The notes beneath the pieces are model-generated. The model did not search any database. It saw only the letters and a program-made list of their open reading frames with translations, and was not told the DNA's origin. A program made the translations under genes and the position numbers. Below are positions 1 to 64,000 of a DNA stretch of 64,000 bases, piece after piece (position 1 is the stretch's first letter; every line of letters begins with the position of its first letter). The stretch is from contig CAZBDY010000001.1 of the NCBI GenBank assembly GCA_964490795.1, positions 24,806-88,805 on the forward strand, read 5' to 3'. Source of the DNA: Candidatus Woesearchaeota archaeon (lineage in GTDB: Archaea; Nanobdellota; Nanobdellia; Pacearchaeales; GW2011-AR1).

Positions 1-1114
1 TATATTTTTCTCTTTCCATTCTATAATCAAATAAAAGTGTTTCAGCTCTTTTATCTAAAAAATTAGTTAAACTTCCTCCCCCAGAAATAATAGCAGCAAA
101 ACCATTTAATAATTCTGATAATTTTTTACTTGATGTTTGACTGGCAGTATTTTTTAAAGAAGTAACCAAATCATAACCATAAACATTAACCTGATTAATA
201 AGTTTCATAATTTCTTTTTTTGTGTACTTGTATTCTTCTCCTATACTTATTATCTTGAAAATCTGGCTTGGTTCTATACCACTTCCAGCTATTGCCGACA
301 TATGAATAGTTAAAAAAGGAAGTTCCTGATTAATTCTTCCTTCTAAACTTTTAGCTTCAGCACTAGGATAAAAATAAAACATAAAAAATGTTAAAAAAGG
401 AAGAGCAAGAAAAATAGCAAAGTTAATAACTACTGACTGGAATGTAATTTCTGCCTGAGCTATAAATGATGAAGTAAAATTTAAAGATATAAAAAAACTA
501 GAAATAAAATATAATAAAGATATAAATCCTACAATAAGAGAGGTAAAAAAACTCATAGAGAGATAAGTAGTAAGCAAATAAGGCATATTAGCTTTTCTTA
601 AATTAAGATTAAGTTTTTTAAAATACCCGTTTTTTTCAAAAGTATTTGAAGTTTTGAAAAAAAATTTATTTGAAATTATAGCATATAAACTTGGTTTTTT
701 AAATCCCCCTTTTTCCTTTTTTTCCTTCTTTTTAACTTGTTTTTTCAATCTCTTTAAACTGTCTTCGTGTATTCTTAAATTTTCTAAAAAATCATCTCTG
801 TCTTTCAACTTAATTGTTACCTTTTCTTCTTCTCCTCCTTTTGGTTTATGTGAAAGGCTCATTAAATTTTTAGCATTTTCTTGTTTTTCACCTATTTTTT
901 TATATTGAGAAATGTTTCCTAATAATTCAAGGACAGCATCATTAATAATCTCTAACTTTTTTAAAGAAGCATTTAGCGAATTTTCCAACATTCTTATTTC
1001 ATTTTCTTTTCCTGGCATATTTTTGAAATCTTCTAACTGATTTTTAAAAATATTAATTTCATCAATAATTTTTCTTTCTTTTTCTATATTTTCTTTTAGA
1101 TTTTTAATTGCCAT
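1..1114 (-). CDS. FlaJ/TadC-like polytopic membrane protein (T2SS-F domain), 5' complete, runs off window start
   Basis: Hand translation of the minus strand from ATG at 1112-1114 gives an uninterrupted ORF to position 1 (MAIKNLKENIEKERK...LPFLTIHMSAIAGSGIEPSQIF...). It has a charged cytoplasmic N-domain followed by TM helices and lies immediately downstream of the FlaI-like ATPase. The ORF track omits it because no stop falls inside the window. Confidence 0.5.
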   Translation of the reverse strand, partial: MAIKNLKENIEKERKIIDEINIFKNQLEDFKNMPGKENEIRMLENSLNASLKKLEIINDAVLELLGNISQYKKIGEKQENAKNLMSLSHKPKGGEEEKVTIKLKDRDDFLENLRIHEDSLKRLKKQVKKKEKKEKGGFKKPSLYAIISNKFFFKTSNTFEKNGYFKKLNLNLRKANMPYLLTTYLSMSFFTSLIVGFISLLYFISSFFISLNFTSSFIAQAEITFQSVVINFAIFLALPFLTFFMFYFYPSAEAKSLEGRINQELPFLTIHMSAIAGSGIEPSQIFKIISIGEEYKYTKKEIMKLINQVNVYGYDLVTSLKNTASQTSSKKLSELLNGFAAIISGGGSLTNFLDKRAETLLFDYRMEREKY

Positions 1115-1355
1115 TTTATTTTTTTAATTTATATATAGTATCAGAAATTCTTTTTTGATGGTTTAACATCTCTTGTTTAATCTCCTTTACTTTTTTTACT
1201 CTTCCTTTTTTCAGAGCTTTTTCTAGTTTGTTAGACTCAGTTTTTATCATCTCCACCTGTTTTTTCAGAAAATTAATTTCTTCTTGCTTCATTTTTACCT
1301 CTTTTTAGAAGATACTCTATATAATATAAAGAGAACTAATTTAAAAAGTTTTGTT

Positions 1356-2879
1356 TTAAGACAGATTATATTTACTTAAAACATATTTTGGGTTTTTGTA
1401 GTACTCATTAATTTCGCTTTGAACTTTTTCAAAATCAAAAATTTTCCCTTTTAGCCATATATTTAATAGTTTTGTCCTTATACTAAACTCTTTCAAAAGC
1501 TCTTCTCTTGTTAATCCATATCTAGAAGAAATTTTATTAAATACTTTACTATCTTTTTTAAAATAAAATCTGTCTTCTCCAGGATTCCAGATAAAAGGAG
1601 TATTAGTTAGAGCAACACCATCTGGATCTACTTTAACAACTTCAACAATACTTGATAATCTTCTTGTCTGCTTTTTATTAACTATTGCATGTCTCATAAT
1701 AGCAACAGCGTCCAAGGTATTAACTAAGGTAGGAGAGAGTTCAATAGGAGGAGTTTCTAATCTTTTTACCACAGTATCAACTGAATCAGCATGCATAGTT
1801 GAAATAGAGGCATGTCCAGAAGCCATTCCCTGAAACAAAACAAAAGCTTCTTTTCCTCTTACCTCTCCAACTATCACATAATCTGGATTTTGCCTAAAAG
1901 AATTTTTTAATAAAGAAAATAAATCCACTTCTCCTGTTTTTCCAACTCCAATAGATGTTCTTGCTACACTCGGCAACCAGTTTTCTCTTGCTAAATTTAA
2001 TTCTCTCGTATCTTCAATTGATACAACTCTGTCTTCAGGAGGTATAAAAAAAGAGACAGCATTTAGCAAGGTTGTTTTTCCAGAAGCAGTTCCTCCGGTA
2101 ATTAAGATATTTGCCTTATATTCAATTAATATCCAAAAATAAGCCAGCATTTCAGGAGACAAAGTATTAAATTCAATTAATTGAGGAGGAGTCCAGGGAA
2201 CTCTGGTAAATTTTCTTATAGTAAAAGTCGGACCTCTGCTAGTAATGTCTTTTGTATATGAAGCATTAACTCTTGAACCATCAGGCAAACTACCATCCAG
2301 TAATGGAGAAGCATAAGAAATATATTTGCCACATCTTTGGGCAAGTTTTTCAACAAAACTAGATAATGCATCTAGGTCTTTATAAACAATATTTGTCTTC
2401 ATATTTCTATATGTTCTATGAATAATATAAACAGGAGTATCTGTACCATTACACTCAATATCCTCAATAAAAAAATCTCTTAATAAAGGTTCAGCTTCAT
2501 TTAACCCAATGAAATCTCTAAAAAGATAATAAAATATCTTTCTGTATGACTCCTCACTTATTTTTAAATTTAATTCAGAAATCAACAAGTTTGCTGTTTT
2601 GTCAATATAATCAATCTTTCCTTTTGTTGTTTTTTCTATTAAAACATTAATATTTACAACCTCTCTCATATCTTTTTCTAGTGTTTTTAATATTTGTTTT
2701 TCATTATTATCTAAAACCGGCTCTTCTAAATCATAAACCAACTCATTTTCCTTTTTATCCCAATAAATATGAGCATAAGCATAAGGAGGTAATAAAGCAT
2801 ATCTAACATTAACTTTTGTTTTATCTCCTAATTTTGGAAGTGCAGGAATACTTGGCTTTAAATTAATTTGAATATTCAT
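1356..2879 (-). CDS. FlaI/VirB11-family secretion ATPase (archaeal pilus/archaellum assembly ATPase)
   Basis: Walker A GGTASGKTT, Asp box and His box are typical of the GspE/FlaI family; 507 aa; sits in the pilin/FlaJ locus. Confidence 0.8.
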   Translation of the reverse strand: MNIQINLKPSIPALPKLGDKTKVNVRYALLPPYAYAHIYWDKKENELVYDLEEPVLDNNEKQILKTLEKDMREVVNINVLIEKTTKGKIDYIDKTANLLISELNLKISEESYRKIFYYLFRDFIGLNEAEPLLRDFFIEDIECNGTDTPVYIIHRTYRNMKTNIVYKDLDALSSFVEKLAQRCGKYISYASPLLDGSLPDGSRVNASYTKDITSRGPTFTIRKFTRVPWTPPQLIEFNTLSPEMLAYFWILIEYKANILITGGTASGKTTLLNAVSFFIPPEDRVVSIEDTRELNLARENWLPSVARTSIGVGKTGEVDLFSLLKNSFRQNPDYVIVGEVRGKEAFVLFQGMASGHASISTMHADSVDTVVKRLETPPIELSPTLVNTLDAVAIMRHAIVNKKQTRRLSSIVEVVKVDPDGVALTNTPFIWNPGEDRFYFKKDSKVFNKISSRYGLTREELLKEFSIRTKLLNIWLKGKIFDFEKVQSEINEYYKNPKYVLSKYNLS

Positions 2880-2927
2880 GTTATCCTCTTTTTATTTAAA
2901 ACACAAAAGCAATATTTAAATCTTGCC

Positions 2928-3461
2928 TTAATTAACTGAAGAAAAATCTATATTTATTGAATCTCCTATCTTGCCTTTATTTATAATATTTATTTTATAA
3001 GGGGTTGGTGTTGGCTGAAATATTTTTTCTTGTTCTTTATTATTCCAGGTTATATTTTCTGTGTAATTAAGAATAAAACTAACTTCAAATATTTCACCTT
3101 TTTGTTTTGTTAAAGATTTAATTTTTCCAATTTCTACACTCTCATTTAACTCACTATACTGATGATTGCTATCCATAAAAAATTTAATAGAATTATTTTT
3201 AGAATTAATCATAAGTGTTCCTTTTTTTGTCTGAAATTCAATATTTCTTGAATTTCCTGCACCATAAAAAACAACATCTCTTATCTGGTTTTCAAAATTT
3301 TTAATCATATTTAAACTTTGTTCTAATATTATTTTATCTTGTCTCTCTTTTATTTCAGGTGTAAGAAAAGCTAATAAGACACCAATTATAGCTAATCCTA
3401 TTAAGGTGTAAATTACAGTTTCTATCCATATTTGTGATTTTTTGCTCCTTGTTTTTTTCAT
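2928..3461 (-). CDS. N-terminally membrane-anchored pilin-like/secreted protein
   Basis: The likely start is the internal Met (MKKTRSKKSQIWIETVIYTLIGLAIIGVLL); the track's 5' extension overlaps the next pilin gene. Single N-terminal hydrophobic helix, in the pilin cluster. Confidence 0.35.
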   Translation of the reverse strand: MKKTRSKKSQIWIETVIYTLIGLAIIGVLLAFLTPEIKERQDKIILEQSLNMIKNFENQIRDVVFYGAGNSRNIEFQTKKGTLMINSKNNSIKFFMDSNHQYSELNESVEIGKIKSLTKQKGEIFEVSFILNYTENITWNNKEQEKIFQPTPTPYKINIINKGKIGDSINIDFSSVN

Positions 3462-3462
3462 T

Positions 3463-3948
3463 TTAACATTGAGGAAGATTATAGCTTTCAGATTCACATA
3501 ACTCTTCATTTTGTTTAATTACAGCTATTTCTGCCTTTTCTCCTGATTTATTAAAAATATAAGTTTTTGATTCACCAGGCAAAGGTAAAACTATATTTTC
3601 AACTTTTTCTCCATTTTTATTTAACATTTTAACTTCATCCACTCTTCCTGAAATTAAATCAAATCTCTTTGAACTTCCTTCAGAAACAATACTAACTGCA
3701 ATTCCTTTTATAGTTATATTATCAATTTTTCTTTTTAACATTAATTTCACTTCAGTATCAGAATAACAAGAAAATTCATTTGAGTCTATAACAGAGATAT
3801 ATTCTCTTAATTCAAAACAACTTTTTCCTTGTTCTAAATTTTCTTTTACTAAAGGGATAATAAAATTAGCTACAGTTACAACTGCAATAACAGTTATTAA
3901 AACAAGAAGTATAGTTGCAACAACCGGACTTATCCCTTTTTTCTTCAT
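3463..3948 (-). CDS. archaeal type IV pilin (class III signal peptide)
   Basis: MKKKG|ISPVVATILLVLITVIAVV matches the prepilin peptidase (PibD/FlaK) site followed by a hydrophobic helix. Confidence 0.7.
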   Translation of the reverse strand: MKKKGISPVVATILLVLITVIAVVTVANFIIPLVKENLEQGKSCFELREYISVIDSNEFSCYSDTEVKLMLKRKIDNITIKGIAVSIVSEGSSKRFDLISGRVDEVKMLNKNGEKVENIVLPLPGESKTYIFNKSGEKAEIAVIKQNEELCESESYNLPQC

Positions 3949-3953
3949 TTTAA

Positions 3954-4379
3954 TTAATTAGCTATAAAGCTATTTTTACAAGTATAAACTTTTTTTGAGT
4001 TTTCACCTTGTCCTAATATTTTAGGAAATATTTCAATTCTATTATATTCCTCGCCTATATGTTTATTAAAAGTTTTTCCAGAAGTAATTGGTTCATTAGA
4101 AAAACTTTCAGTTTCACTTCCTCCAGAATATTCTTTATTTACTTCAAAACCATACATAGGGATATTTCCATTATTAATTATTTCTAAATCTCCACTAGAA
4201 GAAGAGTATGATGCCTGTAAGTTTATTTCATCACAAGCCTGATCAGCAGACATACCTTTTTTTTGTATTGATTCCTGGATAAAACCTTTTGCCCATAAAA
4301 ATACAATTAAAGCAAGTATAATAACTATAGCTATTAATAATATAGTTGCAACAACCGGACTTATCCCTTTTTTCTTCAT
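3954..4379 (-). CDS. archaeal type IV pilin paralog
   Basis: N-terminus identical to the preceding pilin (MKKKGISPVVATILL); the first ~45 nt of the gene plus its upstream region are repeated verbatim at 3921-3960 and 4352-4391. Confidence 0.7.
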   Translation of the reverse strand: MKKKGISPVVATILLIAIVIILALIVFLWAKGFIQESIQKKGMSADQACDEINLQASYSSSSGDLEIINNGNIPMYGFEVNKEYSGGSETESFSNEPITSGKTFNKHIGEEYNRIEIFPKILGQGENSKKVYTCKNSFIAN

Positions 4380-4416
4380 TTTAATTAATTTAACCTATAC
4401 TAATTTAAAAACCTTA

Positions 4417-4896
4417 CTAACAATCTTCTAATCTTTGATTTATTATTGATTTATCACATAATAAGCCATCTATAACTGGAACAATTTCAATTCTTTTTAA
4501 AGTGTTTCCATTATTAAGACATTTATCATAACTTTTTTCAATTTCTGCCTTTTCTCCTGTTTTTAAACTACCTCTTCCCTGAATAAAAGCATGATAATTG
4601 AAATCTCCATCATCTGTTATTACACAAGAAATTAATCCCTCTGACTGAGTAGAAACCCTGATAATAACTCCTTCAATATCAAACAACCCTTTATTTTTAA
4701 GATTTAAAGTTATATTTTTTTTGTTAATATCACAAGAATAATCATCAATAATTATAGAAACATCTTTAGGACATTTTTCAACCTGTCCTGGTAACTGTCC
4801 TTTCATCCAATTATAAACTAATACACTTAAAGATATTGCTATAACTACTAATAAAACATAAGCAATAATTTCACTTAAACCTTTTTTTGATTTCAT
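4417..4896 (-). CDS. archaeal type IV pilin-like protein
   Basis: MKSKKG|LSEIIAYVLLVVIAISL is a class III signal-like N-terminus. Confidence 0.6.
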   Translation of the reverse strand: MKSKKGLSEIIAYVLLVVIAISLSVLVYNWMKGQLPGQVEKCPKDVSIIIDDYSCDINKKNITLNLKNKGLFDIEGVIIRVSTQSEGLISCVITDDGDFNYHAFIQGRGSLKTGEKAEIEKSYDKCLNNGNTLKRIEIVPVIDGLLCDKSIINQRLEDC

Positions 4897-4898
4897 TT

Positions 4899-5480
4899 TT
4901 AATCATTATTTTTATCTTCTTTATTATCATCTCCTAAAGATGGAGGTAGCTCTTTTTCGCTTTCCTGAGTTGATACTAACCCCTCTGAACTTATTACAAA
5001 AAAGAAATTTTCATTTGGGGTTAATTTAAATTCATAAGTTTGTTCTTTAAAAGTTATCTCAACCTTGTTTCCATCTATATCATCAGTTATATCTTCTTCT
5101 GTCTTCTCTCCTTTAGAAATTATATATTCTGTATTAAAAATACTAATTGTTCCTGCATCTGTTTGAGTGAATGTTATTAATGTAAGATTTTTTTTATTCC
5201 CATATATAAAAATCCAGTCTTCAACTATATCTCCCTGAGTATAATTATAATACTCGTTTGTCCAGTTATTGATAAGTTCATTTTGATCTTTCTGATTATA
5301 AACCCCATAATCATAAACTCTTCCTGTCTCTAAGTCAAATTCTTCTCCTAAATCATAAATTCTTGTTCCTTGTTTTTCTGTACGAGCATAATTTTGAATT
5401 ACAAAAAATCCAACTATAATTGAAATGATTATAATGGCAACTATTAAATAAAATTGTCCTCTTTTTCCTCTTTTTATCAT
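4899..5480 (-). CDS. pilin-like protein (N-terminal TM, possible class III signal RG|QFYLIVAIII)
   Basis: The likely start is the internal Met MIKRGKRGQFYLIVAIIIISIIV; the track start at 5531 would abut the SRP RNA 3' end. Confidence 0.4.
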   Translation of the reverse strand: MIKRGKRGQFYLIVAIIIISIIVGFFVIQNYARTEKQGTRIYDLGEEFDLETGRVYDYGVYNQKDQNELINNWTNEYYNYTQGDIVEDWIFIYGNKKNLTLITFTQTDAGTISIFNTEYIISKGEKTEEDITDDIDGNKVEITFKEQTYEFKLTPNENFFFVISSEGLVSTQESEKELPPSLGDDNKEDKNND

Positions 5481-5536
5481 ATATAAAAAAGAAAATACTT
5501 GTTTAAATATGTTTTGAATAGTATTTAACAAAAAAT

Positions 5537-5793
5537 GCAGACCCAGGGTTTGCTCAAAACCGACTGATTAGTTTCAACAGGCATCCTCAGTTTTGCTACC
5601 CTGAAAGCACCTTAATCCTTAATTAGGGCTGCTCCGATCAAGGCCTGACCCGATTCATAAGGGCAAGGTCAAACAGGACAAAACTTCAACGTTATCCTGA
5701 TGTCTTTATCAACCAGTTTATCACTTGCCCCTTTAAGCCTGCCATAAAGCCCTATTTGCAAATAGCAGAGGGCTAACCTGCCAGCTTGTCTGC
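5537..5793 (-). ncRNA. signal recognition particle RNA (7S/SRP RNA)
   Basis: A GC-enriched ~290 bp ORF-free gap between two minus-strand genes. The 5' end GCAGAC(AAGCUGG) pairs with the 3' end (CCCUGGGU)CUGC, followed by a U-run (plus 5531-5536). The internal GGGUCAGGCC...GGAGCAGCC resembles the conserved helix-8 motif of SRP RNA (E. coli 4.5S GGUCAGGUCC..GGAAGCAGCC). An AT-rich TATA-like cttttaaa lies ~25 nt upstream. Confidence 0.6.
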
Positions 5794-5795
5794 TT

Positions 5796-5830
5796 AAAAT
5801 CAAGAATTTGTTAGTTTAAAAGGTTTATTA
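5796..5830 (-). promoter_or_regulatory. putative archaeal TATA/BRE promoter for SRP RNA
   Basis: The element ccttttaaact lies ~20-27 nt upstream of the predicted RNA 5' end. Confidence 0.25.
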
Positions 5831-6718
5831 TTTTACTTTCCTTTTTTTAATAGTATAAACTATTAATGTAGAAATAAATGTTAGAACAACAAAAATAATC
5901 GGTATTGTTACTTTTCCTCTTCCTCCTCCAATTATAGCTCCTGTGATTGATGATAAGAAACCCTTATTTTCATCTTGAGATTCATTATTTTCTATTTCAG
6001 GATTACTTGATTTATTATTTTCTTCTTTCCCATTATTTTCCAAACCTAATGTTTGGAAACCTGTCCCATCATCATTGTTATCATCATTATTATTCCCTCC
6101 ACCTCCTCCAGGATTAGCAGGGGTATTTATTGTAAATATAGGTTTATCTTTTGATTCAAATGTTTCCCCACCTATAATTGCTTTTAATTGGGAAACATAA
6201 CCTCCTTTTTGATAGTTTGTTGTGTCAAGAACTATCTCATATAAATAATATAATTTTTTTCCTCCCTGTCCATATCCATACCCATATCCATATCCATAAC
6301 CAAAATCATAACCATAGCCAAATTCAGAATCATAACCATATCCATACCCATAACCCTTTTCATTTTCATCAGGAAAATTAATTGGGGTGATTGTCATATC
6401 TTCACATCCTTGTAAAGGATTATTTCCATTAAGATTAAATATACAAGTAGAAGAGGTAGGACCTTTAATTTCTAAAGTTAAATTTTTGGCAGGAAGATAC
6501 TTATCCATACTTTCAATTTCTAAACTTGCATTAAAAGTAACTTTTTCTCCTTTTATAAGAGAATTATTATCAATAGTCAACCCAAGAATAAATGCTTGTA
6601 CAGGGCCAGCAAAAATAAGCAAACTAATTATAAATAAAGTTAAAATTCCTGCAATTATTCTTGTCTTTTTTAGATTCATATTATTTACAAATTTTTCAAG
6701 GTTTTTAATGATTTTCAT
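5828..6718 (-). CDS. secreted Gly-Tyr repeat protein with C-terminal TM anchor
   Basis: N-terminal signal/TM; low-complexity block GYGYGYDSEFGYGYDFGYGYGYGYGYGQGG and G/N/D-rich stretches; C-terminal hydrophobic helix followed by KKRKVK. Confidence 0.5.
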   Translation of the reverse strand: MKIIKNLEKFVNNMNLKKTRIIAGILTLFIISLLIFAGPVQAFILGLTIDNNSLIKGEKVTFNASLEIESMDKYLPAKNLTLEIKGPTSSTCIFNLNGNNPLQGCEDMTITPINFPDENEKGYGYGYGYDSEFGYGYDFGYGYGYGYGYGQGGKKLYYLYEIVLDTTNYQKGGYVSQLKAIIGGETFESKDKPIFTINTPANPGGGGGNNNDDNNDDGTGFQTLGLENNGKEENNKSSNPEIENNESQDENKGFLSSITGAIIGGGRGKVTIPIIFVVLTFISTLIVYTIKKRKVK

Positions 6719-6855
6719 ACTCTAAAGTATACTTTTTTCTTATATAAAATTGAGAATATACTTTATAAATCTTTTTATTATGTTATTACTTTTATATTAC
6801 TACAAAATAATAACTTTTATAAACTTCAAATATACTTAAGTATAGTAAACAATAG

Positions 6856-7821
6856 ATGAATATGAGAAAAATGGAAAATAAAATTAAAGTTTATTATTCA
6901 GTTGTAATTCCGGTTTATAATGAACAAGGAAATGTTAAGAGATTAAACCAGGAAATAAAACAAGTTATGCATAAATTAGGAAAAACTTATGAAGTTATTT
7001 ATATAAATGACGGTTCTTCTGACAATACTTTAAATGAGTTAAAATCTCTAAAAAAAGTAAAAATTATTGATTTAAATAGAAATTTTGGTCAGTCAACAGC
7101 TTTAGATGCTGGTTTTAAAGAGTCAAGAGGAGAGATAATTATTTCTTTGGATGGGGATTTACAAAATGACCCTAATGATATCCCAAAATTAATTGAAAAG
7201 CTTGAAAAAGAAAATCTTGATGTAGTATCTGGATGGAGAAAAAAAAGAAAAGACAAGACAGGAATTAAGATTCTTACAAAAATGGGGAGAATTTTAAGAA
7301 AGATTTTAATTAAAGATAATGTTCATGATACTGGATGTACATTAAGAGTTTATAAAAGAGAAGCTATCAAAAGTCTGGATATTACAGGAGAGATGCACAG
7401 ATATATTCTCGCATTATTAAGATGGAAAGGATTTAAGGTGGGAGAGGTTGTTGTAAATCATAGAAAAAGAGAGAATGGTAAAACAAAATATGGGTATAAA
7501 AAGGCAGTAAGAGGGTTTGTGGATTTAATTTATATGTGGTTTATAAATAAGTATTCTCAGAGACCCCTGCATATTTTTGGTTCATTAGGAATTTCTGTAT
7601 TTTCCTTAGGAATTTTATCTGGATTATTTTCTCTTTACAGAAAAGTTTTCCTAAATTTAAGCTTAAACAGAGATGGTTGGTTTTTCTTAACTTTTTTCCT
7701 TATAATAACTGGAGTTATCTTTTTTAGTTTCGGGATAGTTATTGATTTATTAATGAAGATTCATCTAAATTCTTCTCCTTATGAAAAAAGATATTATATC
7801 AGAGAGGTTTTAGTTAGGTAA
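6856..7821 (+). CDS. GT2 glycosyltransferase (dolichyl-phosphate sugar synthase-like) with C-terminal TM helices
   Basis: VVIPVYNE, DGSSDNT and DGDLQ motifs typical of the DPM1/ArnC-like GT-A fold. Confidence 0.7.
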   Translation: MNMRKMENKIKVYYSVVIPVYNEQGNVKRLNQEIKQVMHKLGKTYEVIYINDGSSDNTLNELKSLKKVKIIDLNRNFGQSTALDAGFKESRGEIIISLDGDLQNDPNDIPKLIEKLEKENLDVVSGWRKKRKDKTGIKILTKMGRILRKILIKDNVHDTGCTLRVYKREAIKSLDITGEMHRYILALLRWKGFKVGEVVVNHRKRENGKTKYGYKKAVRGFVDLIYMWFINKYSQRPLHIFGSLGISVFSLGILSGLFSLYRKVFLNLSLNRDGWFFLTFFLIITGVIFFSFGIVIDLLMKIHLNSSPYEKRYYIREVLVR

Positions 7822-7822
7822 A

Positions 7823-8977
7823 ATGAGAATTAATAAAAAGAAAAGAATTCTTATGTTAAATTATGAGTTTCCTCCTTTGGGGGGTGGAGGAGGAGTGGCT
7901 GCAAAAAAATTAGCAAAAGGGTTTATTAAAAGAGGTTATGAAGTTGATTATTTAACAACAGGATTTAAAGAATTAAAAGAATTTGAAAAAGTAGACAGAA
8001 TAAATGTTTATAGGGTTAAAGTTATCGGAAGAAAAGAACTTCCAACAGCTACAATGGCTTCTCTTTTATCTTTTCCTGTAATGGCTTATAAAAAAGCATG
8101 CGAATTATGTGAAAAAAACAAGTATAAATTTATAATAACTCAATTTGCAGTTCCTTCAGGACTTTTAGGAGTAAAATTGTCTAAAAAATATAACATAAAA
8201 CAGATACTTTCTTTACAAGGAGGAGATATTTATGATCCCACTAAAAAAAACTCTCCCCATAATAAATGGTATTTAAGAAAAGTGGTTAAGAGGGTTTTAA
8301 ATAATTCAGATGTTGTTACAGCTCATTCTTCTAATACAAGAAAGAATACTATAAAGTATTATCATCCAGACAAAAGAATTAAGATAATTTCCATACCTTA
8401 TGAACCAGTAAAATTTAGAAAAATTTCAAGAGAAAAGTTAGGATTGCAAGAAAATAATATTTATTTAGTGGGAGTAGGAAGACTTGTTAAAAGAAAAGGG
8501 TTTCATTTTTTAATAAAAAGTTTAGCAAGATTAAGTAATAAAAAAGTCTATGCTATAATAATTGGTGAAGGTCCAGAGAAACAAAATCTAAAAGAGTTAG
8601 CAAAAAGATTAAAGGTATCAAAACAAATACATTTCATAGGATTTGTATCTGAAGAAAAAAAGTTCCAATATTTGTCAAACTCAGACATATATGTTCTTTC
8701 ATCTGTGCATGAAGGTTTTGGAATAGTATTGCAGGAAGCAATGCAAGTTGGATTACCAATAATTGCAACAAATAACGGGGGACAAGTTGATTTGGTTGAA
8801 AATAATAAAAACGGTTTTCTTATAAAATTTGATGACAAAAATGCAATGAGGAAATCTATTGAAAAATTGATAAATGATAGGAGATTAAGAAGTAAAATGA
8901 AAAAGAACAATTTAAGAAAAGTTAAGGAGTTTGAGCTGGGGAAAATAGTTAAACAATATGAGAGGTTGTTGAGATGA
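7823..8977 (+). CDS. GT4-family glycosyltransferase
   Basis: The C-terminal motif EGFGIVLQEAMQVGLPIIATNNGG...NGFL is the GT-B (GT4) signature. Confidence 0.7.
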   Translation: MRINKKKRILMLNYEFPPLGGGGGVAAKKLAKGFIKRGYEVDYLTTGFKELKEFEKVDRINVYRVKVIGRKELPTATMASLLSFPVMAYKKACELCEKNKYKFIITQFAVPSGLLGVKLSKKYNIKQILSLQGGDIYDPTKKNSPHNKWYLRKVVKRVLNNSDVVTAHSSNTRKNTIKYYHPDKRIKIISIPYEPVKFRKISREKLGLQENNIYLVGVGRLVKRKGFHFLIKSLARLSNKKVYAIIIGEGPEKQNLKELAKRLKVSKQIHFIGFVSEEKKFQYLSNSDIYVLSSVHEGFGIVLQEAMQVGLPIIATNNGGQVDLVENNKNGFLIKFDDKNAMRKSIEKLINDRRLRSKMKKNNLRKVKEFELGKIVKQYERLLR

Positions 8978-10083
8978 AAAATAAGAAGATTGTTCATCTA
9001 ACCAAAGGAACCATTGGAGGATTAGATACAATAACTTCTAAAATATCTAATTGTATTGGTGGTAAAAACATTCTTTTAACTGAAAAAGATCCCTTTGACT
9101 TATATAAAAATAAGATTTTTATGGGATCTTACAAGTTCGGTCCAGAGATTATTTTCCCAAAAATTAAGAATTTTTTTATATTTTTTAAATTATTATCTCA
9201 GAGTAAAATAATCCATGTTCACATAACAAACTTAATAATTTTTTTATTATTCCCATTTTTTTTGGGTAAAAAGATTATTTTTTCTATTCATAAAAATTTC
9301 GGAGGAAGGTATGATATATTATATCGAAAAAGCATAGCTAAAAGATTGTCTTTTAAGTTATTAAGAACCCTTTCATTATTTTTTTATATAAACTACTTAG
9401 TCTTAATTTCTAATAAGATTATATTATTGACAAATTCCCAAAAAGAAGATTTTAGGAAATTTTCCTTATTTTTAAAAAAATATGACAAGAAAACGATTGT
9501 AATAACAAATTTCATATCAAAAAAGAATATCCTTAGCAAAAAGAAGAAAGTTAAAAAGTTGAGAATAATTTTTATAGGAAGACTTGGGATATATAAGGGA
9601 TTCCATGATTTGATAAAGTTAATAAATTCATTGCCACAAGACATAGAATTTTGTATTGTCGGTGAAGGAAAATTACAAAAGAAAATTCCTGCTGGAAAAA
9701 ACATTCAGTATTTAAGTAGTATTAATCACAAGGATCTAAACAAATTTTACGATTCTTCAAATATTCTAATCCTCCCATCCTATAGTGAAACATGTGGATT
9801 AGTTATTTTGGAGGCAATGGCTAGAGGCCTAGTTATTCTAGCATCAGATTTGCCCGTGATAAAAGAATATTTTCGGGATGGAAGAAATGGATACCTTTTC
9901 CCTCCAGGAGATACTGAAAAAATGAAAGAATTAACTTTATATTTAAAGAACAATCTGAAAGAAATAAAAAGAATTTCAAAAAATAACTTAAAAGATATTC
10001 ACAAGTTTACTGCCGAAAAACAAATTCCAAAATATATTCAAGTTTACCATGAAGTTTTAAAAGAAAACAAAAAGAAAACATAA
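8974..10083 (+). CDS. GT4-family glycosyltransferase
   Basis: ETCGLVILEAMARGLVILASDLPV...NGYLF is the GT4 signature; start overlaps the upstream stop. Confidence 0.65.
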   Translation: MKNKKIVHLTKGTIGGLDTITSKISNCIGGKNILLTEKDPFDLYKNKIFMGSYKFGPEIIFPKIKNFFIFFKLLSQSKIIHVHITNLIIFLLFPFFLGKKIIFSIHKNFGGRYDILYRKSIAKRLSFKLLRTLSLFFYINYLVLISNKIILLTNSQKEDFRKFSLFLKKYDKKTIVITNFISKKNILSKKKKVKKLRIIFIGRLGIYKGFHDLIKLINSLPQDIEFCIVGEGKLQKKIPAGKNIQYLSSINHKDLNKFYDSSNILILPSYSETCGLVILEAMARGLVILASDLPVIKEYFRDGRNGYLFPPGDTEKMKELTLYLKNNLKEIKRISKNNLKDIHKFTAEKQIPKYIQVYHEVLKENKKKT

Positions 10084-10084
10084 A

Positions 10085-11353
10085 ATGTTAAAGTTTAAAT
10101 ACCTCCGACACAAAGAAACAATACATAATTTTATTTGGAGAGCTTTGCAAATAGGGGCAAAACAAGGAACTACTTTTCTAATTTTCTTCATGTCTGCATA
10201 TTTTCTTTCTCCTGAAAGATTTGGATTGTTCAGTTACTTGATGACACTTGTTGCCTTTTTTATTATTTTTTGCGATTTTGGACTTTCAACAGCAACATCA
10301 AAATATGTTGCAGAGTATAAAGCAAACAAATCCGAAAGTTTGAATAAAATTTTATTTTCTGTTTCTATAATAATTATTAGTTTGGCCACTCTAATCTCTT
10401 TATTTTTAATCTTTTTTGGAGGATATCTCTTTGGAGAACATAAACTTTTATTATATTTTATTCCATATCTCTTTCTTTTCCCCCTAACAAGTGTTTTAGA
10501 TGGAGTTTATAGGGGATCGAAGGAATTTAAGAAGTTATCTATAATAACTTTGGTTGTGGGGGCTCTCTCATTAATAGCTTCATATTTTTTGATAAAAAAT
10601 TATTTTTTAATTGGAGCAATTATTTCTCAAAATTTGCTGTTCTTACTCTTGGTTATCTCTTTATTTTCATTTAGAAAAGAATCTAAGTTTTCAATAGATA
10701 ACCCAATTTTAAAGAAAATTGGGAAGTATGCTTTAATAATTGGGGTTATTAATGCTATGTTCTTCTTATATACTAAGGCAGATATTTTAATTTTAAAGTA
10801 TTTTGGATATATTATAGAAATAGGGTATTATGAAATCATTAACAAGGTATTTATGTTAATCATTGTTCCATCAATGTTATTAGGACAAGTAATTGCTCCA
10901 AATATAACAAAACACTACACCTTAAAGAAATTTGCTTTAGTAAGGAAAAAGTTTCTAAAACATGTTTTTATTATATTTATTTTCTCCTTGATTTTGGTTG
11001 GAATTTTGTATTTTGTGTTTCCACCATTAATTAAATTATTTTTAAGTAAATATTTTACGAAAGAAACTCTCTTAATGTTTAATTTATTACTTATTGTTTT
11101 ACCCTTGAAATTGGTAGCGTCGATAGTTAATCACGGCCATACAGTCCCAACAGGAAATGCCCATTTTTCAATGTGGACCATGATTCCGGCAGGAATAGCT
11201 AATATAATCCTTGACTTTTGGTTTATTTCACTTTTTGGATTTATTGGGGTAATTTATGCAACTTTAATTTGTTATACATTTGCAACAACTTCTTTTATGA
11301 TTCTCTATTATTTTAAATTAAATAGATTATTAAAAAATGAAACAAAAAAATAA
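10085..11353 (+). CDS. polysaccharide biosynthesis flippase (Wzx/MOP superfamily)
   Basis: About 12 predicted TM helices over 422 aa, embedded among GT genes. Confidence 0.55.
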   Translation: MLKFKYLRHKETIHNFIWRALQIGAKQGTTFLIFFMSAYFLSPERFGLFSYLMTLVAFFIIFCDFGLSTATSKYVAEYKANKSESLNKILFSVSIIIISLATLISLFLIFFGGYLFGEHKLLLYFIPYLFLFPLTSVLDGVYRGSKEFKKLSIITLVVGALSLIASYFLIKNYFLIGAIISQNLLFLLLVISLFSFRKESKFSIDNPILKKIGKYALIIGVINAMFFLYTKADILILKYFGYIIEIGYYEIINKVFMLIIVPSMLLGQVIAPNITKHYTLKKFALVRKKFLKHVFIIFIFSLILVGILYFVFPPLIKLFLSKYFTKETLLMFNLLLIVLPLKLVASIVNHGHTVPTGNAHFSMWTMIPAGIANIILDFWFISLFGFIGVIYATLICYTFATTSFMILYYFKLNRLLKNETKK

Positions 11354-12044
11354 ACCAGCAATATCAGTAGTAATGTCCACATACAATGAACCCTTAAAAT
11401 GGATAACTGAAAGCATAGATTCAATTCTTAATCAAACTTTTTTAGACTTCGAATTTATAATCCTTAATGATAATCCCAAAAGAAAAGAACTTGAGGGGTT
11501 TTTAGAGAAATACAAGAAGAAAGATAAAAGAATAAAGATAATTACAAATCCAAAAAATATTGGATTAACAAAATCCTTAAACAAGGGCCTTAGAATTGCA
11601 AAGGGTGAATATATCGCAAGAATGGATGCAGATGACATCTCTTTGCCCCAAAGATTTCAAATACAATATAATTATTTAGAAAAACATAAAGATATTTTTT
11701 TATGTTCCACTTGTGCATTTAACATAAATGAAAAAGGAGAGAGGATTAGTCGTCACTATATTTATCCTTTTCCTAAAATAATTACTTGGAGATTAAAGAA
11801 AAAAAATTGTTTGTATCATCCAACTATTATGTTTAGAAATGAAAAAAATAATTTTTATAATGAGAACCTAATGTATTCGCAAGATTATGGTTTTTATTTG
11901 TCCTTAATTAAAAAAGGAAAAAAGTTAATAGGGATCCCAAGATTTCTTTTGAAATATAGGGTAAGTAACTTATCAATCACTGGAGATAAAAAAGAAGAAC
12001 AAAATTATTTTGCTAAACTAACTAAAAAAACTTATCTCGATTAA
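11337..12044 (+). CDS. GT2 glycosyltransferase
   Basis: SVVMSTYNE...DADDIS motifs. Confidence 0.65.
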   Translation: MKQKNKPAISVVMSTYNEPLKWITESIDSILNQTFLDFEFIILNDNPKRKELEGFLEKYKKKDKRIKIITNPKNIGLTKSLNKGLRIAKGEYIARMDADDISLPQRFQIQYNYLEKHKDIFLCSTCAFNINEKGERISRHYIYPFPKIITWRLKKKNCLYHPTIMFRNEKNNFYNENLMYSQDYGFYLSLIKKGKKLIGIPRFLLKYRVSNLSITGDKKEEQNYFAKLTKKTYLD

Positions 12045-14218
12045 TCCCCCCATAAATATATCTTAAAATCATTGATTTCTTTAATAAACTCAAATTTTTT
12101 ACCATATAAATAAAAATCTTCTAATTTTAATTGGTGAGTACATTTAAGGGATTCATCAGAAATGCAATAATGTTTAGTAACAAAATATCCTTCCATCGAA
12201 ATTTCAGTTGCTTTAACTAACTCATGAATATTGAAATATGAAGACTCAACAAACATATTTCTTCCAACATCATACCTTACTCCATTTTCTCTTAATAAGA
12301 ATCTTTTATCATCTATGGGATAATCTAACAAAAAAATAAATTCAGGATACTTGCCACCAAAAATCCAAGGAGTTTCGGAATCCCATTCTAAGTCATTTTT
12401 AATAAAATCAACAACCCCATACATATTAAACCTTCCAGTACCAATATTATCAATTTGTAAATTAGATATATCTTCTTTTTCATAAGCTTTTATTGGGTTA
12501 AGGGCATAATAAAATGAAGTAAGATTAAGAAATAATAAAATAATAATTAAAATTGAAAATAATTTCTGAACTTTTATTTTTTTATAATGTTGAAAAACGT
12601 AAATTAATGACATAGCAAGAATAATACAATAAATTGGAAAGAGAAAATAAATGTATCTTGTAGGGTTATAATCTATATGACTTTGATATTTAACTAAATA
12701 AAGGCATAGCCCAAAAAAGAATGAAGAATAAAATATATTTATTATGTTATTTTTCTTATCTTTTAAAAAATTAAACAACAAAGGGATTAAAAAAAGAGAA
12801 AAAATCAATAAAGTCGAAATTAAGTTATTATGAAACCATTGCCAAGGAGATTCTATCAAGGGATTAAAAAATACATCAAAATAAAATTTATCAAATGAAT
12901 AGCCCCTTACAAAAGGAAAATATTTTATAAAATAAATAGAAATAGCCCCAGCCACTAAAATAGTTAGGAAATATGTTTTTTTCAAGAAAGTAAGAGATTT
13001 TGAATTTCTTTTTAAACAATTTTTTAGAAAACCATAAAGAATAAAAATCCCTGTTACGAATGGAAAAATTATTACGATGAGTGTTTGTATTCTTCCATTA
13101 AAGCTGTTTAAAATATAAACAGAGATAGTTAAAATAAACAACCCAGTTAAACAATAAATGTTTTTTTTAATTTCCCCTTCTTTAGCTTTTTGATAAAGAT
13201 AAATAGAAAAATAAAGAATAATAACTCCTGCCATACAATCAAAAGAATAATCTCTAGTTACTTTTGATAAAATTATTGACCAAGGAGAAACGGCAAATAA
13301 AAGCATACTTAATAATGCAACTTTTTTATTTATGAATTTGGCAATAAAATAAATAAAGATTATTGTAATCAGACTATATAGTATGAAAGGCAATTTTAAT
13401 GCTCCAAAATTAAAACCAAAGATCTTTACAGATAGCAACATTAATTGAGTGCTTATTATAGAATACTTGTAGAAAGAATGTCCATTTTCATACAATGCTT
13501 TTACTGCGACATCATTATAATTGTCGCTTCCATCAATATAATCCAAAGAGTACAATCTTACTCCTAAAAAGAGAATTATCAATAAAATAAATAAGACACT
13601 ATACCACCACCCCTCCCCATACCCCCACTTAACAAAACTATATGGAAGCCTTGCAACCCAAATAAAAGGGCTGATTAAAATTCTTAAAATCCAGATAAAA
13701 TATCTTTTATTTTTCCAGGCATCTTTTATTTTATATTTAAAATTAAAAAACTTTAATCTAGGAAACTTATCATCAAACTCATTAAATCTCTTTTTCTCTG
13801 CTTTCTCCTCATTTTCTGTTTCTTCCTCAACCTCTTTCTCAACCTTGTTTCTATAAGCATAAAAAGCAAGAAAACCAAAAGCAATACTTAATGCAGTTAT
13901 TTCTGGAAGAAAATCAATTATAATCTGTCTTTTCAAAAACTGGTTTAAAGTAATTATAACTAATGATAAGATAAAAAAATGACTAAAATAATAAATCATC
14001 TTTGAATCTTTTCTTTTATTTTCAGGAATTTCTTTTATTTTTAAAGCAAGAAAAATTGTATTAATAGCAACAATAAAAAAGAAAATATAATTTAGATTAT
14101 TACTCCAAAACAAAGGCAAGAAGTTAAGAAAATTAAATAAAATTAATAAAACAAATAAAATATCTATTCCTATTGTTAAATGTTTTAAAATTTTATAATG
14201 TTTTAAATTTAGTTTCAT
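12041..14218 (-). CDS. large polytopic membrane protein with C-terminal soluble domain (possible GT-C-fold glycosyltransferase)
   Basis: 725 aa with many TM helices; GT-C call is weak. Confidence 0.3.
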   Translation of the reverse strand: MKLNLKHYKILKHLTIGIDILFVLLILFNFLNFLPLFWSNNLNYIFFFIVAINTIFLALKIKEIPENKRKDSKMIYYFSHFFILSLVIITLNQFLKRQIIIDFLPEITALSIAFGFLAFYAYRNKVEKEVEEETENEEKAEKKRFNEFDDKFPRLKFFNFKYKIKDAWKNKRYFIWILRILISPFIWVARLPYSFVKWGYGEGWWYSVLFILLIILFLGVRLYSLDYIDGSDNYNDVAVKALYENGHSFYKYSIISTQLMLLSVKIFGFNFGALKLPFILYSLITIIFIYFIAKFINKKVALLSMLLFAVSPWSIILSKVTRDYSFDCMAGVIILYFSIYLYQKAKEGEIKKNIYCLTGLFILTISVYILNSFNGRIQTLIVIIFPFVTGIFILYGFLKNCLKRNSKSLTFLKKTYFLTILVAGAISIYFIKYFPFVRGYSFDKFYFDVFFNPLIESPWQWFHNNLISTLLIFSLFLIPLLFNFLKDKKNNIINIFYSSFFFGLCLYLVKYQSHIDYNPTRYIYFLFPIYCIILAMSLIYVFQHYKKIKVQKLFSILIIILLFLNLTSFYYALNPIKAYEKEDISNLQIDNIGTGRFNMYGVVDFIKNDLEWDSETPWIFGGKYPEFIFLLDYPIDDKRFLLRENGVRYDVGRNMFVESSYFNIHELVKATEISMEGYFVTKHYCISDESLKCTHQLKLEDFYLYGKKFEFIKEINDFKIYLWGD

Positions 14219-15707
14219 CTTCTTTTAATATTAATTTAATTTCTTTAAAATATACTCTTAACTTATCTAATACCTGTATTTTGTATTTGTTTTTTCTATC
14301 TATAGTTATTTTCCCATTATAAGTAAATTTTCCATTTTCAATATCAAGTTTATTTTTATCAATAATAATTACATCAGAATCAATTAGTTTTTTATCACTT
14401 TCTTTTGGAAAATAAAACCAGTTTTCTTTTGATGGAGAGATTATATTTGAGTACACATTAACCATCCCTTCATTAATTTCAAAATTATACTCTCCTTTTT
14501 CTAATTCTTGTTCATATCTTTTACTTTTCCAATCTTCATCTAAATCAATTGTTTCTGTTTTTGTTCCTGTCTGTCTTATTTTCTGCTGTTTACTTTCCCA
14601 CCAATAATTAAATCCTATTTCTTGTTTAGAATTAACTTTAACATAAAAATCAAATTCATTTAAAGGCAAGATTTTATCTAAAATCAAAATCTTATTAGAA
14701 TTAATTTCTATATCTTTAATAGAAGAATCAGAAGCCTTATTATAATCATCTTTTATAAATTCAATATAATAAATATTCCTGTCAAGATTATTTAAAGTGA
14801 TTTCAAAATCCTGTTCATCTCCTTCTTCTCCTGTATCTTTTTTTATTCCATCATCTTCAAATACTTTATTATAAACTTCTTCTCCTTGGTAATTTGTTAT
14901 TTTAACATTATATTCATCTTTTCCCACATACCAGTTTAAATCCTGTTTTGTAAATTCTATATTTAAATTTCCATAAACATAAACAGCTAATTTTAAATTA
15001 TCCCTAAATTGTGTGTCAATTCTTGTTGTTGTTTTTTTATAATCTTGAATTATTGGAATTCCCCCTTTTAATTCAGCAAAACTATAAATTGAATTTCCAG
15101 GAAAATTATTATAAACAAAACTTTTAGCATTATCTGATTCTTGATATGAAGATTTTGTTAACTCTTTCTTAATCCAGATTTCTTCATCTTCAAACCCCTT
15201 TATTTTTTCATAATTTTTTAAATTCGGAATTATCAAATTATCATTAAAATAAATATCAGTTTCAGGTTTTATTACTGATAACTGAAAAATAGCAGAAATA
15301 TTTTCTGAAACAACTTTTTTAGGATTAAAAACAATATTAAATGGACCTTCTGATATAATCAATCTAACTGTCTCATTATTAATCTTAGTTTTTCCACCCA
15401 AAACATCTTTATCCATATATAAGCCTTTTAATTCATTTTCCATACTTAAATCAGAAGCAGATAAAGTATAAACTCCTGAAGTATTTACAGGGTTATTTGG
15501 CAACAAATTAGCAATTAAGAAATACCCCGCAATAATAAAAATAGCGAGATATAAGAAAATTACCACATACTGCTCTGGTTTTAACTCTTTTACTATTTGT
15601 TTAATGCTTCTTTTTTTCTTTTTTTCCCTGAATTTAAATATAATTATAAATAATAAGAAGATTTCTAATATCATTAATACCAGCAACATAGCTATTAATA
15701 GGTTCAT
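14193..15707 (-). CDS. N-terminally anchored extracellular protein, unknown function
   Basis: N-terminal TM helix then a ~450 aa hydrophilic domain. Confidence 0.4.
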   Translation of the reverse strand: MNLLIAMLLVLMILEIFLLFIIIFKFREKKKKRSIKQIVKELKPEQYVVIFLYLAIFIIAGYFLIANLLPNNPVNTSGVYTLSASDLSMENELKGLYMDKDVLGGKTKINNETVRLIISEGPFNIVFNPKKVVSENISAIFQLSVIKPETDIYFNDNLIIPNLKNYEKIKGFEDEEIWIKKELTKSSYQESDNAKSFVYNNFPGNSIYSFAELKGGIPIIQDYKKTTTRIDTQFRDNLKLAVYVYGNLNIEFTKQDLNWYVGKDEYNVKITNYQGEEVYNKVFEDDGIKKDTGEEGDEQDFEITLNNLDRNIYYIEFIKDDYNKASDSSIKDIEINSNKILILDKILPLNEFDFYVKVNSKQEIGFNYWWESKQQKIRQTGTKTETIDLDEDWKSKRYEQELEKGEYNFEINEGMVNVYSNIISPSKENWFYFPKESDKKLIDSDVIIIDKNKLDIENGKFTYNGKITIDRKNKYKIQVLDKLRVYFKEIKLILKEDETKFKTL

Positions 15708-15820
15708 TTTGTTACTATTATTAAATAACTAATAGGTTTTTAAGTTTTGTGATTTTTGTTTTTATTTTTCTGCATAAAAAAGTTTATAAACATAATAAGT
15801 TTAACATAATAAGGGATAAA

Positions 15821-16156
15821 ATGAAACACAAATTACATTATGATAGGGATTATGATAATCTGATTATTTCTAGAAAAAGAGATAACGAAAGGGTGAAGGG
15901 AAATTTTGAACTTGGAGAAGATATAGTGATAAGTGTCACTGGAAATGGAAAAATAGTGGGAATTGAATTAAGAGATGCTTCAGGGTTTTTACAAGAATTA
16001 GGAATCAATCCGAAAATTTTGGAACAAATAAAATCAGGAGAATTAATAATTGAACCAAAAAGAAACGCTCTTTTTATCTCATTTAAACTTTATCTAAAAC
16101 CAAAAAAAGAACAAAAAATCCCAATAGCACAGATTCCCTCTAAATCAATTAATTAA
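15821..16156 (+). CDS. DUF2283-like small protein
   Basis: MKHKLHYDRDYDNLIISR...GIELRDAS pattern; start moved to the internal ATG at 15821. Confidence 0.35.
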   Translation: MKHKLHYDRDYDNLIISRKRDNERVKGNFELGEDIVISVTGNGKIVGIELRDASGFLQELGINPKILEQIKSGELIIEPKRNALFISFKLYLKPKKEQKIPIAQIPSKSIN

Positions 16157-16518
16157 GCCGTGTATTTTTTGTATCTTTTTACTATAGATTTAATTAATCT
16201 TTGTAAATTCTTTCTAATTAGATAAGCATTTATAAGTACAGGAGGATTTTTATTAATATCAATTGCATATAGAATTGCTTGTCCTTTGTCTGTTCTGTAA
16301 TAAATATCATAATTCTCCTTTTTGCCTTTTCTCAAACATACAAATTCAATTCTTTCAAATTGCGAATAATATTTTTTCAGTAATTTTTCATCAGTATTTT
16401 TTTCTAATAAGGAATATTTATAATGATCTGTTTTACTTAATTTATCAAAAGAACATTTTTTCAGAATTTTTTTAATCTCCTTTATTTTATTGTTATCCAG
16501 AGGAATAATTTCTCCCAT
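16153..16518 (-). CDS. hypothetical protein (weak DUF4258-like)
   Basis: 121 aa, convergent with the previous gene. Confidence 0.25.
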   Translation of the reverse strand: MGEIIPLDNNKIKEIKKILKKCSFDKLSKTDHYKYSLLEKNTDEKLLKKYYSQFERIEFVCLRKGKKENYDIYYRTDKGQAILYAIDINKNPPVLINAYLIRKNLQRLIKSIVKRYKKYTA

Positions 16519-16551
16519 TGATTTTCAAAAGAAAAAGCCATTTATAAAATT

Positions 16552-17514
16552 TTATTTCTCAACCCATTTATAACTCAATTTCCAGAAAATAGCAAAATAA
16601 ATTAAAAACAATACTGCAGAAGCATTAGTATGAAATGTTTGTAATGCAAAATTTCTGGAAATATAACTACCTATTAATATTAAAATAAAAACCCTTAATA
16701 TATTTAAGAAAAAAGCACCAATAACTCCAGGAATAAATAAATAAGCCATTTTCTTTTTATTTAGCTTTTTGTAATCCCAAGCCAATATAGCTAAAAACAA
16801 ACCAGTGAAAATAAAAACAGAATCAATTCCAGAGCAGGTTTTAGCTATTTTTACTGTAAAATCTTTAAACATTAGAATAGGAAGATTTCCAGAAAAATTA
16901 AGATTAGAATTTCCAATTAAACTTAATAAAAAGTGAACAGAACTTGCTACAAAATTGCTAAAATAAGGCCATAAATTCTGAAATTGTCTTATTAGAATAT
17001 AAACAAATATTGTTCCAATTAAAACAAATATCAGCCCTTTCTTATATTCTTTAACAAAATCTTTAACAAAATTAAATCCAAAAACAAAAACAAGAAGAAA
17101 AAACAAAATAACAAACAAAATCAAATACTCAATTGAAGTAAAAATATAAAGAAAATCCTTAACAACTTCGATATTTGCAACCATATATGTCTTATATTGA
17201 AAATACAAAGGAAATAATCCAATTATAATAATACCAGAAATGACTCTCTGCCATAATTTAACAGAGTATTTTTTAATTTTAAGCAGCTTTTTTTTATTTA
17301 AAGCCAAAAATATAATAATCATAAAAAAAGCAGATTGAGCCAAATCATCCATAGCAAGAGGTTTTATCTCTCCTGGAAGAAAGGTTTCTGAAGCCCACCC
17401 CATTGTTATAAGTTGAGTAAGAATAAACAAAAATATAAAAATAACAGATTTAATTAAAAAATCCTTAAATCCTTTTGGAATCTTGTTTTTCTCTCTGTTC
17501 ATAAAATAAATCAA
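16552..17514 (-). CDS. archaeosortase/exosortase-family transpeptidase
   Basis: About 8 TM helices and a conserved AKTCSGIDS motif (exosortase Cys-Ser-Gly active-site region); adjacent to a PEF-CTERM protein. Confidence 0.55.
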   Translation of the reverse strand: MIYFMNREKNKIPKGFKDFLIKSVIFIFLFILTQLITMGWASETFLPGEIKPLAMDDLAQSAFFMIIIFLALNKKKLLKIKKYSVKLWQRVISGIIIIGLFPLYFQYKTYMVANIEVVKDFLYIFTSIEYLILFVILFFLLVFVFGFNFVKDFVKEYKKGLIFVLIGTIFVYILIRQFQNLWPYFSNFVASSVHFLLSLIGNSNLNFSGNLPILMFKDFTVKIAKTCSGIDSVFIFTGLFLAILAWDYKKLNKKKMAYLFIPGVIGAFFLNILRVFILILIGSYISRNFALQTFHTNASAVLFLIYFAIFWKLSYKWVEK

Positions 17515-17545
17515 GATTATTTGTATTTAAAGTTATTGCTGTTCT

Positions 17546-17959
17546 TTATTTCCTTCTTATTAAAAAGAAAATTCCTAAACCTGCAATTGCTGTAATTACT
17601 CCCATATATAAGCCGAATTCTGGAATTATAACATTAACTATTGCTACATCCCAATCATCAACAACATTGTCTATAATTGTTCCGGTTTTACTGCCACTCA
17701 TATCCTCTTTTTCAGCATAAACACTTAAGCTATCACCAGAATTACAATCAAATTCAGAATATGTAACTGCATAATCTCCTTCACTATTACTTGTGGTTTC
17801 TTGGACATTACTATCACAAGTAACTTCTACATCAGCGCCACTAATAAGATTACCATCACCATCATAGATTTTTCCTGCAATCATTGTACTAGCACTCACT
17901 AAACTTAAACTAGAAATCACAAACAATCCCAAAATCATTAAACTTAGTATTTTTTTCAT
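17546..17959 (-). CDS. small secreted protein with PEF-CTERM sorting signal
   Basis: Signal peptide MKKILSLMILGLFVISSLSLVSA; C-terminal PEFGLYMGVITAIAGLGIFFLIRRK is PEF plus a TM helix plus basic tail. Confidence 0.55.
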   Translation of the reverse strand: MKKILSLMILGLFVISSLSLVSASTMIAGKIYDGDGNLISGADVEVTCDSNVQETTSNSEGDYAVTYSEFDCNSGDSLSVYAEKEDMSGSKTGTIIDNVVDDWDVAIVNVIIPEFGLYMGVITAIAGLGIFFLIRRK

Positions 17960-18058
17960 ACATAACTTACAAATTACTACTTTAAAAAGATTGTTGTTAT
18001 ATGAGATATAAATTATTTTACTACCTAAGATTAGTTAATTAAAAAGAATTTAATATTT

Positions 18059-19468
18059 TTATTCACAATAATAAATTCTCATATCAATATTCTCATATTG
18101 TATAGAGCAATTCTTAATAATTTTATTGAAATTTTTCATTTGTTCTGGCTTTAATTTAGCTAATGAATAATAATCTGCAATAACATAATACTTGTTAACT
18201 GAGTGAGGCAAATCCTGTTTTTTTCTTATTATTCTAGCTCCAGAGTAAACATCTACTGTTTTGTTATCAGGATTTTGATAAGAAACACTGTCTTGTATTC
18301 TTCCAGTCATAGAAAAATCAAACACATAATCCGGCTTTTTAATATACCACTCAACATTAGGAGAAAACAAAGAGAGAAGAATATTTTCTTTCATATCTTT
18401 AATTAATACTTGAGGAATACTCTTAAAGTCAATTTCAGGAGCAGAATAATCATTATAATTATAATCTATTGGCAAAATTACATTAACATAAGTATAAGGG
18501 AAGATTAAATTAGAAGGAACTATTAATAATGCAAGAAGAGATATCAACATAATCTTTCCATATCTCTCATACAAAAAAGAAATCAATAGAGAAGAATAAA
18601 GAACTAAAGGGAATACAAAAAAATAACTATATCTTAAAGCAAACATATTAAGAAACACTATGCCAATTAAAAGAACAAACGAAGGAACAATTATAAGGAA
18701 AGATAATCTTTTTTTCTTTAAAAAACTCCAAATCAATCCAGGAATAAAAAGAACAAATAAATATTTAATATTACTTACATAAGAAAAATATTTACTAGCA
18801 AAATTAACTGCACTAGAAGCAGATTTTGAAGACAACCCAAGTAAAGATATGAACTTATAAACTAAAGGAATAGCAGGAATAATTGAAAGATATTTTTTCC
18901 ATTTTTTATTATAAATTAAGATATGAAGAATAAAGAAAGGAGCCAAAACTAATCCTGCTATTTGTGTATTTATTGTTATGAAAAACGAGATTAAAGATAC
19001 ATAAAGCCATTTGGGATTATCTTTTGATTTATACAAAAGATATAATGAAAGGAAAAATAACAACTGGAAAAACTGATAAAACCTCGCTTGTCTGGAATAA
19101 AAAACCTCAAGATAAAAAACAGCTGTAAATAGGGCTACAATAATCCCTCCAGGTTTGGAATACTCTTTCCCAATAAAGTAAGCAAGAACAATTGTTAATA
19201 AACCAAAAATAACAGACACAAACCTAGCTAAAAAATCTGTTTCTCCAAATAATAAGAAAAAAGCCTGTAAATAATGAAAAAGGTAAGCCCTTCCGTAAAA
19301 TAATCCTGAATCAAAAATAGGTAAACCTTTATCTAAAATATTTAAACTTGTAATACTAGAAATACTTTCATCTATCCAAAAATTAGGAGATCCTAAAGCA
19401 TAAACTCTTATAAAAAGCGCAAAAAATAATATGAGTATTAATAAGATTATCTCTATTCGTTTTTTCAT
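18059..19468 (-). CDS. GT-C glycosyltransferase (ArnT/PMT, GT39/83-like)
   Basis: First loop motif FWIDES (DE motif) after TM1; more than 10 TM helices. Confidence 0.5.
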   Translation of the reverse strand: MKKRIEIILLILILFFALFIRVYALGSPNFWIDESISSITSLNILDKGLPIFDSGLFYGRAYLFHYLQAFFLLFGETDFLARFVSVIFGLLTIVLAYFIGKEYSKPGGIIVALFTAVFYLEVFYSRQARFYQFFQLLFFLSLYLLYKSKDNPKWLYVSLISFFITINTQIAGLVLAPFFILHILIYNKKWKKYLSIIPAIPLVYKFISLLGLSSKSASSAVNFASKYFSYVSNIKYLFVLFIPGLIWSFLKKKRLSFLIIVPSFVLLIGIVFLNMFALRYSYFFVFPLVLYSSLLISFLYERYGKIMLISLLALLIVPSNLIFPYTYVNVILPIDYNYNDYSAPEIDFKSIPQVLIKDMKENILLSLFSPNVEWYIKKPDYVFDFSMTGRIQDSVSYQNPDNKTVDVYSGARIIRKKQDLPHSVNKYYVIADYYSLAKLKPEQMKNFNKIIKNCSIQYENIDMRIYYCE

Positions 19469-19542
19469 ATCAAAATCAAGTTTTTAATCTTTTAAAACAT
19501 AACGAAAACACTTGTCAAAAGAAACCACTTTTTTCTACTTCT

Positions 19543-20223
19543 CTACTTTTTAGTTTTCTGAACTACTTCTTCTGTCTCTTCTTCAACAGCCCTTTCTTCT
19601 TCACTTGAAAAAAAATCAATAATTAAAAACAAGAACCTCATGAAAATTTCTAAACCAGCAATAAAAACAAGATAAATTAAAATATGATTAAACAAACTAG
19701 GAATTTCAGAAAATCTAGTAATCAATTTAGCTATAGAAAAAAATTCAGGGTTTAATAAAAAAATAGCTAAAACAGTAAAAGGAAACATTTTAGCTAAATC
19801 TTTTGATAAACTAGTAGAGTAATAAGCAGAGATTCTTGTGGCAGCCACTATAGCCCCTGTAATTAGTAAAATATGGCTTACAGACCTTGATTCAGATAAT
19901 ATTAATAAGAAAATTGCTAATATAGAAAACCAAAAAAATACAAGAATAGGCATTACAATAACATATTCTAATAAAAATAATAAAGATGCAATAAATTTAT
20001 TCCATATAGGATGTTCTGTCTTATTATAACCTCCTAAATTCATTTTAATTATATTTTTCCTAGCTAAAAACTTGTAAAATTTCCATATAAAAATAGCATA
20101 AACAGCAATAATAACAGTATATAATATTAATACAACTAAGGGTTTATATGTTTCAGGAATTTGTTGAGTAAAAGATGTAGAAATTCCTGTCAAAGTTTCA
20201 TTTATAATATTACCAGCATCCAT
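19543..20223 (-). CDS. polytopic membrane protein, unknown
   Basis: 226 aa with several TM helices and an acidic C-terminal tail. Confidence 0.4.
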   Translation of the reverse strand: MDAGNIINETLTGISTSFTQQIPETYKPLVVLILYTVIIAVYAIFIWKFYKFLARKNIIKMNLGGYNKTEHPIWNKFIASLLFLLEYVIVMPILVFFWFSILAIFLLILSESRSVSHILLITGAIVAATRISAYYSTSLSKDLAKMFPFTVLAIFLLNPEFFSIAKLITRFSEIPSLFNHILIYLVFIAGLEIFMRFLFLIIDFFSSEEERAVEEETEEVVQKTKK

Positions 20224-20426
20224 TTTTCCTCTTTATTTCCTCTTTTATTTGTTATCTTATGCTTTTTCTTATTTATATATCTTTTTATATAACATTTAAA
20301 AATGCGGGAAGTATCAAGAGCACATTTAAAAATGCGGGAGAAAGTCCTTAACAATCAAAGATTCTTGGGAACTTAAACTCTTGCAAGTTTAAGTGATTCT
20401 CACCTTACAGGTTCGAATTTAATTTA

Positions 20427-20510
20427 TGCGGGAGAAAGGATTCGAACCTTCGTAGGCACTAAGCCACAGGATCTTAAGTCCTGCCCGTTTGACCGCTCCG
20501 GCACTCCCGC
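20427..20510 (-). tRNA. tRNA-Leu (anticodon UAA), type II with long variable arm
   Basis: Manual fold on the minus strand: acceptor GCGGGAG/CUCCCGC, anticodon stem CAGGA/UCCUG with loop CUUAAGA, T-arm GAAGG-UUCGAAU-CCUUU, discriminator A. Confidence 0.7.
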
Positions 20511-20663
20511 CCAATATTTTGACAAGTGATTATTAGTTTATATTATTTTCGAGTCAAGATATGAACATATTTTTTAAATTAAATAAAGACTTATAAAACT
20601 TTTGAAAGTGGATTTGATTTTTAAAAAGAAAAATTTTAAAAACTATAAATTCAAAATAAAATT

Positions 20664-20879
20664 ATGGGAGCAAAAGAATTACAAGAGAGGATGGAAGAAA
20701 TTCAGAAAAACAATTCTTTTGAAGGAGCTTTTTCTAAACTTGTTTCAGGAGGAAAAGCAGGATATAAAGCAGCAATTGAAAAACCAAGAGAATTTAATAA
20801 GTGTAAGGAATGTGGAAATATCTTATCTGGGCAAGAAAAATTCTGTCCTGAATGCGGATTTAAGGTTAATCAGGATTAA
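20664..20879 (+). CDS. small zinc-ribbon protein
   Basis: CKECGN...CPECG double CxxC; preferred over the overlapping alternative frame 20602..20916. Confidence 0.4.
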   Translation: MGAKELQERMEEIQKNNSFEGAFSKLVSGGKAGYKAAIEKPREFNKCKECGNILSGQEKFCPECGFKVNQD

Positions 20880-21060
20880 TAACTTGTTTTTTATTGTAAT
20901 CATTTTTAGATTCTAAATATTCAATTTTTTAAGCTATTTGGAACCTAGAAAAATTATCTAAGCAAATAATTTAAAAAGTTTAAACAGAAGTTTTGTAAAA
21001 GAGAAAATAAAATTTTTACCAATCAATAACATTTATTAATCTTATTTTATTTTTTCTTAT

Positions 21061-22764
21061 ATGAATACAAAACAACTGATTGTTGATTTAATTGAAAAAG
21101 AGACAAAATTAAAAAAACAAGAAATTAAAAATTTATTAGAAATTCCTCCAAAACCAGAGCTAGGAGATTACTCTTTACCTTGTTTTATTCTTGCTAAAAA
21201 ATTAAAAAAATCACCTGAACAAATAGCTTCTGAGATTTCAAAAAAATTAAAAAAAAGAACAAGAGATTTAGAAGAAATAGAAAATGTAGAATCATTTAAA
21301 GGATATGTTAATTTTCTAATTAATTTAAAAATTTTAGTTCAAGAAATTTTTGATAAAATAGATAATCACAAAACAGACAAGAAAAAGCATAAGATAATAA
21401 TTGACTTTTCAAGTCCTAATGTAGGAAAACCAATGCACATAGGACATATTCGTTCAACTATTTTAGGAGACAGCTTATTAAGGATTTTAGATTTTCAAGG
21501 ATATAATGTAAAGGGAATTAATTATTTAGGAGATATTGGCTTACATATTGGAAAATTAATAGTTGCTTATGAGTTATGGCTTAACAAACAAAAATTAAAA
21601 CAAAACCCAGTAAAAGAATTATTAAGATTATATGTGAAATTTAATGAAAAAGAAGGAACACAATATAAAGAAGGATTAGAAGAGGAATTTCAGGAAAATG
21701 AGTGGACACAAAAGGCAAAAGAAAAATTAGAATTATTAGAAAAAGGAGATAAAAAAGCACATAAAATTTGGCAAGAAATTCAAAAATATTCTAAAAAAGG
21801 GTTTAATGAAGTTTATAAAATTTTAAATGTAAATTTTCATAAAACAACAGGACAATCTTTATTTTCTGAAAAAGGGAAAAAAATAATTATAGAAAATCTA
21901 AAAAAAGGAAAAGCAAAAACACAACAAGATAATGCTGTTTTTGTTGATTTAAAAGAATTTAATCTTCCTAAAAAATATGTATTAAGAAAAAATGGGACAG
22001 CATCTTATATTACCCAAGATATAGGAGCGGCTGTTGAAAGATATAAAAATTATAAATTTGATAAAATGATTTATGTAACTGATTTTAGACAAGAGATACA
22101 TTTTAAACAGCTTTTCAAAATTTTAGAAAAATTTAATTATGGATTTTCAGATAAACTTTTTCATATTGGTTTTGGAACAGTTAATTTTGGAAAACAAATA
22201 ATGAAGACAAGAAAAGGAAAAATCATACTATTAAAAGATGTTTTAAATAAAACAATAGAAAAAGCAAAAAAAGAAATTAAAAAAAGAAAAACTTCTGGAA
22301 ATGCAAAAAAAGTAGGAACCGGAGCTTTAAAATATTCATTTTTAAAAAACATTCCTGAAAAAGATGTGAATTTCTCTTATGAAGAGGCATTAAATTTTGA
22401 AGGAAATACAGGCCCATATTTACAATATAGTTATGCAAGAGCTTCATCTATTTTAAGGAAATCTAAAAAAACAGCAAAATATAACCCAGGAAAAATAATA
22501 GAAATGGAAAAACAGGAAATCAAATTAATAAAAAAATTTGATGAATTTCCAGAAATTATAAATAAAGCAGAACAATTTTTAAACCCAAGTTTAATCTCTA
22601 ATTATTGTTTTGAATTAGCATCTAATTTTAATGAATTTTACTCTTTTTGCCCTGTTATTAATTCAGAAAAAGAAGAATTTAGATTAAAGATAGTTCAAGA
22701 GTTTAGAAAGATTTTATCTAAGTGTTTATATTTGTTAGGTATAGAAGTTATGGAAAGAATGTGA
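21061..22764 (+). CDS. argS: arginyl-tRNA synthetase
   Basis: Class I HIGH region SSPNVGKPMHIGHIRSTILGD, KMSKS-like IMKTRKG, 567 aa. Confidence 0.6.
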   Translation: MNTKQLIVDLIEKETKLKKQEIKNLLEIPPKPELGDYSLPCFILAKKLKKSPEQIASEISKKLKKRTRDLEEIENVESFKGYVNFLINLKILVQEIFDKIDNHKTDKKKHKIIIDFSSPNVGKPMHIGHIRSTILGDSLLRILDFQGYNVKGINYLGDIGLHIGKLIVAYELWLNKQKLKQNPVKELLRLYVKFNEKEGTQYKEGLEEEFQENEWTQKAKEKLELLEKGDKKAHKIWQEIQKYSKKGFNEVYKILNVNFHKTTGQSLFSEKGKKIIIENLKKGKAKTQQDNAVFVDLKEFNLPKKYVLRKNGTASYITQDIGAAVERYKNYKFDKMIYVTDFRQEIHFKQLFKILEKFNYGFSDKLFHIGFGTVNFGKQIMKTRKGKIILLKDVLNKTIEKAKKEIKKRKTSGNAKKVGTGALKYSFLKNIPEKDVNFSYEEALNFEGNTGPYLQYSYARASSILRKSKKTAKYNPGKIIEMEKQEIKLIKKFDEFPEIINKAEQFLNPSLISNYCFELASNFNEFYSFCPVINSEKEEFRLKIVQEFRKILSKCLYLLGIEVMERM

Positions 22765-22767
22765 TTA

Positions 22768-23922
22768 TTATTCTTCAGATTCTAAAGCAAGAAAAGCCCA
22801 CCAAGGTTTCTTTAACTTCACTTTAGCATCTTCATCCTCAGCATCTACTTCAGCTCTAACTTTCATTTTAGTTTTAAACAAACCAAGAATTCTTGCATGT
22901 CTTTCTGTCTGAACTTCATATTTTAATTCAACATTATTTCCTTCATCAGTTTCTTTTAATTCAATAGAACAATTATTACTCTTATTACAATTTCTTATTC
23001 TTAATCTGTTTAAAGCTTTTTCAGAAGCTGTATCTGGCATAACTTTAATTTCAGCATTTCTACCATTTGATAATCTTGCTCTTAATCTTGTTCTGTTTTG
23101 TTCTTGAAGTTCTTCTTGTTCAAGTTCTAAGCTAGTATTAACTTCTGTTTTCTCCATACTAATTGTAATCACATTCCCGCTTCTTCCAGCTTCAATTGTC
23201 ATTTCTCTTCCATTTTCAGTTGGACATGTAACAACAGCCCCACGACAAACACATCCTTCTGGACATTCTGACTCTTTTCTTTTCTGGTAAGGAACAAAAG
23301 TTGATGTTGTTCCTCTTGTTCTTGTTTTGTTTTGAGTTGTTATAGTGCTTTGATTTTCAGCGGGATTGGTTGTATTTTCCTCTCCAGAGCAGTCTGCTAA
23401 TAACTCACATTCACCATCAATACATACTTCATGAACATGCTGCCTTCCATCAGGACAAACCAACTCTATGCAATCATCATCACTTATGCATTCTCGGCTA
23501 TTATTTGTATTAGGACTACCACAATCTTTTTCACAGTTACAGGAGTTTTCATATTCTGAATCACAAACCCCATCACCACAAGCAAGACAAGTTCCAAAAC
23601 TGCCAACACTAAAAGCACAAACACCATTAACTATTTCAGTTGAAGAAAGAGAAGTACCTTCAATAAGTCCTTCACAACATTCATATCCTGGAGACATAGC
23701 TTCTCCTAATTCTACACAACTAAAATTCTCTACAAATTCACTTCCACATTCTCCATTATAAAAAGCCCATAACTCACAACTCTGATTAATATTAAAGATA
23801 CAGTGTGTTGAATTATAAGTATATCCCATATTTTCACAATAAATTGGGGCAGGATTAGGAATAGCTAATACTAAATTAATTAAAAAAATCCCTAAAATAA
23901 ATAAAACCATAACTTTTTTCAT
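22768..23922 (-). CDS. secreted cysteine-rich protein, unknown
   Basis: Signal peptide, more than 30 Cys in repeated CxxC/CxC blocks, acidic C-terminus. Confidence 0.45.
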   Translation of the reverse strand: MKKVMVLFILGIFLINLVLAIPNPAPIYCENMGYTYNSTHCIFNINQSCELWAFYNGECGSEFVENFSCVELGEAMSPGYECCEGLIEGTSLSSTEIVNGVCAFSVGSFGTCLACGDGVCDSEYENSCNCEKDCGSPNTNNSRECISDDDCIELVCPDGRQHVHEVCIDGECELLADCSGEENTTNPAENQSTITTQNKTRTRGTTSTFVPYQKRKESECPEGCVCRGAVVTCPTENGREMTIEAGRSGNVITISMEKTEVNTSLELEQEELQEQNRTRLRARLSNGRNAEIKVMPDTASEKALNRLRIRNCNKSNNCSIELKETDEGNNVELKYEVQTERHARILGLFKTKMKVRAEVDAEDEDAKVKLKKPWWAFLALESEE

Positions 23923-24040
23923 ATTTAAACAAATAACCTAATATTTAAAAACCTTTTCATATATCCCTCAAACCTTATATTTTTATACAACAATACTTAT
24001 ATACAATGTTTTTCTTTATTTATAGCGAGGGATTCAGAAA

Positions 24041-24673
24041 ATGAGAAAAACAGCAAGAGGATTGACTGCATTAGTTTCTGGCATTATGGTTGCTGCACTT
24101 CCTGGATGCAGTGGTGTTGCTTCTAAATTAGGTTACATGCCTGAGGAGGATTATCATAATGCTGTAACTGAAAGAGATAAATCAAGAAAAGAGTATAAAT
24201 CATTAAGTTCAGATTTAGAAACTACTAACAAAGAATTAACAAGTGAACAAGAAAAAGCAAAAAATCTTCAGATAGTTGTAAAAGAACAAATTCAACAAAT
24301 TGAGGGTTTAGAAAAAAGAAAGAAATACTGTATCCCCATTACAGTAGATGGAGTAAGACACGGGTGGGCAACACAAAAAGGGGCAAGGTTATATTATGAC
24401 TTCTTGGCAGAAATAGCAGAAGTTAGAGGACAATCTTTAACAAATATGGAAAAGAAATCTATCTTGCTTGCAACTGATTCCTATGATGGAAAAAGAGACG
24501 GAATTTTAACAGATGAATCAATAGAAGAAGCATATGGGAATTCTGCAGATGAAATCATAAGAAAATATGAAAAATTTATAGCAACCTATCTTCCTTCTGA
24601 AAAAGAAACTTCAGCAGGAATAGCAGGAGTTAAAGCAATGGGAGATGGAATCGAGCCAGGAAAAGAAAGATAA
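24041..24673 (+). CDS. lipoprotein-like protein with coiled-coil region
   Basis: MRKTARGLTALVSGIMVAALPGCSG is a lipobox-like LPGC; codon usage is visibly GC-richer than the neighbours. Confidence 0.4.
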   Translation: MRKTARGLTALVSGIMVAALPGCSGVASKLGYMPEEDYHNAVTERDKSRKEYKSLSSDLETTNKELTSEQEKAKNLQIVVKEQIQQIEGLEKRKKYCIPITVDGVRHGWATQKGARLYYDFLAEIAEVRGQSLTNMEKKSILLATDSYDGKRDGILTDESIEEAYGNSADEIIRKYEKFIATYLPSEKETSAGIAGVKAMGDGIEPGKER

Positions 24674-24707
24674 CTAATCTTAAAAACCTGTTTCTAATTA
24701 AAATTTT

Positions 24708-25997
24708 ATGAAAGAAAATAGTTATGTATATTTTGAAACTTATGGATGTACAGCTAATCAAAATAATACTGAAATAATGAAATCTCTCTGCTTAGAATCA
24801 GGACTACAAACAACTTCTAATCTAAATATAGCTGATATAATAATTATTAATACATGCATAGTAAAAGGAAAAACAGAAAAAAAGATAGAAAGAAGAATTT
24901 ATGATTTGTTAAAAAATCAGAAAAACAAACCAATAATAGTTGCAGGCTGTATGCCAGAAGTAAGGAAAAACAAACTTCAAAATAAAAATCTTTATTTGTT
25001 AGGAACACATCATTTTAAAGAGATAACAAGATTAATTAAGGCAATAATAGAAAAAAAATATAATCAAGATTATTTTACTGATTTTAAAAATGAAGAAAAA
25101 TTGCTGACAGGAAAAATCCCTCAAAATTCTAAAATATCAATAATACAGATTTCAGAAGGCTGTCTTGGAAACTGCTCTTTTTGTTTAACAAGAAAAGCAA
25201 AAGGAAAATTATGTTCTTATTCACAAAAAAATATTTTAAACCAGATAAAATCAGATTTAAATTTTTGTAAAGAAATATGGATAACAAGTCAAGATAATGC
25301 CAGTTATGGATTAGATTCAGGAAAAAGAAAACTTCCTGAATTATTAAAAGAAATTTTAAAATTAAAAGGGAATTTTAAAATCCGTCTTGGAATGTCAAAT
25401 CCAGAAAATGTTCTTCCTATTTTAGATGAGCTAATTGAGATTTATAAAAACAAAAAAATGTATAAATTTCTTCATATTCCTATTCAATCTGGTTCAAATG
25501 AAATATTAAAAAAAATGAATAGAAAATATTGTATAAAAGATTTCTTAAAAATAGTTAGAAAATTTAAAAATAATTTTCCTAATTTAGTTTTATCAACTGA
25601 CATAATAGTTGGATTTCCACAAGAAACAGAAAAAGATTTTAGCAAAACTTTAGATATAATTAAAAAAACATCTCCTGACTTAATGAATATCTCAAGGTTT
25701 TGGGCAAGAAAAGGAACTAGAGCAGAAAAATTTAAACAAATCCCAGTAAATATAATTAAAAAAAGATTAGAAAAAATATTTAATTTACATAAAAAACAAT
25801 CTTTAGAAAATTATAAAAAATTATTAGGAAAAAAATTAAAATGTTTAGTTAGTCAAAAACAAGAAAACCAATTAATAGCAAGAGATGAAAGTTATAGAAT
25901 AATAATTTTAAACACAAATAAAAAATTATTAGGAAAAAAAGTTAATGTCAAGATAATCAAATCAGGAATACATTATTTAGTGGGAGAAGTTATTTGA
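24708..25997 (+). CDS. radical-SAM methylthiotransferase (MiaB/RimO/MtaB family; likely tRNA ms2-modification enzyme)
   Basis: N-terminal MTTase domain (YFETYGCTANQ...), radical SAM CLGNCSFC, C-terminal TRAM-like domain. Confidence 0.7.
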   Translation: MKENSYVYFETYGCTANQNNTEIMKSLCLESGLQTTSNLNIADIIIINTCIVKGKTEKKIERRIYDLLKNQKNKPIIVAGCMPEVRKNKLQNKNLYLLGTHHFKEITRLIKAIIEKKYNQDYFTDFKNEEKLLTGKIPQNSKISIIQISEGCLGNCSFCLTRKAKGKLCSYSQKNILNQIKSDLNFCKEIWITSQDNASYGLDSGKRKLPELLKEILKLKGNFKIRLGMSNPENVLPILDELIEIYKNKKMYKFLHIPIQSGSNEILKKMNRKYCIKDFLKIVRKFKNNFPNLVLSTDIIVGFPQETEKDFSKTLDIIKKTSPDLMNISRFWARKGTRAEKFKQIPVNIIKKRLEKIFNLHKKQSLENYKKLLGKKLKCLVSQKQENQLIARDESYRIIILNTNKKLLGKKVNVKIIKSGIHYLVGEVI

Positions 25998-26802
25998 TTT
26001 TTTTAAACTGATTCCAAGCCAGCTCAAACATTTGTTCTAATGCTTGAGCAAAAAATTCAGTATTTATCCATATACCAATATCATAAGTAGGATGTATTTC
26101 TTTATCATCCATCAACATAAACATAACTTCTTTTGAATCAACAACAACAAATCTCGCCCTTAATCCATGCCCCTCCATATCTTTAACTTCAGCTACTTTT
26201 GATAATTGTTTTGCAATATTTTTATTATCTTTATCAACAGGAGCAGAGATTCTTATTTTTACTTTCCTTTTTTTAGCTTTTTCTAAACTTGGCATTAATG
26301 TCTCTAATTTTCTATTTAACCCATCTCTAGTTGTAACAATAGTAATAGTTTTTTCAGCTCCTCTTATCATCATATCTAAATGGTTGTATAAATTTTGTCT
26401 TCCTCTCATACTTCCACTTAAATCAGAAGGTTCAATATACTTAACACCATCCCCATATAAAGAAGACAGCTCTTCTAAAACTTCTTCTCCTTTTAATTTT
26501 TCAAGTCTTTTTGATTTTTCATCAGCTTGTTTAGATAAATTTCTTTTAACTCTTTCAATAACTTCTTCTGGTTTTAAAGCAACAAACTTAATTGGTTTTC
26601 CTAATTTCATAACAATAAATCCTCTTTTTTCTAAGCTCTCTAAAATATCATATGTTCTTGATCTAGGAACATCAGAAATATTACTTAACTCTCCGGCAGT
26701 TGCAACCCCTCGAGAAAGCAAAGCAGTCCAAACCTTTGATTCATATAAATTCAAATCAAAGATTTTTCTTATCCTGCTTAAAAATTCATCTTTAACAATC
26801 AT
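25990..26802 (-). CDS. TrmB-family transcriptional regulator
   Basis: N-terminal wHTH LYESKVWTALLSRGVATAGELSNISDVPRSRTYDILESLEKRGFIV; 270 aa. Confidence 0.6.
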   Translation of the reverse strand: MIVKDEFLSRIRKIFDLNLYESKVWTALLSRGVATAGELSNISDVPRSRTYDILESLEKRGFIVMKLGKPIKFVALKPEEVIERVKRNLSKQADEKSKRLEKLKGEEVLEELSSLYGDGVKYIEPSDLSGSMRGRQNLYNHLDMMIRGAEKTITIVTTRDGLNRKLETLMPSLEKAKKRKVKIRISAPVDKDNKNIAKQLSKVAEVKDMEGHGLRARFVVVDSKEVMFMLMDDKEIHPTYDIGIWINTEFFAQALEQMFELAWNQFKKIK

Positions 26803-26836
26803 CTTATTTTATATTTCTTTATCTTTATAAACTTTT

Positions 26837-29653
26837 TTATATCTTTTTAAAGGTAACATACACTCTTTTTTCATTAATCTTAAACTCATCAGTATTTTTA
26901 AATGTTTCTTTCTTTTTTTCAGAAATTTTTAATTGACAAGCATTAACTCTTTTTTTCAAAAATTCTTCCTGGTTCTTTAACATGCTTTTTAATTTTTCAT
27001 CAACCATAATTTCAATTTTTATTTTATCTTCTTTAACCAATCCTGCTTTTTTCCTAGAGTTTTGAATTTTTCTTGCTATGCTTCTTGCATAACCCTCTGC
27101 TTCAAGCCCAGGAGTTAATGTTAAATCTAATTTAACTTTAACCTTTTTACCTTTTTTCACAATAACTTTTTTAACATTTAGCTGTCTTTTAATTATCTCT
27201 TTTAAATCTTTATTTAATCTAATATCAGAAACAACTTCAGCTTTTTTTAATGGCCATTTTAATCCCTTTCCTGCCTTATCTCTCTCCCTTAATCCAGCTT
27301 CTATAATCTCTAAAACTTTTTCTATCTGTTTTTCTAATTTTTTATTTATTTTCTTTTCATCTGGTTTTGGAAATGATGTTAAGTGAATTGATTCTTCTTT
27401 TACTATTTTTTCCTGTTTTAAATCCTGCCATATTTTTTCTGTTATGAATGGAGTGATAGGAGCCACTAATTTTATTAAATTAATATAAACTTTTTTCAAA
27501 ACATACTTTGCATTTTTGTCTTCACCCAATCTTTCTCTGACAAACTGAATATACCCTCTTGATAAGTCATTTAACCAGAAATCTTTCAAAGCTCTTGAAG
27601 CTAAATGAGGATGCAAATTTTCTAATTCTGAAATAACTTTTTTTATTAATGAATTTAATTTTGATAATATCCACTTATCTTCTATATTTAATTTCCTTCC
27701 TTCAGAATTTTCAATTAGCTTTGAGATATTAAATAAAATATTAATATTATTTGCTGGTTCTTTTAAAACATTAAATCCAAATCTTAGTTCTTGGCTTGGA
27801 TCTTGCAAACAATAAAACAACCTTAAAGGGCCTGCTCCTACTTTTTCAACAGCATCATCAAACCAAATAGCATTTCCTTTTGATTTGTGCATTTCTTCTC
27901 CTTTTTCATCTTTTAGTGTCTCATAACCAAACAATCTTTTGAAAGGAGCCTTTCCAGTTAAAACAACTGAACTCCAAAATAAAGCATTAAACCACCCCCT
28001 AAATTGTCCAGGCATATTTTCACTTATTAATTCAGCAGGGAACCATTTTTTCCAGTATTTTTTATTTTCTAGATAATTCAGAGTAGAAAAAGGGACAATT
28101 CCTGCATCTAACCATGCATCTCCTACATCTTTAATTCTTTTAACTTCTTTCCCACACTTTTCACATTTAATTTTAATTTCATCTACCCAAGGACGATGAA
28201 TTTCCGGCAAGTTATCAACTTTTTTCTTATTAATTGCTTTTTTCCTTAATTCTTTTAAACTTCCTATAACTTCGATATTCCCACATTCACATTCCCAAAT
28301 TGGAAGAGGGAAGCCCCAAAATCTTTTTCTCGAGATTAACCAATTCCCCATATTATTGAACCAGTCTTTTTGTCTTATTTTCCCATATTTAGGATACCAT
28401 TCAATCTTCTGATTTTCTTGTATCAATTTTTTTCTAAACTTTTCATCACATTTAATATACCATTCATCTACTAATCTAAAAACAAGTTCTTCACCACATC
28501 TCCAACAATGAGGATATCTATGAGGATAATTTTCAATTTTATATACAAATCTTCTTTTTTTTAAATCTTCTAAAACCAGGGAATTTACTTGAGAATGTTT
28601 TTTTAAACTAAACTCATCAAAACCAGAATTATAATTTCCTCCATCATCTAATGGAGAGATGCTGGGGAGATTTTCTTTTTTTCCTAATTCAAAATCTTCT
28701 GCCCCGCATCCAGGGGCAATATGAACAATTCCTGTTCCTTCTTCTTCAGAAGCCAAGTCCCATAATATAACTTTGTGAGGGGAATTTTTTTGTTGTTTTA
28801 AATTAGAATAAGGCATAAGATACTGTTTGTCTTTTAATTTTCTTCCTTTAACTTTTTTTATTATTTGATATTTCCCTTGTAGTTCATTCAATCTTCCTTT
28901 TGCAATCCAATAATAAACTCCCTCTTGTTCAACTTTGACATAATCTAGTTTTTCATTAACAGCAATAGCCACATTAGCAGGTACTGTCCAAGGAGTTGTT
29001 GTAAAAATTAAAAAATAAGTATTGTCTTCATTTTTAACAGGGAATTGCATAAACAATGCCTTATGAATAACTTCTTTATATCCTTCAGTCGCTATATCAT
29101 GTTTTGAGGAAGCTGTTCCGCATCTTCCACACCAAGGGACAACATCTTTTCCTTTGAAAATCCATCCCTTTTCAAAATATTTTTTCATTAAAAACCAATT
29201 ATGTAATTGATTAGAATCAGACATAGTGTAATAAGAATTATCCCAATCCATCCAATATCCAAGTTTTATGCTTTGTTGTTTTTGAATCTCTGAAAATTTT
29301 TCAACTCTTTTTCTGCAAGATTTTACAAATTTTAATATCCCAAATTTTTCAATGTCTTTCTTATTTTTCAATCCTAAATCTTTTTCTTCTCCTCTCTCTA
29401 CCCACAACCCCTGGCAGTCAAAACCGTTTTGATACCTTAAATTATATCCCTGCATTGCTTTAAATCTCTGAAATAAGTCTTTGTAAGTTCTTCCCCATGC
29501 ATGATGCACCCCCATTGGATTATTTGCTGTTATTGGACCATCAAGAAAACTCCAGTTCTTTCCATTAGAATTTTTTCCCTTTAGCTTTTCAAATATTTTT
29601 TTCTTTTCCCAAAATCTCAGAATTTCTTTTTCAACTTCTTGCGGATTATACAT
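26837..29653 (-). CDS. ileS: class Ia aminoacyl-tRNA synthetase, most likely isoleucyl-tRNA synthetase
   Basis: WSFLDGPITANNPMGVHHAWG aligns to IleRS FxFxDGPPFATGxPHYGH; GFDCQGL matches GWDCHGL; NWLISRKRFWGFPLP matches DWCISRQRYWG; KMSKS appears as KMHKSKGN; zinc-knuckle Cys pairs present. Confidence 0.6.
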   Translation of the reverse strand: MYNPQEVEKEILRFWEKKKIFEKLKGKNSNGKNWSFLDGPITANNPMGVHHAWGRTYKDLFQRFKAMQGYNLRYQNGFDCQGLWVERGEEKDLGLKNKKDIEKFGILKFVKSCRKRVEKFSEIQKQQSIKLGYWMDWDNSYYTMSDSNQLHNWFLMKKYFEKGWIFKGKDVVPWCGRCGTASSKHDIATEGYKEVIHKALFMQFPVKNEDNTYFLIFTTTPWTVPANVAIAVNEKLDYVKVEQEGVYYWIAKGRLNELQGKYQIIKKVKGRKLKDKQYLMPYSNLKQQKNSPHKVILWDLASEEEGTGIVHIAPGCGAEDFELGKKENLPSISPLDDGGNYNSGFDEFSLKKHSQVNSLVLEDLKKRRFVYKIENYPHRYPHCWRCGEELVFRLVDEWYIKCDEKFRKKLIQENQKIEWYPKYGKIRQKDWFNNMGNWLISRKRFWGFPLPIWECECGNIEVIGSLKELRKKAINKKKVDNLPEIHRPWVDEIKIKCEKCGKEVKRIKDVGDAWLDAGIVPFSTLNYLENKKYWKKWFPAELISENMPGQFRGWFNALFWSSVVLTGKAPFKRLFGYETLKDEKGEEMHKSKGNAIWFDDAVEKVGAGPLRLFYCLQDPSQELRFGFNVLKEPANNINILFNISKLIENSEGRKLNIEDKWILSKLNSLIKKVISELENLHPHLASRALKDFWLNDLSRGYIQFVRERLGEDKNAKYVLKKVYINLIKLVAPITPFITEKIWQDLKQEKIVKEESIHLTSFPKPDEKKINKKLEKQIEKVLEIIEAGLRERDKAGKGLKWPLKKAEVVSDIRLNKDLKEIIKRQLNVKKVIVKKGKKVKVKLDLTLTPGLEAEGYARSIARKIQNSRKKAGLVKEDKIKIEIMVDEKLKSMLKNQEEFLKKRVNACQLKISEKKKETFKNTDEFKINEKRVYVTFKKI

Positions 29654-29686
29654 TTTATTATTAACTAAATTTTATTTATAAATTTA

Positions 29687-29932
29687 TCATATTGCTGCTC
29701 TGAAAATTTCCCTATAATGAAGTTCTGCAAATCTCCTTAGGTCTAATTGTGTATCTCTCTCTTGATTTCTAAAGTACTTTCTGGCCCCATCGTATTTTCT
29801 ATTATCTACCAATTCTCTAAACATTTCTATTTTTCTTGCTCTCTCTTCTCCTAAATTCCTTACAACTTCATTGAGGGGCATAATTTTATCTGACATTGAA
29901 ATTTCCTGCAATCTCAGAAATAGAGATTGCAA
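29687..29932 (-). CDS. hypothetical protein
   Basis: 81 aa ORF with no recognised motifs. Confidence 0.3.
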   Translation of the reverse strand: MQSLFLRLQEISMSDKIMPLNEVVRNLGEERARKIEMFRELVDNRKYDGARKYFRNQERDTQLDLRRFAELHYREIFRAAI

Positions 29933-30019
29933 TTAAATAATAATAGACATAGCAATAGCTGAACAAATTCTCATTGAAAAATTATTTTCAGCCATAAACA
30001 TTGTTAGAATTAGCAGTTT

Positions 30020-30745
30020 TTAAATTTTTTCATTTAATATTTCTAAAGCTTCTTGTTCAGTAAAATGCAATTTTCCTGGGATAATTAAACAAAAAGGTTC
30101 CTTTATTTTTGCTTTTTTTAACTTATTTACAGTAGAATAATAGAACTTACTTTGAAAACCCATTCTTTCACAAACTACAATTTTATCTAATTTTACATTA
30201 TTTTTATCTTGTTTTATTGCTTGTTCTAATTGTTCTAAACATTTTTTTAATGACAACCCAATATCTATTAAAATTAAACTATGGGCAGAAATTTTCTTAT
30301 TATTTTTTATAATATTTAAAAAACCTAATGATTTTCCTTTTTGTTCCCATGAAGGCATACTTGTTATTTTTCCAAATTTATATAATTGTAACCCAGTTTC
30401 AGAAACAGCATCAAATATACTTGAATTATGTAAAATTTTATATTTAATCTTTCCCTTTTTACAGCTTAAAATTAAAGAAATATGGGTAGTTGCCATTAAA
30501 GGAGAGCCATAGACTAATAAAGTTATATCTTTACTTTTAGATTCTAATATTAATTTATCTGACTCTACTCCTTCTCTATTAACTTCTATAATTTTTTTAC
30601 CAAATATTTTTTCTAATTGATTTTTGTTATAAGGAAATTTAATAGTATAATTTTCTAAATAAACTTTATCAGCTTTTCTTATTGTTTCTAAAGCTTCTTT
30701 TCCTATACTTTCTAAATTTAATCCTAAACCAATTAAATAAAACAT
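30020..30745 (-). CDS. dph5: diphthine synthase (tetrapyrrole-methylase fold)
   Basis: N-terminus MFYLIGLGLNLESIGKEALETIRKADKVYLENYT is characteristic of Dph5/DphB. Confidence 0.65.
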   Translation of the reverse strand: MFYLIGLGLNLESIGKEALETIRKADKVYLENYTIKFPYNKNQLEKIFGKKIIEVNREGVESDKLILESKSKDITLLVYGSPLMATTHISLILSCKKGKIKYKILHNSSIFDAVSETGLQLYKFGKITSMPSWEQKGKSLGFLNIIKNNKKISAHSLILIDIGLSLKKCLEQLEQAIKQDKNNVKLDKIVVCERMGFQSKFYYSTVNKLKKAKIKEPFCLIIPGKLHFTEQEALEILNEKI

Positions 30746-30769
30746 AAGGAATTAAAAGTAAATTAATTT

Positions 30770-31366
30770 TTAATTGTTTCGTTCATTAATATAAACCAAG
30801 AACATTGCTAGAATTGCCCCAAGAAAATTAGCAACTAAGTCTAAACTAGTATTAATATATCCTCCTACACCTGTTTCAGGAACAATAACAGTTGCCAAAA
30901 ACTCAATTATCTCGTTCAATGCTCCTAATCCCAGTCCAGCGAGGATAACAATAAAGGAGAGAGATTTCCATGATTTGGTTGTTTTCAGATTTGGCTTGAT
31001 AATATAATAAGCTAAAAGCGTAGCAACACCAAAACCAACAATATGCACAAATTGGTCATATTTTAAAACAAAATAAGGTTCTCCTATTAAATTTAAAATA
31101 ACAATCTCATATAATTTTGTTCCAGAAATAAAAACACTTCCTCCAGCTAAATGAAGTAACCCCCATAAAGTCAGCCCCCATAAAACAAAATTAGGATAAT
31201 TTATTTTTTTGTTGCTAATTAAAATCAGAGAGAGAGCAAGAATAATCACCCCAATATAACCTATAAATTCATAATTTCTTTTAATAATAAAGATATAACT
31301 AAAAATTAAAATTATAATCAAGTTAATAATAAATATTTTTAACTGCCCCTTTTTTAAATTAAACAT
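30770..31366 (-). CDS. membrane protein, unknown
   Basis: 198 aa, 5-6 TM helices. Confidence 0.4.
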   Translation of the reverse strand: MFNLKKGQLKIFIINLIIILIFSYIFIIKRNYEFIGYIGVIILALSLILISNKKINYPNFVLWGLTLWGLLHLAGGSVFISGTKLYEIVILNLIGEPYFVLKYDQFVHIVGFGVATLLAYYIIKPNLKTTKSWKSLSFIVILAGLGLGALNEIIEFLATVIVPETGVGGYINTSLDLVANFLGAILAMFLVYINERNN

Positions 31367-31461
31367 AAACTCTCTAATTCTAATATATTTATAAATCTTG
31401 TTTAATGATTAACTTTATAAAATATACTCGCTTTATATATAAAATAAAAAGGAGGTAAAAA

Positions 31462-31665
31462 ATGGCAGAAAAATCATTTGTAGGAATTGTTATGTGGATT
31501 GTAGAAACTTTAGTTGCCTTAGCAGTAGGTTTTGCTATGACTGACGGAACATTAGAAGTCCCATACATACCATTGGTAGTGACTCAAGTTGCTGGTTGGA
31601 TTGTAGTTATTGGAATAATAATTGGAGTTATATCAGCAATAGTTCAAGGAATGGCTAAAGAATAA
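31462..31665 (+). CDS. small hydrophobic membrane protein
   Basis: 67 aa, two TM helices; strong SD-like GGAGGT 7 nt upstream of the ATG. Confidence 0.4.
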   Translation: MAEKSFVGIVMWIVETLVALAVGFAMTDGTLEVPYIPLVVTQVAGWIVVIGIIIGVISAIVQGMAKE

Positions 31666-31685
31666 ACTTATTTATTTTTTATTTT

Positions 31686-31934
31686 TTATTTTTTTCTTAT
31701 TTTTTCATAACTTTTATATAAAGAAATTAAAGTTACTAAACAGACGAATATACTAAATATTGAAATTATTTTACTAAAAAATAAACTAATCAAAGAAATA
31801 ATAAAAAAGATAGAGATAATTAAAATAAACCACTTTCTTCCTTTTTCAAGTTCATCTTTTGTTAAGTAAGCTAATAAGTAACCTGCTGGAATTGCAAAAA
31901 AGATAATTAATATGCCTAAGATTATATTTATCAT
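31686..31934 (-). CDS. small membrane protein
   Basis: 82 aa, two TM helices. Confidence 0.3.
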   Translation of the reverse strand: MINIILGILIIFFAIPAGYLLAYLTKDELEKGRKWFILIISIFFIISLISLFFSKIISIFSIFVCLVTLISLYKSYEKIRKK

Positions 31935-32752
31935 AGGATATTATCTAAAGGAGACTTTATATTCTTTATTGATGCTTGGGATATTTGGGTATATATTTGT
32001 GTTGTTTTTATATTTGAATGTCCCAGAAGTTTTTGTATTATTCTTAAATCAGTTCCACCCTCAAGAAGATGTGTAGCAAAACTATGCCTTAGTAAATGAG
32101 GATAAACTCTTTTTTTAATTTTAGATTTTTTACCTGCATTTTTAATAATTTTGGCAATTGTTTTTTTAGTTAGTTTTCCTCCTTGATTTGAAGGAAATAA
32201 TATCTCTGAATTATTAAGTTTACAATAGTGTTCAAATTCTTCAGCAAGAGATTCAGGAATTTTAACAAATCTGTCTTTTTTACCTTTTGCAAGATTTATT
32301 TTTATTAATCCTTCTTCAAAATTTATATTATTTAATTTCAAATTAACAATCTCAGAAACTCTTAATCCGCACCCATAAAGAAGTTTAATTATAAGTTTAT
32401 GTTTTATGTTTGAAGTTACATCAATGAGTTTTTTAATTTCTTTAATAGTCAAAATTTCAGGAAGAGTTTTATTTCTTTTTGGATTTGGGATATCTAACTT
32501 TTTTCCCAAAACATTTTGAAAAAAATATTTAATAGTAAAAACATTATGGCTAACAGATGCAGGACTATCTTTTGATAATTTTTTAATAAGAAATTCCTTT
32601 GCACTTTCTTGATTAATCCCCTTATTTTCAGCAAACTCAAGATATTTTCCAACTTGATTTAAATAACCTTTAATTGTTTCTTTAGAATAATTCCTCAACT
32701 TCAAATTTTCTTCAAATTTGATTAACAATTCCCCCATAAATCTTAAAAACAA
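31931..32752 (-). CDS. xerA: tyrosine site-specific recombinase (XerA/XerC/D family)
   Basis: C-terminal catalytic region HLLRHSFATHLLEGGTDLRIIQKLLGHSNIKTTQIYTQ (R..HxxR..Y); 273 aa. Confidence 0.8.
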   Translation of the reverse strand: MFLRFMGELLIKFEENLKLRNYSKETIKGYLNQVGKYLEFAENKGINQESAKEFLIKKLSKDSPASVSHNVFTIKYFFQNVLGKKLDIPNPKRNKTLPEILTIKEIKKLIDVTSNIKHKLIIKLLYGCGLRVSEIVNLKLNNINFEEGLIKINLAKGKKDRFVKIPESLAEEFEHYCKLNNSEILFPSNQGGKLTKKTIAKIIKNAGKKSKIKKRVYPHLLRHSFATHLLEGGTDLRIIQKLLGHSNIKTTQIYTQISQASIKNIKSPLDNIL

Positions 32753-32834
32753 CTGAATTATATAAAGGTTACTAAAGCAACCTTAAAAGGATATATAACC
32801 TAGTAAAGGTTAATATCCAGAGTGTTATACGCAA

Positions 32835-32976
32835 TTAAATTTAATTTTCACGACTAGAAAACGGGAATTCTCTCTAAAAACTGAAAGGGCAATTTCTAAA
32901 AACTAAAGGGGTCGCCTTAGGTTGCTTCGCAACATATAGCTTGACTTCGTCAAGAAATTTATAGGGTCGCCGTTTT
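32835..32976. repeat. left arm of imperfect inverted repeat bracketing the metal/redox island
   Basis: Ordered blocks ttaaatttaattttc / gggaattctctct / aagggcaatttc / aaaggggtcgcc / gggtcgccgtttt recur in reverse complement at 40638-40839. It also contains triloop hairpins gttgc-ttc-gcaac and cttgac-ttc-gtcaag. Confidence 0.7.
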
Positions 32977-35237
32977 CACAACTTTTTCCTTCTCAACAAA
33001 TTAGCATTTGTAACAACAGTTATTGAAGAGGCAGCCATTGCAATTTCAGCAATTACTGGATGCAATAAGCCCAAGAATGCCAGTGGAATTGCAATAAGAT
33101 TGTAGGAATATGCCCAGAACAAATTCTGTTTTATTTTTTTAAATGTCGCTTTGCTTAATTTTATTGCAGAGACAACTCCGTCAAGATTTCCTCTTACTAA
33201 GACAATATCTCCTGATTCAATAGCAATATCTGTCCCAGTTCCCATTGCAATACCTACATTTGCCTGTTTTAATGCAGGAGCATCATTTATTCCATCACCA
33301 ACAAAAGCAACAAATCCTTTTTTTTGAAGTTGTTTTATTTTATCTGCTTTATCCTCTGGGAGAACATCTGCTATAACTTCGTCAATATTCACTTCTTTTG
33401 CAATTGCTTTTGCTGTCCTTTCATTATCTCCAGTTATCATAAGAGTCTTAAATCCAAGTTCATGAAGATCTTTAATTGCCTTTTTTGAATCTTCTTTTAA
33501 GGTATCTGCAACCGCCAAAATTCCAATTGCTTTTTTTTCAACAGCAACAATCATTGTTGTTTTTCCTTTGTTTTCAAATTCTTGAATCTCTTTTTCCATG
33601 TTCTTTATATTGACATTCTTTTCAGACATTAACTTTCTATTACCTATTATAACAGATTCTTTATTCAGCAATGCTTCAATTCCTCTTCCTCTTTGTATCT
33701 TGAAGTTAGATATTTTTTTAATTTTTAATTTCTTATTTTTTGCAGCCTCTACAATTGCTTTTGCAATGGGATGTTCTGAAGCAGATTCCAGTGATGCTGC
33801 AATTGTCAATAATTCTTTTTCTGAAATTGAAATTGCGTTTATATCAGTAAGTTCAGGTTTTCCTTTTGTGATTGTACCTGTTTTGTCAAAAACAATAAAT
33901 TTCACATCTTTCATTGTTTGTATTGCTTCTCCTCTTCGTATTAAAATTCCTCTTTCTGCACCCATTCCTGATGAAACCATCAGTGCAGTAGGAGTTGCTA
34001 ATCCTAAGGCACATGGGCAGGCAATCACTAAAACCGCAATTGCAGAAAATAAGGCAAGAGAGATAACTCCTATTTCTAGATTGATCCAAGGAATAAAACT
34101 AAAAAAAGATGCAATTGATTTAAAAAATTCGGGAAATACTAGCCAAGAGATAAATGAAAGAGATGCAATTACCAAAACAATAGGCACAAATATGCCTGTA
34201 ATTTTATCAGCGAGTTCTTGTATAGGAATTTTGCTTCCCTGTGCTTCTTCAACAAGTTTAATAATCTGGCTTAAAAAAGTATCTTTGCCTATTTTTGTTG
34301 TTTTTATATACAATATTCCATCTTGGTTAATTGTTGCTCCAATAACTTTATCTCCTTTGTGTTTATCAACTGGAAGAGATTCTCCTGAAACCATAGATTC
34401 ATCAACAGCAGATTCTCCTTTTACTACAATTCCATCTGTAGGAATTTTTTCTCCAGGCCTTACAACTAAAATATCACCCACTTTTACATCTTCCATTTTA
34501 ACTTCTTTTTCTTGTTTTCCTATAAGAATCCTGGCAGTTTTTGCCTCTAATTTCAATAATTTTTTTATTGCCTGGCTTGCTCTCCCTCTCGCTTTTGTTT
34601 CAATATATCTTCCAGTCAGGTGGAAAGCCATAATCATTGCCCCAACAGCCGCATAATTTTCTATTGGAAGCATTAAAATTTTTAGAGGACCTGTAACAAA
34701 GGCAGCAATTGTTCCGATTGCAATTAAAGAATCCATGTTAAAAGAAAAGTGTCTTATTGACTTTAATGCAGACTTTTGAGTGTTGTAACCTAAAATAAAA
34801 ATTACCGGAATTGCAAGAAGAATATACATTATATCTATTAATAAAATCATCTCCTTGCTTGTATCCATTGGCATAAAGAACATATGATAAATCATAAACA
34901 ACCCCAAAGGAGCTGCGAAGATCCAAGAGAATTTCATTTTCTTTTTTGCATTGCCCATTTCCTTTATTTCAGGGTCTATTTTATGATGTTTTTCTCCATC
35001 ATGAGAAGAAATATCTTTTCCAGTTTCTTCTTCTGGAAATGCCTTGTAATCTCCTGCATTTGAAACAGCATTTATAACTTTTTTGTCATCAACAAGTTCT
35101 GCTTCAACATAAAGTTTTTTTGTAGCAAAATTAACATATGCATTTTTTATTTCTTTTAATTTATTTACAGAAGTTTCTATATTCCTTGCACAACTTGCAC
35201 AATGCATTCCTTCAATTAAAAATATTTTTTTAGTCAT
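32976..35237 (-). CDS. copA: copper/heavy-metal translocating P1B-type ATPase
   Basis: N-terminal [18 protein letters not shown] transport motif [10 protein letters not shown], phosphorylation site DKTGTIT, hinge [10 protein letters not shown]. Confidence 0.9.
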
Positions 35238-35689
35238 TTTGACTCCTTTCTAAAAACAAATTTATTTATTAAAAACAAAGTTGCTATAGAAGTTATTGAA
35301 AGTTGTATTAAAGGAGTTAAGCCAATTCCAAAAATTATGGGCATAAATTCATTATATTGCCATGAATTAAATAATATGGCTTTAACTTCAATGAAGATAG
35401 CAAAAAGAATTCCAAATATTGCCAAAAAAGTATAATCTCTCTTTTTAGGATTGATTATCCAATTAAAGTCTCTATTAAAAAGTGAAACTAATAAGATCAT
35501 TATTCCAATGTACACAACATCACCTAATGTTGAAAAAAGTATTTTTGGAATAAAAAAATAGATATTGTTTTCTAAAGGCGGAATATTCCAGTTGTAAAGT
35601 ATACTATGGGAGACTTCCCAGAATAAATTAAGAAAAAATGAAAAAATTAATATCCCAAGTAAAGCATAAAATTTTTTTTGTTTTGTCAT
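35234..35689 (-). CDS. membrane protein, unknown
   Basis: 151 aa, 4 TM helices, overlaps copA start. Confidence 0.4.
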
Positions 35690-36003
35690 TCTCTACTCCT
35701 TGGATTTTCCACTAATATTAACAAAAAACTTGTATTTTCTTCTGCTTTTAATGAATGAACAGCATTTTCTTTCATATTGATAAAAACCCCTTCTTTCATT
35801 TCAATATCTTTTCCTTCTAAATTAAAAATTCCTTTTCCTTCAATAACATAGACATATCCTTGTTTTGTAGAAGTATGCTCGTTAATCTCTGTTCCCTTTG
35901 CCATACAAAATAAACCAACATCTGATTTTTCGTTTTTAAAAACCTCTTTACTTAAAACTCCTTCTTTAGGATATTCTATCATTTGCTTTATTTGTTTATT
36001 CAT
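35686..36003 (-). CDS. cupin-domain protein
   Basis: GYVYVIEGKGIF...AVHSLKAEENTSFLLIL is a two-motif cupin pattern. Confidence 0.5.
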   Translation of the reverse strand: MNKQIKQMIEYPKEGVLSKEVFKNEKSDVGLFCMAKGTEINEHTSTKQGYVYVIEGKGIFNLEGKDIEMKEGVFINMKENAVHSLKAEENTSFLLILVENPRSRE

Positions 36004-36090
36004 TTTTTAAACTCCTAACAAAATTAAGATGTTTCATTTCTTTGTTTATTCATTTTTTAAACTCCTAACAAAATTAAGATGTTTCATTTC
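35991..36090. repeat. perfect 50 bp tandem duplication (x2) spanning the hemerythrin stop and cupin start junction
   Basis: tttgtttattcattttttaaactcctaacaaaattaagatgtttcatttc occurs at 35991-36040 and again at 36041-36090, with a partial third unit following. Confidence 0.85.
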
Positions 36091-36651
36091 TTTGTTTTTA
36101 TTTATATTGGCAATTCTTTTGAATTTTTCCAACATTTCTTTTTCTATACTCTCATTTAATATATCATCAGCCATAGGATAAAGAATGTTATCTTCTTTGA
36201 AAATATGTTCTTGTATTAAGTTAGCATAACCTCTTGCATTTTCTATTAAACCCTGTTTATCATTCTTTTCTAGAGATTCTTCCATGCCTTTTACAAAATT
36301 TCTTCCCTCGTCATGTTCAGATAACATTTGTTCAACTGGATTGCAATGCAAACATTCAGAATCTTTCTCTGCGCATTTATTAAATTCCTTAAATAAAATC
36401 TCTTCTTCTTTTGCATGATGAAATTTATCAGCATAATTTCTAATAAAATCAATTATCTTTCTAAAAAAATCTTTATCAATTTCCTTTCTAAAAAAATCTT
36501 TATCAATTTCCTTTCCATTCTCAATTAGATCACATTCTTTTGTTAAGGCATCAACTACTTTCAAGATATTTTCATGCTCCTTTGTTAAAATCCTGGAGCT
36601 TTCTCGTTTTATTTTCTTTTGAAACATTTTTATTATTCCTAGTTTAACCAA
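36046..36651 (-). CDS. hemerythrin-like (HHE cation-binding) protein
   Basis: H..E..H spacing (HHAKEEEILF, LSEHDEGRNF, HIFKEDN); contains an in-frame 27 bp duplication encoding EIDKDFFRK twice. Confidence 0.45.
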   Translation of the reverse strand: MVKLGIIKMFQKKIKRESSRILTKEHENILKVVDALTKECDLIENGKEIDKDFFRKEIDKDFFRKIIDFIRNYADKFHHAKEEEILFKEFNKCAEKDSECLHCNPVEQMLSEHDEGRNFVKGMEESLEKNDKQGLIENARGYANLIQEHIFKEDNILYPMADDILNESIEKEMLEKFKRIANINKNKEMKHLNFVRSLKNE

Positions 36652-36967
36652 AAGTTAAAATTTTGTCTGATTCTTCAACTAATTTTAACAAGTCTTTCAT
36701 GGTTGAAATTGGACAAACTTTACTACCTTCTTTTTCTCTTGATTCTAAGCAAGTTCCACAAGCTAATATTTGCCCTTGGTTATCAAGAAATAAATCGGTT
36801 TGTTCTTTTACATTATACTTCTCATCCTTAATACTTTCAATTTCAACGCCTTTATTTATTAAGAAAACTTTTACTTCATGATTTGCTTTTAATGATGTAT
36901 TTCCAAATCTGAAAGCATTCCAAACAACTTCTGGTTCATTTGTGCTTATTATTATTCCAAGTTTCAT
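36644..36967 (-). CDS. DsrE/DsrF (YchN)-like small protein
   Basis: MKLGIIISTNEPEVVWNAFRF N-terminus and a conserved Cys typical of the DsrE-like fold. Confidence 0.35.
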   Translation of the reverse strand: MKLGIIISTNEPEVVWNAFRFGNTSLKANHEVKVFLINKGVEIESIKDEKYNVKEQTDLFLDNQGQILACGTCLESREKEGSKVCPISTMKDLLKLVEESDKILTFG

Positions 36968-37185
36968 TTTTTATCTTCCTGCAATTGTTTAATCAACCAC
37001 ATAATAGAGAGTATTAATACTACAAAAATAAGAAACATAAAAATCCAACCAAATCCCATCATAGGCATCATTCCATAACTACTATTTAATCTTCCTCCAA
37101 AGCCAAACACCCCTAAAAATAAAAATGCAGTTACTGCGATTATTATTCCAATCAATAAATTATTATTTTTTTTCATATCTCGCAC
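36964..37185 (-). CDS. small membrane protein
   Basis: 73 aa, two TM helices. Confidence 0.3.
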   Translation of the reverse strand: MRDMKKNNNLLIGIIIAVTAFLFLGVFGFGGRLNSSYGMMPMMGFGWIFMFLIFVVLILSIMWLIKQLQEDKK

Positions 37186-37511
37186 ACCCCACCATCAGTT
37201 GAAGTACATCTGCCTTCTTCTATCCCTTTTTTGCATTGAGGACATACTTTATCAAACTCTTTATTTTTTATCATATCATCACAATAACAGCTTCCATCTT
37301 CCCATATCCAATTACCAAGATAGCACATTGTACATGGTGGCTCTATGCAACAATCATATCTTCCAATTTCCTTTGCATCTTCAATATTACTAAACAACTG
37401 ATTTAATAAAAGTTCTCTTTTTGTTTCAAAATTTCTTTGATTTGTAAATACCAAAAGTGAGCTAAATACAATAAGAAAGGCAAGGATTGATATTAAAAAT
37501 ATTCTTTTCAT
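37173..37511 (-). CDS. secreted cysteine-rich protein
   Basis: Signal/TM, then 12 Cys including CCIEPPCTMC. Confidence 0.35.
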   Translation of the reverse strand: MKRIFLISILAFLIVFSSLLVFTNQRNFETKRELLLNQLFSNIEDAKEIGRYDCCIEPPCTMCYLGNWIWEDGSCYCDDMIKNKEFDKVCPQCKKGIEEGRCTSTDGGVCEI

Positions 37512-37864
37512 TCTAATTCACATCCTGAAATTTGAGCAAGTCTACCAAGTTGTTGCAGACCAGGATAATTTTCTCCATTTATTTTCCAAGTTGGATAGCC
37601 CGTTACTCCGGCAGATTGACATTCCTGCTTGTTTTTATCACAATCCCTAAAATCCACATATTTAAATGAACTTCCAAATAAATCTTTTTGTCTTTGGCAA
37701 TAGCTACACCATCCTGTCCCATACATTACAACTTCTTTTTCAGTCAGGCACTGAGCAAATTCATCATATTGTCCAATTGAATCAGGTTTAAAAAATAAGT
37801 AAATAAGTATTGCTAATAAAAAGACCCCTCCAAATATCAAAATATTTCTGGTTAATTTTTTCAT
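37508..37864 (-). CDS. membrane-anchored thioredoxin/glutaredoxin-like protein
   Basis: N-terminal TM, CxxC active site GTGWCSYCQRQ. Confidence 0.5.
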   Translation of the reverse strand: MKKLTRNILIFGGVFLLAILIYLFFKPDSIGQYDEFAQCLTEKEVVMYGTGWCSYCQRQKDLFGSSFKYVDFRDCDKNKQECQSAGVTGYPTWKINGENYPGLQQLGRLAQISGCELE

Positions 37865-38319
37865 TTGAATCTATAAGCTCCCTTTTTTAAATCAGATATC
37901 TTAATTATCAAGTTGTCCCCTTCTATTTTGCTTGGCAAATAACCTGGCCAGCATCCACCACCACGAAGATTTTCTGTTCCTAAACCAGAAATAGGATATC
38001 TGTTTCCGCAATTATTACAAATCATAAAATCCCCTTCTTGTCTATACCCTTTTCTGCTTCCATAACAAACATCACAGGCATCAAAAGCTGTTTTTATTGT
38101 TCCATCTTTTGCCTTAACTACAAAATATTTTATTTTGATTCTACTCGAATCATATTCGTACCATTCTGCATTTTCAGATATTTCTGGTAAGGATATTTTT
38201 ATAGTTTCATCAGAATTTTTTATTGTATTTCCAGTTATATCTGATTTTCCTGAAAACAGAAAAAAAACACCAGCTAATAACAAGACAACTACAGATAAGA
38301 TTAATATTATTTTTGTCAT
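37861..38319 (-). CDS. membrane-anchored Cys-cluster protein (DUF2318-like)
   Basis: N-terminal TM; CDVCYG...CNNCGN double CxxC. Confidence 0.35.
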   Translation of the reverse strand: MTKIILILSVVVLLLAGVFFLFSGKSDITGNTIKNSDETIKISLPEISENAEWYEYDSSRIKIKYFVVKAKDGTIKTAFDACDVCYGSRKGYRQEGDFMICNNCGNRYPISGLGTENLRGGGCWPGYLPSKIEGDNLIIKISDLKKGAYRFK

Positions 38320-39212
38320 CTTGCTAAAACTCCCTCAATTGCTTGTTGAAATACATCATATTGCTGAGCTCCTGAAATTAATTTATATCCTTGTTCTGAA
38401 TTTCCAATTAAAAATCCAGGTGTTCCAGTGATTCCAAGAGATTGCCCAAATGAAGTTGATTGGCTAACTTGTGTTTTATATTTTCCAGAGTTTAAACATT
38501 CATTAAATGAAGTTTCATCTGCTCCTGTCTGAACAGCTAACCCAGATAATAGTGAGGGATTACTTCTCACTTCTTGTTGATTCTCTAAAATTAATCCAAA
38601 CATCTCCCAGAAAGCCTCATCTCCATTTAATTCTCTCACACAAAGTGCAGCCTCATGAGGTGTTGAGGTCCCCACACCAACAAAATCAGCGAAAATATGT
38701 TTAACTAGCCCTTTATCAATATAATTCTCTTTTATTAGGGGTTTTGTTTGAAGATAATGCCTCTGGCAAAAAGGACAACTAAAATCAGTGAATTCAATAA
38801 TTGTAACAGGTGCATCTTTATCACCCAAATAAGCATAATTTTCAATCTGAGACTCTTCAACATTAACTCTTTGGCCTTGTTGTACTTGTTGAGTTTGTTG
38901 TTGAGAAATTTGTGTTGGTTGAGAGATTAAAGGAGAAATCTCTTGAATAAAATATTCTCCATCTTTAGTTATATAAACTGGAATGTTTTGCCCCTCATAT
39001 AAAACAGTTATTTTATACAAATTTCCTAGATCTTGTGAATCAACAAAACTAATTCCACCTTCAGTTAAACTATTTAGATATTCTACTATTTTTGTTGATG
39101 CAGATTTTTCAGAGATAGTTCCTCCCCTAAATCCAAATGCTCCTATTAATACTATAAGCAGCAGAATTGCTGAGATTATCTGCCATATCCTTATATTATT
39201 TATTTTTTTCAT
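38316..39212 (-). CDS. DsbA-like thiol:disulfide oxidoreductase (thioredoxin fold), membrane-anchored
   Basis: N-terminal TM, Q-rich linker, CPFC active site FSCPFCQRHY. Confidence 0.55.
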   Translation of the reverse strand: MKKINNIRIWQIISAILLLIVLIGAFGFRGGTISEKSASTKIVEYLNSLTEGGISFVDSQDLGNLYKITVLYEGQNIPVYITKDGEYFIQEISPLISQPTQISQQQTQQVQQGQRVNVEESQIENYAYLGDKDAPVTIIEFTDFSCPFCQRHYLQTKPLIKENYIDKGLVKHIFADFVGVGTSTPHEAALCVRELNGDEAFWEMFGLILENQQEVRSNPSLLSGLAVQTGADETSFNECLNSGKYKTQVSQSTSFGQSLGITGTPGFLIGNSEQGYKLISGAQQYDVFQQAIEGVLAR

Positions 39213-39252
39213 TTGCTCAACCTCTGAATATTTTTTATTTTTTGTTCCATTT

Positions 39253-40023
39253 TTATTTTCCTAAACTGCAAGTTGGACTTCCACAGCTCCCCCCACAAGA
39301 TGAAGATCCTCCACATCCTCCTGAACAGCTTCCTTCGGTATTATCTGCTAATTTTTGTACTTCCTGAATTTGGGTGTTTTGAGAATCACTAATTAAGGTG
39401 GCGGGATATTCCTCAAAAACCTCTAATCCTAAAATCTCATCTACAGAGGTTTTACTTTTATCATACTTTACTTCAAAATTATTTGGGAAAGAGTATTTTA
39501 CATCAATAATTCCGTCAATAGTTTTTATTTCATTTGAAATTAGAGGTGCATGACCTGGGCAAGGAATATCTGATTTTAAACTAATTGTTCCTAAATTTTC
39601 AGGATTTCCATCAAACACAACAGCTCCAGTCAGAGAAACATTTGCCAAAAGCGGAAATACAAAAAAGAAAAGAATCAAATTAATCCCTATGGTTGAGCCA
39701 TACATTATAGATAAATATCCTTTCTTTTTCTTAATCCCTTCCCAAGATAATAATTTATTTTTCCTTAGATATAGGAAAGACGATAGTGTTGCAAATCCTA
39801 CTGAAAGCAATATTAAATAGTGAAAGATATATCTATTCATCAAGAAAGGCCTAAAAAACTGCATTAATATCGTTGCTCCTAAAACTGCACCTATAATAAA
39901 CATAATACATCCAATATGAGGGATTATACCATAAGCTATTCCCATTAAAGGGTTATTTCCCTTATATTCTTTTTTTGGCTTGCAACAATCGGGCAAGTTT
40001 TGATTATTTGATTTTTCTTCCAT
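39253..40023 (-). CDS. membrane protein with HMA-like domain and Cys/Gly-rich C-terminal tail
   Basis: N-terminal CC pair, 4-5 TM helices, IPCPGHAPLISNEIKTIDGIIDVKY (HMA-like) and C-terminal CSGGCGGSSSCGGSCGSPTC. Confidence 0.35.
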   Translation of the reverse strand: MEEKSNNQNLPDCCKPKKEYKGNNPLMGIAYGIIPHIGCIMFIIGAVLGATILMQFFRPFLMNRYIFHYLILLSVGFATLSSFLYLRKNKLLSWEGIKKKKGYLSIMYGSTIGINLILFFFVFPLLANVSLTGAVVFDGNPENLGTISLKSDIPCPGHAPLISNEIKTIDGIIDVKYSFPNNFEVKYDKSKTSVDEILGLEVFEEYPATLISDSQNTQIQEVQKLADNTEGSCSGGCGGSSSCGGSCGSPTCSLGK

Positions 40024-40076
40024 AACAGGAGGTAGAATGAAACACCTTATAAGCGATTGTATGAAACTAGTTTCAG

Positions 40077-40583
40077 TTAGTGTTTAAGAATAATAATATT
40101 AGTCATGCCTCTTCTTTTTCTTTCAACTAAACCTTTCCCTTCTAATCTATCTAACAAACGAGTAACTTTGACTTTTGTAAGTTTTGATTTATCTACCAAA
40201 TCTGATTGAAATATTGTTCCATCTGCTTCCACAATCTTCTCAAAGATAAGTTTTTCATCATCACTTAAATCACTCATTACTTTCTGATAATTTTCTTTTG
40301 TAATCTTTTTAGGCTCAATTTGTTGTTTAATTGTTTTGACTTTTGTAATTATTTTTTCTTCTATCCCAAAGAATACTAAATATAATCCAATTATAATTAT
40401 AAAGACCATTATCCCTATACTCATGTTAGTCTGAAAATTTATTGAACCCCACATTGGGCAGGTAGAGCCATGTTCACAAGAAGTATTAATAATCTCAGTC
40501 ATTGCTCTATTAAAAGAGAATATTATAAAACCTATTAGTGCTGCTATTCCTAAAACTATAAATCCTGCAATTCGGTTCTTCAT
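40077..40583 (-). CDS. membrane-anchored winged-helix transcriptional regulator
   Basis: Two N-terminal TM helices with a CEHGSTCPMWG Cys pair between them; C-terminal wHTH LSDDEKLIFEKIVEADGTIFQSDLVDKSKLTKVKVTRLLDRLEGKGLVERKRRG. Confidence 0.5.
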   Translation of the reverse strand: MKNRIAGFIVLGIAALIGFIIFSFNRAMTEIINTSCEHGSTCPMWGSINFQTNMSIGIMVFIIIIGLYLVFFGIEEKIITKVKTIKQQIEPKKITKENYQKVMSDLSDDEKLIFEKIVEADGTIFQSDLVDKSKLTKVKVTRLLDRLEGKGLVERKRRGMTNIIILKH

Positions 40584-40637
40584 ATTATAGGGAATAAATA
40601 ATCTTATTTAAATATCTTCTTATTTTTTTTAGGGGTT

Positions 40638-40839
40638 AAACGGCGACCCCAAAACATCTTCTTTTTTCCAAAAAAGAAGCAAAAAAGGACGGCGACCCCT
40701 TTAAGATTTGACTGAAAAGCACTATCGTGCTAAAAACGAAATTGCCCTTAATGTTTTAATAGAAAGCCCTACGGGCTAGAGAGAGAATTCCCTTAAAAGA
40801 TACTCTTGCTACGCAAGAATTGATAGAAAATTAAATTTA
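40638..40839. repeat. right arm of inverted repeat (reverse-complement copy of 32835-32976 with insertions)
   Basis: Reverse complement reads ttaaatttaattttc ... gggaattctctct ... aagggcaatttc ... aaaggggtcgcc ... ggggtcgccgttt; inserted hairpins agccc-tac-gggct and cttgc-tac-gcaag. Confidence 0.7.
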
Positions 40840-41147
40840 ACTTCTCCGGTTTTTTGCTACGCAAAAAATCCTCGACCCCACTGCGTTCTCCTCGCTTTGC
40901 TCGTCGGGGCGTATAACAGCACTTTAAAGAGAAATGCCTCAGCTCGGCATTTCTCCAAATTTTTTCTCAGCTCTGAAAATTTTGCCAGCTCTGTTTCACG
41001 AGGGCAAAATTTTCGAGGAGAAAAAACTTCTTTAAATGCGATGTTCTTAGCAATAAAAATGAAGTTTTTTACCCGCCCAATTTTGAAGAGAACACTATCT
41101 ACTTTAGCATACAAATCTTTTTATATCCCTTCTTCTTTTCTTTCGTC

Positions 41148-41588
41148 ATGGATATTGTCAACCAAGTTGCAGATGAATTAGAGAAAAGAGGACAAGAAAG
41201 AATTTCTGGACATCTTTATGGGCTTCGACATGAACTTATAGGAAAGCCTTGTTTATATTCTTGTGATGGAGATTTAAAACCTGCAATTCCTTATGGTGCT
41301 TATAGATTAGATAAAGATGCAGAAATTCATGTTGCCGAATATAAACAAGGAAAACCACTTTTAGCTATCGCTTATTTTGATTCTCATTCATCTTGCGAAG
41401 GTTCAAATGTTCATGTCAAAGCACTTTCCGCAGTTAGTCCCGATGACTTAATTCCTGTCGACCCGTCTTCAAGAAGAGGACAGGAAATTTCTCATATAAT
41501 TCTTTCTTGGTTGGTTGACAATCGTGATGGAACTTTTAGAGCAGAAGAAAGAAGAAGGAAAAGACTTGAACAAGAAGTAACTGCTTAA
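41148..41588 (+). CDS. hypothetical protein (GC-shifted cassette gene)
   Basis: 146 aa non-repetitive ORF flanked by repeat modules; no recognised motifs. Confidence 0.35.
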   Translation: MDIVNQVADELEKRGQERISGHLYGLRHELIGKPCLYSCDGDLKPAIPYGAYRLDKDAEIHVAEYKQGKPLLAIAYFDSHSSCEGSNVHVKALSAVSPDDLIPVDPSSRRGQEISHIILSWLVDNRDGTFRAEERRRKRLEQEVTA

Positions 41589-41918
41589 TTTTGCGATAGT
41601 GTTCTCTCCTATTTTAATTTTCCCACCCTAAAACTTCATTTTTACTTCTTCGAAAAATCAAAGATTTTTCTCGACCACGTCCTGCGGACTTTCGCACTGC
41701 GGTGCTCAGGGCTAAGAACAGGGCTTAAACAGAAAATCCTTGCAGGATTTTCCCAAATTTTTTCTTTCAGAAAAAACTCTCGAGGTCACTTCGTTCTGCT
41801 CGAGCCCTACGGGTTGTTTAAGCCCGATTCAACGAAATTTTTTGCTCCACAAAAAACTCTGCGCGAGATTAATTTTAGTTATTCTATTCCCCACCCGAAG
41901 GATGTGCCTTAGAAAGAT

Positions 41919-42197
41919 TTACTGAGAATATGCATCAGGGAATGTATTTAATACGCCTAAAGCCCCATAAGTAGGAATTGGGTCAGTAGCTCCAACAAGA
42001 AAACCTCTAACCATTCTATCTACACTTTTTTTATCGTCTGCACTACCGCCAAGTATTTGTACAAGTCCTTCAGACCCGCCACAAGCATTTAACATTCTTC
42101 CTGTTGCACCCGAAATGTCATCAGTCATACCATAGTCTAAGAATCTCTGTCTTAGTCTTTGTAACATTTCATTAAGTACTGCATTTCCATCTACCAT
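41919..42197 (-). CDS. hypothetical small protein
   Basis: 92 aa, Gly-rich; lies between repeat modules. Confidence 0.3.
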   Translation of the reverse strand: MVDGNAVLNEMLQRLRQRFLDYGMTDDISGATGRMLNACGGSEGLVQILGGSADDKKSVDRMVRGFLVGATDPIPTYGALGVLNTFPDAYSQ

Positions 42198-42536
42198 GTT
42201 TTTAAGAATGCAAATGCCCTATATAAATATTTCTATATGTAACTACTATTAAAGGATAAAGGCACATCCTCCCCCACCCTTAAAATTAGTCTAAAATTAA
42301 TCTCGCTTGCCACGCCTTGCAGGCTTTCAGAAAATCAAAGATTTTCTTCAGGTCGCTGAACAGCGATTAAAAAGAAATTTCTTGCAGAAATTTCCCATAT
42401 TTTTGCTACGCAAAAACACTCGAGGTCACTTCGTTCCACTCGAGCCCTTCGGGTTGTTTAATCGCGATGTTAATTGCAATATTACTCGGTGGCAAAACAG
42501 CATAAATTTATTAAAGCCCTCTTATTCTAATACACT

Positions 42537-42809
42537 ATGAGAAAATTAATCGACAAAGCTGCTGAATTTTTGGATGATTTAGCTTGGAAATTATCTCCTC
42601 ATCCAGATTTGCCAATTGGCGAACCAGTTTGTAATGTTTCTGATGAAACTAATGAATGGAATAAGAGGGCTTTGGAACATGCTTGGCGACCAGGAAATGG
42701 TTTAATTCCTTATAGAAGAGAGTTCTCTCAAGAAGAAATGCAAAAAATGCAAGAGAGAACTTATGAAATGAATCGCCAAGCACTAGACTATGCTAATAGC
42801 CAAAGATAG
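42537..42809 (+). CDS. hypothetical small protein
   Basis: 90 aa ORF downstream of a repeat module. Confidence 0.3.
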   Translation: MRKLIDKAAEFLDDLAWKLSPHPDLPIGEPVCNVSDETNEWNKRALEHAWRPGNGLIPYRREFSQEEMQKMQERTYEMNRQALDYANSQR

Positions 42810-42842
42810 TTTTTTGCCCCTGCGTCATACTGTGCCTACGCT

Positions 42843-43832
42843 TTGCTTCGGCATTTTTTCTTGCAGAAAAAACAATTAACAGCGCAGCCAAATCCTGAAT
42901 TTATGAGAGATATGATACCCCATATGTTAGATCATTCTGAAGAATCCATAAAAAAAGTTACTTTTAAAGAAAGAGATCTAAGAGCGGTAATAGGTTTATC
43001 TGGAGGGCTAGATTCTTGTATCTCTGCTTGGTTAGTTTCTAATGCAATATCAAGGGGAATAAAAAGAAAAAGCTCGGATAATGGCAGATTAGTTTTAATG
43101 ACTTTTAATGGGATGAGCCAAGAAGATTTGGAATACGGCGGGAGATTTGCAGAAGATTTGGAAAGAGATTTTGGAGATATTGATATAAAATATGTAGAAA
43201 AAGATATAAGGCCCTTAATGCGTTCTGTTCATGATTTTACTGATGATATGGTTCATACTACTAGAGGAACTAAAATTTATCCTGGAGAGTTAGCTACTAG
43301 ATTAATAGACTTAGTAACCTTGGAATATGCTGATAAAACAGGCCATTGTGGAGTAGACTCTACAAACGGGAGTGAGATAATTTTGGGAGAGATTGTACTC
43401 GGTGCAGGGTTAGAATATTCTCCTATAAGCGATTTGTACAAAAGCCAAGTCTTTGATTTAGGAGAATTATTAGATGTTCCCCAGTATGTTTTAGACAGAA
43501 ATCCTATAAACTCCACTTTTGGAACAGATAAAATTAGAAGTTATTTTGGAGAAATTCCAGAGGGATTCAGTGCAAGAGAGGTTTATGCAGTTTTAGATCC
43601 AGTTTTATTCCATATATTTGACAAAAATATGAAACCTCGAAGTATAGCTCGTAAATTAGGCCATTCTCAAGATTTTGTTGATAGAGTTTACCAAAGAGTT
43701 AGAAATCAAGATCATAGAAGAAAACACCCTTATTTTGCTTTAAACGATAGAAGAATAAATTTACCAAGAACCGTCAAAGGTAAACCAAATCAAGAGTTTA
43801 AAGAATATTTGGACGGTTGCTTTTTAAGATGA
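42843..43832 (+). CDS. PP-loop ATP pyrophosphatase, NAD+ synthetase (NadE)-like
   Basis: SGGxDS PP-loop in RAVIGLSGGLDSCISAWL; NadE-like C-terminal block YSPISDLYKSQVFDLGELLDVP...NPINSTFG. The N-terminus may be shorter than the track start. Confidence 0.55.
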   Translation: MLRHFFLQKKQLTAQPNPEFMRDMIPHMLDHSEESIKKVTFKERDLRAVIGLSGGLDSCISAWLVSNAISRGIKRKSSDNGRLVLMTFNGMSQEDLEYGGRFAEDLERDFGDIDIKYVEKDIRPLMRSVHDFTDDMVHTTRGTKIYPGELATRLIDLVTLEYADKTGHCGVDSTNGSEIILGEIVLGAGLEYSPISDLYKSQVFDLGELLDVPQYVLDRNPINSTFGTDKIRSYFGEIPEGFSAREVYAVLDPVLFHIFDKNMKPRSIARKLGHSQDFVDRVYQRVRNQDHRRKHPYFALNDRRINLPRTVKGKPNQEFKEYLDGCFLR

Positions 43833-44308
43833 ACATTATAATTTCTTCAGGATACGGAAATGGAAAAACAGAAATTGCTGCATTTGATGAAGCTCTTAAT
43901 AATGCAGGTCTCTCTAATCTTAACTTAATTTATCTTTCTTCAGTTATACCTCAAAAAGCTCATATAAATCTTAAAAAAAAGAGTCCAAAGTATAAACATG
44001 GAGATAAAGCTTATGTAGTCTTGGCAAAGAATATCTCTAAAAATAATAAGAAAATAAGTGCAGGATTGGGTTGGGTCCAAGAAAAGAAATCTGGAGAAGG
44101 ATTATTTGTTGAAATTATTGGAGAAAATAAAGCGAAAGTGATCAAAGATATTAAAGAAACTTTAAAACATATGAAGAAGCTGAGAAAAAAAGATTTTGGA
44201 CCAATTAATTATGAGATTAAAGAAGCAAATTGCAAACAAGGATATAATTGTGTTATAGTAATAGCTTTATATCAAATAGAATCTTGGGATTTAAGTAAAA
44301 ACAGATAG
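43829..44308 (+). CDS. pdaD: pyruvoyl-dependent arginine decarboxylase
   Basis: KTEIAAFDEALNNAGLSNLNLIYLSSVIP matches the M. jannaschii PdaD region [29 protein letters not shown], including the Ser-Ser self-cleavage site. Confidence 0.7.
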   Translation: MNIIISSGYGNGKTEIAAFDEALNNAGLSNLNLIYLSSVIPQKAHINLKKKSPKYKHGDKAYVVLAKNISKNNKKISAGLGWVQEKKSGEGLFVEIIGENKAKVIKDIKETLKHMKKLRKKDFGPINYEIKEANCKQGYNCVIVIALYQIESWDLSKNR

Positions 44309-44338
44309 ACTTTTAAAAGATCTAAACTTATTTAGGTT

Positions 44339-44878
44339 ATGGATATAAAAATTTGGAAACAAAGGAGTTGTGAGAGTTGTTTATCTGTTTCTTTGATGAG
44401 TCTTTTAGAATCACAAAAGGGAATAAAATTAGAAGATGAAGAAGAGTTCAATATTCTTCTTGAAGGATTAAAATTTACTAGGATAGATTTTTCAACAGGA
44501 CACTTAGCGTATCTCGCTAAAAAGCTCCCCAAATTAACATTTGAACAATATATAGATTTTGATATTTTTTACAAGATACTTTCAAAGTTAGAGATTCCAG
44601 AAAATCTTAAAATGTATTCTAAGAAGATTAATTTAAAATTTTTAAAAGAAATGACAAAAGAAAGCCCAGTAATAATCTATGTGGATATGTTTACCTTGGA
44701 AGGAGTTTACCATTATTCTCATTTTGTAGTTTTAACTGAAATTAACGATGAAAAAGCCATAATTTTTGATCCATGGTCTGGAGAACAAATAGAGATAAAG
44801 ACTAAAATTTTAATGAGATCAATCAGTTATGTCCGGAATAGATTAAAAATTGCCCCTAAATTAATTAGAATAAAGTAA
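44339..44878 (+). CDS. papain-like (C39-like) cysteine peptidase domain protein
   Basis: Q..C...H...D order (QRSCESCLSVSLMSLLE ... HYSHFVVL ... DPW) over 179 aa. Confidence 0.35.
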   Translation: MDIKIWKQRSCESCLSVSLMSLLESQKGIKLEDEEEFNILLEGLKFTRIDFSTGHLAYLAKKLPKLTFEQYIDFDIFYKILSKLEIPENLKMYSKKINLKFLKEMTKESPVIIYVDMFTLEGVYHYSHFVVLTEINDEKAIIFDPWSGEQIEIKTKILMRSISYVRNRLKIAPKLIRIK

Positions 44879-45511
44879 TTTCGTGTAGCGTCTTCTTTTT
44901 AGAAAAAAGAAGCAAAAAGATGGAAATCCCCATTTTCTTTTTTTAAGAAAAAAAGAAACAAAAAAAGCACGCGTCTCTCTAATACATAGCCCACCCAAAA
45001 AATATTATTTCAAAATTTTATAAAACGGCATTCTCAAAAACTTTGATTCGCTAAAAAACTTTCAGTTTTTGGCGCCCCAAAAATCTACGATTTTTTAGGG
45101 TTTTGCCTTCGGCATCGTTGCACTAAAAATCAATCCTAACGGAGAGTTTAACAAATTTAGAGATTCCAGAAACTTGCAGTTTCTTCCATCCAAATTTTTG
45201 CTTCGCAAAAACTTCTCTAAATCCTGATGTTATGTCTAATTGTTCGAAGGCACTAAACTTTGAAAATTAAAGATAGTTAAAGATGGCACTTCAATACCCC
45301 CCGACCACCCGCCCCAATTAGGAGATGTGTGCTTTCGTGCTACGCACATTTAGTCAAAATCAAAGATTTTGAAATTTATAATTAAATTTTTTTCCACTCT
45401 AGAGAGACTCGCGGTTTTCCTGAAGGAAAACAGATAGTCGGCTTACGCCGATTAATTAGTTGTAACTATAAAGTAAGAAAGATTTAAATAATCTTTTTAG
45501 TATTTTAGAAT

Positions 45512-46837
45512 ATGGTAACTATAGAGCAAGAAAACCAAGGGCTAAGGTTAGATATCCAAAATTACGATGGATCTAATGGAGAAAGTATATCTGTTGGAAA
45601 TTCCTCACAAAGAGATCCTAGAAACTATTTATTTAATTTTCAAAGAAAGCAGAGTAATCACGGATATACTTCTGGAGAAACTCTCTTTTTTAATGGAGAT
45701 TGTGGTAATAATTTAATCATTTCTACTTATGAATCAAACCTTTTTAAAAATGTAAGGAATGCTTTTGTTTTAGCAAATGAAGACAGAGTTGAAATAAGTC
45801 CAATTGCTAATATTTGGGATGCAATATCTAGGGGAAACAGAATCTTGTCTGGAAAGATTAATTATTTTATTCCTCAGAGAGTTTTATCTAGAGAAAATTT
45901 ACCTTCCGTAGATATTGAACAATTAAAGGAAGAACTAAAAATTAAATATGGGTTTGTTACAATGAATATAAATCCTTTATTAGAAGGAAGATCAAAAAAT
46001 GGAACCTATATTTTGACTCAGGGAAAATCTAAATTTGTTTTAAAATACAGGGGAAATAATGAAGAAAGGGCAGAATCAATTTCTCAAGTATTAGGATCTA
46101 TTGAAGATTACTTTCCAAGAGTCTTCCCAAGAATAGATAAAACCAAGAGTTATACTATTAAAATTGGAGAAAATTATTTTGGATTAGAAGAATTTATTGA
46201 AGCAAAAGAAAAGCCAGATTTAAATGTAGATTATTTTTCTCTATTAGGAGATCACACAGGAAGGCTACACAATTCTTTTTCTTTTTTTCTATCAGAGAAT
46301 CCAAGTTTGACGGAAAGATTACAACGAAGAGATTCTTTTAATGAAGCAAGTATAATCTCAGTATATCTGGATTTAATGAACAATAATCCAAATAAAAATA
46401 GGTTTTTGGTTGATTTTTTAGACGAAATTTTAAGGAAAGGTTTCGTTGAGTTTTTACCAAAATTACCTAAGGCACTTATTCATAGAGATTTGAACTGGTC
46501 AAATATTTTTTGGGATACAAATAAGCCAAAAATAGTTGATTCAGAATCTATTGGAATTTATAGGAGATTAGAGGAACTTATCGCCCCATTACTTTTAGGA
46601 GAAAATATGGCAAGACCTAATTATGCTAAAGGTTCTCTTGAGAGAATGATGGAAAATTATAATGATTCAATAAGTGAACCCCTTATTCAGGAAGAAGAAA
46701 ATATCCTTAGACCATTATTAAAATATTCTTTATTGAAATATTATGTTGTCCGTTCTATTAGGAGAAAAATTGAGGACTCAGACTATTTGGAGATTTTACA
46801 TAAGAATCTAAACGAAATAGGGGGAAGAGATGATTAA
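45512..46837 (+). CDS. APH/choline-kinase-like phosphotransferase with ~150 aa N-terminal extension
   Basis: Catalytic loop LIHRDLNWSNIFWD (HxDLxxxN), metal site IVDSESIG (IDxE-like), N-lobe Lys in FVLKYRGN. Confidence 0.55.
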   Translation: MVTIEQENQGLRLDIQNYDGSNGESISVGNSSQRDPRNYLFNFQRKQSNHGYTSGETLFFNGDCGNNLIISTYESNLFKNVRNAFVLANEDRVEISPIANIWDAISRGNRILSGKINYFIPQRVLSRENLPSVDIEQLKEELKIKYGFVTMNINPLLEGRSKNGTYILTQGKSKFVLKYRGNNEERAESISQVLGSIEDYFPRVFPRIDKTKSYTIKIGENYFGLEEFIEAKEKPDLNVDYFSLLGDHTGRLHNSFSFFLSENPSLTERLQRRDSFNEASIISVYLDLMNNNPNKNRFLVDFLDEILRKGFVEFLPKLPKALIHRDLNWSNIFWDTNKPKIVDSESIGIYRRLEELIAPLLLGENMARPNYAKGSLERMMENYNDSISEPLIQEEENILRPLLKYSLLKYYVVRSIRRKIEDSDYLEILHKNLNEIGGRDD

Positions 46838-47693
46838 CAGAATTCCTTTTGAGATAGACTTCCCTTTTGAAATTTTTGATGATTCCAAAAAGATTGATTT
46901 TAGTAATCCTGATGAGAGAAAAAAGCTTTTTGATAGAAATATTTATCGTTTTTTATATTCTGGAAATAAAAATCCCTTATTAGAAAAAAGAAATAGGATA
47001 TATCAAGGGTTATCTCAAAAAGTCGTAAATTCAATAAATAGAGATTCTCCTTCCCTAGAGGTTTTAAGTTGTTCCATTTTTGGTTCTTCTCTTTTTTCAG
47101 AAAAACCAGGAGATTTTGATTTTTTAGTAATTACAAAAGGAAATGAATTCTCTTTGGAAGAAACAACAATGAATTTAGAGGAAATTTCTTCAGAAGGATT
47201 TAAGAAAAATGAAGAATATAATGTTGGAATCTCTGTTAAAGGAGTAGATAATTTTAAGAAAGGAATTTGCAGTCCTTTATCGAGTGTTCCAGAAGAGTAT
47301 CAAAAACAAATAATCTATCGTACATCAAGTGCATTATTCAGAAGACACATACCTCTTTTAGGATATGATTTTTTAAAAAATAGAGAATTATTCCAAAGAA
47401 ATTTATATGCTCAAGCATCTGATTTGCTTATTAATACCTTTGATTTATATTATAATGATAATGAAAGGATAAAATTATGCCCTGATAAAAGAGCAAATAA
47501 AATTTTGTCTCGTATCTATGAAGCAGTCACTTATTTGAGTTTTGCAGAAGATAAGCCAGAAATAGGGCAATTAAGAAAACAAATTTCCAATTCTATTGGT
47601 TTTGGACTACCTCTTAGAGAAACGAAAAGGCTTTTTAATAGGGTAGTCTCTATTTATAATAATAAAACAGACAAAAAACCTAAAAATGAATAA
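46830..47693 (+). CDS. pol-beta-superfamily nucleotidyltransferase with helical C-terminal domain
   Basis: hG[GS]x9-13DhDh motif in LSCSIFGSSLFSEKPGDFDFLVIT; 287 aa; start overlaps the upstream stop by 8 nt. Confidence 0.5.
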   Translation: MINRIPFEIDFPFEIFDDSKKIDFSNPDERKKLFDRNIYRFLYSGNKNPLLEKRNRIYQGLSQKVVNSINRDSPSLEVLSCSIFGSSLFSEKPGDFDFLVITKGNEFSLEETTMNLEEISSEGFKKNEEYNVGISVKGVDNFKKGICSPLSSVPEEYQKQIIYRTSSALFRRHIPLLGYDFLKNRELFQRNLYAQASDLLINTFDLYYNDNERIKLCPDKRANKILSRIYEAVTYLSFAEDKPEIGQLRKQISNSIGFGLPLRETKRLFNRVVSIYNNKTDKKPKNE

Positions 47694-49386
47694 AATATTT
47701 GCTTTTGATTATGATGACACCCTTGCTGAACATGGCGGAAAAATAGATAGAGAAATGTCTGGAATTTTATCAAAAATGATCTTAGGGGGACATAAAATCT
47801 CTATAATTACTTCTAGAACTATGTATTGGTTAGAAAAGAATAATATAAATATTTTAGAAATGATTTTTCCAGATTTTTCCAGTTTATCTAATCTAGACAT
47901 TAAGAGAATAAAAGAAAATTTCATCCTTTATACTGGAAGAGGTAACGAAAAATTTTCCCCTGAAATTTCTAATGATAAATTTAATTTTTATGAAAAAGTA
48001 TCTTATAGAAAATCTCTCACATTAGAACAAGTCTTTAAAATTCAAGAGATCATTAAACAAGAATTGCCTAAAAAAATATTTTCTGGAAAAAATTATACTA
48101 AACAATTTTCTTCTAGAGATCTTCAGAGCATATTGAGAGTAATTATGCGAATTGAGAAAATTCAGAATTCGTCAAAGAATAAGATATTATCAAATATTAA
48201 ATATAAATTAAACAAAATAGGTAATTTATCCAAAATTCTTTTAGAGATTAACGGGAATTATATTAGTTTTAGTTTTAAGAATAAATCTTTTGCAATTAAA
48301 GATTTATTAAAAAATAATCCTTCATACCATCTAGATTATTATGGAGATTCTCCATTAGAAAACGATAAACCCATCTTTGATTTAGCAAAAGGTAAAATGA
48401 AAAATAAATTAAGTTTTATTTGCGTAGAAAACCCCGTCCATACTTTAAGTTTAGTTAAGGTTCATTGTGGAGCACCCCAAAATGAATCTGGCAATATTTT
48501 GGATGTTTTGTCTATTAAAGGAGCAAGAGAAAATATAAAAGAAAGAATAAAAGATTATTGGAAATCAATAGGCTTACAGATATCTTGGATCTCTCCCATG
48601 TTGTCTATTCTAGAAAATAATCAAGATAATGAAAATTTAGCCGTTTTTAAAATTAGAAATAAATTTCCTTCTTTGGGAAATAAAAAGAGCTTAGATTATT
48701 CTAGAAAATTAATCCAATTTAGGAAGAAGAAGATAAAAAATTTAGCTAAGAGAATAAATGGTTTTTTAATCAAGGGTTCTGTAGCAGATATTGGGGGCAG
48801 GGCAGATGATTTCATGGAAGAGATATTAAAAATAAATAATTCCGTAAAAAAAGCTTATGTTACAGACATTGGGGCGTTTTCAGAAAGATCTAAGAATCCA
48901 AAAATAGATTTTATTGTTCAACCTTCTTTAGTCAAAACTCCTTTCTTAGAAAATCAATTAAACAATCTTGTTCTTTCTTTAATTCTGCATCATATGGATA
49001 ATTTAGATCAAGAAATATTTATTAAACATCTTGTAAGTATTTTGAGGGCTAAAGGAAGATTAATTCTTATTGAAGAGGGTTATCCTGAAAGTTGTCTTAA
49101 TGAAAATTTATCTCAGAATATTAAACAATTTTTATCTTTTGAAAAGAACATAAAAATGAAAATAATTTCTTTTTATGATTGGTTTGGGAACAAAATAATG
49201 AGAAATAGAGATAATACCGCATTAACTTTTAATTATAAAACAATTGAAGAGTGGGAAGAAATATTTAGTAAAGCTGGATTGACATTGATTCATTCTGAAT
49301 TTATTGGGAAAAAGCCTAAACATTTAGATTTATATCCTCCAAAAATAATCATGGTCTTTGAAAAAATGGAGAAAGATAAAAAATGA
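47686..49386 (+). CDS. fusion protein: N-terminal HAD-IIB (Cof-like) phosphatase plus C-terminal class I SAM-methyltransferase-like domain
   Basis: HAD motif I FAFDYDDTL (DxDxT), motif II ISIITSRT, motif IV YYGDSPLEND. The C-terminal half has ADIGGRADDF (degenerate GxGxG) and LILHHM...GRLILIE, typical of a Rossmann MTase. Confidence 0.5.
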   Translation: MNKIFAFDYDDTLAEHGGKIDREMSGILSKMILGGHKISIITSRTMYWLEKNNINILEMIFPDFSSLSNLDIKRIKENFILYTGRGNEKFSPEISNDKFNFYEKVSYRKSLTLEQVFKIQEIIKQELPKKIFSGKNYTKQFSSRDLQSILRVIMRIEKIQNSSKNKILSNIKYKLNKIGNLSKILLEINGNYISFSFKNKSFAIKDLLKNNPSYHLDYYGDSPLENDKPIFDLAKGKMKNKLSFICVENPVHTLSLVKVHCGAPQNESGNILDVLSIKGARENIKERIKDYWKSIGLQISWISPMLSILENNQDNENLAVFKIRNKFPSLGNKKSLDYSRKLIQFRKKKIKNLAKRINGFLIKGSVADIGGRADDFMEEILKINNSVKKAYVTDIGAFSERSKNPKIDFIVQPSLVKTPFLENQLNNLVLSLILHHMDNLDQEIFIKHLVSILRAKGRLILIEEGYPESCLNENLSQNIKQFLSFEKNIKMKIISFYDWFGNKIMRNRDNTALTFNYKTIEEWEEIFSKAGLTLIHSEFIGKKPKHLDLYPPKIIMVFEKMEKDKK

Positions 49387-50120
49387 GACCTCTGATATGT
49401 TGCAGTGTTGAAAATTTAAAGGAATTTTCTTTTGAAGATTATCCATTTGAGGGGTATGAATTTAAGACTTTTGGAAGAGGATTTAGTCCAAACATAATCT
49501 TATTAATAAAATTAAAAGAAATGTTTAAAGGAAAAGAATTATCTTTGCATAGCCAATTAAGTAGAATTTTTAGTTCTAGAGAAAAGGGTTTTCCAGAATT
49601 TTCTGAAGCAGAAATGAATATCTTAAAATCTGAGATAATTATTTCAAAAATTATAGGAATTAAGCAGATAAATTTTCATATGAAAGAAACAGAATTTACT
49701 GAAGATGAAACCAAAAAATTCAATGAAATTATAAATTTTGCTAATAAAAATGGAATAGAGATGATTTATGAAAACCATGTTTGTTCAGAGGAAGTGATCT
49801 TTAGAGTTCTAAAAAATTTCCCGAGGATTCAATTTTGTTTAGATATAGGTCATTTAAATGTAGCAGTCCACATGGGTAAATTTAAAATGAATCTGGATGA
49901 ATTTCTGGAAAAGGTAAAATCGAGATTAGTTCATATTCATGCACATAACAATTACGGAGAAAAAGATGAACATAATTCTTTAGACGAAGGAAATTTTAAT
50001 TGGAGAAATGTTTTAGATTACTTAGGTAAGGATCATTTAAAAAAAGTAATTATTGAATCCAAGAAAAAAGAAGATATATTAAAATCAAAAAAATTATTAT
50101 TAAACTACTTTAAAGAATAA
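49383..50120 (+). CDS. xylose-isomerase-like TIM-barrel enzyme (sugar-phosphate isomerase/epimerase; AP-endonuclease-2 fold)
   Basis: Metal-binding pattern CLDIGHLN ... HIHAHNN ... DEHNSLDEG; start overlaps the upstream stop by 4 nt. Confidence 0.5.
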   Translation: MRPLICCSVENLKEFSFEDYPFEGYEFKTFGRGFSPNIILLIKLKEMFKGKELSLHSQLSRIFSSREKGFPEFSEAEMNILKSEIIISKIIGIKQINFHMKETEFTEDETKKFNEIINFANKNGIEMIYENHVCSEEVIFRVLKNFPRIQFCLDIGHLNVAVHMGKFKMNLDEFLEKVKSRLVHIHAHNNYGEKDEHNSLDEGNFNWRNVLDYLGKDHLKKVIIESKKKEDILKSKKLLLNYFKE

Positions 50121-50618
50121 AACTTTCGCTTTTCGTAGCGACTTCTTTTAGAAAAAGAAGCAAAAGCGAGTCTCTCCACCTCAAAAAATTTATTTTCTTT
50201 TTAGAAAAAAGAAACAAAAAAGAGCGCGTGCCCTAAAAGATAGTCTTCTACGAAGATAATTTATATAATAAAACTCAAACTCAACTCTGCGGTTTTTTCT
50301 TTTCAAGAAAAAATCCTCGGGGACGTCTTGCAGACTTTCGCTTCTCTCACCCTCTTTTTTCGGGACACATTTTTCCCAAATTTTTCCTTCGGAAAAACTC
50401 TCGAGCGTTCCACAATTTTTCCAGCTCTGACTTCGTCGAGGGAAAAATTTCTACACCTCGAGCCCTACGGGTTTTTTAATCGCGATGTTCAACTCAATAA
50501 ATTTCTGGCGGTAACTCAATACCCCTCCCTCCTGCATTACCTAATTAATTCTAAAAATTATAAAAGAAAAGATTTATATAGTATTTCTTACATATCTTAC
50601 TATTAAGAGGAAAATAAA

Positions 50619-50873
50619 ATGCAAGATGAAATCAAAGACATAAAAATTGTGAAGATTACAAATAAAGGGCAGATTTGTATTCCTAGTGTAGCAAGATCAC
50701 TAGCAGGATTCAAGGAAGGAACAAAAATTAGCGTGGTAGTTTATTCTGACCGTGTTGAGTTAAAGCCACTTAAAAAAATAAGTGAAGATATGTTTCCGGC
50801 TTTAATTTCTGAAGAAGTTCTTGCAGAAGCATGGGATACTCCAGAAGAGGATGAAATATGGAAGGATTTATGA
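50619..50873 (+). CDS. AbrB/MazE-family antitoxin
   Basis: SpoVT/AbrB swapped-hairpin motif KITNKGQICIPSVARSLAGFKEGTKISV. Confidence 0.6.
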   Translation: MQDEIKDIKIVKITNKGQICIPSVARSLAGFKEGTKISVVVYSDRVELKPLKKISEDMFPALISEEVLAEAWDTPEEDEIWKDL

Positions 50874-51199
50874 ATTATGAAAAAGGGGATGTTGTAATTT
50901 TTAAATTTCCTTTTTCCAAGGGTGAAAAAGCTAAGAAAAGACCTTCTTTAGTTGTGGTAAAATTAAGAGGAGAGAGTGTTATACTCTGCCAAATTACTGG
51001 GCAACAAAGACCAGATCCAAATATTCTAGAGTTAAAAAGAAAAGAATTTCAATCTGGAGGAATTTCAAGAGATAGTTTTATTCGTCCATCTGTTTTGTTT
51101 ACAATTAACAAGTCAAGGATAGAATACAAAGCAGGAAGATTAAACCAAGAAAAAATTAAACAGGTTGAAAACGAACTTGTTAAGATTTTTACACAATAA
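50858..51199 (+). CDS. MazF/PemK-family toxin (endoribonuclease)
   Basis: GDVVIFKFPFSKGEKAKKRPSLVV is the PemK signature; overlaps the antitoxin stop by 16 nt. Confidence 0.6.
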   Translation: MEGFMNYEKGDVVIFKFPFSKGEKAKKRPSLVVVKLRGESVILCQITGQQRPDPNILELKRKEFQSGGISRDSFIRPSVLFTINKSRIEYKAGRLNQEKIKQVENELVKIFTQ

Positions 51200-51281
51200 T
51201 TCCCAAAAGAATATTTTTCAGATACAAAATAAAATTTTACCCCCACAACTTTATAAAAGGAACAATCTATCTTATAAAATC

Positions 51282-52454
51282 ATGAAGGAGTTCACACTGC
51301 CAGATTATAATGGAGGAAGTATAGTTAATTTAATGAGTTCTATTGCTAATTCTTTTGGAACAAAAACAATATATCGTCCTCTTAAAATTCTTCCTCCTGA
51401 AAAACTTAAAGACAAGAAGAATATAGCACTTTTGATTATAGATGGAATGGGTTATGAATATCTTAAGAAAAAAGAAAAGATGACTATACTTAATGATTAT
51501 CTTGCTGGTTCAATGACCTCTGTTTTTTTACCTACTACTGCTTCAGCAATAACAACCTTTCTTACAGGTGTTGCTCCACAACAACACGCATTTACTGGAT
51601 GGTATATGTTGCTTAAAGAAATTGGAGTGGTTTCAACAATATTGCCCTTTTCTCCAAGAGTTGGTGGAGATGCTTTTAGTAGTCAAGGAATTGAAGTGAA
51701 AGATGTGTTAAACCAAAAAGCATTTACTAGCAAGATAAAAGCGAGCAATTTTTCAATAAAGCATAAAAAAATTGCCTATTCAGATTTTTCAAAAGAGATG
51801 TCAAAAAATTCAAAGATTCTTCCTTATGGAACTTTGAATGGATTTTTTATGCAAATCAAGAAAGCTATAACTTCCAACAACAGGCGAAAATATATCTATG
51901 CCTACTGGCCTGAATTAGATTCCCTAAATCATAAACATGGTGTTGAACATAAAAAAGCAGAGAAACATTTTAAACAAATAGACAAAAAATTGAGAAGTTT
52001 CATTAAAAGTCTAAAAGGAACAAACACTCTTTTGATAATAACAGCAGACCACGGATTTACAAACACTCCTGTTGAGAGAATTATCAAATTAGAAGAACAT
52101 CCAAAAATGAAAGAGTGTTTAACACTGCCTCTTTGCGGAGAGGGAAGAGTTGCTTATTGTTATGTTCATCCTGAAAAAACTAATCAATTTGAGAATTATG
52201 TTAAGAAAAAGTTGGGTAAATATTGTCTTCTTTTCAAAAGTCAAGAATTGATAAAGAAAAATTATTTTGGATTAAAAGAACCAAATCCAAAACTTTTTGA
52301 TAGAATAGGAGATTATATTCTTGTGTTTAAAGAAAATTATATAATCAAAGATAAGATTAAAAAATACAAGAAAAAGAAAAAACCTAATATTGGACATCAC
52401 GGAGGAGTTAGTAGAAATGAAATGATTGTTCCTTTAGTCCTTATAGATTGTTAA
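51282..52454 (+). CDS. alkaline-phosphatase-superfamily type I phosphodiesterase/nucleotide pyrophosphatase (NPP)-like enzyme
   Basis: ALLIIDGMGYEYL, PTTASAITTFLTG (Thr nucleophile), YWPELDSLNHKHG, ITADHGF, IGHHGG. Start moved to the internal ATG at 51282 to avoid overlap with mazF. Confidence 0.55.
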   Translation: MKEFTLPDYNGGSIVNLMSSIANSFGTKTIYRPLKILPPEKLKDKKNIALLIIDGMGYEYLKKKEKMTILNDYLAGSMTSVFLPTTASAITTFLTGVAPQQHAFTGWYMLLKEIGVVSTILPFSPRVGGDAFSSQGIEVKDVLNQKAFTSKIKASNFSIKHKKIAYSDFSKEMSKNSKILPYGTLNGFFMQIKKAITSNNRRKYIYAYWPELDSLNHKHGVEHKKAEKHFKQIDKKLRSFIKSLKGTNTLLIITADHGFTNTPVERIIKLEEHPKMKECLTLPLCGEGRVAYCYVHPEKTNQFENYVKKKLGKYCLLFKSQELIKKNYFGLKEPNPKLFDRIGDYILVFKENYIIKDKIKKYKKKKKPNIGHHGGVSRNEMIVPLVLIDC

Positions 52455-52633
52455 AAATCCCCATTTTCTTTTTTAGAAAGAAAGAAACAAAAAAGCACAC
52501 CTCAAATTTTATGGGATGGCTATTTGCCCGCGACCCGCTCTTTCTAATTGATAAAAAGTTACTGAAAAAGCAAATCACTCGACCCACCAAAAACTAAGAG
52601 AGATTTTAGAAATATTATATGCTCTTTTTCAAA

Positions 52634-53035
52634 TTAGATTAATAATAAAAATTTTTCTGGACTAATAATCTTTATCATATCATAAGCTTTTAATTTTAAT
52701 AAGTGTTTATCTTGGCTTATAATAAAATCTGCTTTCCCACTTATTCCTGCTTCAAGAAATTTATTATCATTAGGATCATTTTTTATAATACTAAGTTTTA
52801 TTGTAGGTTCAACAATAATAGAATTTTTAATTATCAATCTTCTCCATTCTTCTATCATATTCCCAGGCATTTGAATTTTGAAATTTTTTAATGTTTTTAC
52901 AAACTCTTCTAGAATCTCTATAGAACTAACTAATTCAAAATCCTTATTTTTCCATTTATTTATTATTTTGGAACAAAAATTTCCTTCCCAGAAAATTCCA
53001 GAGACAAAAACATTCGTATCAAGGACAACCCTCAT
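52634..53035 (-). CDS. PIN-domain toxin (VapC-like)
   Basis: MRVVLDTNVFVSG..., acidic residues DTN/E/D in PIN spacing, 133 aa. Confidence 0.6.
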   Translation of the reverse strand: MRVVLDTNVFVSGIFWEGNFCSKIINKWKNKDFELVSSIEILEEFVKTLKNFKIQMPGNMIEEWRRLIIKNSIIVEPTIKLSIIKNDPNDNKFLEAGISGKADFIISQDKHLLKLKAYDMIKIISPEKFLLLI

Positions 53036-53292
53036 TTTATTCTGCTTTGTTTAATTGCTTTTTCTACATCAGAATCTTTTATTCCCTTATTTTTAGCAAA
53101 ATCTCTTGTTTTTTTGAGTAGTTTATCTATTCCGCTAAAAGAAGGCATCTCTAGTTTTTTCAATATAATTGTATTATTTTCTCCAATAACAACAAATTTT
53201 TCCCCAGTGTGAATTCTCATTTTGTCTCTCAAATTTTGAGGAATAACTACTTGCCCTCTTGAACTTACACTTGTTATTTCAACATTTTCCAT
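53032..53292 (-). CDS. AbrB/SpoVT-family antitoxin (VapB-like)
   Basis: ITSVSSRGQVVIPQNLRDKMRIHTGEKFVV; 4 nt stop/start overlap with the PIN gene. Confidence 0.6.
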   Translation of the reverse strand: MENVEITSVSSRGQVVIPQNLRDKMRIHTGEKFVVIGENNTIILKKLEMPSFSGIDKLLKKTRDFAKNKGIKDSDVEKAIKQSRIK

Positions 53293-53497
53293 TTTAACCT
53301 CCCAATAAGTTTATGTTATTAGTAAGATTATCTTATTTATAAACCTTTCGAAATCCCCCTTTTCTTTAAAAAAAGCACACTTCACTCTAATAAATAACCC
53401 GAAAGAATATTATTTCAGATTAATAAAAATATCATTCAAAAATTCAAACTAACAAGAATAACAACAAACTTAAATATTACTATTTTATATTTATATT

Positions 53498-54304
53498 ATG
53501 AACCTAATAGACATCCACTCACATCTAGATCATAGCAAATTTAAATCAGACTTAGATAAAGTTATTGAAAGAGCAAAAAAACAAGGAGTAAAAAAAATAA
53601 TAACTTCAGGAGTAAATTCTTCAACAAACAGATTAATTTTAGAAATTCAGAAAAAATATCCTGAAATAATTGAATGTTCTTTTGGAATCTACCCCCTAGA
53701 TGCTTTAGCTTCTGAAATGAATCAAGGAGAATCTTCTGGCTTTGTAAGAGATATTGAAAAATTTGATTTAAATAAAGAACTAAAATGGATAGAAAAAAAT
53801 AAAGATAAATGTTTGGCAATAGGAGAAGCAGGATTAGATTATAAGTTTACTAAACAAGAAAAATTAAAACAAGAACAAAAAAAGATATTTGAAAAAGTTA
53901 TTAAGTTAACAGAGAAAATAAACAAACCAGTAATAGTACATACAAGAAAAGCTGAACTTGATTCAGTAGAAATGTTAGAAAAATCAAAAATAAAAAACAT
54001 AATTCTACATTGTTTTAATGGAAGAAAACATTTAATTAAAAGAGCAGTTGAAAATAAGTGGTATTTATCAATACCTCCAATTATAACAAGGCTTCAACAT
54101 TTTCAAATGCTAGCTGAAATAGTACCTTTGACTCAGATTTTAACAGAAACAGATTCTCCATATTTATCACCAGTTTCAGGAGAAAGAAATGAATCTTCCA
54201 ATGTAAAAACCACAATAAAGGAAATAGCAAAAATAAAAAACCTTTCTGAGGAAAAAACAGCAGAACAAATATATAAAAATTTTAAAAACATATTTTTAAA
54301 ATGA
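53498..54304 (+). CDS. TatD-family metal-dependent hydrolase/DNase
   Basis: MNLIDIHSHLD... with His/Glu/Asp metal ligands (HTRKA, HCFNG, ETDSPY). Confidence 0.65.
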   Translation: MNLIDIHSHLDHSKFKSDLDKVIERAKKQGVKKIITSGVNSSTNRLILEIQKKYPEIIECSFGIYPLDALASEMNQGESSGFVRDIEKFDLNKELKWIEKNKDKCLAIGEAGLDYKFTKQEKLKQEQKKIFEKVIKLTEKINKPVIVHTRKAELDSVEMLEKSKIKNIILHCFNGRKHLIKRAVENKWYLSIPPIITRLQHFQMLAEIVPLTQILTETDSPYLSPVSGERNESSNVKTTIKEIAKIKNLSEEKTAEQIYKNFKNIFLK

Positions 54305-54855
54305 AATCAAAAAAAATACAAGAAATAAAACAAAACATATCTTCTTTATTAAGTAATATCTCAGATAATATTGATTCTTTGTATGAGATAGCTACAAAAG
54401 ATGAAAAAACAAAAATTTATAATTATAAATTTTTTTCAGAATTATTTAGCATAGAATTTGAAAAAGCAAAAAGAGGACAAAAACTTTCACTTGCAATATT
54501 TGATATAGATTATTTTAAAAAAATAAATTCAAAATATGGACATATTAAGGCAGATGATTTTTTAGTAAAAATAGCAAAAATAATTCAAAATAGCATAAGA
54601 AAATCAGATATTTTAGCAAGATTTGGAGGAGAAGAATTTATTTTATTATTGCCTCTGACTTCAAAAACAAAAGCTAAAAAAACAGCTGAAAGAATAAGAA
54701 GACAAATTGAAAAAAATTTTAAAAAATACAACATAACAATTTCTGGAGGGATTTCACAATACAAGAAAAAAGACACTAAATCTAATTTTAAGAAAAGAGC
54801 TGATAAAGCATTATATAAAGCAAAAAAAGTGAGGAACAAAATGGTTTGCTTATAG
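54301..54855 (+). CDS. stand-alone GGDEF-domain protein (putative diguanylate cyclase)
   Basis: LAIFDIDYFKKINSKYGHIKADDFL ... RFGGEEFILLLP (GGEEF active-site variant) ... ITISGGISQY; 184 aa with no sensor domain. Confidence 0.55.
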   Translation: MKSKKIQEIKQNISSLLSNISDNIDSLYEIATKDEKTKIYNYKFFSELFSIEFEKAKRGQKLSLAIFDIDYFKKINSKYGHIKADDFLVKIAKIIQNSIRKSDILARFGGEEFILLLPLTSKTKAKKTAERIRRQIEKNFKKYNITISGGISQYKKKDTKSNFKKRADKALYKAKKVRNKMVCL

Positions 54856-55376
54856 TTAAAATGAATTTAATTAATGAAATAAAATCTGGAAAAGTTTTCA
54901 TATATCCTACGGATACAGTATACGGGTTAGGGTGCAATGCATTAAATAAGAAAGCAGTAGAAAAAATCAAAAATATTAAAAAAAGAAATAAAAATAAACC
55001 TCTTTCTATAATATCTCCAGATTATAAATGGATAGAAAGAAAGTGTATCATTAATTTGGATTTAAAAAAATATCTTCCTGGGCCATATACCCTTATTTTA
55101 AAAAAGAGAGATAAAAATTTTCTTAAACATATATCTAAAACAGAATTTTTAGGAATTAGGATTCCTGACAATGAGTTTAGTTATAAAGTCCAAAAATCAG
55201 GAGTCCCTTTTGTAACAACCTCAGTTAATAAGTCAGGAGAGAAGCCTGCATCTCAAATAAAGGAAATTCCTGAAGAAATAAAAAGCCAAGCAGATATTAT
55301 CATAGATAAAGGAAAGTTGTCTGGAAAACCCTCTACCTTGATTATGGGAGAGGAAAAAATAAAAAGAGACAGATAA
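54846..55376 (+). CDS. L-threonylcarbamoyladenylate synthase (Sua5/YrdC/TsaC family)
   Basis: FIYPTDTVYGLGCNA ... PLSIISPD ... VTTSVNKSGEKP YrdC motifs. Confidence 0.7.
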   Translation: MLIVKMNLINEIKSGKVFIYPTDTVYGLGCNALNKKAVEKIKNIKKRNKNKPLSIISPDYKWIERKCIINLDLKKYLPGPYTLILKKRDKNFLKHISKTEFLGIRIPDNEFSYKVQKSGVPFVTTSVNKSGEKPASQIKEIPEEIKSQADIIIDKGKLSGKPSTLIMGEEKIKRDR

Positions 55377-55383
55377 AAATCAA

Positions 55384-55761
55384 CTAAGAAAAATAAAATT
55401 CTTCATTTAAATCATCACTATGAGCTATTAAATCAGTTGCTGTGATTATTCCTATTAATTCACTTTTCTTCATAACTGGTAGTCTTTTTATTTTATTTTT
55501 AGACATAATAAAAGCAGCATCATCTATACTTTGATTGTGTTCAATTGATTCAACTGTTTTTGACATAACTTTGGAAACACTTTTGTTTGAATTTGAAAAA
55601 TTTTTCATAATATCTCTTTCTGTAATTATTCCTGAAATTTTCTTTCCTTTAATAACAATTAAACTTCCTATATTTTCATCAGACATTATTTTAGCTACCT
55701 GTTTTAAAGAAATATTATCTTTTACAACCTTCACCTTACTCATTATTTCAGAAACTTTCAT
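55384..55761 (-). CDS. CBS-domain pair protein
   Basis: Two CBS repeats (VSEIMSKVKVVKDNISLKQVAKIM..., VMSKTVESIEHNQSIDDAAFIM...). Confidence 0.55.
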   Translation of the reverse strand: MKVSEIMSKVKVVKDNISLKQVAKIMSDENIGSLIVIKGKKISGIITERDIMKNFSNSNKSVSKVMSKTVESIEHNQSIDDAAFIMSKNKIKRLPVMKKSELIGIITATDLIAHSDDLNEEFYFS

Positions 55762-55771
55762 TTGATATAAA

Positions 55772-56068
55772 TTACTTATTTAATTTGTTATAGATTAAAG
55801 CAAATATTAAGGAAATGAAAAAAACATCAATTCCAGAATATATTCCAGCTAAAATTATTCCAATAATAGACAGAGATGCTCCAAAAAATCCATAAATACT
55901 TAAGATTATCCTTCCTGCTAAAACAGCATATCCAAACTTGGTAAAAATCAGAGTTATTATCACACATAACGAAGTCACTATCCCCCAAGCTAAACCAAAA
56001 TTAACTGAATTTAATTTTAGATATTTTTCTGTTTTTTGGCTCCTCTTTTTTATCTCTTTTTTCTTCAT
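55772..56068 (-). CDS. small membrane protein
   Basis: 98 aa, 3 TM helices. Confidence 0.3.
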   Translation of the reverse strand: MKKKEIKKRSQKTEKYLKLNSVNFGLAWGIVTSLCVIITLIFTKFGYAVLAGRIILSIYGFFGASLSIIGIILAGIYSGIDVFFISLIFALIYNKLNK

Positions 56069-56101
56069 GTTAAATTTAATATTTTTTTATTTATAAATCT
56101 A

Positions 56102-56181
56102 CGCCCCAACCAGGAATCGAACCTGGACGCCCAAAGGGCCAAGCACTCCAAGCTTGTGCAATACCATTATGCGATTGGGGC
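56102..56181 (-). tRNA. tRNA-Ser (anticodon GGA), type II
   Basis: Manual fold: acceptor GCCCCAA/UUGGGGC, anticodon stem CAAGC/GCUUG with loop UUGGAGU, variable arm GCCCUUUGGGC, T-arm CCAGG-UUCGAUU-CCUGG, discriminator G. Confidence 0.65.
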
Positions 56182-56212
56182 TTTAAATTGTTAGAAAAAG
56201 TTAATTTTTAAA

Positions 56213-56884
56213 TTATTTGGTTAAGAAACTTTCTAAATCTTGCCAAATTTTATCAGTAACTTCTGTTTTAGATAATCTTTTTCCTGTTTCATGATTCACA
56301 CAATCAATTAAAAGCCAGTCATTTTTTGATTTACACAACCAAGAAAAAGTTTCCATAACTCTTTCCTGATAATCTTCATTTGATTCATGCCCATCTTGTT
56401 TTCTTTCTTCTCTATCCATAGCTTTAACAGACTCAGTTCTAGGAACCCATAATCCATAAGTTCTATCTGGCATTGCAACTCCTAATCTTTTTTCAAAATC
56501 TATATTCCACTTAACAAAATCTTCTCTTTCTTCTGGAGGAAGTTTAGCTGCCTGATGAATCCAGTTACTTCCAATATATCTATCACATAAAATGTTTGTT
56601 CCAGAAATTAAATGATATCCTATTAATGATGCTTTCTCTTCTCTATTCCAGGCATAAGGTGCTGCTGATTGTTTTGGTGGAAGTTTAGCTGGATCTCCAA
56701 ATTCTCCATTTAAATAAGCTCTTATCATTTTTCCTGTAGTAGTAGTATAATCAGGAAAACTAAAACTAAATATTTTTATTCCAGAACTTTTTGCTCTTTC
56801 TAATAATCTTTTTGTTTGAGTTGCTTTTCCTGCACCATCACTTCCCTCTATTGATATTATTTTGCCTCTTTTTGCCATTTTCAC
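56213..56884 (-). CDS. tmk: thymidylate kinase-like P-loop kinase
   Basis: ISIEGSDGAGKATQ P-loop and LCDRYIGSNWIHQAA (DRY..S..AYQ-like). Confidence 0.55.
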   Translation of the reverse strand: MKMAKRGKIISIEGSDGAGKATQTKRLLERAKSSGIKIFSFSFPDYTTTTGKMIRAYLNGEFGDPAKLPPKQSAAPYAWNREEKASLIGYHLISGTNILCDRYIGSNWIHQAAKLPPEEREDFVKWNIDFEKRLGVAMPDRTYGLWVPRTESVKAMDREERKQDGHESNEDYQERVMETFSWLCKSKNDWLLIDCVNHETGKRLSKTEVTDKIWQDLESFLTK

Positions 56885-57723
56885 TCTTCAACATTATAAG
56901 CCTTTCCTTCTTCTGCTTCTTGTTTTAATCTTGCTCTTCCTGACTCAAATAAAGCTTGAACCATTTCAGAATCAGAATTCCATGTTCTTTCTTCAAAACT
57001 TCTTTGTTTTAAAGTTTTAAGAAAACCCTTAAAATTATTAAAATAACTTCCATAAATATGGTAAGAATCAGCAATATGAATATATTGTCCTGGTTTTATT
57101 TCTCTTCCTTTTCTTTTTGAAACCTCTTCTGCCACATATCTTTGAATATCTGTAAATGCCCACATATTCATAAAAGCAGCTTTAAAAGCATCATTACTTC
57201 TCATATGCATATTTAATCTTAATTCATCTCCAAAAATTCTAAACCACATTCTTTGTAAACAAGCAGGATCATCAACAGTTGGGTCAACATCAGGTTTCCA
57301 TGTAATTGCTTGTGCTCTTCTTGTGTGAGGGGCTTCAGATAATTTTGGGATAACTTGTTCATTAATCTGGTCAATTAATTTAACTTTTCCTGTTTTATCC
57401 CTAACATCATATTCAAATAATCTTTGATGGTAAGTATAACTCCATTTTCCCTCTTCTGGATTTACCCATGAATCATGAACACCATTTGTTACTTCTTGTC
57501 TATAAACTTCTAAATCTTCTAAACCTCCAGGAAAAGCCTTATGAATTCTTGGTTCTTGAAAAGGATTTGCAACAACAATAGTGGCTGTGACATCTCTTGA
57601 TTTAGGGTCTTCTGGTTTATCATATTCGGTTTTAATTCTATCCCCTTCCTCCCATGTTTTTACTACTGATTTTTCCCATGCTTCTGGCAAAGTTTTAGCA
57701 TCAACATATATATTTGAAGTCAT
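56881..57723 (-). CDS. ThyA-family protein (thymidylate synthase / nucleotide hydroxymethylase-like)
   Basis: PACLQRMWF ... LRLNMHMRSNDAFKAAFMNMWAFT aligns with ThyA PPCH..QF ... [25 protein letters not shown] (catalytic Cys retained, His replaced); 4 nt overlap with tmk. Confidence 0.5.
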   Translation of the reverse strand: MTSNIYVDAKTLPEAWEKSVVKTWEEGDRIKTEYDKPEDPKSRDVTATIVVANPFQEPRIHKAFPGGLEDLEVYRQEVTNGVHDSWVNPEEGKWSYTYHQRLFEYDVRDKTGKVKLIDQINEQVIPKLSEAPHTRRAQAITWKPDVDPTVDDPACLQRMWFRIFGDELRLNMHMRSNDAFKAAFMNMWAFTDIQRYVAEEVSKRKGREIKPGQYIHIADSYHIYGSYFNNFKGFLKTLKQRSFEERTWNSDSEMVQALFESGRARLKQEAEEGKAYNVEE

Positions 57724-57782
57724 AGCATAGAATGAAAAATGTTTTTTATAAATAAATAGGTAATAAAAAATATATTTTCAAG

Positions 57783-58091
57783 TTAAACTTTAGTTTCAAT
57801 TTTAATTGAAACACTTCTTGGAATAGAAATTCTCATAATAGAATGAAGAACCTTATCATTAGCAGGCAAATCAATAACTCTTTTATGAATTCTCATCTCA
57901 TACCTATCAAAAGTAGCAGTACCATCACCACAAGGAGATTTTCTTGTAGTAACTTTTAATCTTTTAGTTGGAAGAGGGGTAGGCCCTGAAATAACAACCC
58001 CTGATTTGCCAGCTATCTCTTTAATTGTCTGGCATACACTATTTAAAGCTGTTATATCCACACTACTTAACTTAATTCTTACTCTTGCCAT
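57783..58091 (-). CDS. rps10: 30S ribosomal protein uS10
   Basis: ARVRIKLSSVDITALNSVCQTIKEIAGKSGVVISGPTPLPTKRL...TRKSPCGDG...MRIHKRVIDL. The track start (58106) is a TTG extension; the ATG at 58089-58091 is preferred. Confidence 0.8.
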   Translation of the reverse strand: MARVRIKLSSVDITALNSVCQTIKEIAGKSGVVISGPTPLPTKRLKVTTRKSPCGDGTATFDRYEMRIHKRVIDLPANDKVLHSIMRISIPRSVSIKIETKV

Positions 58092-58106
58092 AATATAAAT
58101 TAACAA

Positions 58107-58470
58107 TTAGTCCAGTTTAAAAAGCTTACTATTCATTTTTATACATGTATCTAAATCAGGAATTAGATTCATATTAATAGATTTTTTTGGTTCTATCCAT
58201 TTAAAATTTTTATGTTCTTTTTTATTTATTTTAATAGGTCTATTAATTAAAATCCCCAATATTTAAACCAGTTTCTTCATTTATTTCTCTTTTAATAGCT
58301 TTATGTAGATTTTCATTATTTTGAATTTTCCCAGCAGGCAAGCCCCAGGTATTTCCTTCTGGTTTTTTATCTTGTCTATGTAGTAGGAGAATTTTCTTTT
58401 GATTTTCACAAAAACTTGCAACAACCTCAAATACAGGATTAAAATTTTTTGGTTCTTCTTTTTTTATCAT
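58107..58470 (-). pseudogene. Nudix hydrolase with apparent +1 frameshift (or sequencing indel)
   Basis: Nudix box GKIQNNENLHKAIKREINEETGL sits in the 58243..58470 frame, which stops after GDFN. Shifting one base continues ...GILINRPIKINKKEHKNFKWIEPKK...DTCIKMNSKLFKLD to a stop at 58107. Confidence 0.45.
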
Positions 58471-58511
58471 ATATAAAATAACTTTTTAAACTTTAAATTC
58501 ATTTTCTTTAT

Positions 58512-59225
58512 ATGAAATTAAGAATATTAATTTTCTGTTTAATATTAATTAATTTTCTTTTAATTGGTTATTTGATTTCTGAAAATGAAAATTATGAAAC
58601 AGCTTTAGTTTTAGAAATAATTGATGGAGACACTATTAAGACAGATATAGGCACAATTAGACTGTTAGGCATAAATTGTCCCGAAAAAAATAAATATTAT
58701 TATGAACAAAGCAAAAATTATCTTGAAAATCTACAAAATAAACAAATAAAATTATTTAAGACAAGTGAAAATAAAGACAGATATAACAGAAAATTAAGAT
58801 ATATATTTTTTCAGGGAAAAAATATTAATCTTGAAATAATAAAAAAAGGATTAGGACATACTTATTATTATGATAATGATAAATTTACATCTTCTTTAGA
58901 GTCAAGAGAAATAATAGCAAGACAACAAGAAAGAGGGATATGGAAATCAAGCAAAAACCAATGTAAAAATTGTATTAAACTTGTCAAATTAAATCACATA
59001 GATCCAGGAGAATATTTAATTTTAAAAAATTTTTGTAGATTTGATTGTAATTTATCTGGGTGGAATATAAAAGATGAGGCAAATCATTTTAAGATTTTAG
59101 ATTTTTCACTAAATCCAGGAGAACAATATCAAGTGAATTATTCTGGAAGAATCTGGAATGATGCTGGAGATAGCTTATTTTTACGTGATGAGAAAGGTTT
59201 ATTAGTTTTGTTTTATGAATATTAA
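58512..59225 (+). CDS. secreted thermonuclease (SNase-like) fused to a lamin-tail-domain-like C-terminus
   Basis: Signal/TM; SNase core VLEIIDGDTIKTDIGTIRLLGINCPE...R..Y..E; C-terminal beta-rich domain with conserved W/N/G pattern. Confidence 0.55.
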   Translation: MKLRILIFCLILINFLLIGYLISENENYETALVLEIIDGDTIKTDIGTIRLLGINCPEKNKYYYEQSKNYLENLQNKQIKLFKTSENKDRYNRKLRYIFFQGKNINLEIIKKGLGHTYYYDNDKFTSSLESREIIARQQERGIWKSSKNQCKNCIKLVKLNHIDPGEYLILKNFCRFDCNLSGWNIKDEANHFKILDFSLNPGEQYQVNYSGRIWNDAGDSLFLRDEKGLLVLFYEY

Positions 59226-59227
59226 TT

Positions 59228-59971
59228 ATGGAAATATTAACCCAAATATTACTTGCCTTTGTCCAAGCAGCAACCGAGTTTTTACCTATATCAAGTTCAG
59301 GGCATCTGGCTTTAATCTCAAATTTAATTTCAAAACCAGATTTATCTTTTATTATAACATTACATCTAGCTTCATTAATAGCAGTAATTATTTTTACAAG
59401 AAAAGAGATATATAAAATGATAACTTTTCAAAAAAAACATAGAAAATTATGGCTATATTTAATCATAGCAACAATTCCGGCAGGTTTAGTAGGAATTTTT
59501 CTTAGTGATTTTATAGAATCAACTTTTTCATCATATTTGTTTTTAGGAATATTTTTTATTTTTACCGGATTAGTTTTGATATTAACCAAATTAACTTATA
59601 CTTATTCTTTTCTTAATTCTAAAAACTCTCTGATTATAGGTTTATTTCAATCCTTAGCTTTATTCCCAGGAATTTCAAGAAGCGGGATGACAATTTCTTC
59701 TGGATTGTTTTCTGGAATAGAGAGAGAAACAGCAGTTAAATTTTCTTTCCTATTATTCATACCATTATCAATAGGGGCTTTTATCTTAAATCTGGCTAAA
59801 ACACAGGCTTATTTTTCTTTTTCATTAATAATCCCTTTTTTAGTAACTTTAATTTTCTCTATCTTATTTTTAAATTTATTATTAAAAATAGTTAAGAAAA
59901 ATTATTTTTGGCTTTTTTCTTTTTATTGTTTTTTAATTGGTTTAATTTCTCTAATTTTATACCTTAGATAA
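59228..59971 (+). CDS. uppP: undecaprenyl-diphosphatase (UppP/BacA)
   Basis: AATEFLPISSSGHLAL and PGISRSG motifs, 8 TM helices. Confidence 0.75.
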   Translation: MEILTQILLAFVQAATEFLPISSSGHLALISNLISKPDLSFIITLHLASLIAVIIFTRKEIYKMITFQKKHRKLWLYLIIATIPAGLVGIFLSDFIESTFSSYLFLGIFFIFTGLVLILTKLTYTYSFLNSKNSLIIGLFQSLALFPGISRSGMTISSGLFSGIERETAVKFSFLLFIPLSIGAFILNLAKTQAYFSFSLIIPFLVTLIFSILFLNLLLKIVKKNYFWLFSFYCFLIGLISLILYLR

Positions 59972-60045
59972 TCTTAAAAAAAGTAATTATTTTTTCTTTT
60001 TCTGATAGAAAAGTTTATAAACATATAGCAACTATATAACTTACT

Positions 60046-60279
60046 ATGGATACTACAATACAAATAAGTAAGGAGTTGTTAAAAAAATTACAATCCTTAA
60101 AAATTCATTCCAAAGAGAGCTATGAAGAATTAATCTGGGATTTAATAGATGATAGAATGGAATTAAGCAAAGAAACAAAAAGAGCAATAAAAGAATATGA
60201 AAACGATATAAAACAAGGAAATCTTAATAAATTTACAAATTTAGAAGATGTGAAAAAGGAGTTAAAATTAAATGCATAG
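60046..60279 (+). CDS. type II antitoxin (RelB/ParD-like)
   Basis: 77 aa helical protein immediately upstream of, and overlapping, a RelE/ParE-like toxin gene. Confidence 0.45.
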   Translation: MDTTIQISKELLKKLQSLKIHSKESYEELIWDLIDDRMELSKETKRAIKEYENDIKQGNLNKFTNLEDVKKELKLNA

Positions 60280-60523
60280 TTTGTTTTTTTATAATAACGC
60301 AAAAAAGCAATTAAGCAAACTCCCCGATAATGTTCAAAAAAGAATGATTAATTCTTTAGAGAGAATAAAGATAAGGCCTTTTCATTTTATTAAAAGAAAA
60401 GAAGGAACCCCCTATTTTATATTAAGGATAGGAGAATACAGAATTATTTTAGATGTTAAAAGAGATAAAATGATAATAATTGTAATTGAGATAGGACACA
60501 GAAAAAATATCTATAAAAAGTAA
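60272..60523 (+). CDS. RelE/ParE-family toxin
   Basis: KKQLSKLPDNVQKRMINSLERIK...LRIGEYRIILDVKRDKMIIIVIEIGHRKNIY. Confidence 0.6.
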   Translation: MHSLFFYNNAKKQLSKLPDNVQKRMINSLERIKIRPFHFIKRKEGTPYFILRIGEYRIILDVKRDKMIIIVIEIGHRKNIYKK

Positions 60524-60886
60524 TTATTTTTTCTTTTCTTGATTATTACTTTTAAATTTTTCCTTAATCTTTTTTTCTAATTTTTTCCTTTTCCTTTTCC
60601 TTCCCATTCTTGTAACTGTCACCATAATAAATATAACTGCAATAGTAACAATCACCGCTGAAAAAATATCATACATGTAAGGTTTTGAAAACCAGCCAAC
60701 ATTAATTAAAAACTCATCAATAAGACTTCTAATAGCGTCTCTCCAAACTAATGCAATAATAAAACCAAAACTTGCAACTACTGGCCCAGTCACATCACTT
60801 TTTATTTCGTCTTTGATTGCTTCTAACTCTCCTTTTAATTTAGCTATAACTTCTTTTTTTGGCTTTTTATTTTCTTCTTTTTTCAT
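60524..60886 (-). CDS. small membrane protein with basic termini
   Basis: 120 aa, two TM helices, K-rich ends. Confidence 0.3.
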   Translation of the reverse strand: MKKEENKKPKKEVIAKLKGELEAIKDEIKSDVTGPVVASFGFIIALVWRDAIRSLIDEFLINVGWFSKPYMYDIFSAVIVTIAVIFIMVTVTRMGRKRKRKKLEKKIKEKFKSNNQEKKK

Positions 60887-60921
60887 ATTTAAATTAATTA
60901 TTTTTTATTTTTAAACTTATC

Positions 60922-61299
60922 TCAACACTCACTTCTAACTCTATCTGTACTTTCAGCTATTTTCTCACTATTAAAACAAACTAAATTTTCTTTTTTAATT
61001 CTATCAGCATAATAGCAGGTACAAAGATAATATTTATCTGAATTAATACTTCCTACAAATTTAGCTCCTTTTTCACATCCTAACTCTATACATTTTTTTT
61101 GATTTTCACTTAATTTTTCTGGATTTGGATATTCTCTGTTATTAGAATAAAAATAAACAATTACTGAAAATAAAATAAGAAATAATAAAATTACTATAAC
61201 TAATATGACTGAATATTTTTTATTAGGTTTTATTTCTTTTTGATATTCTTGTTTCATTTTGTGAAGATTTCCATTTCTTTTTTCCAGAAGGAACCACAT
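60922..61299 (-). CDS. membrane-anchored Cys-containing protein, unknown
   Basis: 125 aa, one TM helix, 6 Cys. Confidence 0.3.
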   Translation of the reverse strand: MWFLLEKRNGNLHKMKQEYQKEIKPNKKYSVILVIVILLFLILFSVIVYFYSNNREYPNPEKLSENQKKCIELGCEKGAKFVGSINSDKYYLCTCYYADRIKKENLVCFNSEKIAESTDRVRSEC

Positions 61300-61570
61300 A
61301 AATTTTTTGAACTTTAAATGACTTATAAACTGACTCTAAAATATCAGTTCCAGCATAACCAGCTAATAAAGATAACCTATAATCAAAATTAAAAATTAAA
61401 CCAACAAACATTCCTATTAACATAGCAACAAAAGCAGTTATAATCCAATACCCCCATAATATCTGTCTCTTTAAAGCCATAGCTTTTAATAATCCTACCA
61501 ATCCACGAGTTAAACCTCCAGCCATTCCTAATGCTCCTGGCAATATTAATGTTGATATTAATTCATTCAT
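61223..61570 (-). CDS. small membrane protein
   Basis: 115 aa, 3 TM helices; overlaps the previous ORF by 77 nt in another frame, so one of the two starts is probably wrong. Confidence 0.3.
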   Translation of the reverse strand: MNELISTLILPGALGMAGGLTRGLVGLLKAMALKRQILWGYWIITAFVAMLIGMFVGLIFNFDYRLSLLAGYAGTDILESVYKSFKVQKIYVVPSGKKKWKSSQNETRISKRNKT

Positions 61571-61669
61571 TTTTCCTCTTTTTTATTATTAGATTTCAAT
61601 AATTTTTAAATGTTTTCTTTGTTCTGTATCACCATAAAATTTAAATAACTCTGTAAAAAGGATTAAGGC

Positions 61670-62101
61670 ATGGAAGAAAAAAAATCAAGAAGTTACAGAG
61701 ATTTAATTGTCGATAGCCCCTTTATTGCAGAGTTTTATTGTGAAAAAGGAGTTTATAGACCTATAGTTAATGAAAATCCAAGAAAAGCAAATATCCCAGT
61801 TTTAAATGAAGATTTTATTAGAGCAGGAAATATTATTAGAAGAGCAACAGGAACGTGTTTTTATGATGCTAATTTTGATGAAAACCCAAGATATATATCA
61901 AGAAAAGGAAATTCATTAAGTTGTAGTCAAAATGGATTAAATGAGGTTTTTTATATTATGGGAGGTATTGTTGCTTTAAAAAGATCTAATCCCTCAATAT
62001 TTTTAATTCATGAAACAAAAAAAGGGTTACAAGATCTTTCTTTTAGAACAGGATTGCCACTGCCTTTAACTGAAAGAGTAACTGGCAAAGAGTTAGAATA
62101 A
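61670..62101 (+). CDS. hypothetical protein
   Basis: 143 aa with no motifs recognised. Confidence 0.3.
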   Translation: MEEKKSRSYRDLIVDSPFIAEFYCEKGVYRPIVNENPRKANIPVLNEDFIRAGNIIRRATGTCFYDANFDENPRYISRKGNSLSCSQNGLNEVFYIMGGIVALKRSNPSIFLIHETKKGLQDLSFRTGLPLPLTERVTGKELE

Positions 62102-62401
62102 TTATTTTTTAAATTTAATATGTTTTTTTCCTATCTTGCTTTTATATTCATGATTTCTTTTACATAATTTACAATAATAAGTTTTATTATGATATGGTTT
62201 ATATCTTGAAAATATCTTAACAAAATCAGAAGCATATTTTTGGCTTGGTTTTTTTCCTGTTCTTAAACTTCTTCTTGCACTTCTCCATAAAATCTGATTA
62301 ATTAATTCTTCTACTGTTAAAAAATCTCTTTTAGCTCTTTTTTTCAGTTCATCTACAAGTTCTTTATCTAATCTTACTGAGAAAGTTTTCTTCTTCACCA
62401 T
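62102..62401 (-). CDS. ribbon-helix-helix DNA-binding protein with C-terminal zinc ribbon/basic tail
   Basis: N-terminal RHH-like FSVRLDKELVDELKKRAKRDFLTVEELINQIL; C-terminal CKLCKRNH...H. Confidence 0.4.
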   Translation of the reverse strand: MVKKKTFSVRLDKELVDELKKRAKRDFLTVEELINQILWRSARRSLRTGKKPSQKYASDFVKIFSRYKPYHNKTYYCKLCKRNHEYKSKIGKKHIKFKK

Positions 62402-62576
62402 CTTTTTATTATTCTAATTTAATTAGATATTTAAGTTTTTCTCTTCAGTTCTCTCTGATTTAGATAAACCATTAATACTGCTATAACAATAAACAACCAA
62501 TCAATAAAAAAAGTTAAAGCTAAAGATACTAATCCTATCAAAGAATATATTATAACTTTTTTATTTAACTTCTTTT

Positions 62577-63932
62577 TCATCTTCTTCTAGAAAAATTCCT
62601 TTTCCTACCATCTCTCCTATTTTCTCTTCTGTCATTTTTCCTACCATCTCTGTTCCTATCATTTCTTCCAAAATTTTTGTTTCCTCTTCTGCCCTCTTTT
62701 CTGTCATTTTTCCTATTATTTCTTTTATCTCTCCAATCCCCCTTGTCTTTGTCATTTCTTCCAAAATTTTTGTTTCTAAAACCCCTTTTAAATTTCCTAC
62801 TATCATCAACAACTATTTTTACTTTTTTTACATAAGGGGTTGCTTGTTTTTTAATATCTGTTTCAATACCTTTTAAAACAGCTGTAAAATTATCATAATC
62901 TCTGCTAGCAAGAATATTAATTGCCTTTCCTTTTTCACCTGCTCTGGCTGTTCTTCCAATCCTATGAGTATATTCTTTTCCTGTTTTTGGGATATCATAG
63001 TTATAAATATGGCTTACATTTTTAATATCTAAACCTCTTGCCGCCACATCTGTTGCAACTAAAACTTTAATATTGCTTTTATGAAATCTTTCCATAGTGC
63101 TTGTCCTTTTACTTTGAGAAAAACCACCATGGATTGCAATAGCATTAATGTTATTAATTTTAAGATTTTCAGCAACAAAATCAACATTTCTTTTTGTATT
63201 GCAAAAAACCATCACTAAATCTGATTTTTCATTTTTCAATAAATGAACAAGTAAAGAAAATTTTAAACCATCTGGAACATCATAATATATTTGTTCTAGA
63301 TTTTCTTCAGAAACATAATTTTCAGCACTTATTTTAATTGGATTTTTCATATATCTTTCCCCAATTTTTTCAATTTCATAAGAAATAGTAGCTGAAAATA
63401 ATAATGTTTGTTTATTTTTATTACATAAAGAAACTATTTTTTCTACATCATCAATAAAACCCATGTCTAACATTCTGTCTGCTTCATCTAAAACAAGTGT
63501 CTGAATTTCATTTAAATAAATTGTATTTCTATTTATATGGTCTAATAATCTTCCTGGTGTTCCTACAATTATATCAGCTTTTTTCAATGCTTTAATTTGA
63601 TTTACTATAGAAACTCCTCCATAAACTGCTACGCTTCTTAAAGGGTTATACTTAGAGAATTTTTTTATAGTATCATTAATTTGTTGTGCAAGTTCTCTTG
63701 TTGGAGTTAGTATTAATGCCTGAATTCCTTTTCCTGGTTTTGAATTTTGAATTATTCTTGAAATAAATGCAAGTGTTTTTCCACTTCCAGTTGCAGAGCC
63801 AGCTATAATATCCTTACCTTTTAATATTAAAGGAATTGTTTTGTCCTGAATTTCACTTGGTTTTTCAAATTTATGTTCTTTTATGACTTTTATTATTCCT
63901 TCACCTAAACCTAGTTTTCTAAAATTTTCCAT
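62577..63932 (-). CDS. DEAD-box ATP-dependent RNA helicase with Arg/Asp-rich C-terminal tail
   Basis: Q-motif, GSATGSGKTLAF, PTRELA, VLDEADRMLDMGF, SAT, HRIGRTARAG; RD/RN repeat tail. Confidence 0.85.
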   Translation of the reverse strand: MENFRKLGLGEGIIKVIKEHKFEKPSEIQDKTIPLILKGKDIIAGSATGSGKTLAFISRIIQNSKPGKGIQALILTPTRELAQQINDTIKKFSKYNPLRSVAVYGGVSIVNQIKALKKADIIVGTPGRLLDHINRNTIYLNEIQTLVLDEADRMLDMGFIDDVEKIVSLCNKNKQTLLFSATISYEIEKIGERYMKNPIKISAENYVSEENLEQIYYDVPDGLKFSLLVHLLKNEKSDLVMVFCNTKRNVDFVAENLKINNINAIAIHGGFSQSKRTSTMERFHKSNIKVLVATDVAARGLDIKNVSHIYNYDIPKTGKEYTHRIGRTARAGEKGKAINILASRDYDNFTAVLKGIETDIKKQATPYVKKVKIVVDDSRKFKRGFRNKNFGRNDKDKGDWRDKRNNRKNDRKEGRRGNKNFGRNDRNRDGRKNDRRENRRDGRKRNFSRRR

Positions 63933-64000
63933 GTTTTTGTTTAAATTTATATTTACACTATTTACTATATTGTTTTATTAAAAAAAGAAAAAGATAATTC

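Follow-up and report, generated by a model that had tools for sequence, protein, structure and literature searches.

A stand-alone GGDEF protein with a predicted coiled-coil stalk, probably a native diguanylate cyclase, in a DPANN archaeon

The closest described systems are bacterial diguanylate cyclases (DGCs) in which a dimerising helical stalk is followed by a GGDEF domain with an I-site, as in SiaD from Pseudomonas aeruginosa (PA0169, 7e6g) and DgcB from Caulobacter (6ttr). The RxxD I-site is an allosteric product-inhibition site that binds c-di-GMP. SiaD depends for its activity on SiaC, an activator from the siaABCD operon. The natural stalk of WspR is under the control of a phosphorylated REC domain, and PleD, WspR and DgcR (1w25, 3bre and 6zxm, respectively) are all response regulators of REC-GGDEF type. 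In the engineered GCN4-WspR fusion (3i5c), a minimal zipper is joined to the GGDEF domain in a protein of about 200 aa, and the coiled coil alone reportedly suffices for an active, product-inhibited DGC. The same palm-like cyclase fold is found in the Hypr GGDEF proteins (GacA/Bd0367), which are cGAMP synthases, and in the Cas10 palm domain.

No archaeon has ever been found to contain c-di-GMP (PMC10249747, PMC8646023). Reviews up to 2023 describe GGDEF, EAL and PilZ as essentially absent from archaea, and GGDEF hits in archaeal MAGs are considered to need confirmation against bacterial contamination (PMC5847659, PMC10086821, PMC10249747). The archaeal GGDEF proteins mentioned earlier are CAJ37382 from Methanocella arvoryzae, a Candidatus Micrarchaeum protein combining REC with an inactive GGDEF domain, and BLAST matches among DPANN and Asgard archaea that were not further specified (PMC5847659, PMC8646023). 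The median genome size reported for the organisms considered here is 0.74-1.4 Mb (bioRxiv 10.64898/2026.05.13.725050), and dispensable genes are unlikely to last in genomes of that size.

The stretch of DNA analysed here, referred to as the window, is 64 kb of a Candidatus Woesearchaeota contig. An earlier note on this DNA had identified in it a stand-alone GGDEF ORF, and the domain models bear this out (Table 1). The 184-aa product matches PF00990 with 132.9 bits (E 1.2e-38; Pfam cut-off 23.8), residues 32-177 aligning with profile positions 2-157 of 161, and TIGR00254 with 136.6 bits against a cut-off of 37.4 (NCBIfam). The Pfam comparison suggested in the note thus returned a score far above threshold, not below it. 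The signature motifs quoted there are all present, i.e. DIDYFKKIN at residues 68-76, GH...D at 80-85, RFGGEEFILLLP at 107-118 and SGG at 148-150. Its 4-nt co-directional overlap with the TatD gene is equally real: the TatD stop and the GGDEF start share the sequence ATGA and, because of this overlap, the two genes are probably co-transcribed. The TsaC/Sua5 gene starts 5 nt past the GGDEF stop and is the third gene of the co-directional cluster. Its ATG start at 54861 was read from the sequence; the ORF list gives a TTG at 54846. The GC content at the GGDEF gene is 0.25, the same as the window background.

Table 1. Features of the GGDEF gene and of its surroundings (window coordinates; residues refer to the GGDEF protein)
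Feature	Coordinates	Strand	Remarks
TrmB-family regulator	25990..26802	-	synteny anchor
IleRS	26837..29653	-	synteny anchor
Diphthine synthase Dph5	30020..30745	-	TIGR00522 180.6 vs 114.3 bits; upstream synteny anchor
TatD-family hydrolase	53498..54304	+	PF01026 228.9 bits; directly upstream of GGDEF gene
GGDEF gene	54301..54855	+	ORF; encodes 184-aa coiled-coil and GGDEF protein, predicted diguanylate cyclase
N-terminal helix, residues 2-32	54304..54396	+	predicted parallel coiled-coil dimerisation stalk, about 4 heptads
DEKTKIYN stalk-to-domain junction, residues 34-41	54400..54423	+	D34, K36, T37, N41 invariant in 40
DIDYFKKIN, residues 68-76	54502..54528	+	D68, D70, F72, K73, N76 invariant; motif in 120/120
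GHIKAD, residues 80-85	54538..54555	+	G80, H81, D85 invariant
RKSD, residues 100-103	54598..54609	+	predicted RxxD I-site; R100, D103 invariant
GGEEF, residues 109-113	54625..54639	+	catalytic A-site; G109, G110, E111, E112 invariant
K175...R178 (AKKVRN), C-terminal helix	54823..54834	+	K175 invariant; R178 present here
TsaC/Sua5-type L-threonylcarbamoyladenylate synthase	54861..55376	+	PF01300 139.6 bits; TIGR00057 145.9 vs 123.2
Stand-alone CBS-pair protein, 125 aa	55384..55761	-	PF00571 88.4 bits; convergent with cluster
tRNA-Ser(GGA)	56102..56181	-	syntenic marker downstream of GGDEF gene

By its sequence, the GGDEF domain is complete, with every catalytic and substrate-specifying residue as well as the RxxD site kept. 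Residue conservation was read from an alignment of 40 members, in which D68, D70, K73, N76, H81, D85, R100, D103, G109, G110, E111, E112 and K175 are invariant. A motif scan extended to 120 relatives found DxDxFKxxN, GHxxxD and RxxD-5-GGEE[FIL] in all of them (120/120), the A-site being GGEEF in 117 and GGEEI or GGEEL in 3. In the protein itself the order is RKSD-ILARF-GGEEF, i.e. the I-site motif stands 5 residues before GGEEF. From motif homology to PleD, we take the Asp residue(s) of DIDYFKKIN to bind Mg2+ and Asn76 (PleD N335) to read the guanine base. Asp85 presumably occupies the position of the guanine-specific PleD D344, where the Hypr proteins carry their signature Ser (GacA S348); this position is Asp in 120/120 relatives, the Hypr-type Ser is never seen, and a Hypr identity was rejected. 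K175 and R178 are presumably the phosphate-binding Lys and Arg equivalent to PleD K442 and R446; in the closest subclade (P0002-P0005), K or M takes the place of R178. The junction between stalk and domain, whose family consensus is DEKTGLYN, is assumed to be the counterpart of the bacterial DxLTGLxNR hinge. The inspection of A-site and I-site residues proposed in the earlier note therefore found GGEE and RxxD intact in all 120 relatives. That note had left open a minimal cyclase or a degenerate nucleotide-binding module; the invariance of the A-site, Mg, guanine and I-site residues (120/120) speaks for the former and against the latter.

The note had also described the protein as devoid of sensory and transmembrane domains. 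No sensor domain, transmembrane segment or signal peptide was indeed found in the 184 residues, but the domain is not bare: the note had missed a conserved, predicted coiled-coil stalk over residues 2-32. These residues are helical by DSSP on the AlphaFold (AF2) single-chain model (pLDDT 93.9, pTM 0.82). Among 40 relatives, stalk positions 6, 9, 13, 16, 17, 20, 24 and 27 are occupied by I/L/M/V/F in 97-100% of cases and position 30 in 65%, and the hydrophobic periodicity has a power of 1.53 for a period of 3.5 residues, whereas periods 2-3, 4, 5 and 7 give 0.15 or less. The heptad pattern and the 31-residue predicted helix fit a coiled coil, for which we infer a parallel homodimer by analogy. 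In Foldseek, more than 50 DGC chains match the model with a probability of 1.00 and an rmsd of 1.0-3 A over the domain, which points to the palm-like alpha/beta cyclase fold. At the same probability, TM(query) values of 0.80-0.90 were obtained with SiaD, DgcR, WspR, GCN4-WspR, PadC and DgcB, and every one of the top matches is an active DGC. The model also superposes on the stalks of SiaD 7e6g, GCN4-WspR 3i5c and DgcB 6ttr. Profile matches to solved DGCs include DgcR (3e-46) and PleD (1.6e-39).

The neighbourhood of the gene recurs in the related loci L004 and L082-L088, on contigs of up to 539 kb, in the common order TrmB-IleRS-Dph5 ... DTD2 or TatD -> GGDEF ... RNase HII-SMC. The chromosomal position of the GGDEF gene is kept in at least 10 genomes. 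Dph5 orthologues (50-57% identity) lie upstream of it in L004 and L082-L088; the TrmB and IleRS anchors are common to 8 related loci, both being absent only from L088. The slot directly upstream is occupied by an archaeal DTD2 gene in 8 other loci and by TatD only in the window and L083, and the succession DTD2 -> GGDEF is also found in L003, beside aIF2-gamma. On the downstream side, tRNA-Ser(GGA) is shared with L083 and L085. Matches of 171-178 nt to the tRNA model in L085 and L086 (Rfam) were not called by ARAGORN, so that the tRNA intron they suggest has Rfam as its sole source. Orthologues of the CBS-pair protein (52-57% identity) are encoded just downstream of GGDEF in L082, L083 and L088 and are absent in L084-L087; recurrent beside GGDEF in one subclade, this protein is a candidate ligand-binding partner. 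Upstream of the GGDEF gene, the window further contains a XerA integrase and what is probably an island of 23 kb; it also encodes a type IV pilus and numerous glycosyltransferases for the cell surface. A role as a defence cyclase was rejected: PADLOC returned nothing for the GGDEF protein and its neighbours are housekeeping genes. Cas10-Cmr2_palm2 (PF22335) reached 26.4 bits, under its cut-off of 27, with no CRISPR or defence context. The PADLOC match between TatD and QatD is explained by their common TatD fold, no QatABC genes being present.

Stand-alone proteins in at least 120 clusters make up the GGDEF family, and most of its members with a name belong to Pacearchaeota, Nanoarchaeota or Woesearchaeota. 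It forms a clade against the 77 closest bacterial GGDEF domains (NJ, bootstrap 186/200). A scan of genome contigs with the generic pattern ARFGGEEF gave at least 3 family members among the 80 loci listed, a count that is no prevalence estimate for GTDB species, and a stalk-only profile search to size the family returned 26 short, uninformative gene fragments. Members are only about 50-65% identical to one another, their catalytic residues being nonetheless invariant. In the same genome pairs, identity is 52-64% for GGDEF, 39-41% for IleRS and 38-42% for ArgRS; as judged from these identities, the gene is under strong purifying selection. Some relatives carry the labels Flavobacterium, Bacillota or Omnitrophota. 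The 'Bacillota' L087 and 'Omnitrophota' L004 records are mis-binned because both sit in the same archaeal Dph5/DTD2/TrmB synteny.

The contig itself was presumed to be archaeal in the earlier note, and this premise was tested and holds. Dph5, XerA_Arch (241.2 vs 220) and e-MtaB (426.1 vs 314.7) all score above their curated cut-offs (NCBIfam), and archaeal pilin N-terminal domains and TrmB are encoded on the same contig. To our knowledge, Dph5 is confined to archaea and eukaryotes. The SRP RNA scores 74.8 bits with Archaea_SRP against 62.3 with Bacteria_large_SRP in a permissive search. At the gathering threshold the same RNA is reported as Bacteria_large_SRP; a bacterial contig, as this report would imply, was rejected since the archaeal model scores higher and the protein markers agree.

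Partners of a c-di-GMP pathway were searched in the 64-kb window and about 200 kb of related loci. The check for EAL, HD-GYP or PilZ partners proposed in the earlier note found nothing conserved near the GGDEF gene. EAL, PilZ and MshEN domains were found neither in the window nor in the related loci, the MshEN domain being likewise not found in the pilus ATPase; no HD-GYP phosphodiesterase was detected in the window, and a motif scan of all its frames gave no PilZ, EAL or HD-GYP motif. No c-di-GMP-I/II riboswitch was found in the window or in L082-L088 (Rfam). The only HD-GYP-family gene found is a neighbour in L088, whose product matches Pfam HD_5 (28.7 vs 27.2) with its metal ligands kept and a degenerate GYP (HPY); as a conserved partner it was rejected, since it has only about 4 close relatives of its own and occurs neither in the window nor in the other loci. 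The HD protein of L083 was rejected as an HD-GYP since its HD domain is generic. In none of the loci examined do secretion genes accompany the GGDEF gene. A surface or attachment function would be a default guess, which no linkage found in these loci supports. A cyclase with neither known reader nor known eraser in these loci is an incomplete pathway.

The best explanation, which we consider likely as a whole, is that the gene is native to a DPANN archaeon (Nanoarchaeota/Nanobdellota, Pacearchaeota-Woesearchaeota group) and that its product, as predicted from sequence and model, is a small, catalytically competent and feedback-limited DGC. The stalk would assemble a parallel coiled-coil homodimer bringing two GTP-loaded GGDEF domains face to face, and 2 GTP would be condensed into c-di-GMP and 2 PPi, in the manner of SiaD, of DgcB and of the GCN4-WspR fusion, which is constitutively active. 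Synthesis is probably constitutive because the protein lacks a sensor domain and the translation of its gene is coupled to that of housekeeping genes, TatD in the window and DTD2 in other loci. Binding of c-di-GMP at the I-site would cap synthesis and maintain a set-point pool, not a switched signal. A protein binding the stalk, as SiaC does for SiaD, could add regulation. Points that speak against this explanation are that c-di-GMP is on record from no archaeon, that the loci searched yielded no reader and no conserved eraser, and that R178 is replaced in the closest subclade.

A bacterial origin of the gene, either as an assembly or binning contaminant or as a recent horizontal insertion on a mobile element, is the worry raised in the literature for archaeal GGDEF proteins (PMC5847659, PMC10086821). 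The bacterial labels of some relatives, the Bacteria_large_SRP report and the upstream XerA integrase with its probable island could all be read in that sense. The archaea-specific markers nevertheless flank the GGDEF gene on both sides of the same contig, the archaeal SRP model outscores the bacterial one, the L087 and L004 relatives sit in the same archaeal synteny, and the GC content of the gene is that of its background. Moreover, the gene keeps its position in at least 10 genomes and overlaps its neighbours, its family is monophyletic, and PADLOC gave no match. This origin can be regarded as effectively refuted. The claim of the earlier note that the gene is not a recent insertion, argued there from the TatD overlap, is thus confirmed on the far weightier grounds of synteny in at least 10 genomes and monophyly, which indicate long vertical inheritance.

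The function of an archaeal gene could also differ from c-di-GMP synthesis in the cell. The products of GGDEF proteins vary, as exemplified by Hypr GGDEFs and the YybT/GdpP ATPase (cited in PMC10249747 and PMC8646023), and an active enzyme making 3',3'-cGAMP, c-di-AMP or linear pppGpG, or working chiefly as a GTPase/ATPase, as the GdpP GGDEF does, would fit the lack of canonical c-di-GMP partners nearby; DPANN are moreover reported to be without the c-di-AMP cyclase DacZ (PMC12699388), leaving a niche. The Asp at the PleD D344 position (120/120) in place of the Hypr Ser, the invariant Asn76, the canonical GGEEF A-site and the invariant c-di-GMP-binding I-site make this improbable. A role in episymbiosis, c-di-GMP or the protein being delivered to or sensed by the host cell for attachment or biofilm, with no internal messenger, is still harder to credit: the protein is without signal peptide or transmembrane segment, no locus links it to secretion genes, and the intact I-site suggests intracellular homeostasis. 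In its favour are the metabolically reduced, host-dependent life of Nanobdellota (bioRxiv 10.64898/2026.05.13.725050), the lack of internal receptors or PDEs in the loci searched, DGC genes being 1.7-fold commoner in sediment-attached ultra-small MAGs (PMC9938205), and the pilus locus and glycosyltransferases of the window. We give slightly less credence again to a catalytically silent sensor or scaffold that only binds c-di-GMP or GTP. Many bacterial GGDEF proteins are receptors acting through their I-site and no turnover partners were detected in the loci searched, but receptor-type GGDEFs have degenerate A-sites whereas GGEE, both Mg ligands and the residues that bind the substrate never vary here despite the divergence of the family, and no candidate source of the ligand other than the GGDEF protein was found in these loci.

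With a competent native DGC as the preferred reading, the follow-up question is which components read and remove the signal when the bacterial ones are not apparent. We tentatively propose, while thinking it rather doubtful, that Nanobdellota make c-di-GMP and either read and degrade it through proteins unrelated to EAL, HD-GYP, PilZ, MshEN or the riboswitches, or use it at the symbiont-host interface; among novel effectors, the CBS-pair neighbour would be one possible reader. If true, it would be the first c-di-GMP pathway of an archaeon, with novel effectors. The archaeal, non-contaminant status of a GGDEF protein is now confirmed for one lineage by synteny, monophyly, full catalytic machinery and conservation above that of tRNA synthetases, and a tractable 184-aa protein offers a direct test of c-di-GMP use by archaea. 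The analysis also brings to light mis-binned 'bacterial' records, and it exposes a trap in SRP RNA annotation by which the domain-level classification of DPANN contigs could be misled.

Compared with earlier archaeal GGDEF proteins, which were isolated, inactive or uncurated and suspected of contamination, the present family is large, monophyletic, syntenic and catalytically intact, CAJ37382 being set apart by its description. PleD, WspR and DgcR share with it a catalytic domain 30-37% identical and the same A-site, Mg, guanine and I-site residues, and differ by their REC input domains, which are absent here. The PleD, DgcR and DgcA equivalogs were rejected (143.9 vs 474, 121.6 vs 500 and 132.3 vs 370, respectively). 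SiaD is the best Foldseek match (E 7.6e-17, TMq 0.86), DgcB 6ttr also ranking high, and the alignment with the NCBIfam model for SiaD starts at residue 19, taking in part of the stalk. Identity with SiaD and DgcB is only 25-31%, the host is an archaeon, orthology to SiaD was rejected (142.1 bits vs an equivalog cut-off of 290), siaABCD-type genes are absent and, unlike the archaeal protein, DgcB carries an additional N-terminal region. The GCN4-WspR profile aligns over positions 14-191, zipper included; that fusion has the same layout, but as an artificial construct whose stalk is unrelated in sequence to the archaeal one. Overall, the GGDEF protein is a known type of enzyme in an unexpected lineage.

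The reading frame is as the earlier note described it and codes for 184 residues, in which all the motifs quoted there were found. The protein matches PF00990 over profile positions 2-157 of 161 (E 1.2e-38, 132.9 bits for a cut-off of 23.8) and NCBIfam TIGR00254 with 136.6 bits for 37.4. Its description as a stand-alone GGDEF protein stands in so far as no sensor domain is present, but it is not a bare domain. The AlphaFold2 model (pLDDT 93.9, pTM 0.82) comprises a helix (residues 2-32) followed by a GGDEF fold. Helix positions 6, 9, 13, 16, 17, 20, 24 and 27 are hydrophobic in 97-100% of the sequences (position 30 in 65%), with a sharp peak of periodicity at 3.5 residues (power 1.53 versus at most 0.15 at periods 2-3, 4, 5 and 7). 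The protein is therefore a predicted coiled-coil stalk joined to a GGDEF domain. The only Foldseek matches of probability 1.00 in the PDB are diguanylate cyclases, headed by SiaD, DgcR, WspR, the GCN4-zipper-WspR fusion, PadC and DgcB, mostly stalk-plus-GGDEF structures. A profile search of PDB sequences concurs (DgcR 3e-46, PleD 1.6e-39).

Conservation was assessed on an alignment of 40 relatives and by a regex survey of 120. The Mg ligands D68 and D70, K73, the guanine-recognition residues N76 and D85, the I-site residues R100 and D103, the A-site G109 G110 E111 E112 and the phosphate-binding K175 are all invariant in the alignment. The motifs holding N76 and D85 and the RxxD motif, five residues ahead of the A-site, occur in all 120 surveyed sequences; the A-site reads GGEEF in 117 and GGEEI/L in three. 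Both sites, whose state the earlier note had left to be checked, are thus intact in the protein and its relatives. Judged by its residues, the catalytic apparatus is complete and GTP-specific, the allosteric I-site is preserved and the heptad stalk is conserved.

The protein is quite probably an active c-di-GMP synthase. The stalk would form a parallel coiled-coil dimer setting two GGDEF domains against each other, which would condense two GTP into c-di-GMP as do SiaD, DgcB and the engineered GCN4-WspR fusion. Since there is no sensor domain, activity would probably be constitutive, capped by product bound at RxxD; a stalk-binding partner could regulate it, as SiaC does for SiaD. A different nucleotide product is unlikely: the position of PleD D344 is Asp in 120 of 120 relatives and never the Ser of Hypr enzymes. 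A host-directed role is less likely still; diguanylate cyclase genes are enriched among sediment-attached ultra-small MAGs (Gios et al. 2023, PMC9938205). Slightly below it stands a silent receptor, which has the I-site in its favor and the invariant Mg ligands against it. Contamination or recent transfer is the least credible explanation, and the origin of the contig bears on it directly.

The finding depended on the contig being archaeal, a premise that holds and is decided by protein markers. The window codes for the diphthine synthase Dph5 (180.6 for a cut-off of 114.3), an enzyme that modifies EF-2 of archaea and eukaryotes. It also codes for an archaeal XerA (241.2 for 220), an archaeal/eukaryotic-type MtaB (426.1 for 314.7), two archaeal type IV pilin N-terminal domains, a TrmB regulator and a pyruvoyl arginine decarboxylase. 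Over most of the window, GGDEF gene included, GC content lies at about 0.25-0.29. The SRP RNA, which carries a deletion of about 40 nt, was first called Bacteria_large_SRP by Rfam, at 5537-5793 (62.3 bits, threshold 60). Under permissive filters it scores higher on Archaea_SRP (74.8 bits), a match absent from the first pass because the threshold of that model is 96.5. The bacterial label is a pitfall of annotation through which DPANN contigs could be wrongly placed in Bacteria.

A word-indexed search gave 899 significant matches. The best 120 of these are all stand-alone proteins of 165-233 residues with 51-67% identity (identical P0001 left out), and their named sources are Pacearchaeota, Nanoarchaeota, Nanoarchaeia or 'archaeon', apart from two odd labels, Flavobacterium and Bacillota. 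The public record of one family member, P0013, reads 'Flavobacterium sp.'. An exhaustive search of 50%-identity representatives, about 440,000 of them GGDEF, placed about 17 stand-alone clusters of the family type among the 150 best matches. As to phylogenetic affinity, raised in the earlier note, neighbor-joining separated 43 family members as a clade from 77 bacterial GGDEF domains, the closest that were recovered (bootstrap 186/200). Compared over the same genome pairs, the protein is 52-64% identical, versus 39-41% for IleRS, 38-42% for ArgRS and 50-57% for Dph5, which indicates strong purifying selection.

Gene order was compared in seven family-bearing contigs (up to 539 and 505 kb) and three from GTDB genomes. 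The shared order is [ArgRS] ... TrmB - IleRS - Dph5 - small ORFs - DTD2 or TatD -> GGDEF -> (CBS) ... RNase HII - SMC. In 8 of 11 loci the upstream position, or the one adjoining it, is taken by DTD2, the archaeal D-aminoacyl-tRNA deacylase; in one of these loci, a Woesearchaeota-labelled contig, DTD2 lies beside aIF2-gamma. TatD occupies the upstream position in the window and in locus L083. Two contigs labelled 'Omnitrophota bacterium' (DATJPO010000045.1) and 'Bacillota bacterium' (that of homologue P0098) carry Dph5, TrmB and archaeal DTD2 in exactly the archaeal order, so their labels are binning errors and the contigs archaeal. The context of the gene is thus archaeal and vertically inherited; most simply, the family would have been acquired from bacteria once, long ago, and have since descended vertically in this DPANN lineage. 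Two related loci, L085 and L086, each have a full-length match to the Rfam tRNA model (positions 1-71) spread over 171-178 nt. This implies about 100 nt of inserted or intron sequence, as is typical of tRNA genes in archaea; ARAGORN, run with default settings, made no call there.

In the window, the ATGA overlap with TatD reported earlier is real, and the GGDEF gene is tightly coupled to housekeeping genes. The TATA-like element, with no obvious leader, would fit a leaderless archaeal transcript opening the TatD-GGDEF-TsaC cluster.

Features of the window and of related loci
Feature	Position	Strand	Remark
Archaeal type IV pilus-like locus	1356-5531	-	T2SSE/PilB-type ATPase, two Pilin_N proteins
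SRP RNA	5534-5796	-	
Surface-glycan cluster	6856-19468		adjoins pilus-like locus
Dph5-TatD gap	30746-53497		about 23 kb
XerA	31931-32752		within gap
Hairpins (TTTTTGCTACGCAAAAA type)	40851, 41839, 42400, 45195		short
Repeat (CTCGAGGTCACTTCGTTC..CTCGAGCCCTACGGGTTGTTTAA...)	41757-41828, 42397-42468, 50415-50486		about 72 nt, GC-rich, intergenic
Three large ORFs	45512-49386		no Pfam match
TATA-like element (CTTAAATATT)	within 53460-53497		about 20-29 nt 5' of TatD start codon
TatD	53498-54304		upstream of GGDEF
GGDEF	54301-54855	+	
TsaC/Sua5	ATG 54861		downstream, 5 nt past GGDEF stop
CBS-pair gene	55384-55761		125 aa, convergent, downstream of TsaC/Sua5
tRNA-Ser(GGA)	56102-56181		beyond CBS-pair gene
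HD-GYP-family protein, L088	5137-5787	-	216 aa
tRNA match, L085	11708-11885	-	
tRNA match, L086	11103-11273	-	

The Dph5-TatD gap probably represents an integrated island or a variable region. Dph5 lies only about 0.6-6.3 kb from the gene just upstream of GGDEF (DTD2/TatD) in syntenic relatives, and GC climbs to 0.35 in the gap. Besides XerA, it holds a CopA-type P-ATPase, hemerythrin, FtrD-like and DsbA-like proteins, a MarR/TrmB-type HTH, NAD synthase, PvlArgDC, a C39-like peptidase and a PIN/MazE pair. The repeat, whose second and third copies are 61% and 82% identical to the first, may be a small RNA, MITE or terminator module. The glycan cluster comprises four glycosyltransferases, a flippase, two PMT_2-like proteins and an exosortase/archaeosortase-family protein; with the pilus-like locus it is plausible candidate attachment machinery.

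No EAL, HD-GYP, PilZ or MshEN protein or c-di-GMP riboswitch was found in the 64 kb window by Pfam (covering essentially all ORFs of at least 120 residues), six-frame motif scan and Rfam. Precomputed Pfam lists and Rfam gave the same result for the related loci, with the sole exception of an HD-GYP-family protein, encoded in a single archaeal MAG at 4 kb from the GGDEF gene. No conserved partner of the kinds considered in the earlier note (EAL, HD-GYP or PilZ), or of any other kind, was found in these loci. The exceptional protein keeps the metal ligands (H...HD...H...HHE...D), with GYP degenerate to HPY. Having only about four close relatives in 5.8 billion proteins, it was rejected as a conserved partner, but it could be a c-di-GMP phosphodiesterase confined to its lineage. 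A CBS-pair protein directly downstream of GGDEF recurs in the window's subclade (the window, L082, L083 and L088). CBS pairs are among the known c-di-AMP receptors (PMC10249747), making this neighbor a lead and nothing more. PADLOC gave no defence-system match for the GGDEF protein.

Only one archaeal GGDEF domain was known to Galperin et al. (2018, PMC5847659), who warned of contamination. More than 300 BLAST matches, many in Asgard and DPANN, were reported but left unanalysed by Braun et al. (2021, PMC8646023), who looked at Haloferax and Sulfolobus and found no c-di-GMP in either. For Romling (2022, PMC10086821), GGDEFs of archaea 'need to be confirmed in archaeal contigs', and according to a 2023 review (PMC10249747) c-di-GMP has been detected in no archaeon. 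No description of this family was found in the searchable literature. The GGDEF finding is real and its earlier interpretation supported: a conserved, syntenic, apparently functional core-like DPANN gene without recognisable reader or eraser is interesting and directly testable. The window protein shows every sequence and structural character of the GGDEF diguanylate cyclase family, but scores far under the equivalog thresholds of SiaD, PleD, DgcA and DgcR. It therefore represents a new subfamily rather than an orthologue of a characterised enzyme, although the enzyme type is well known.
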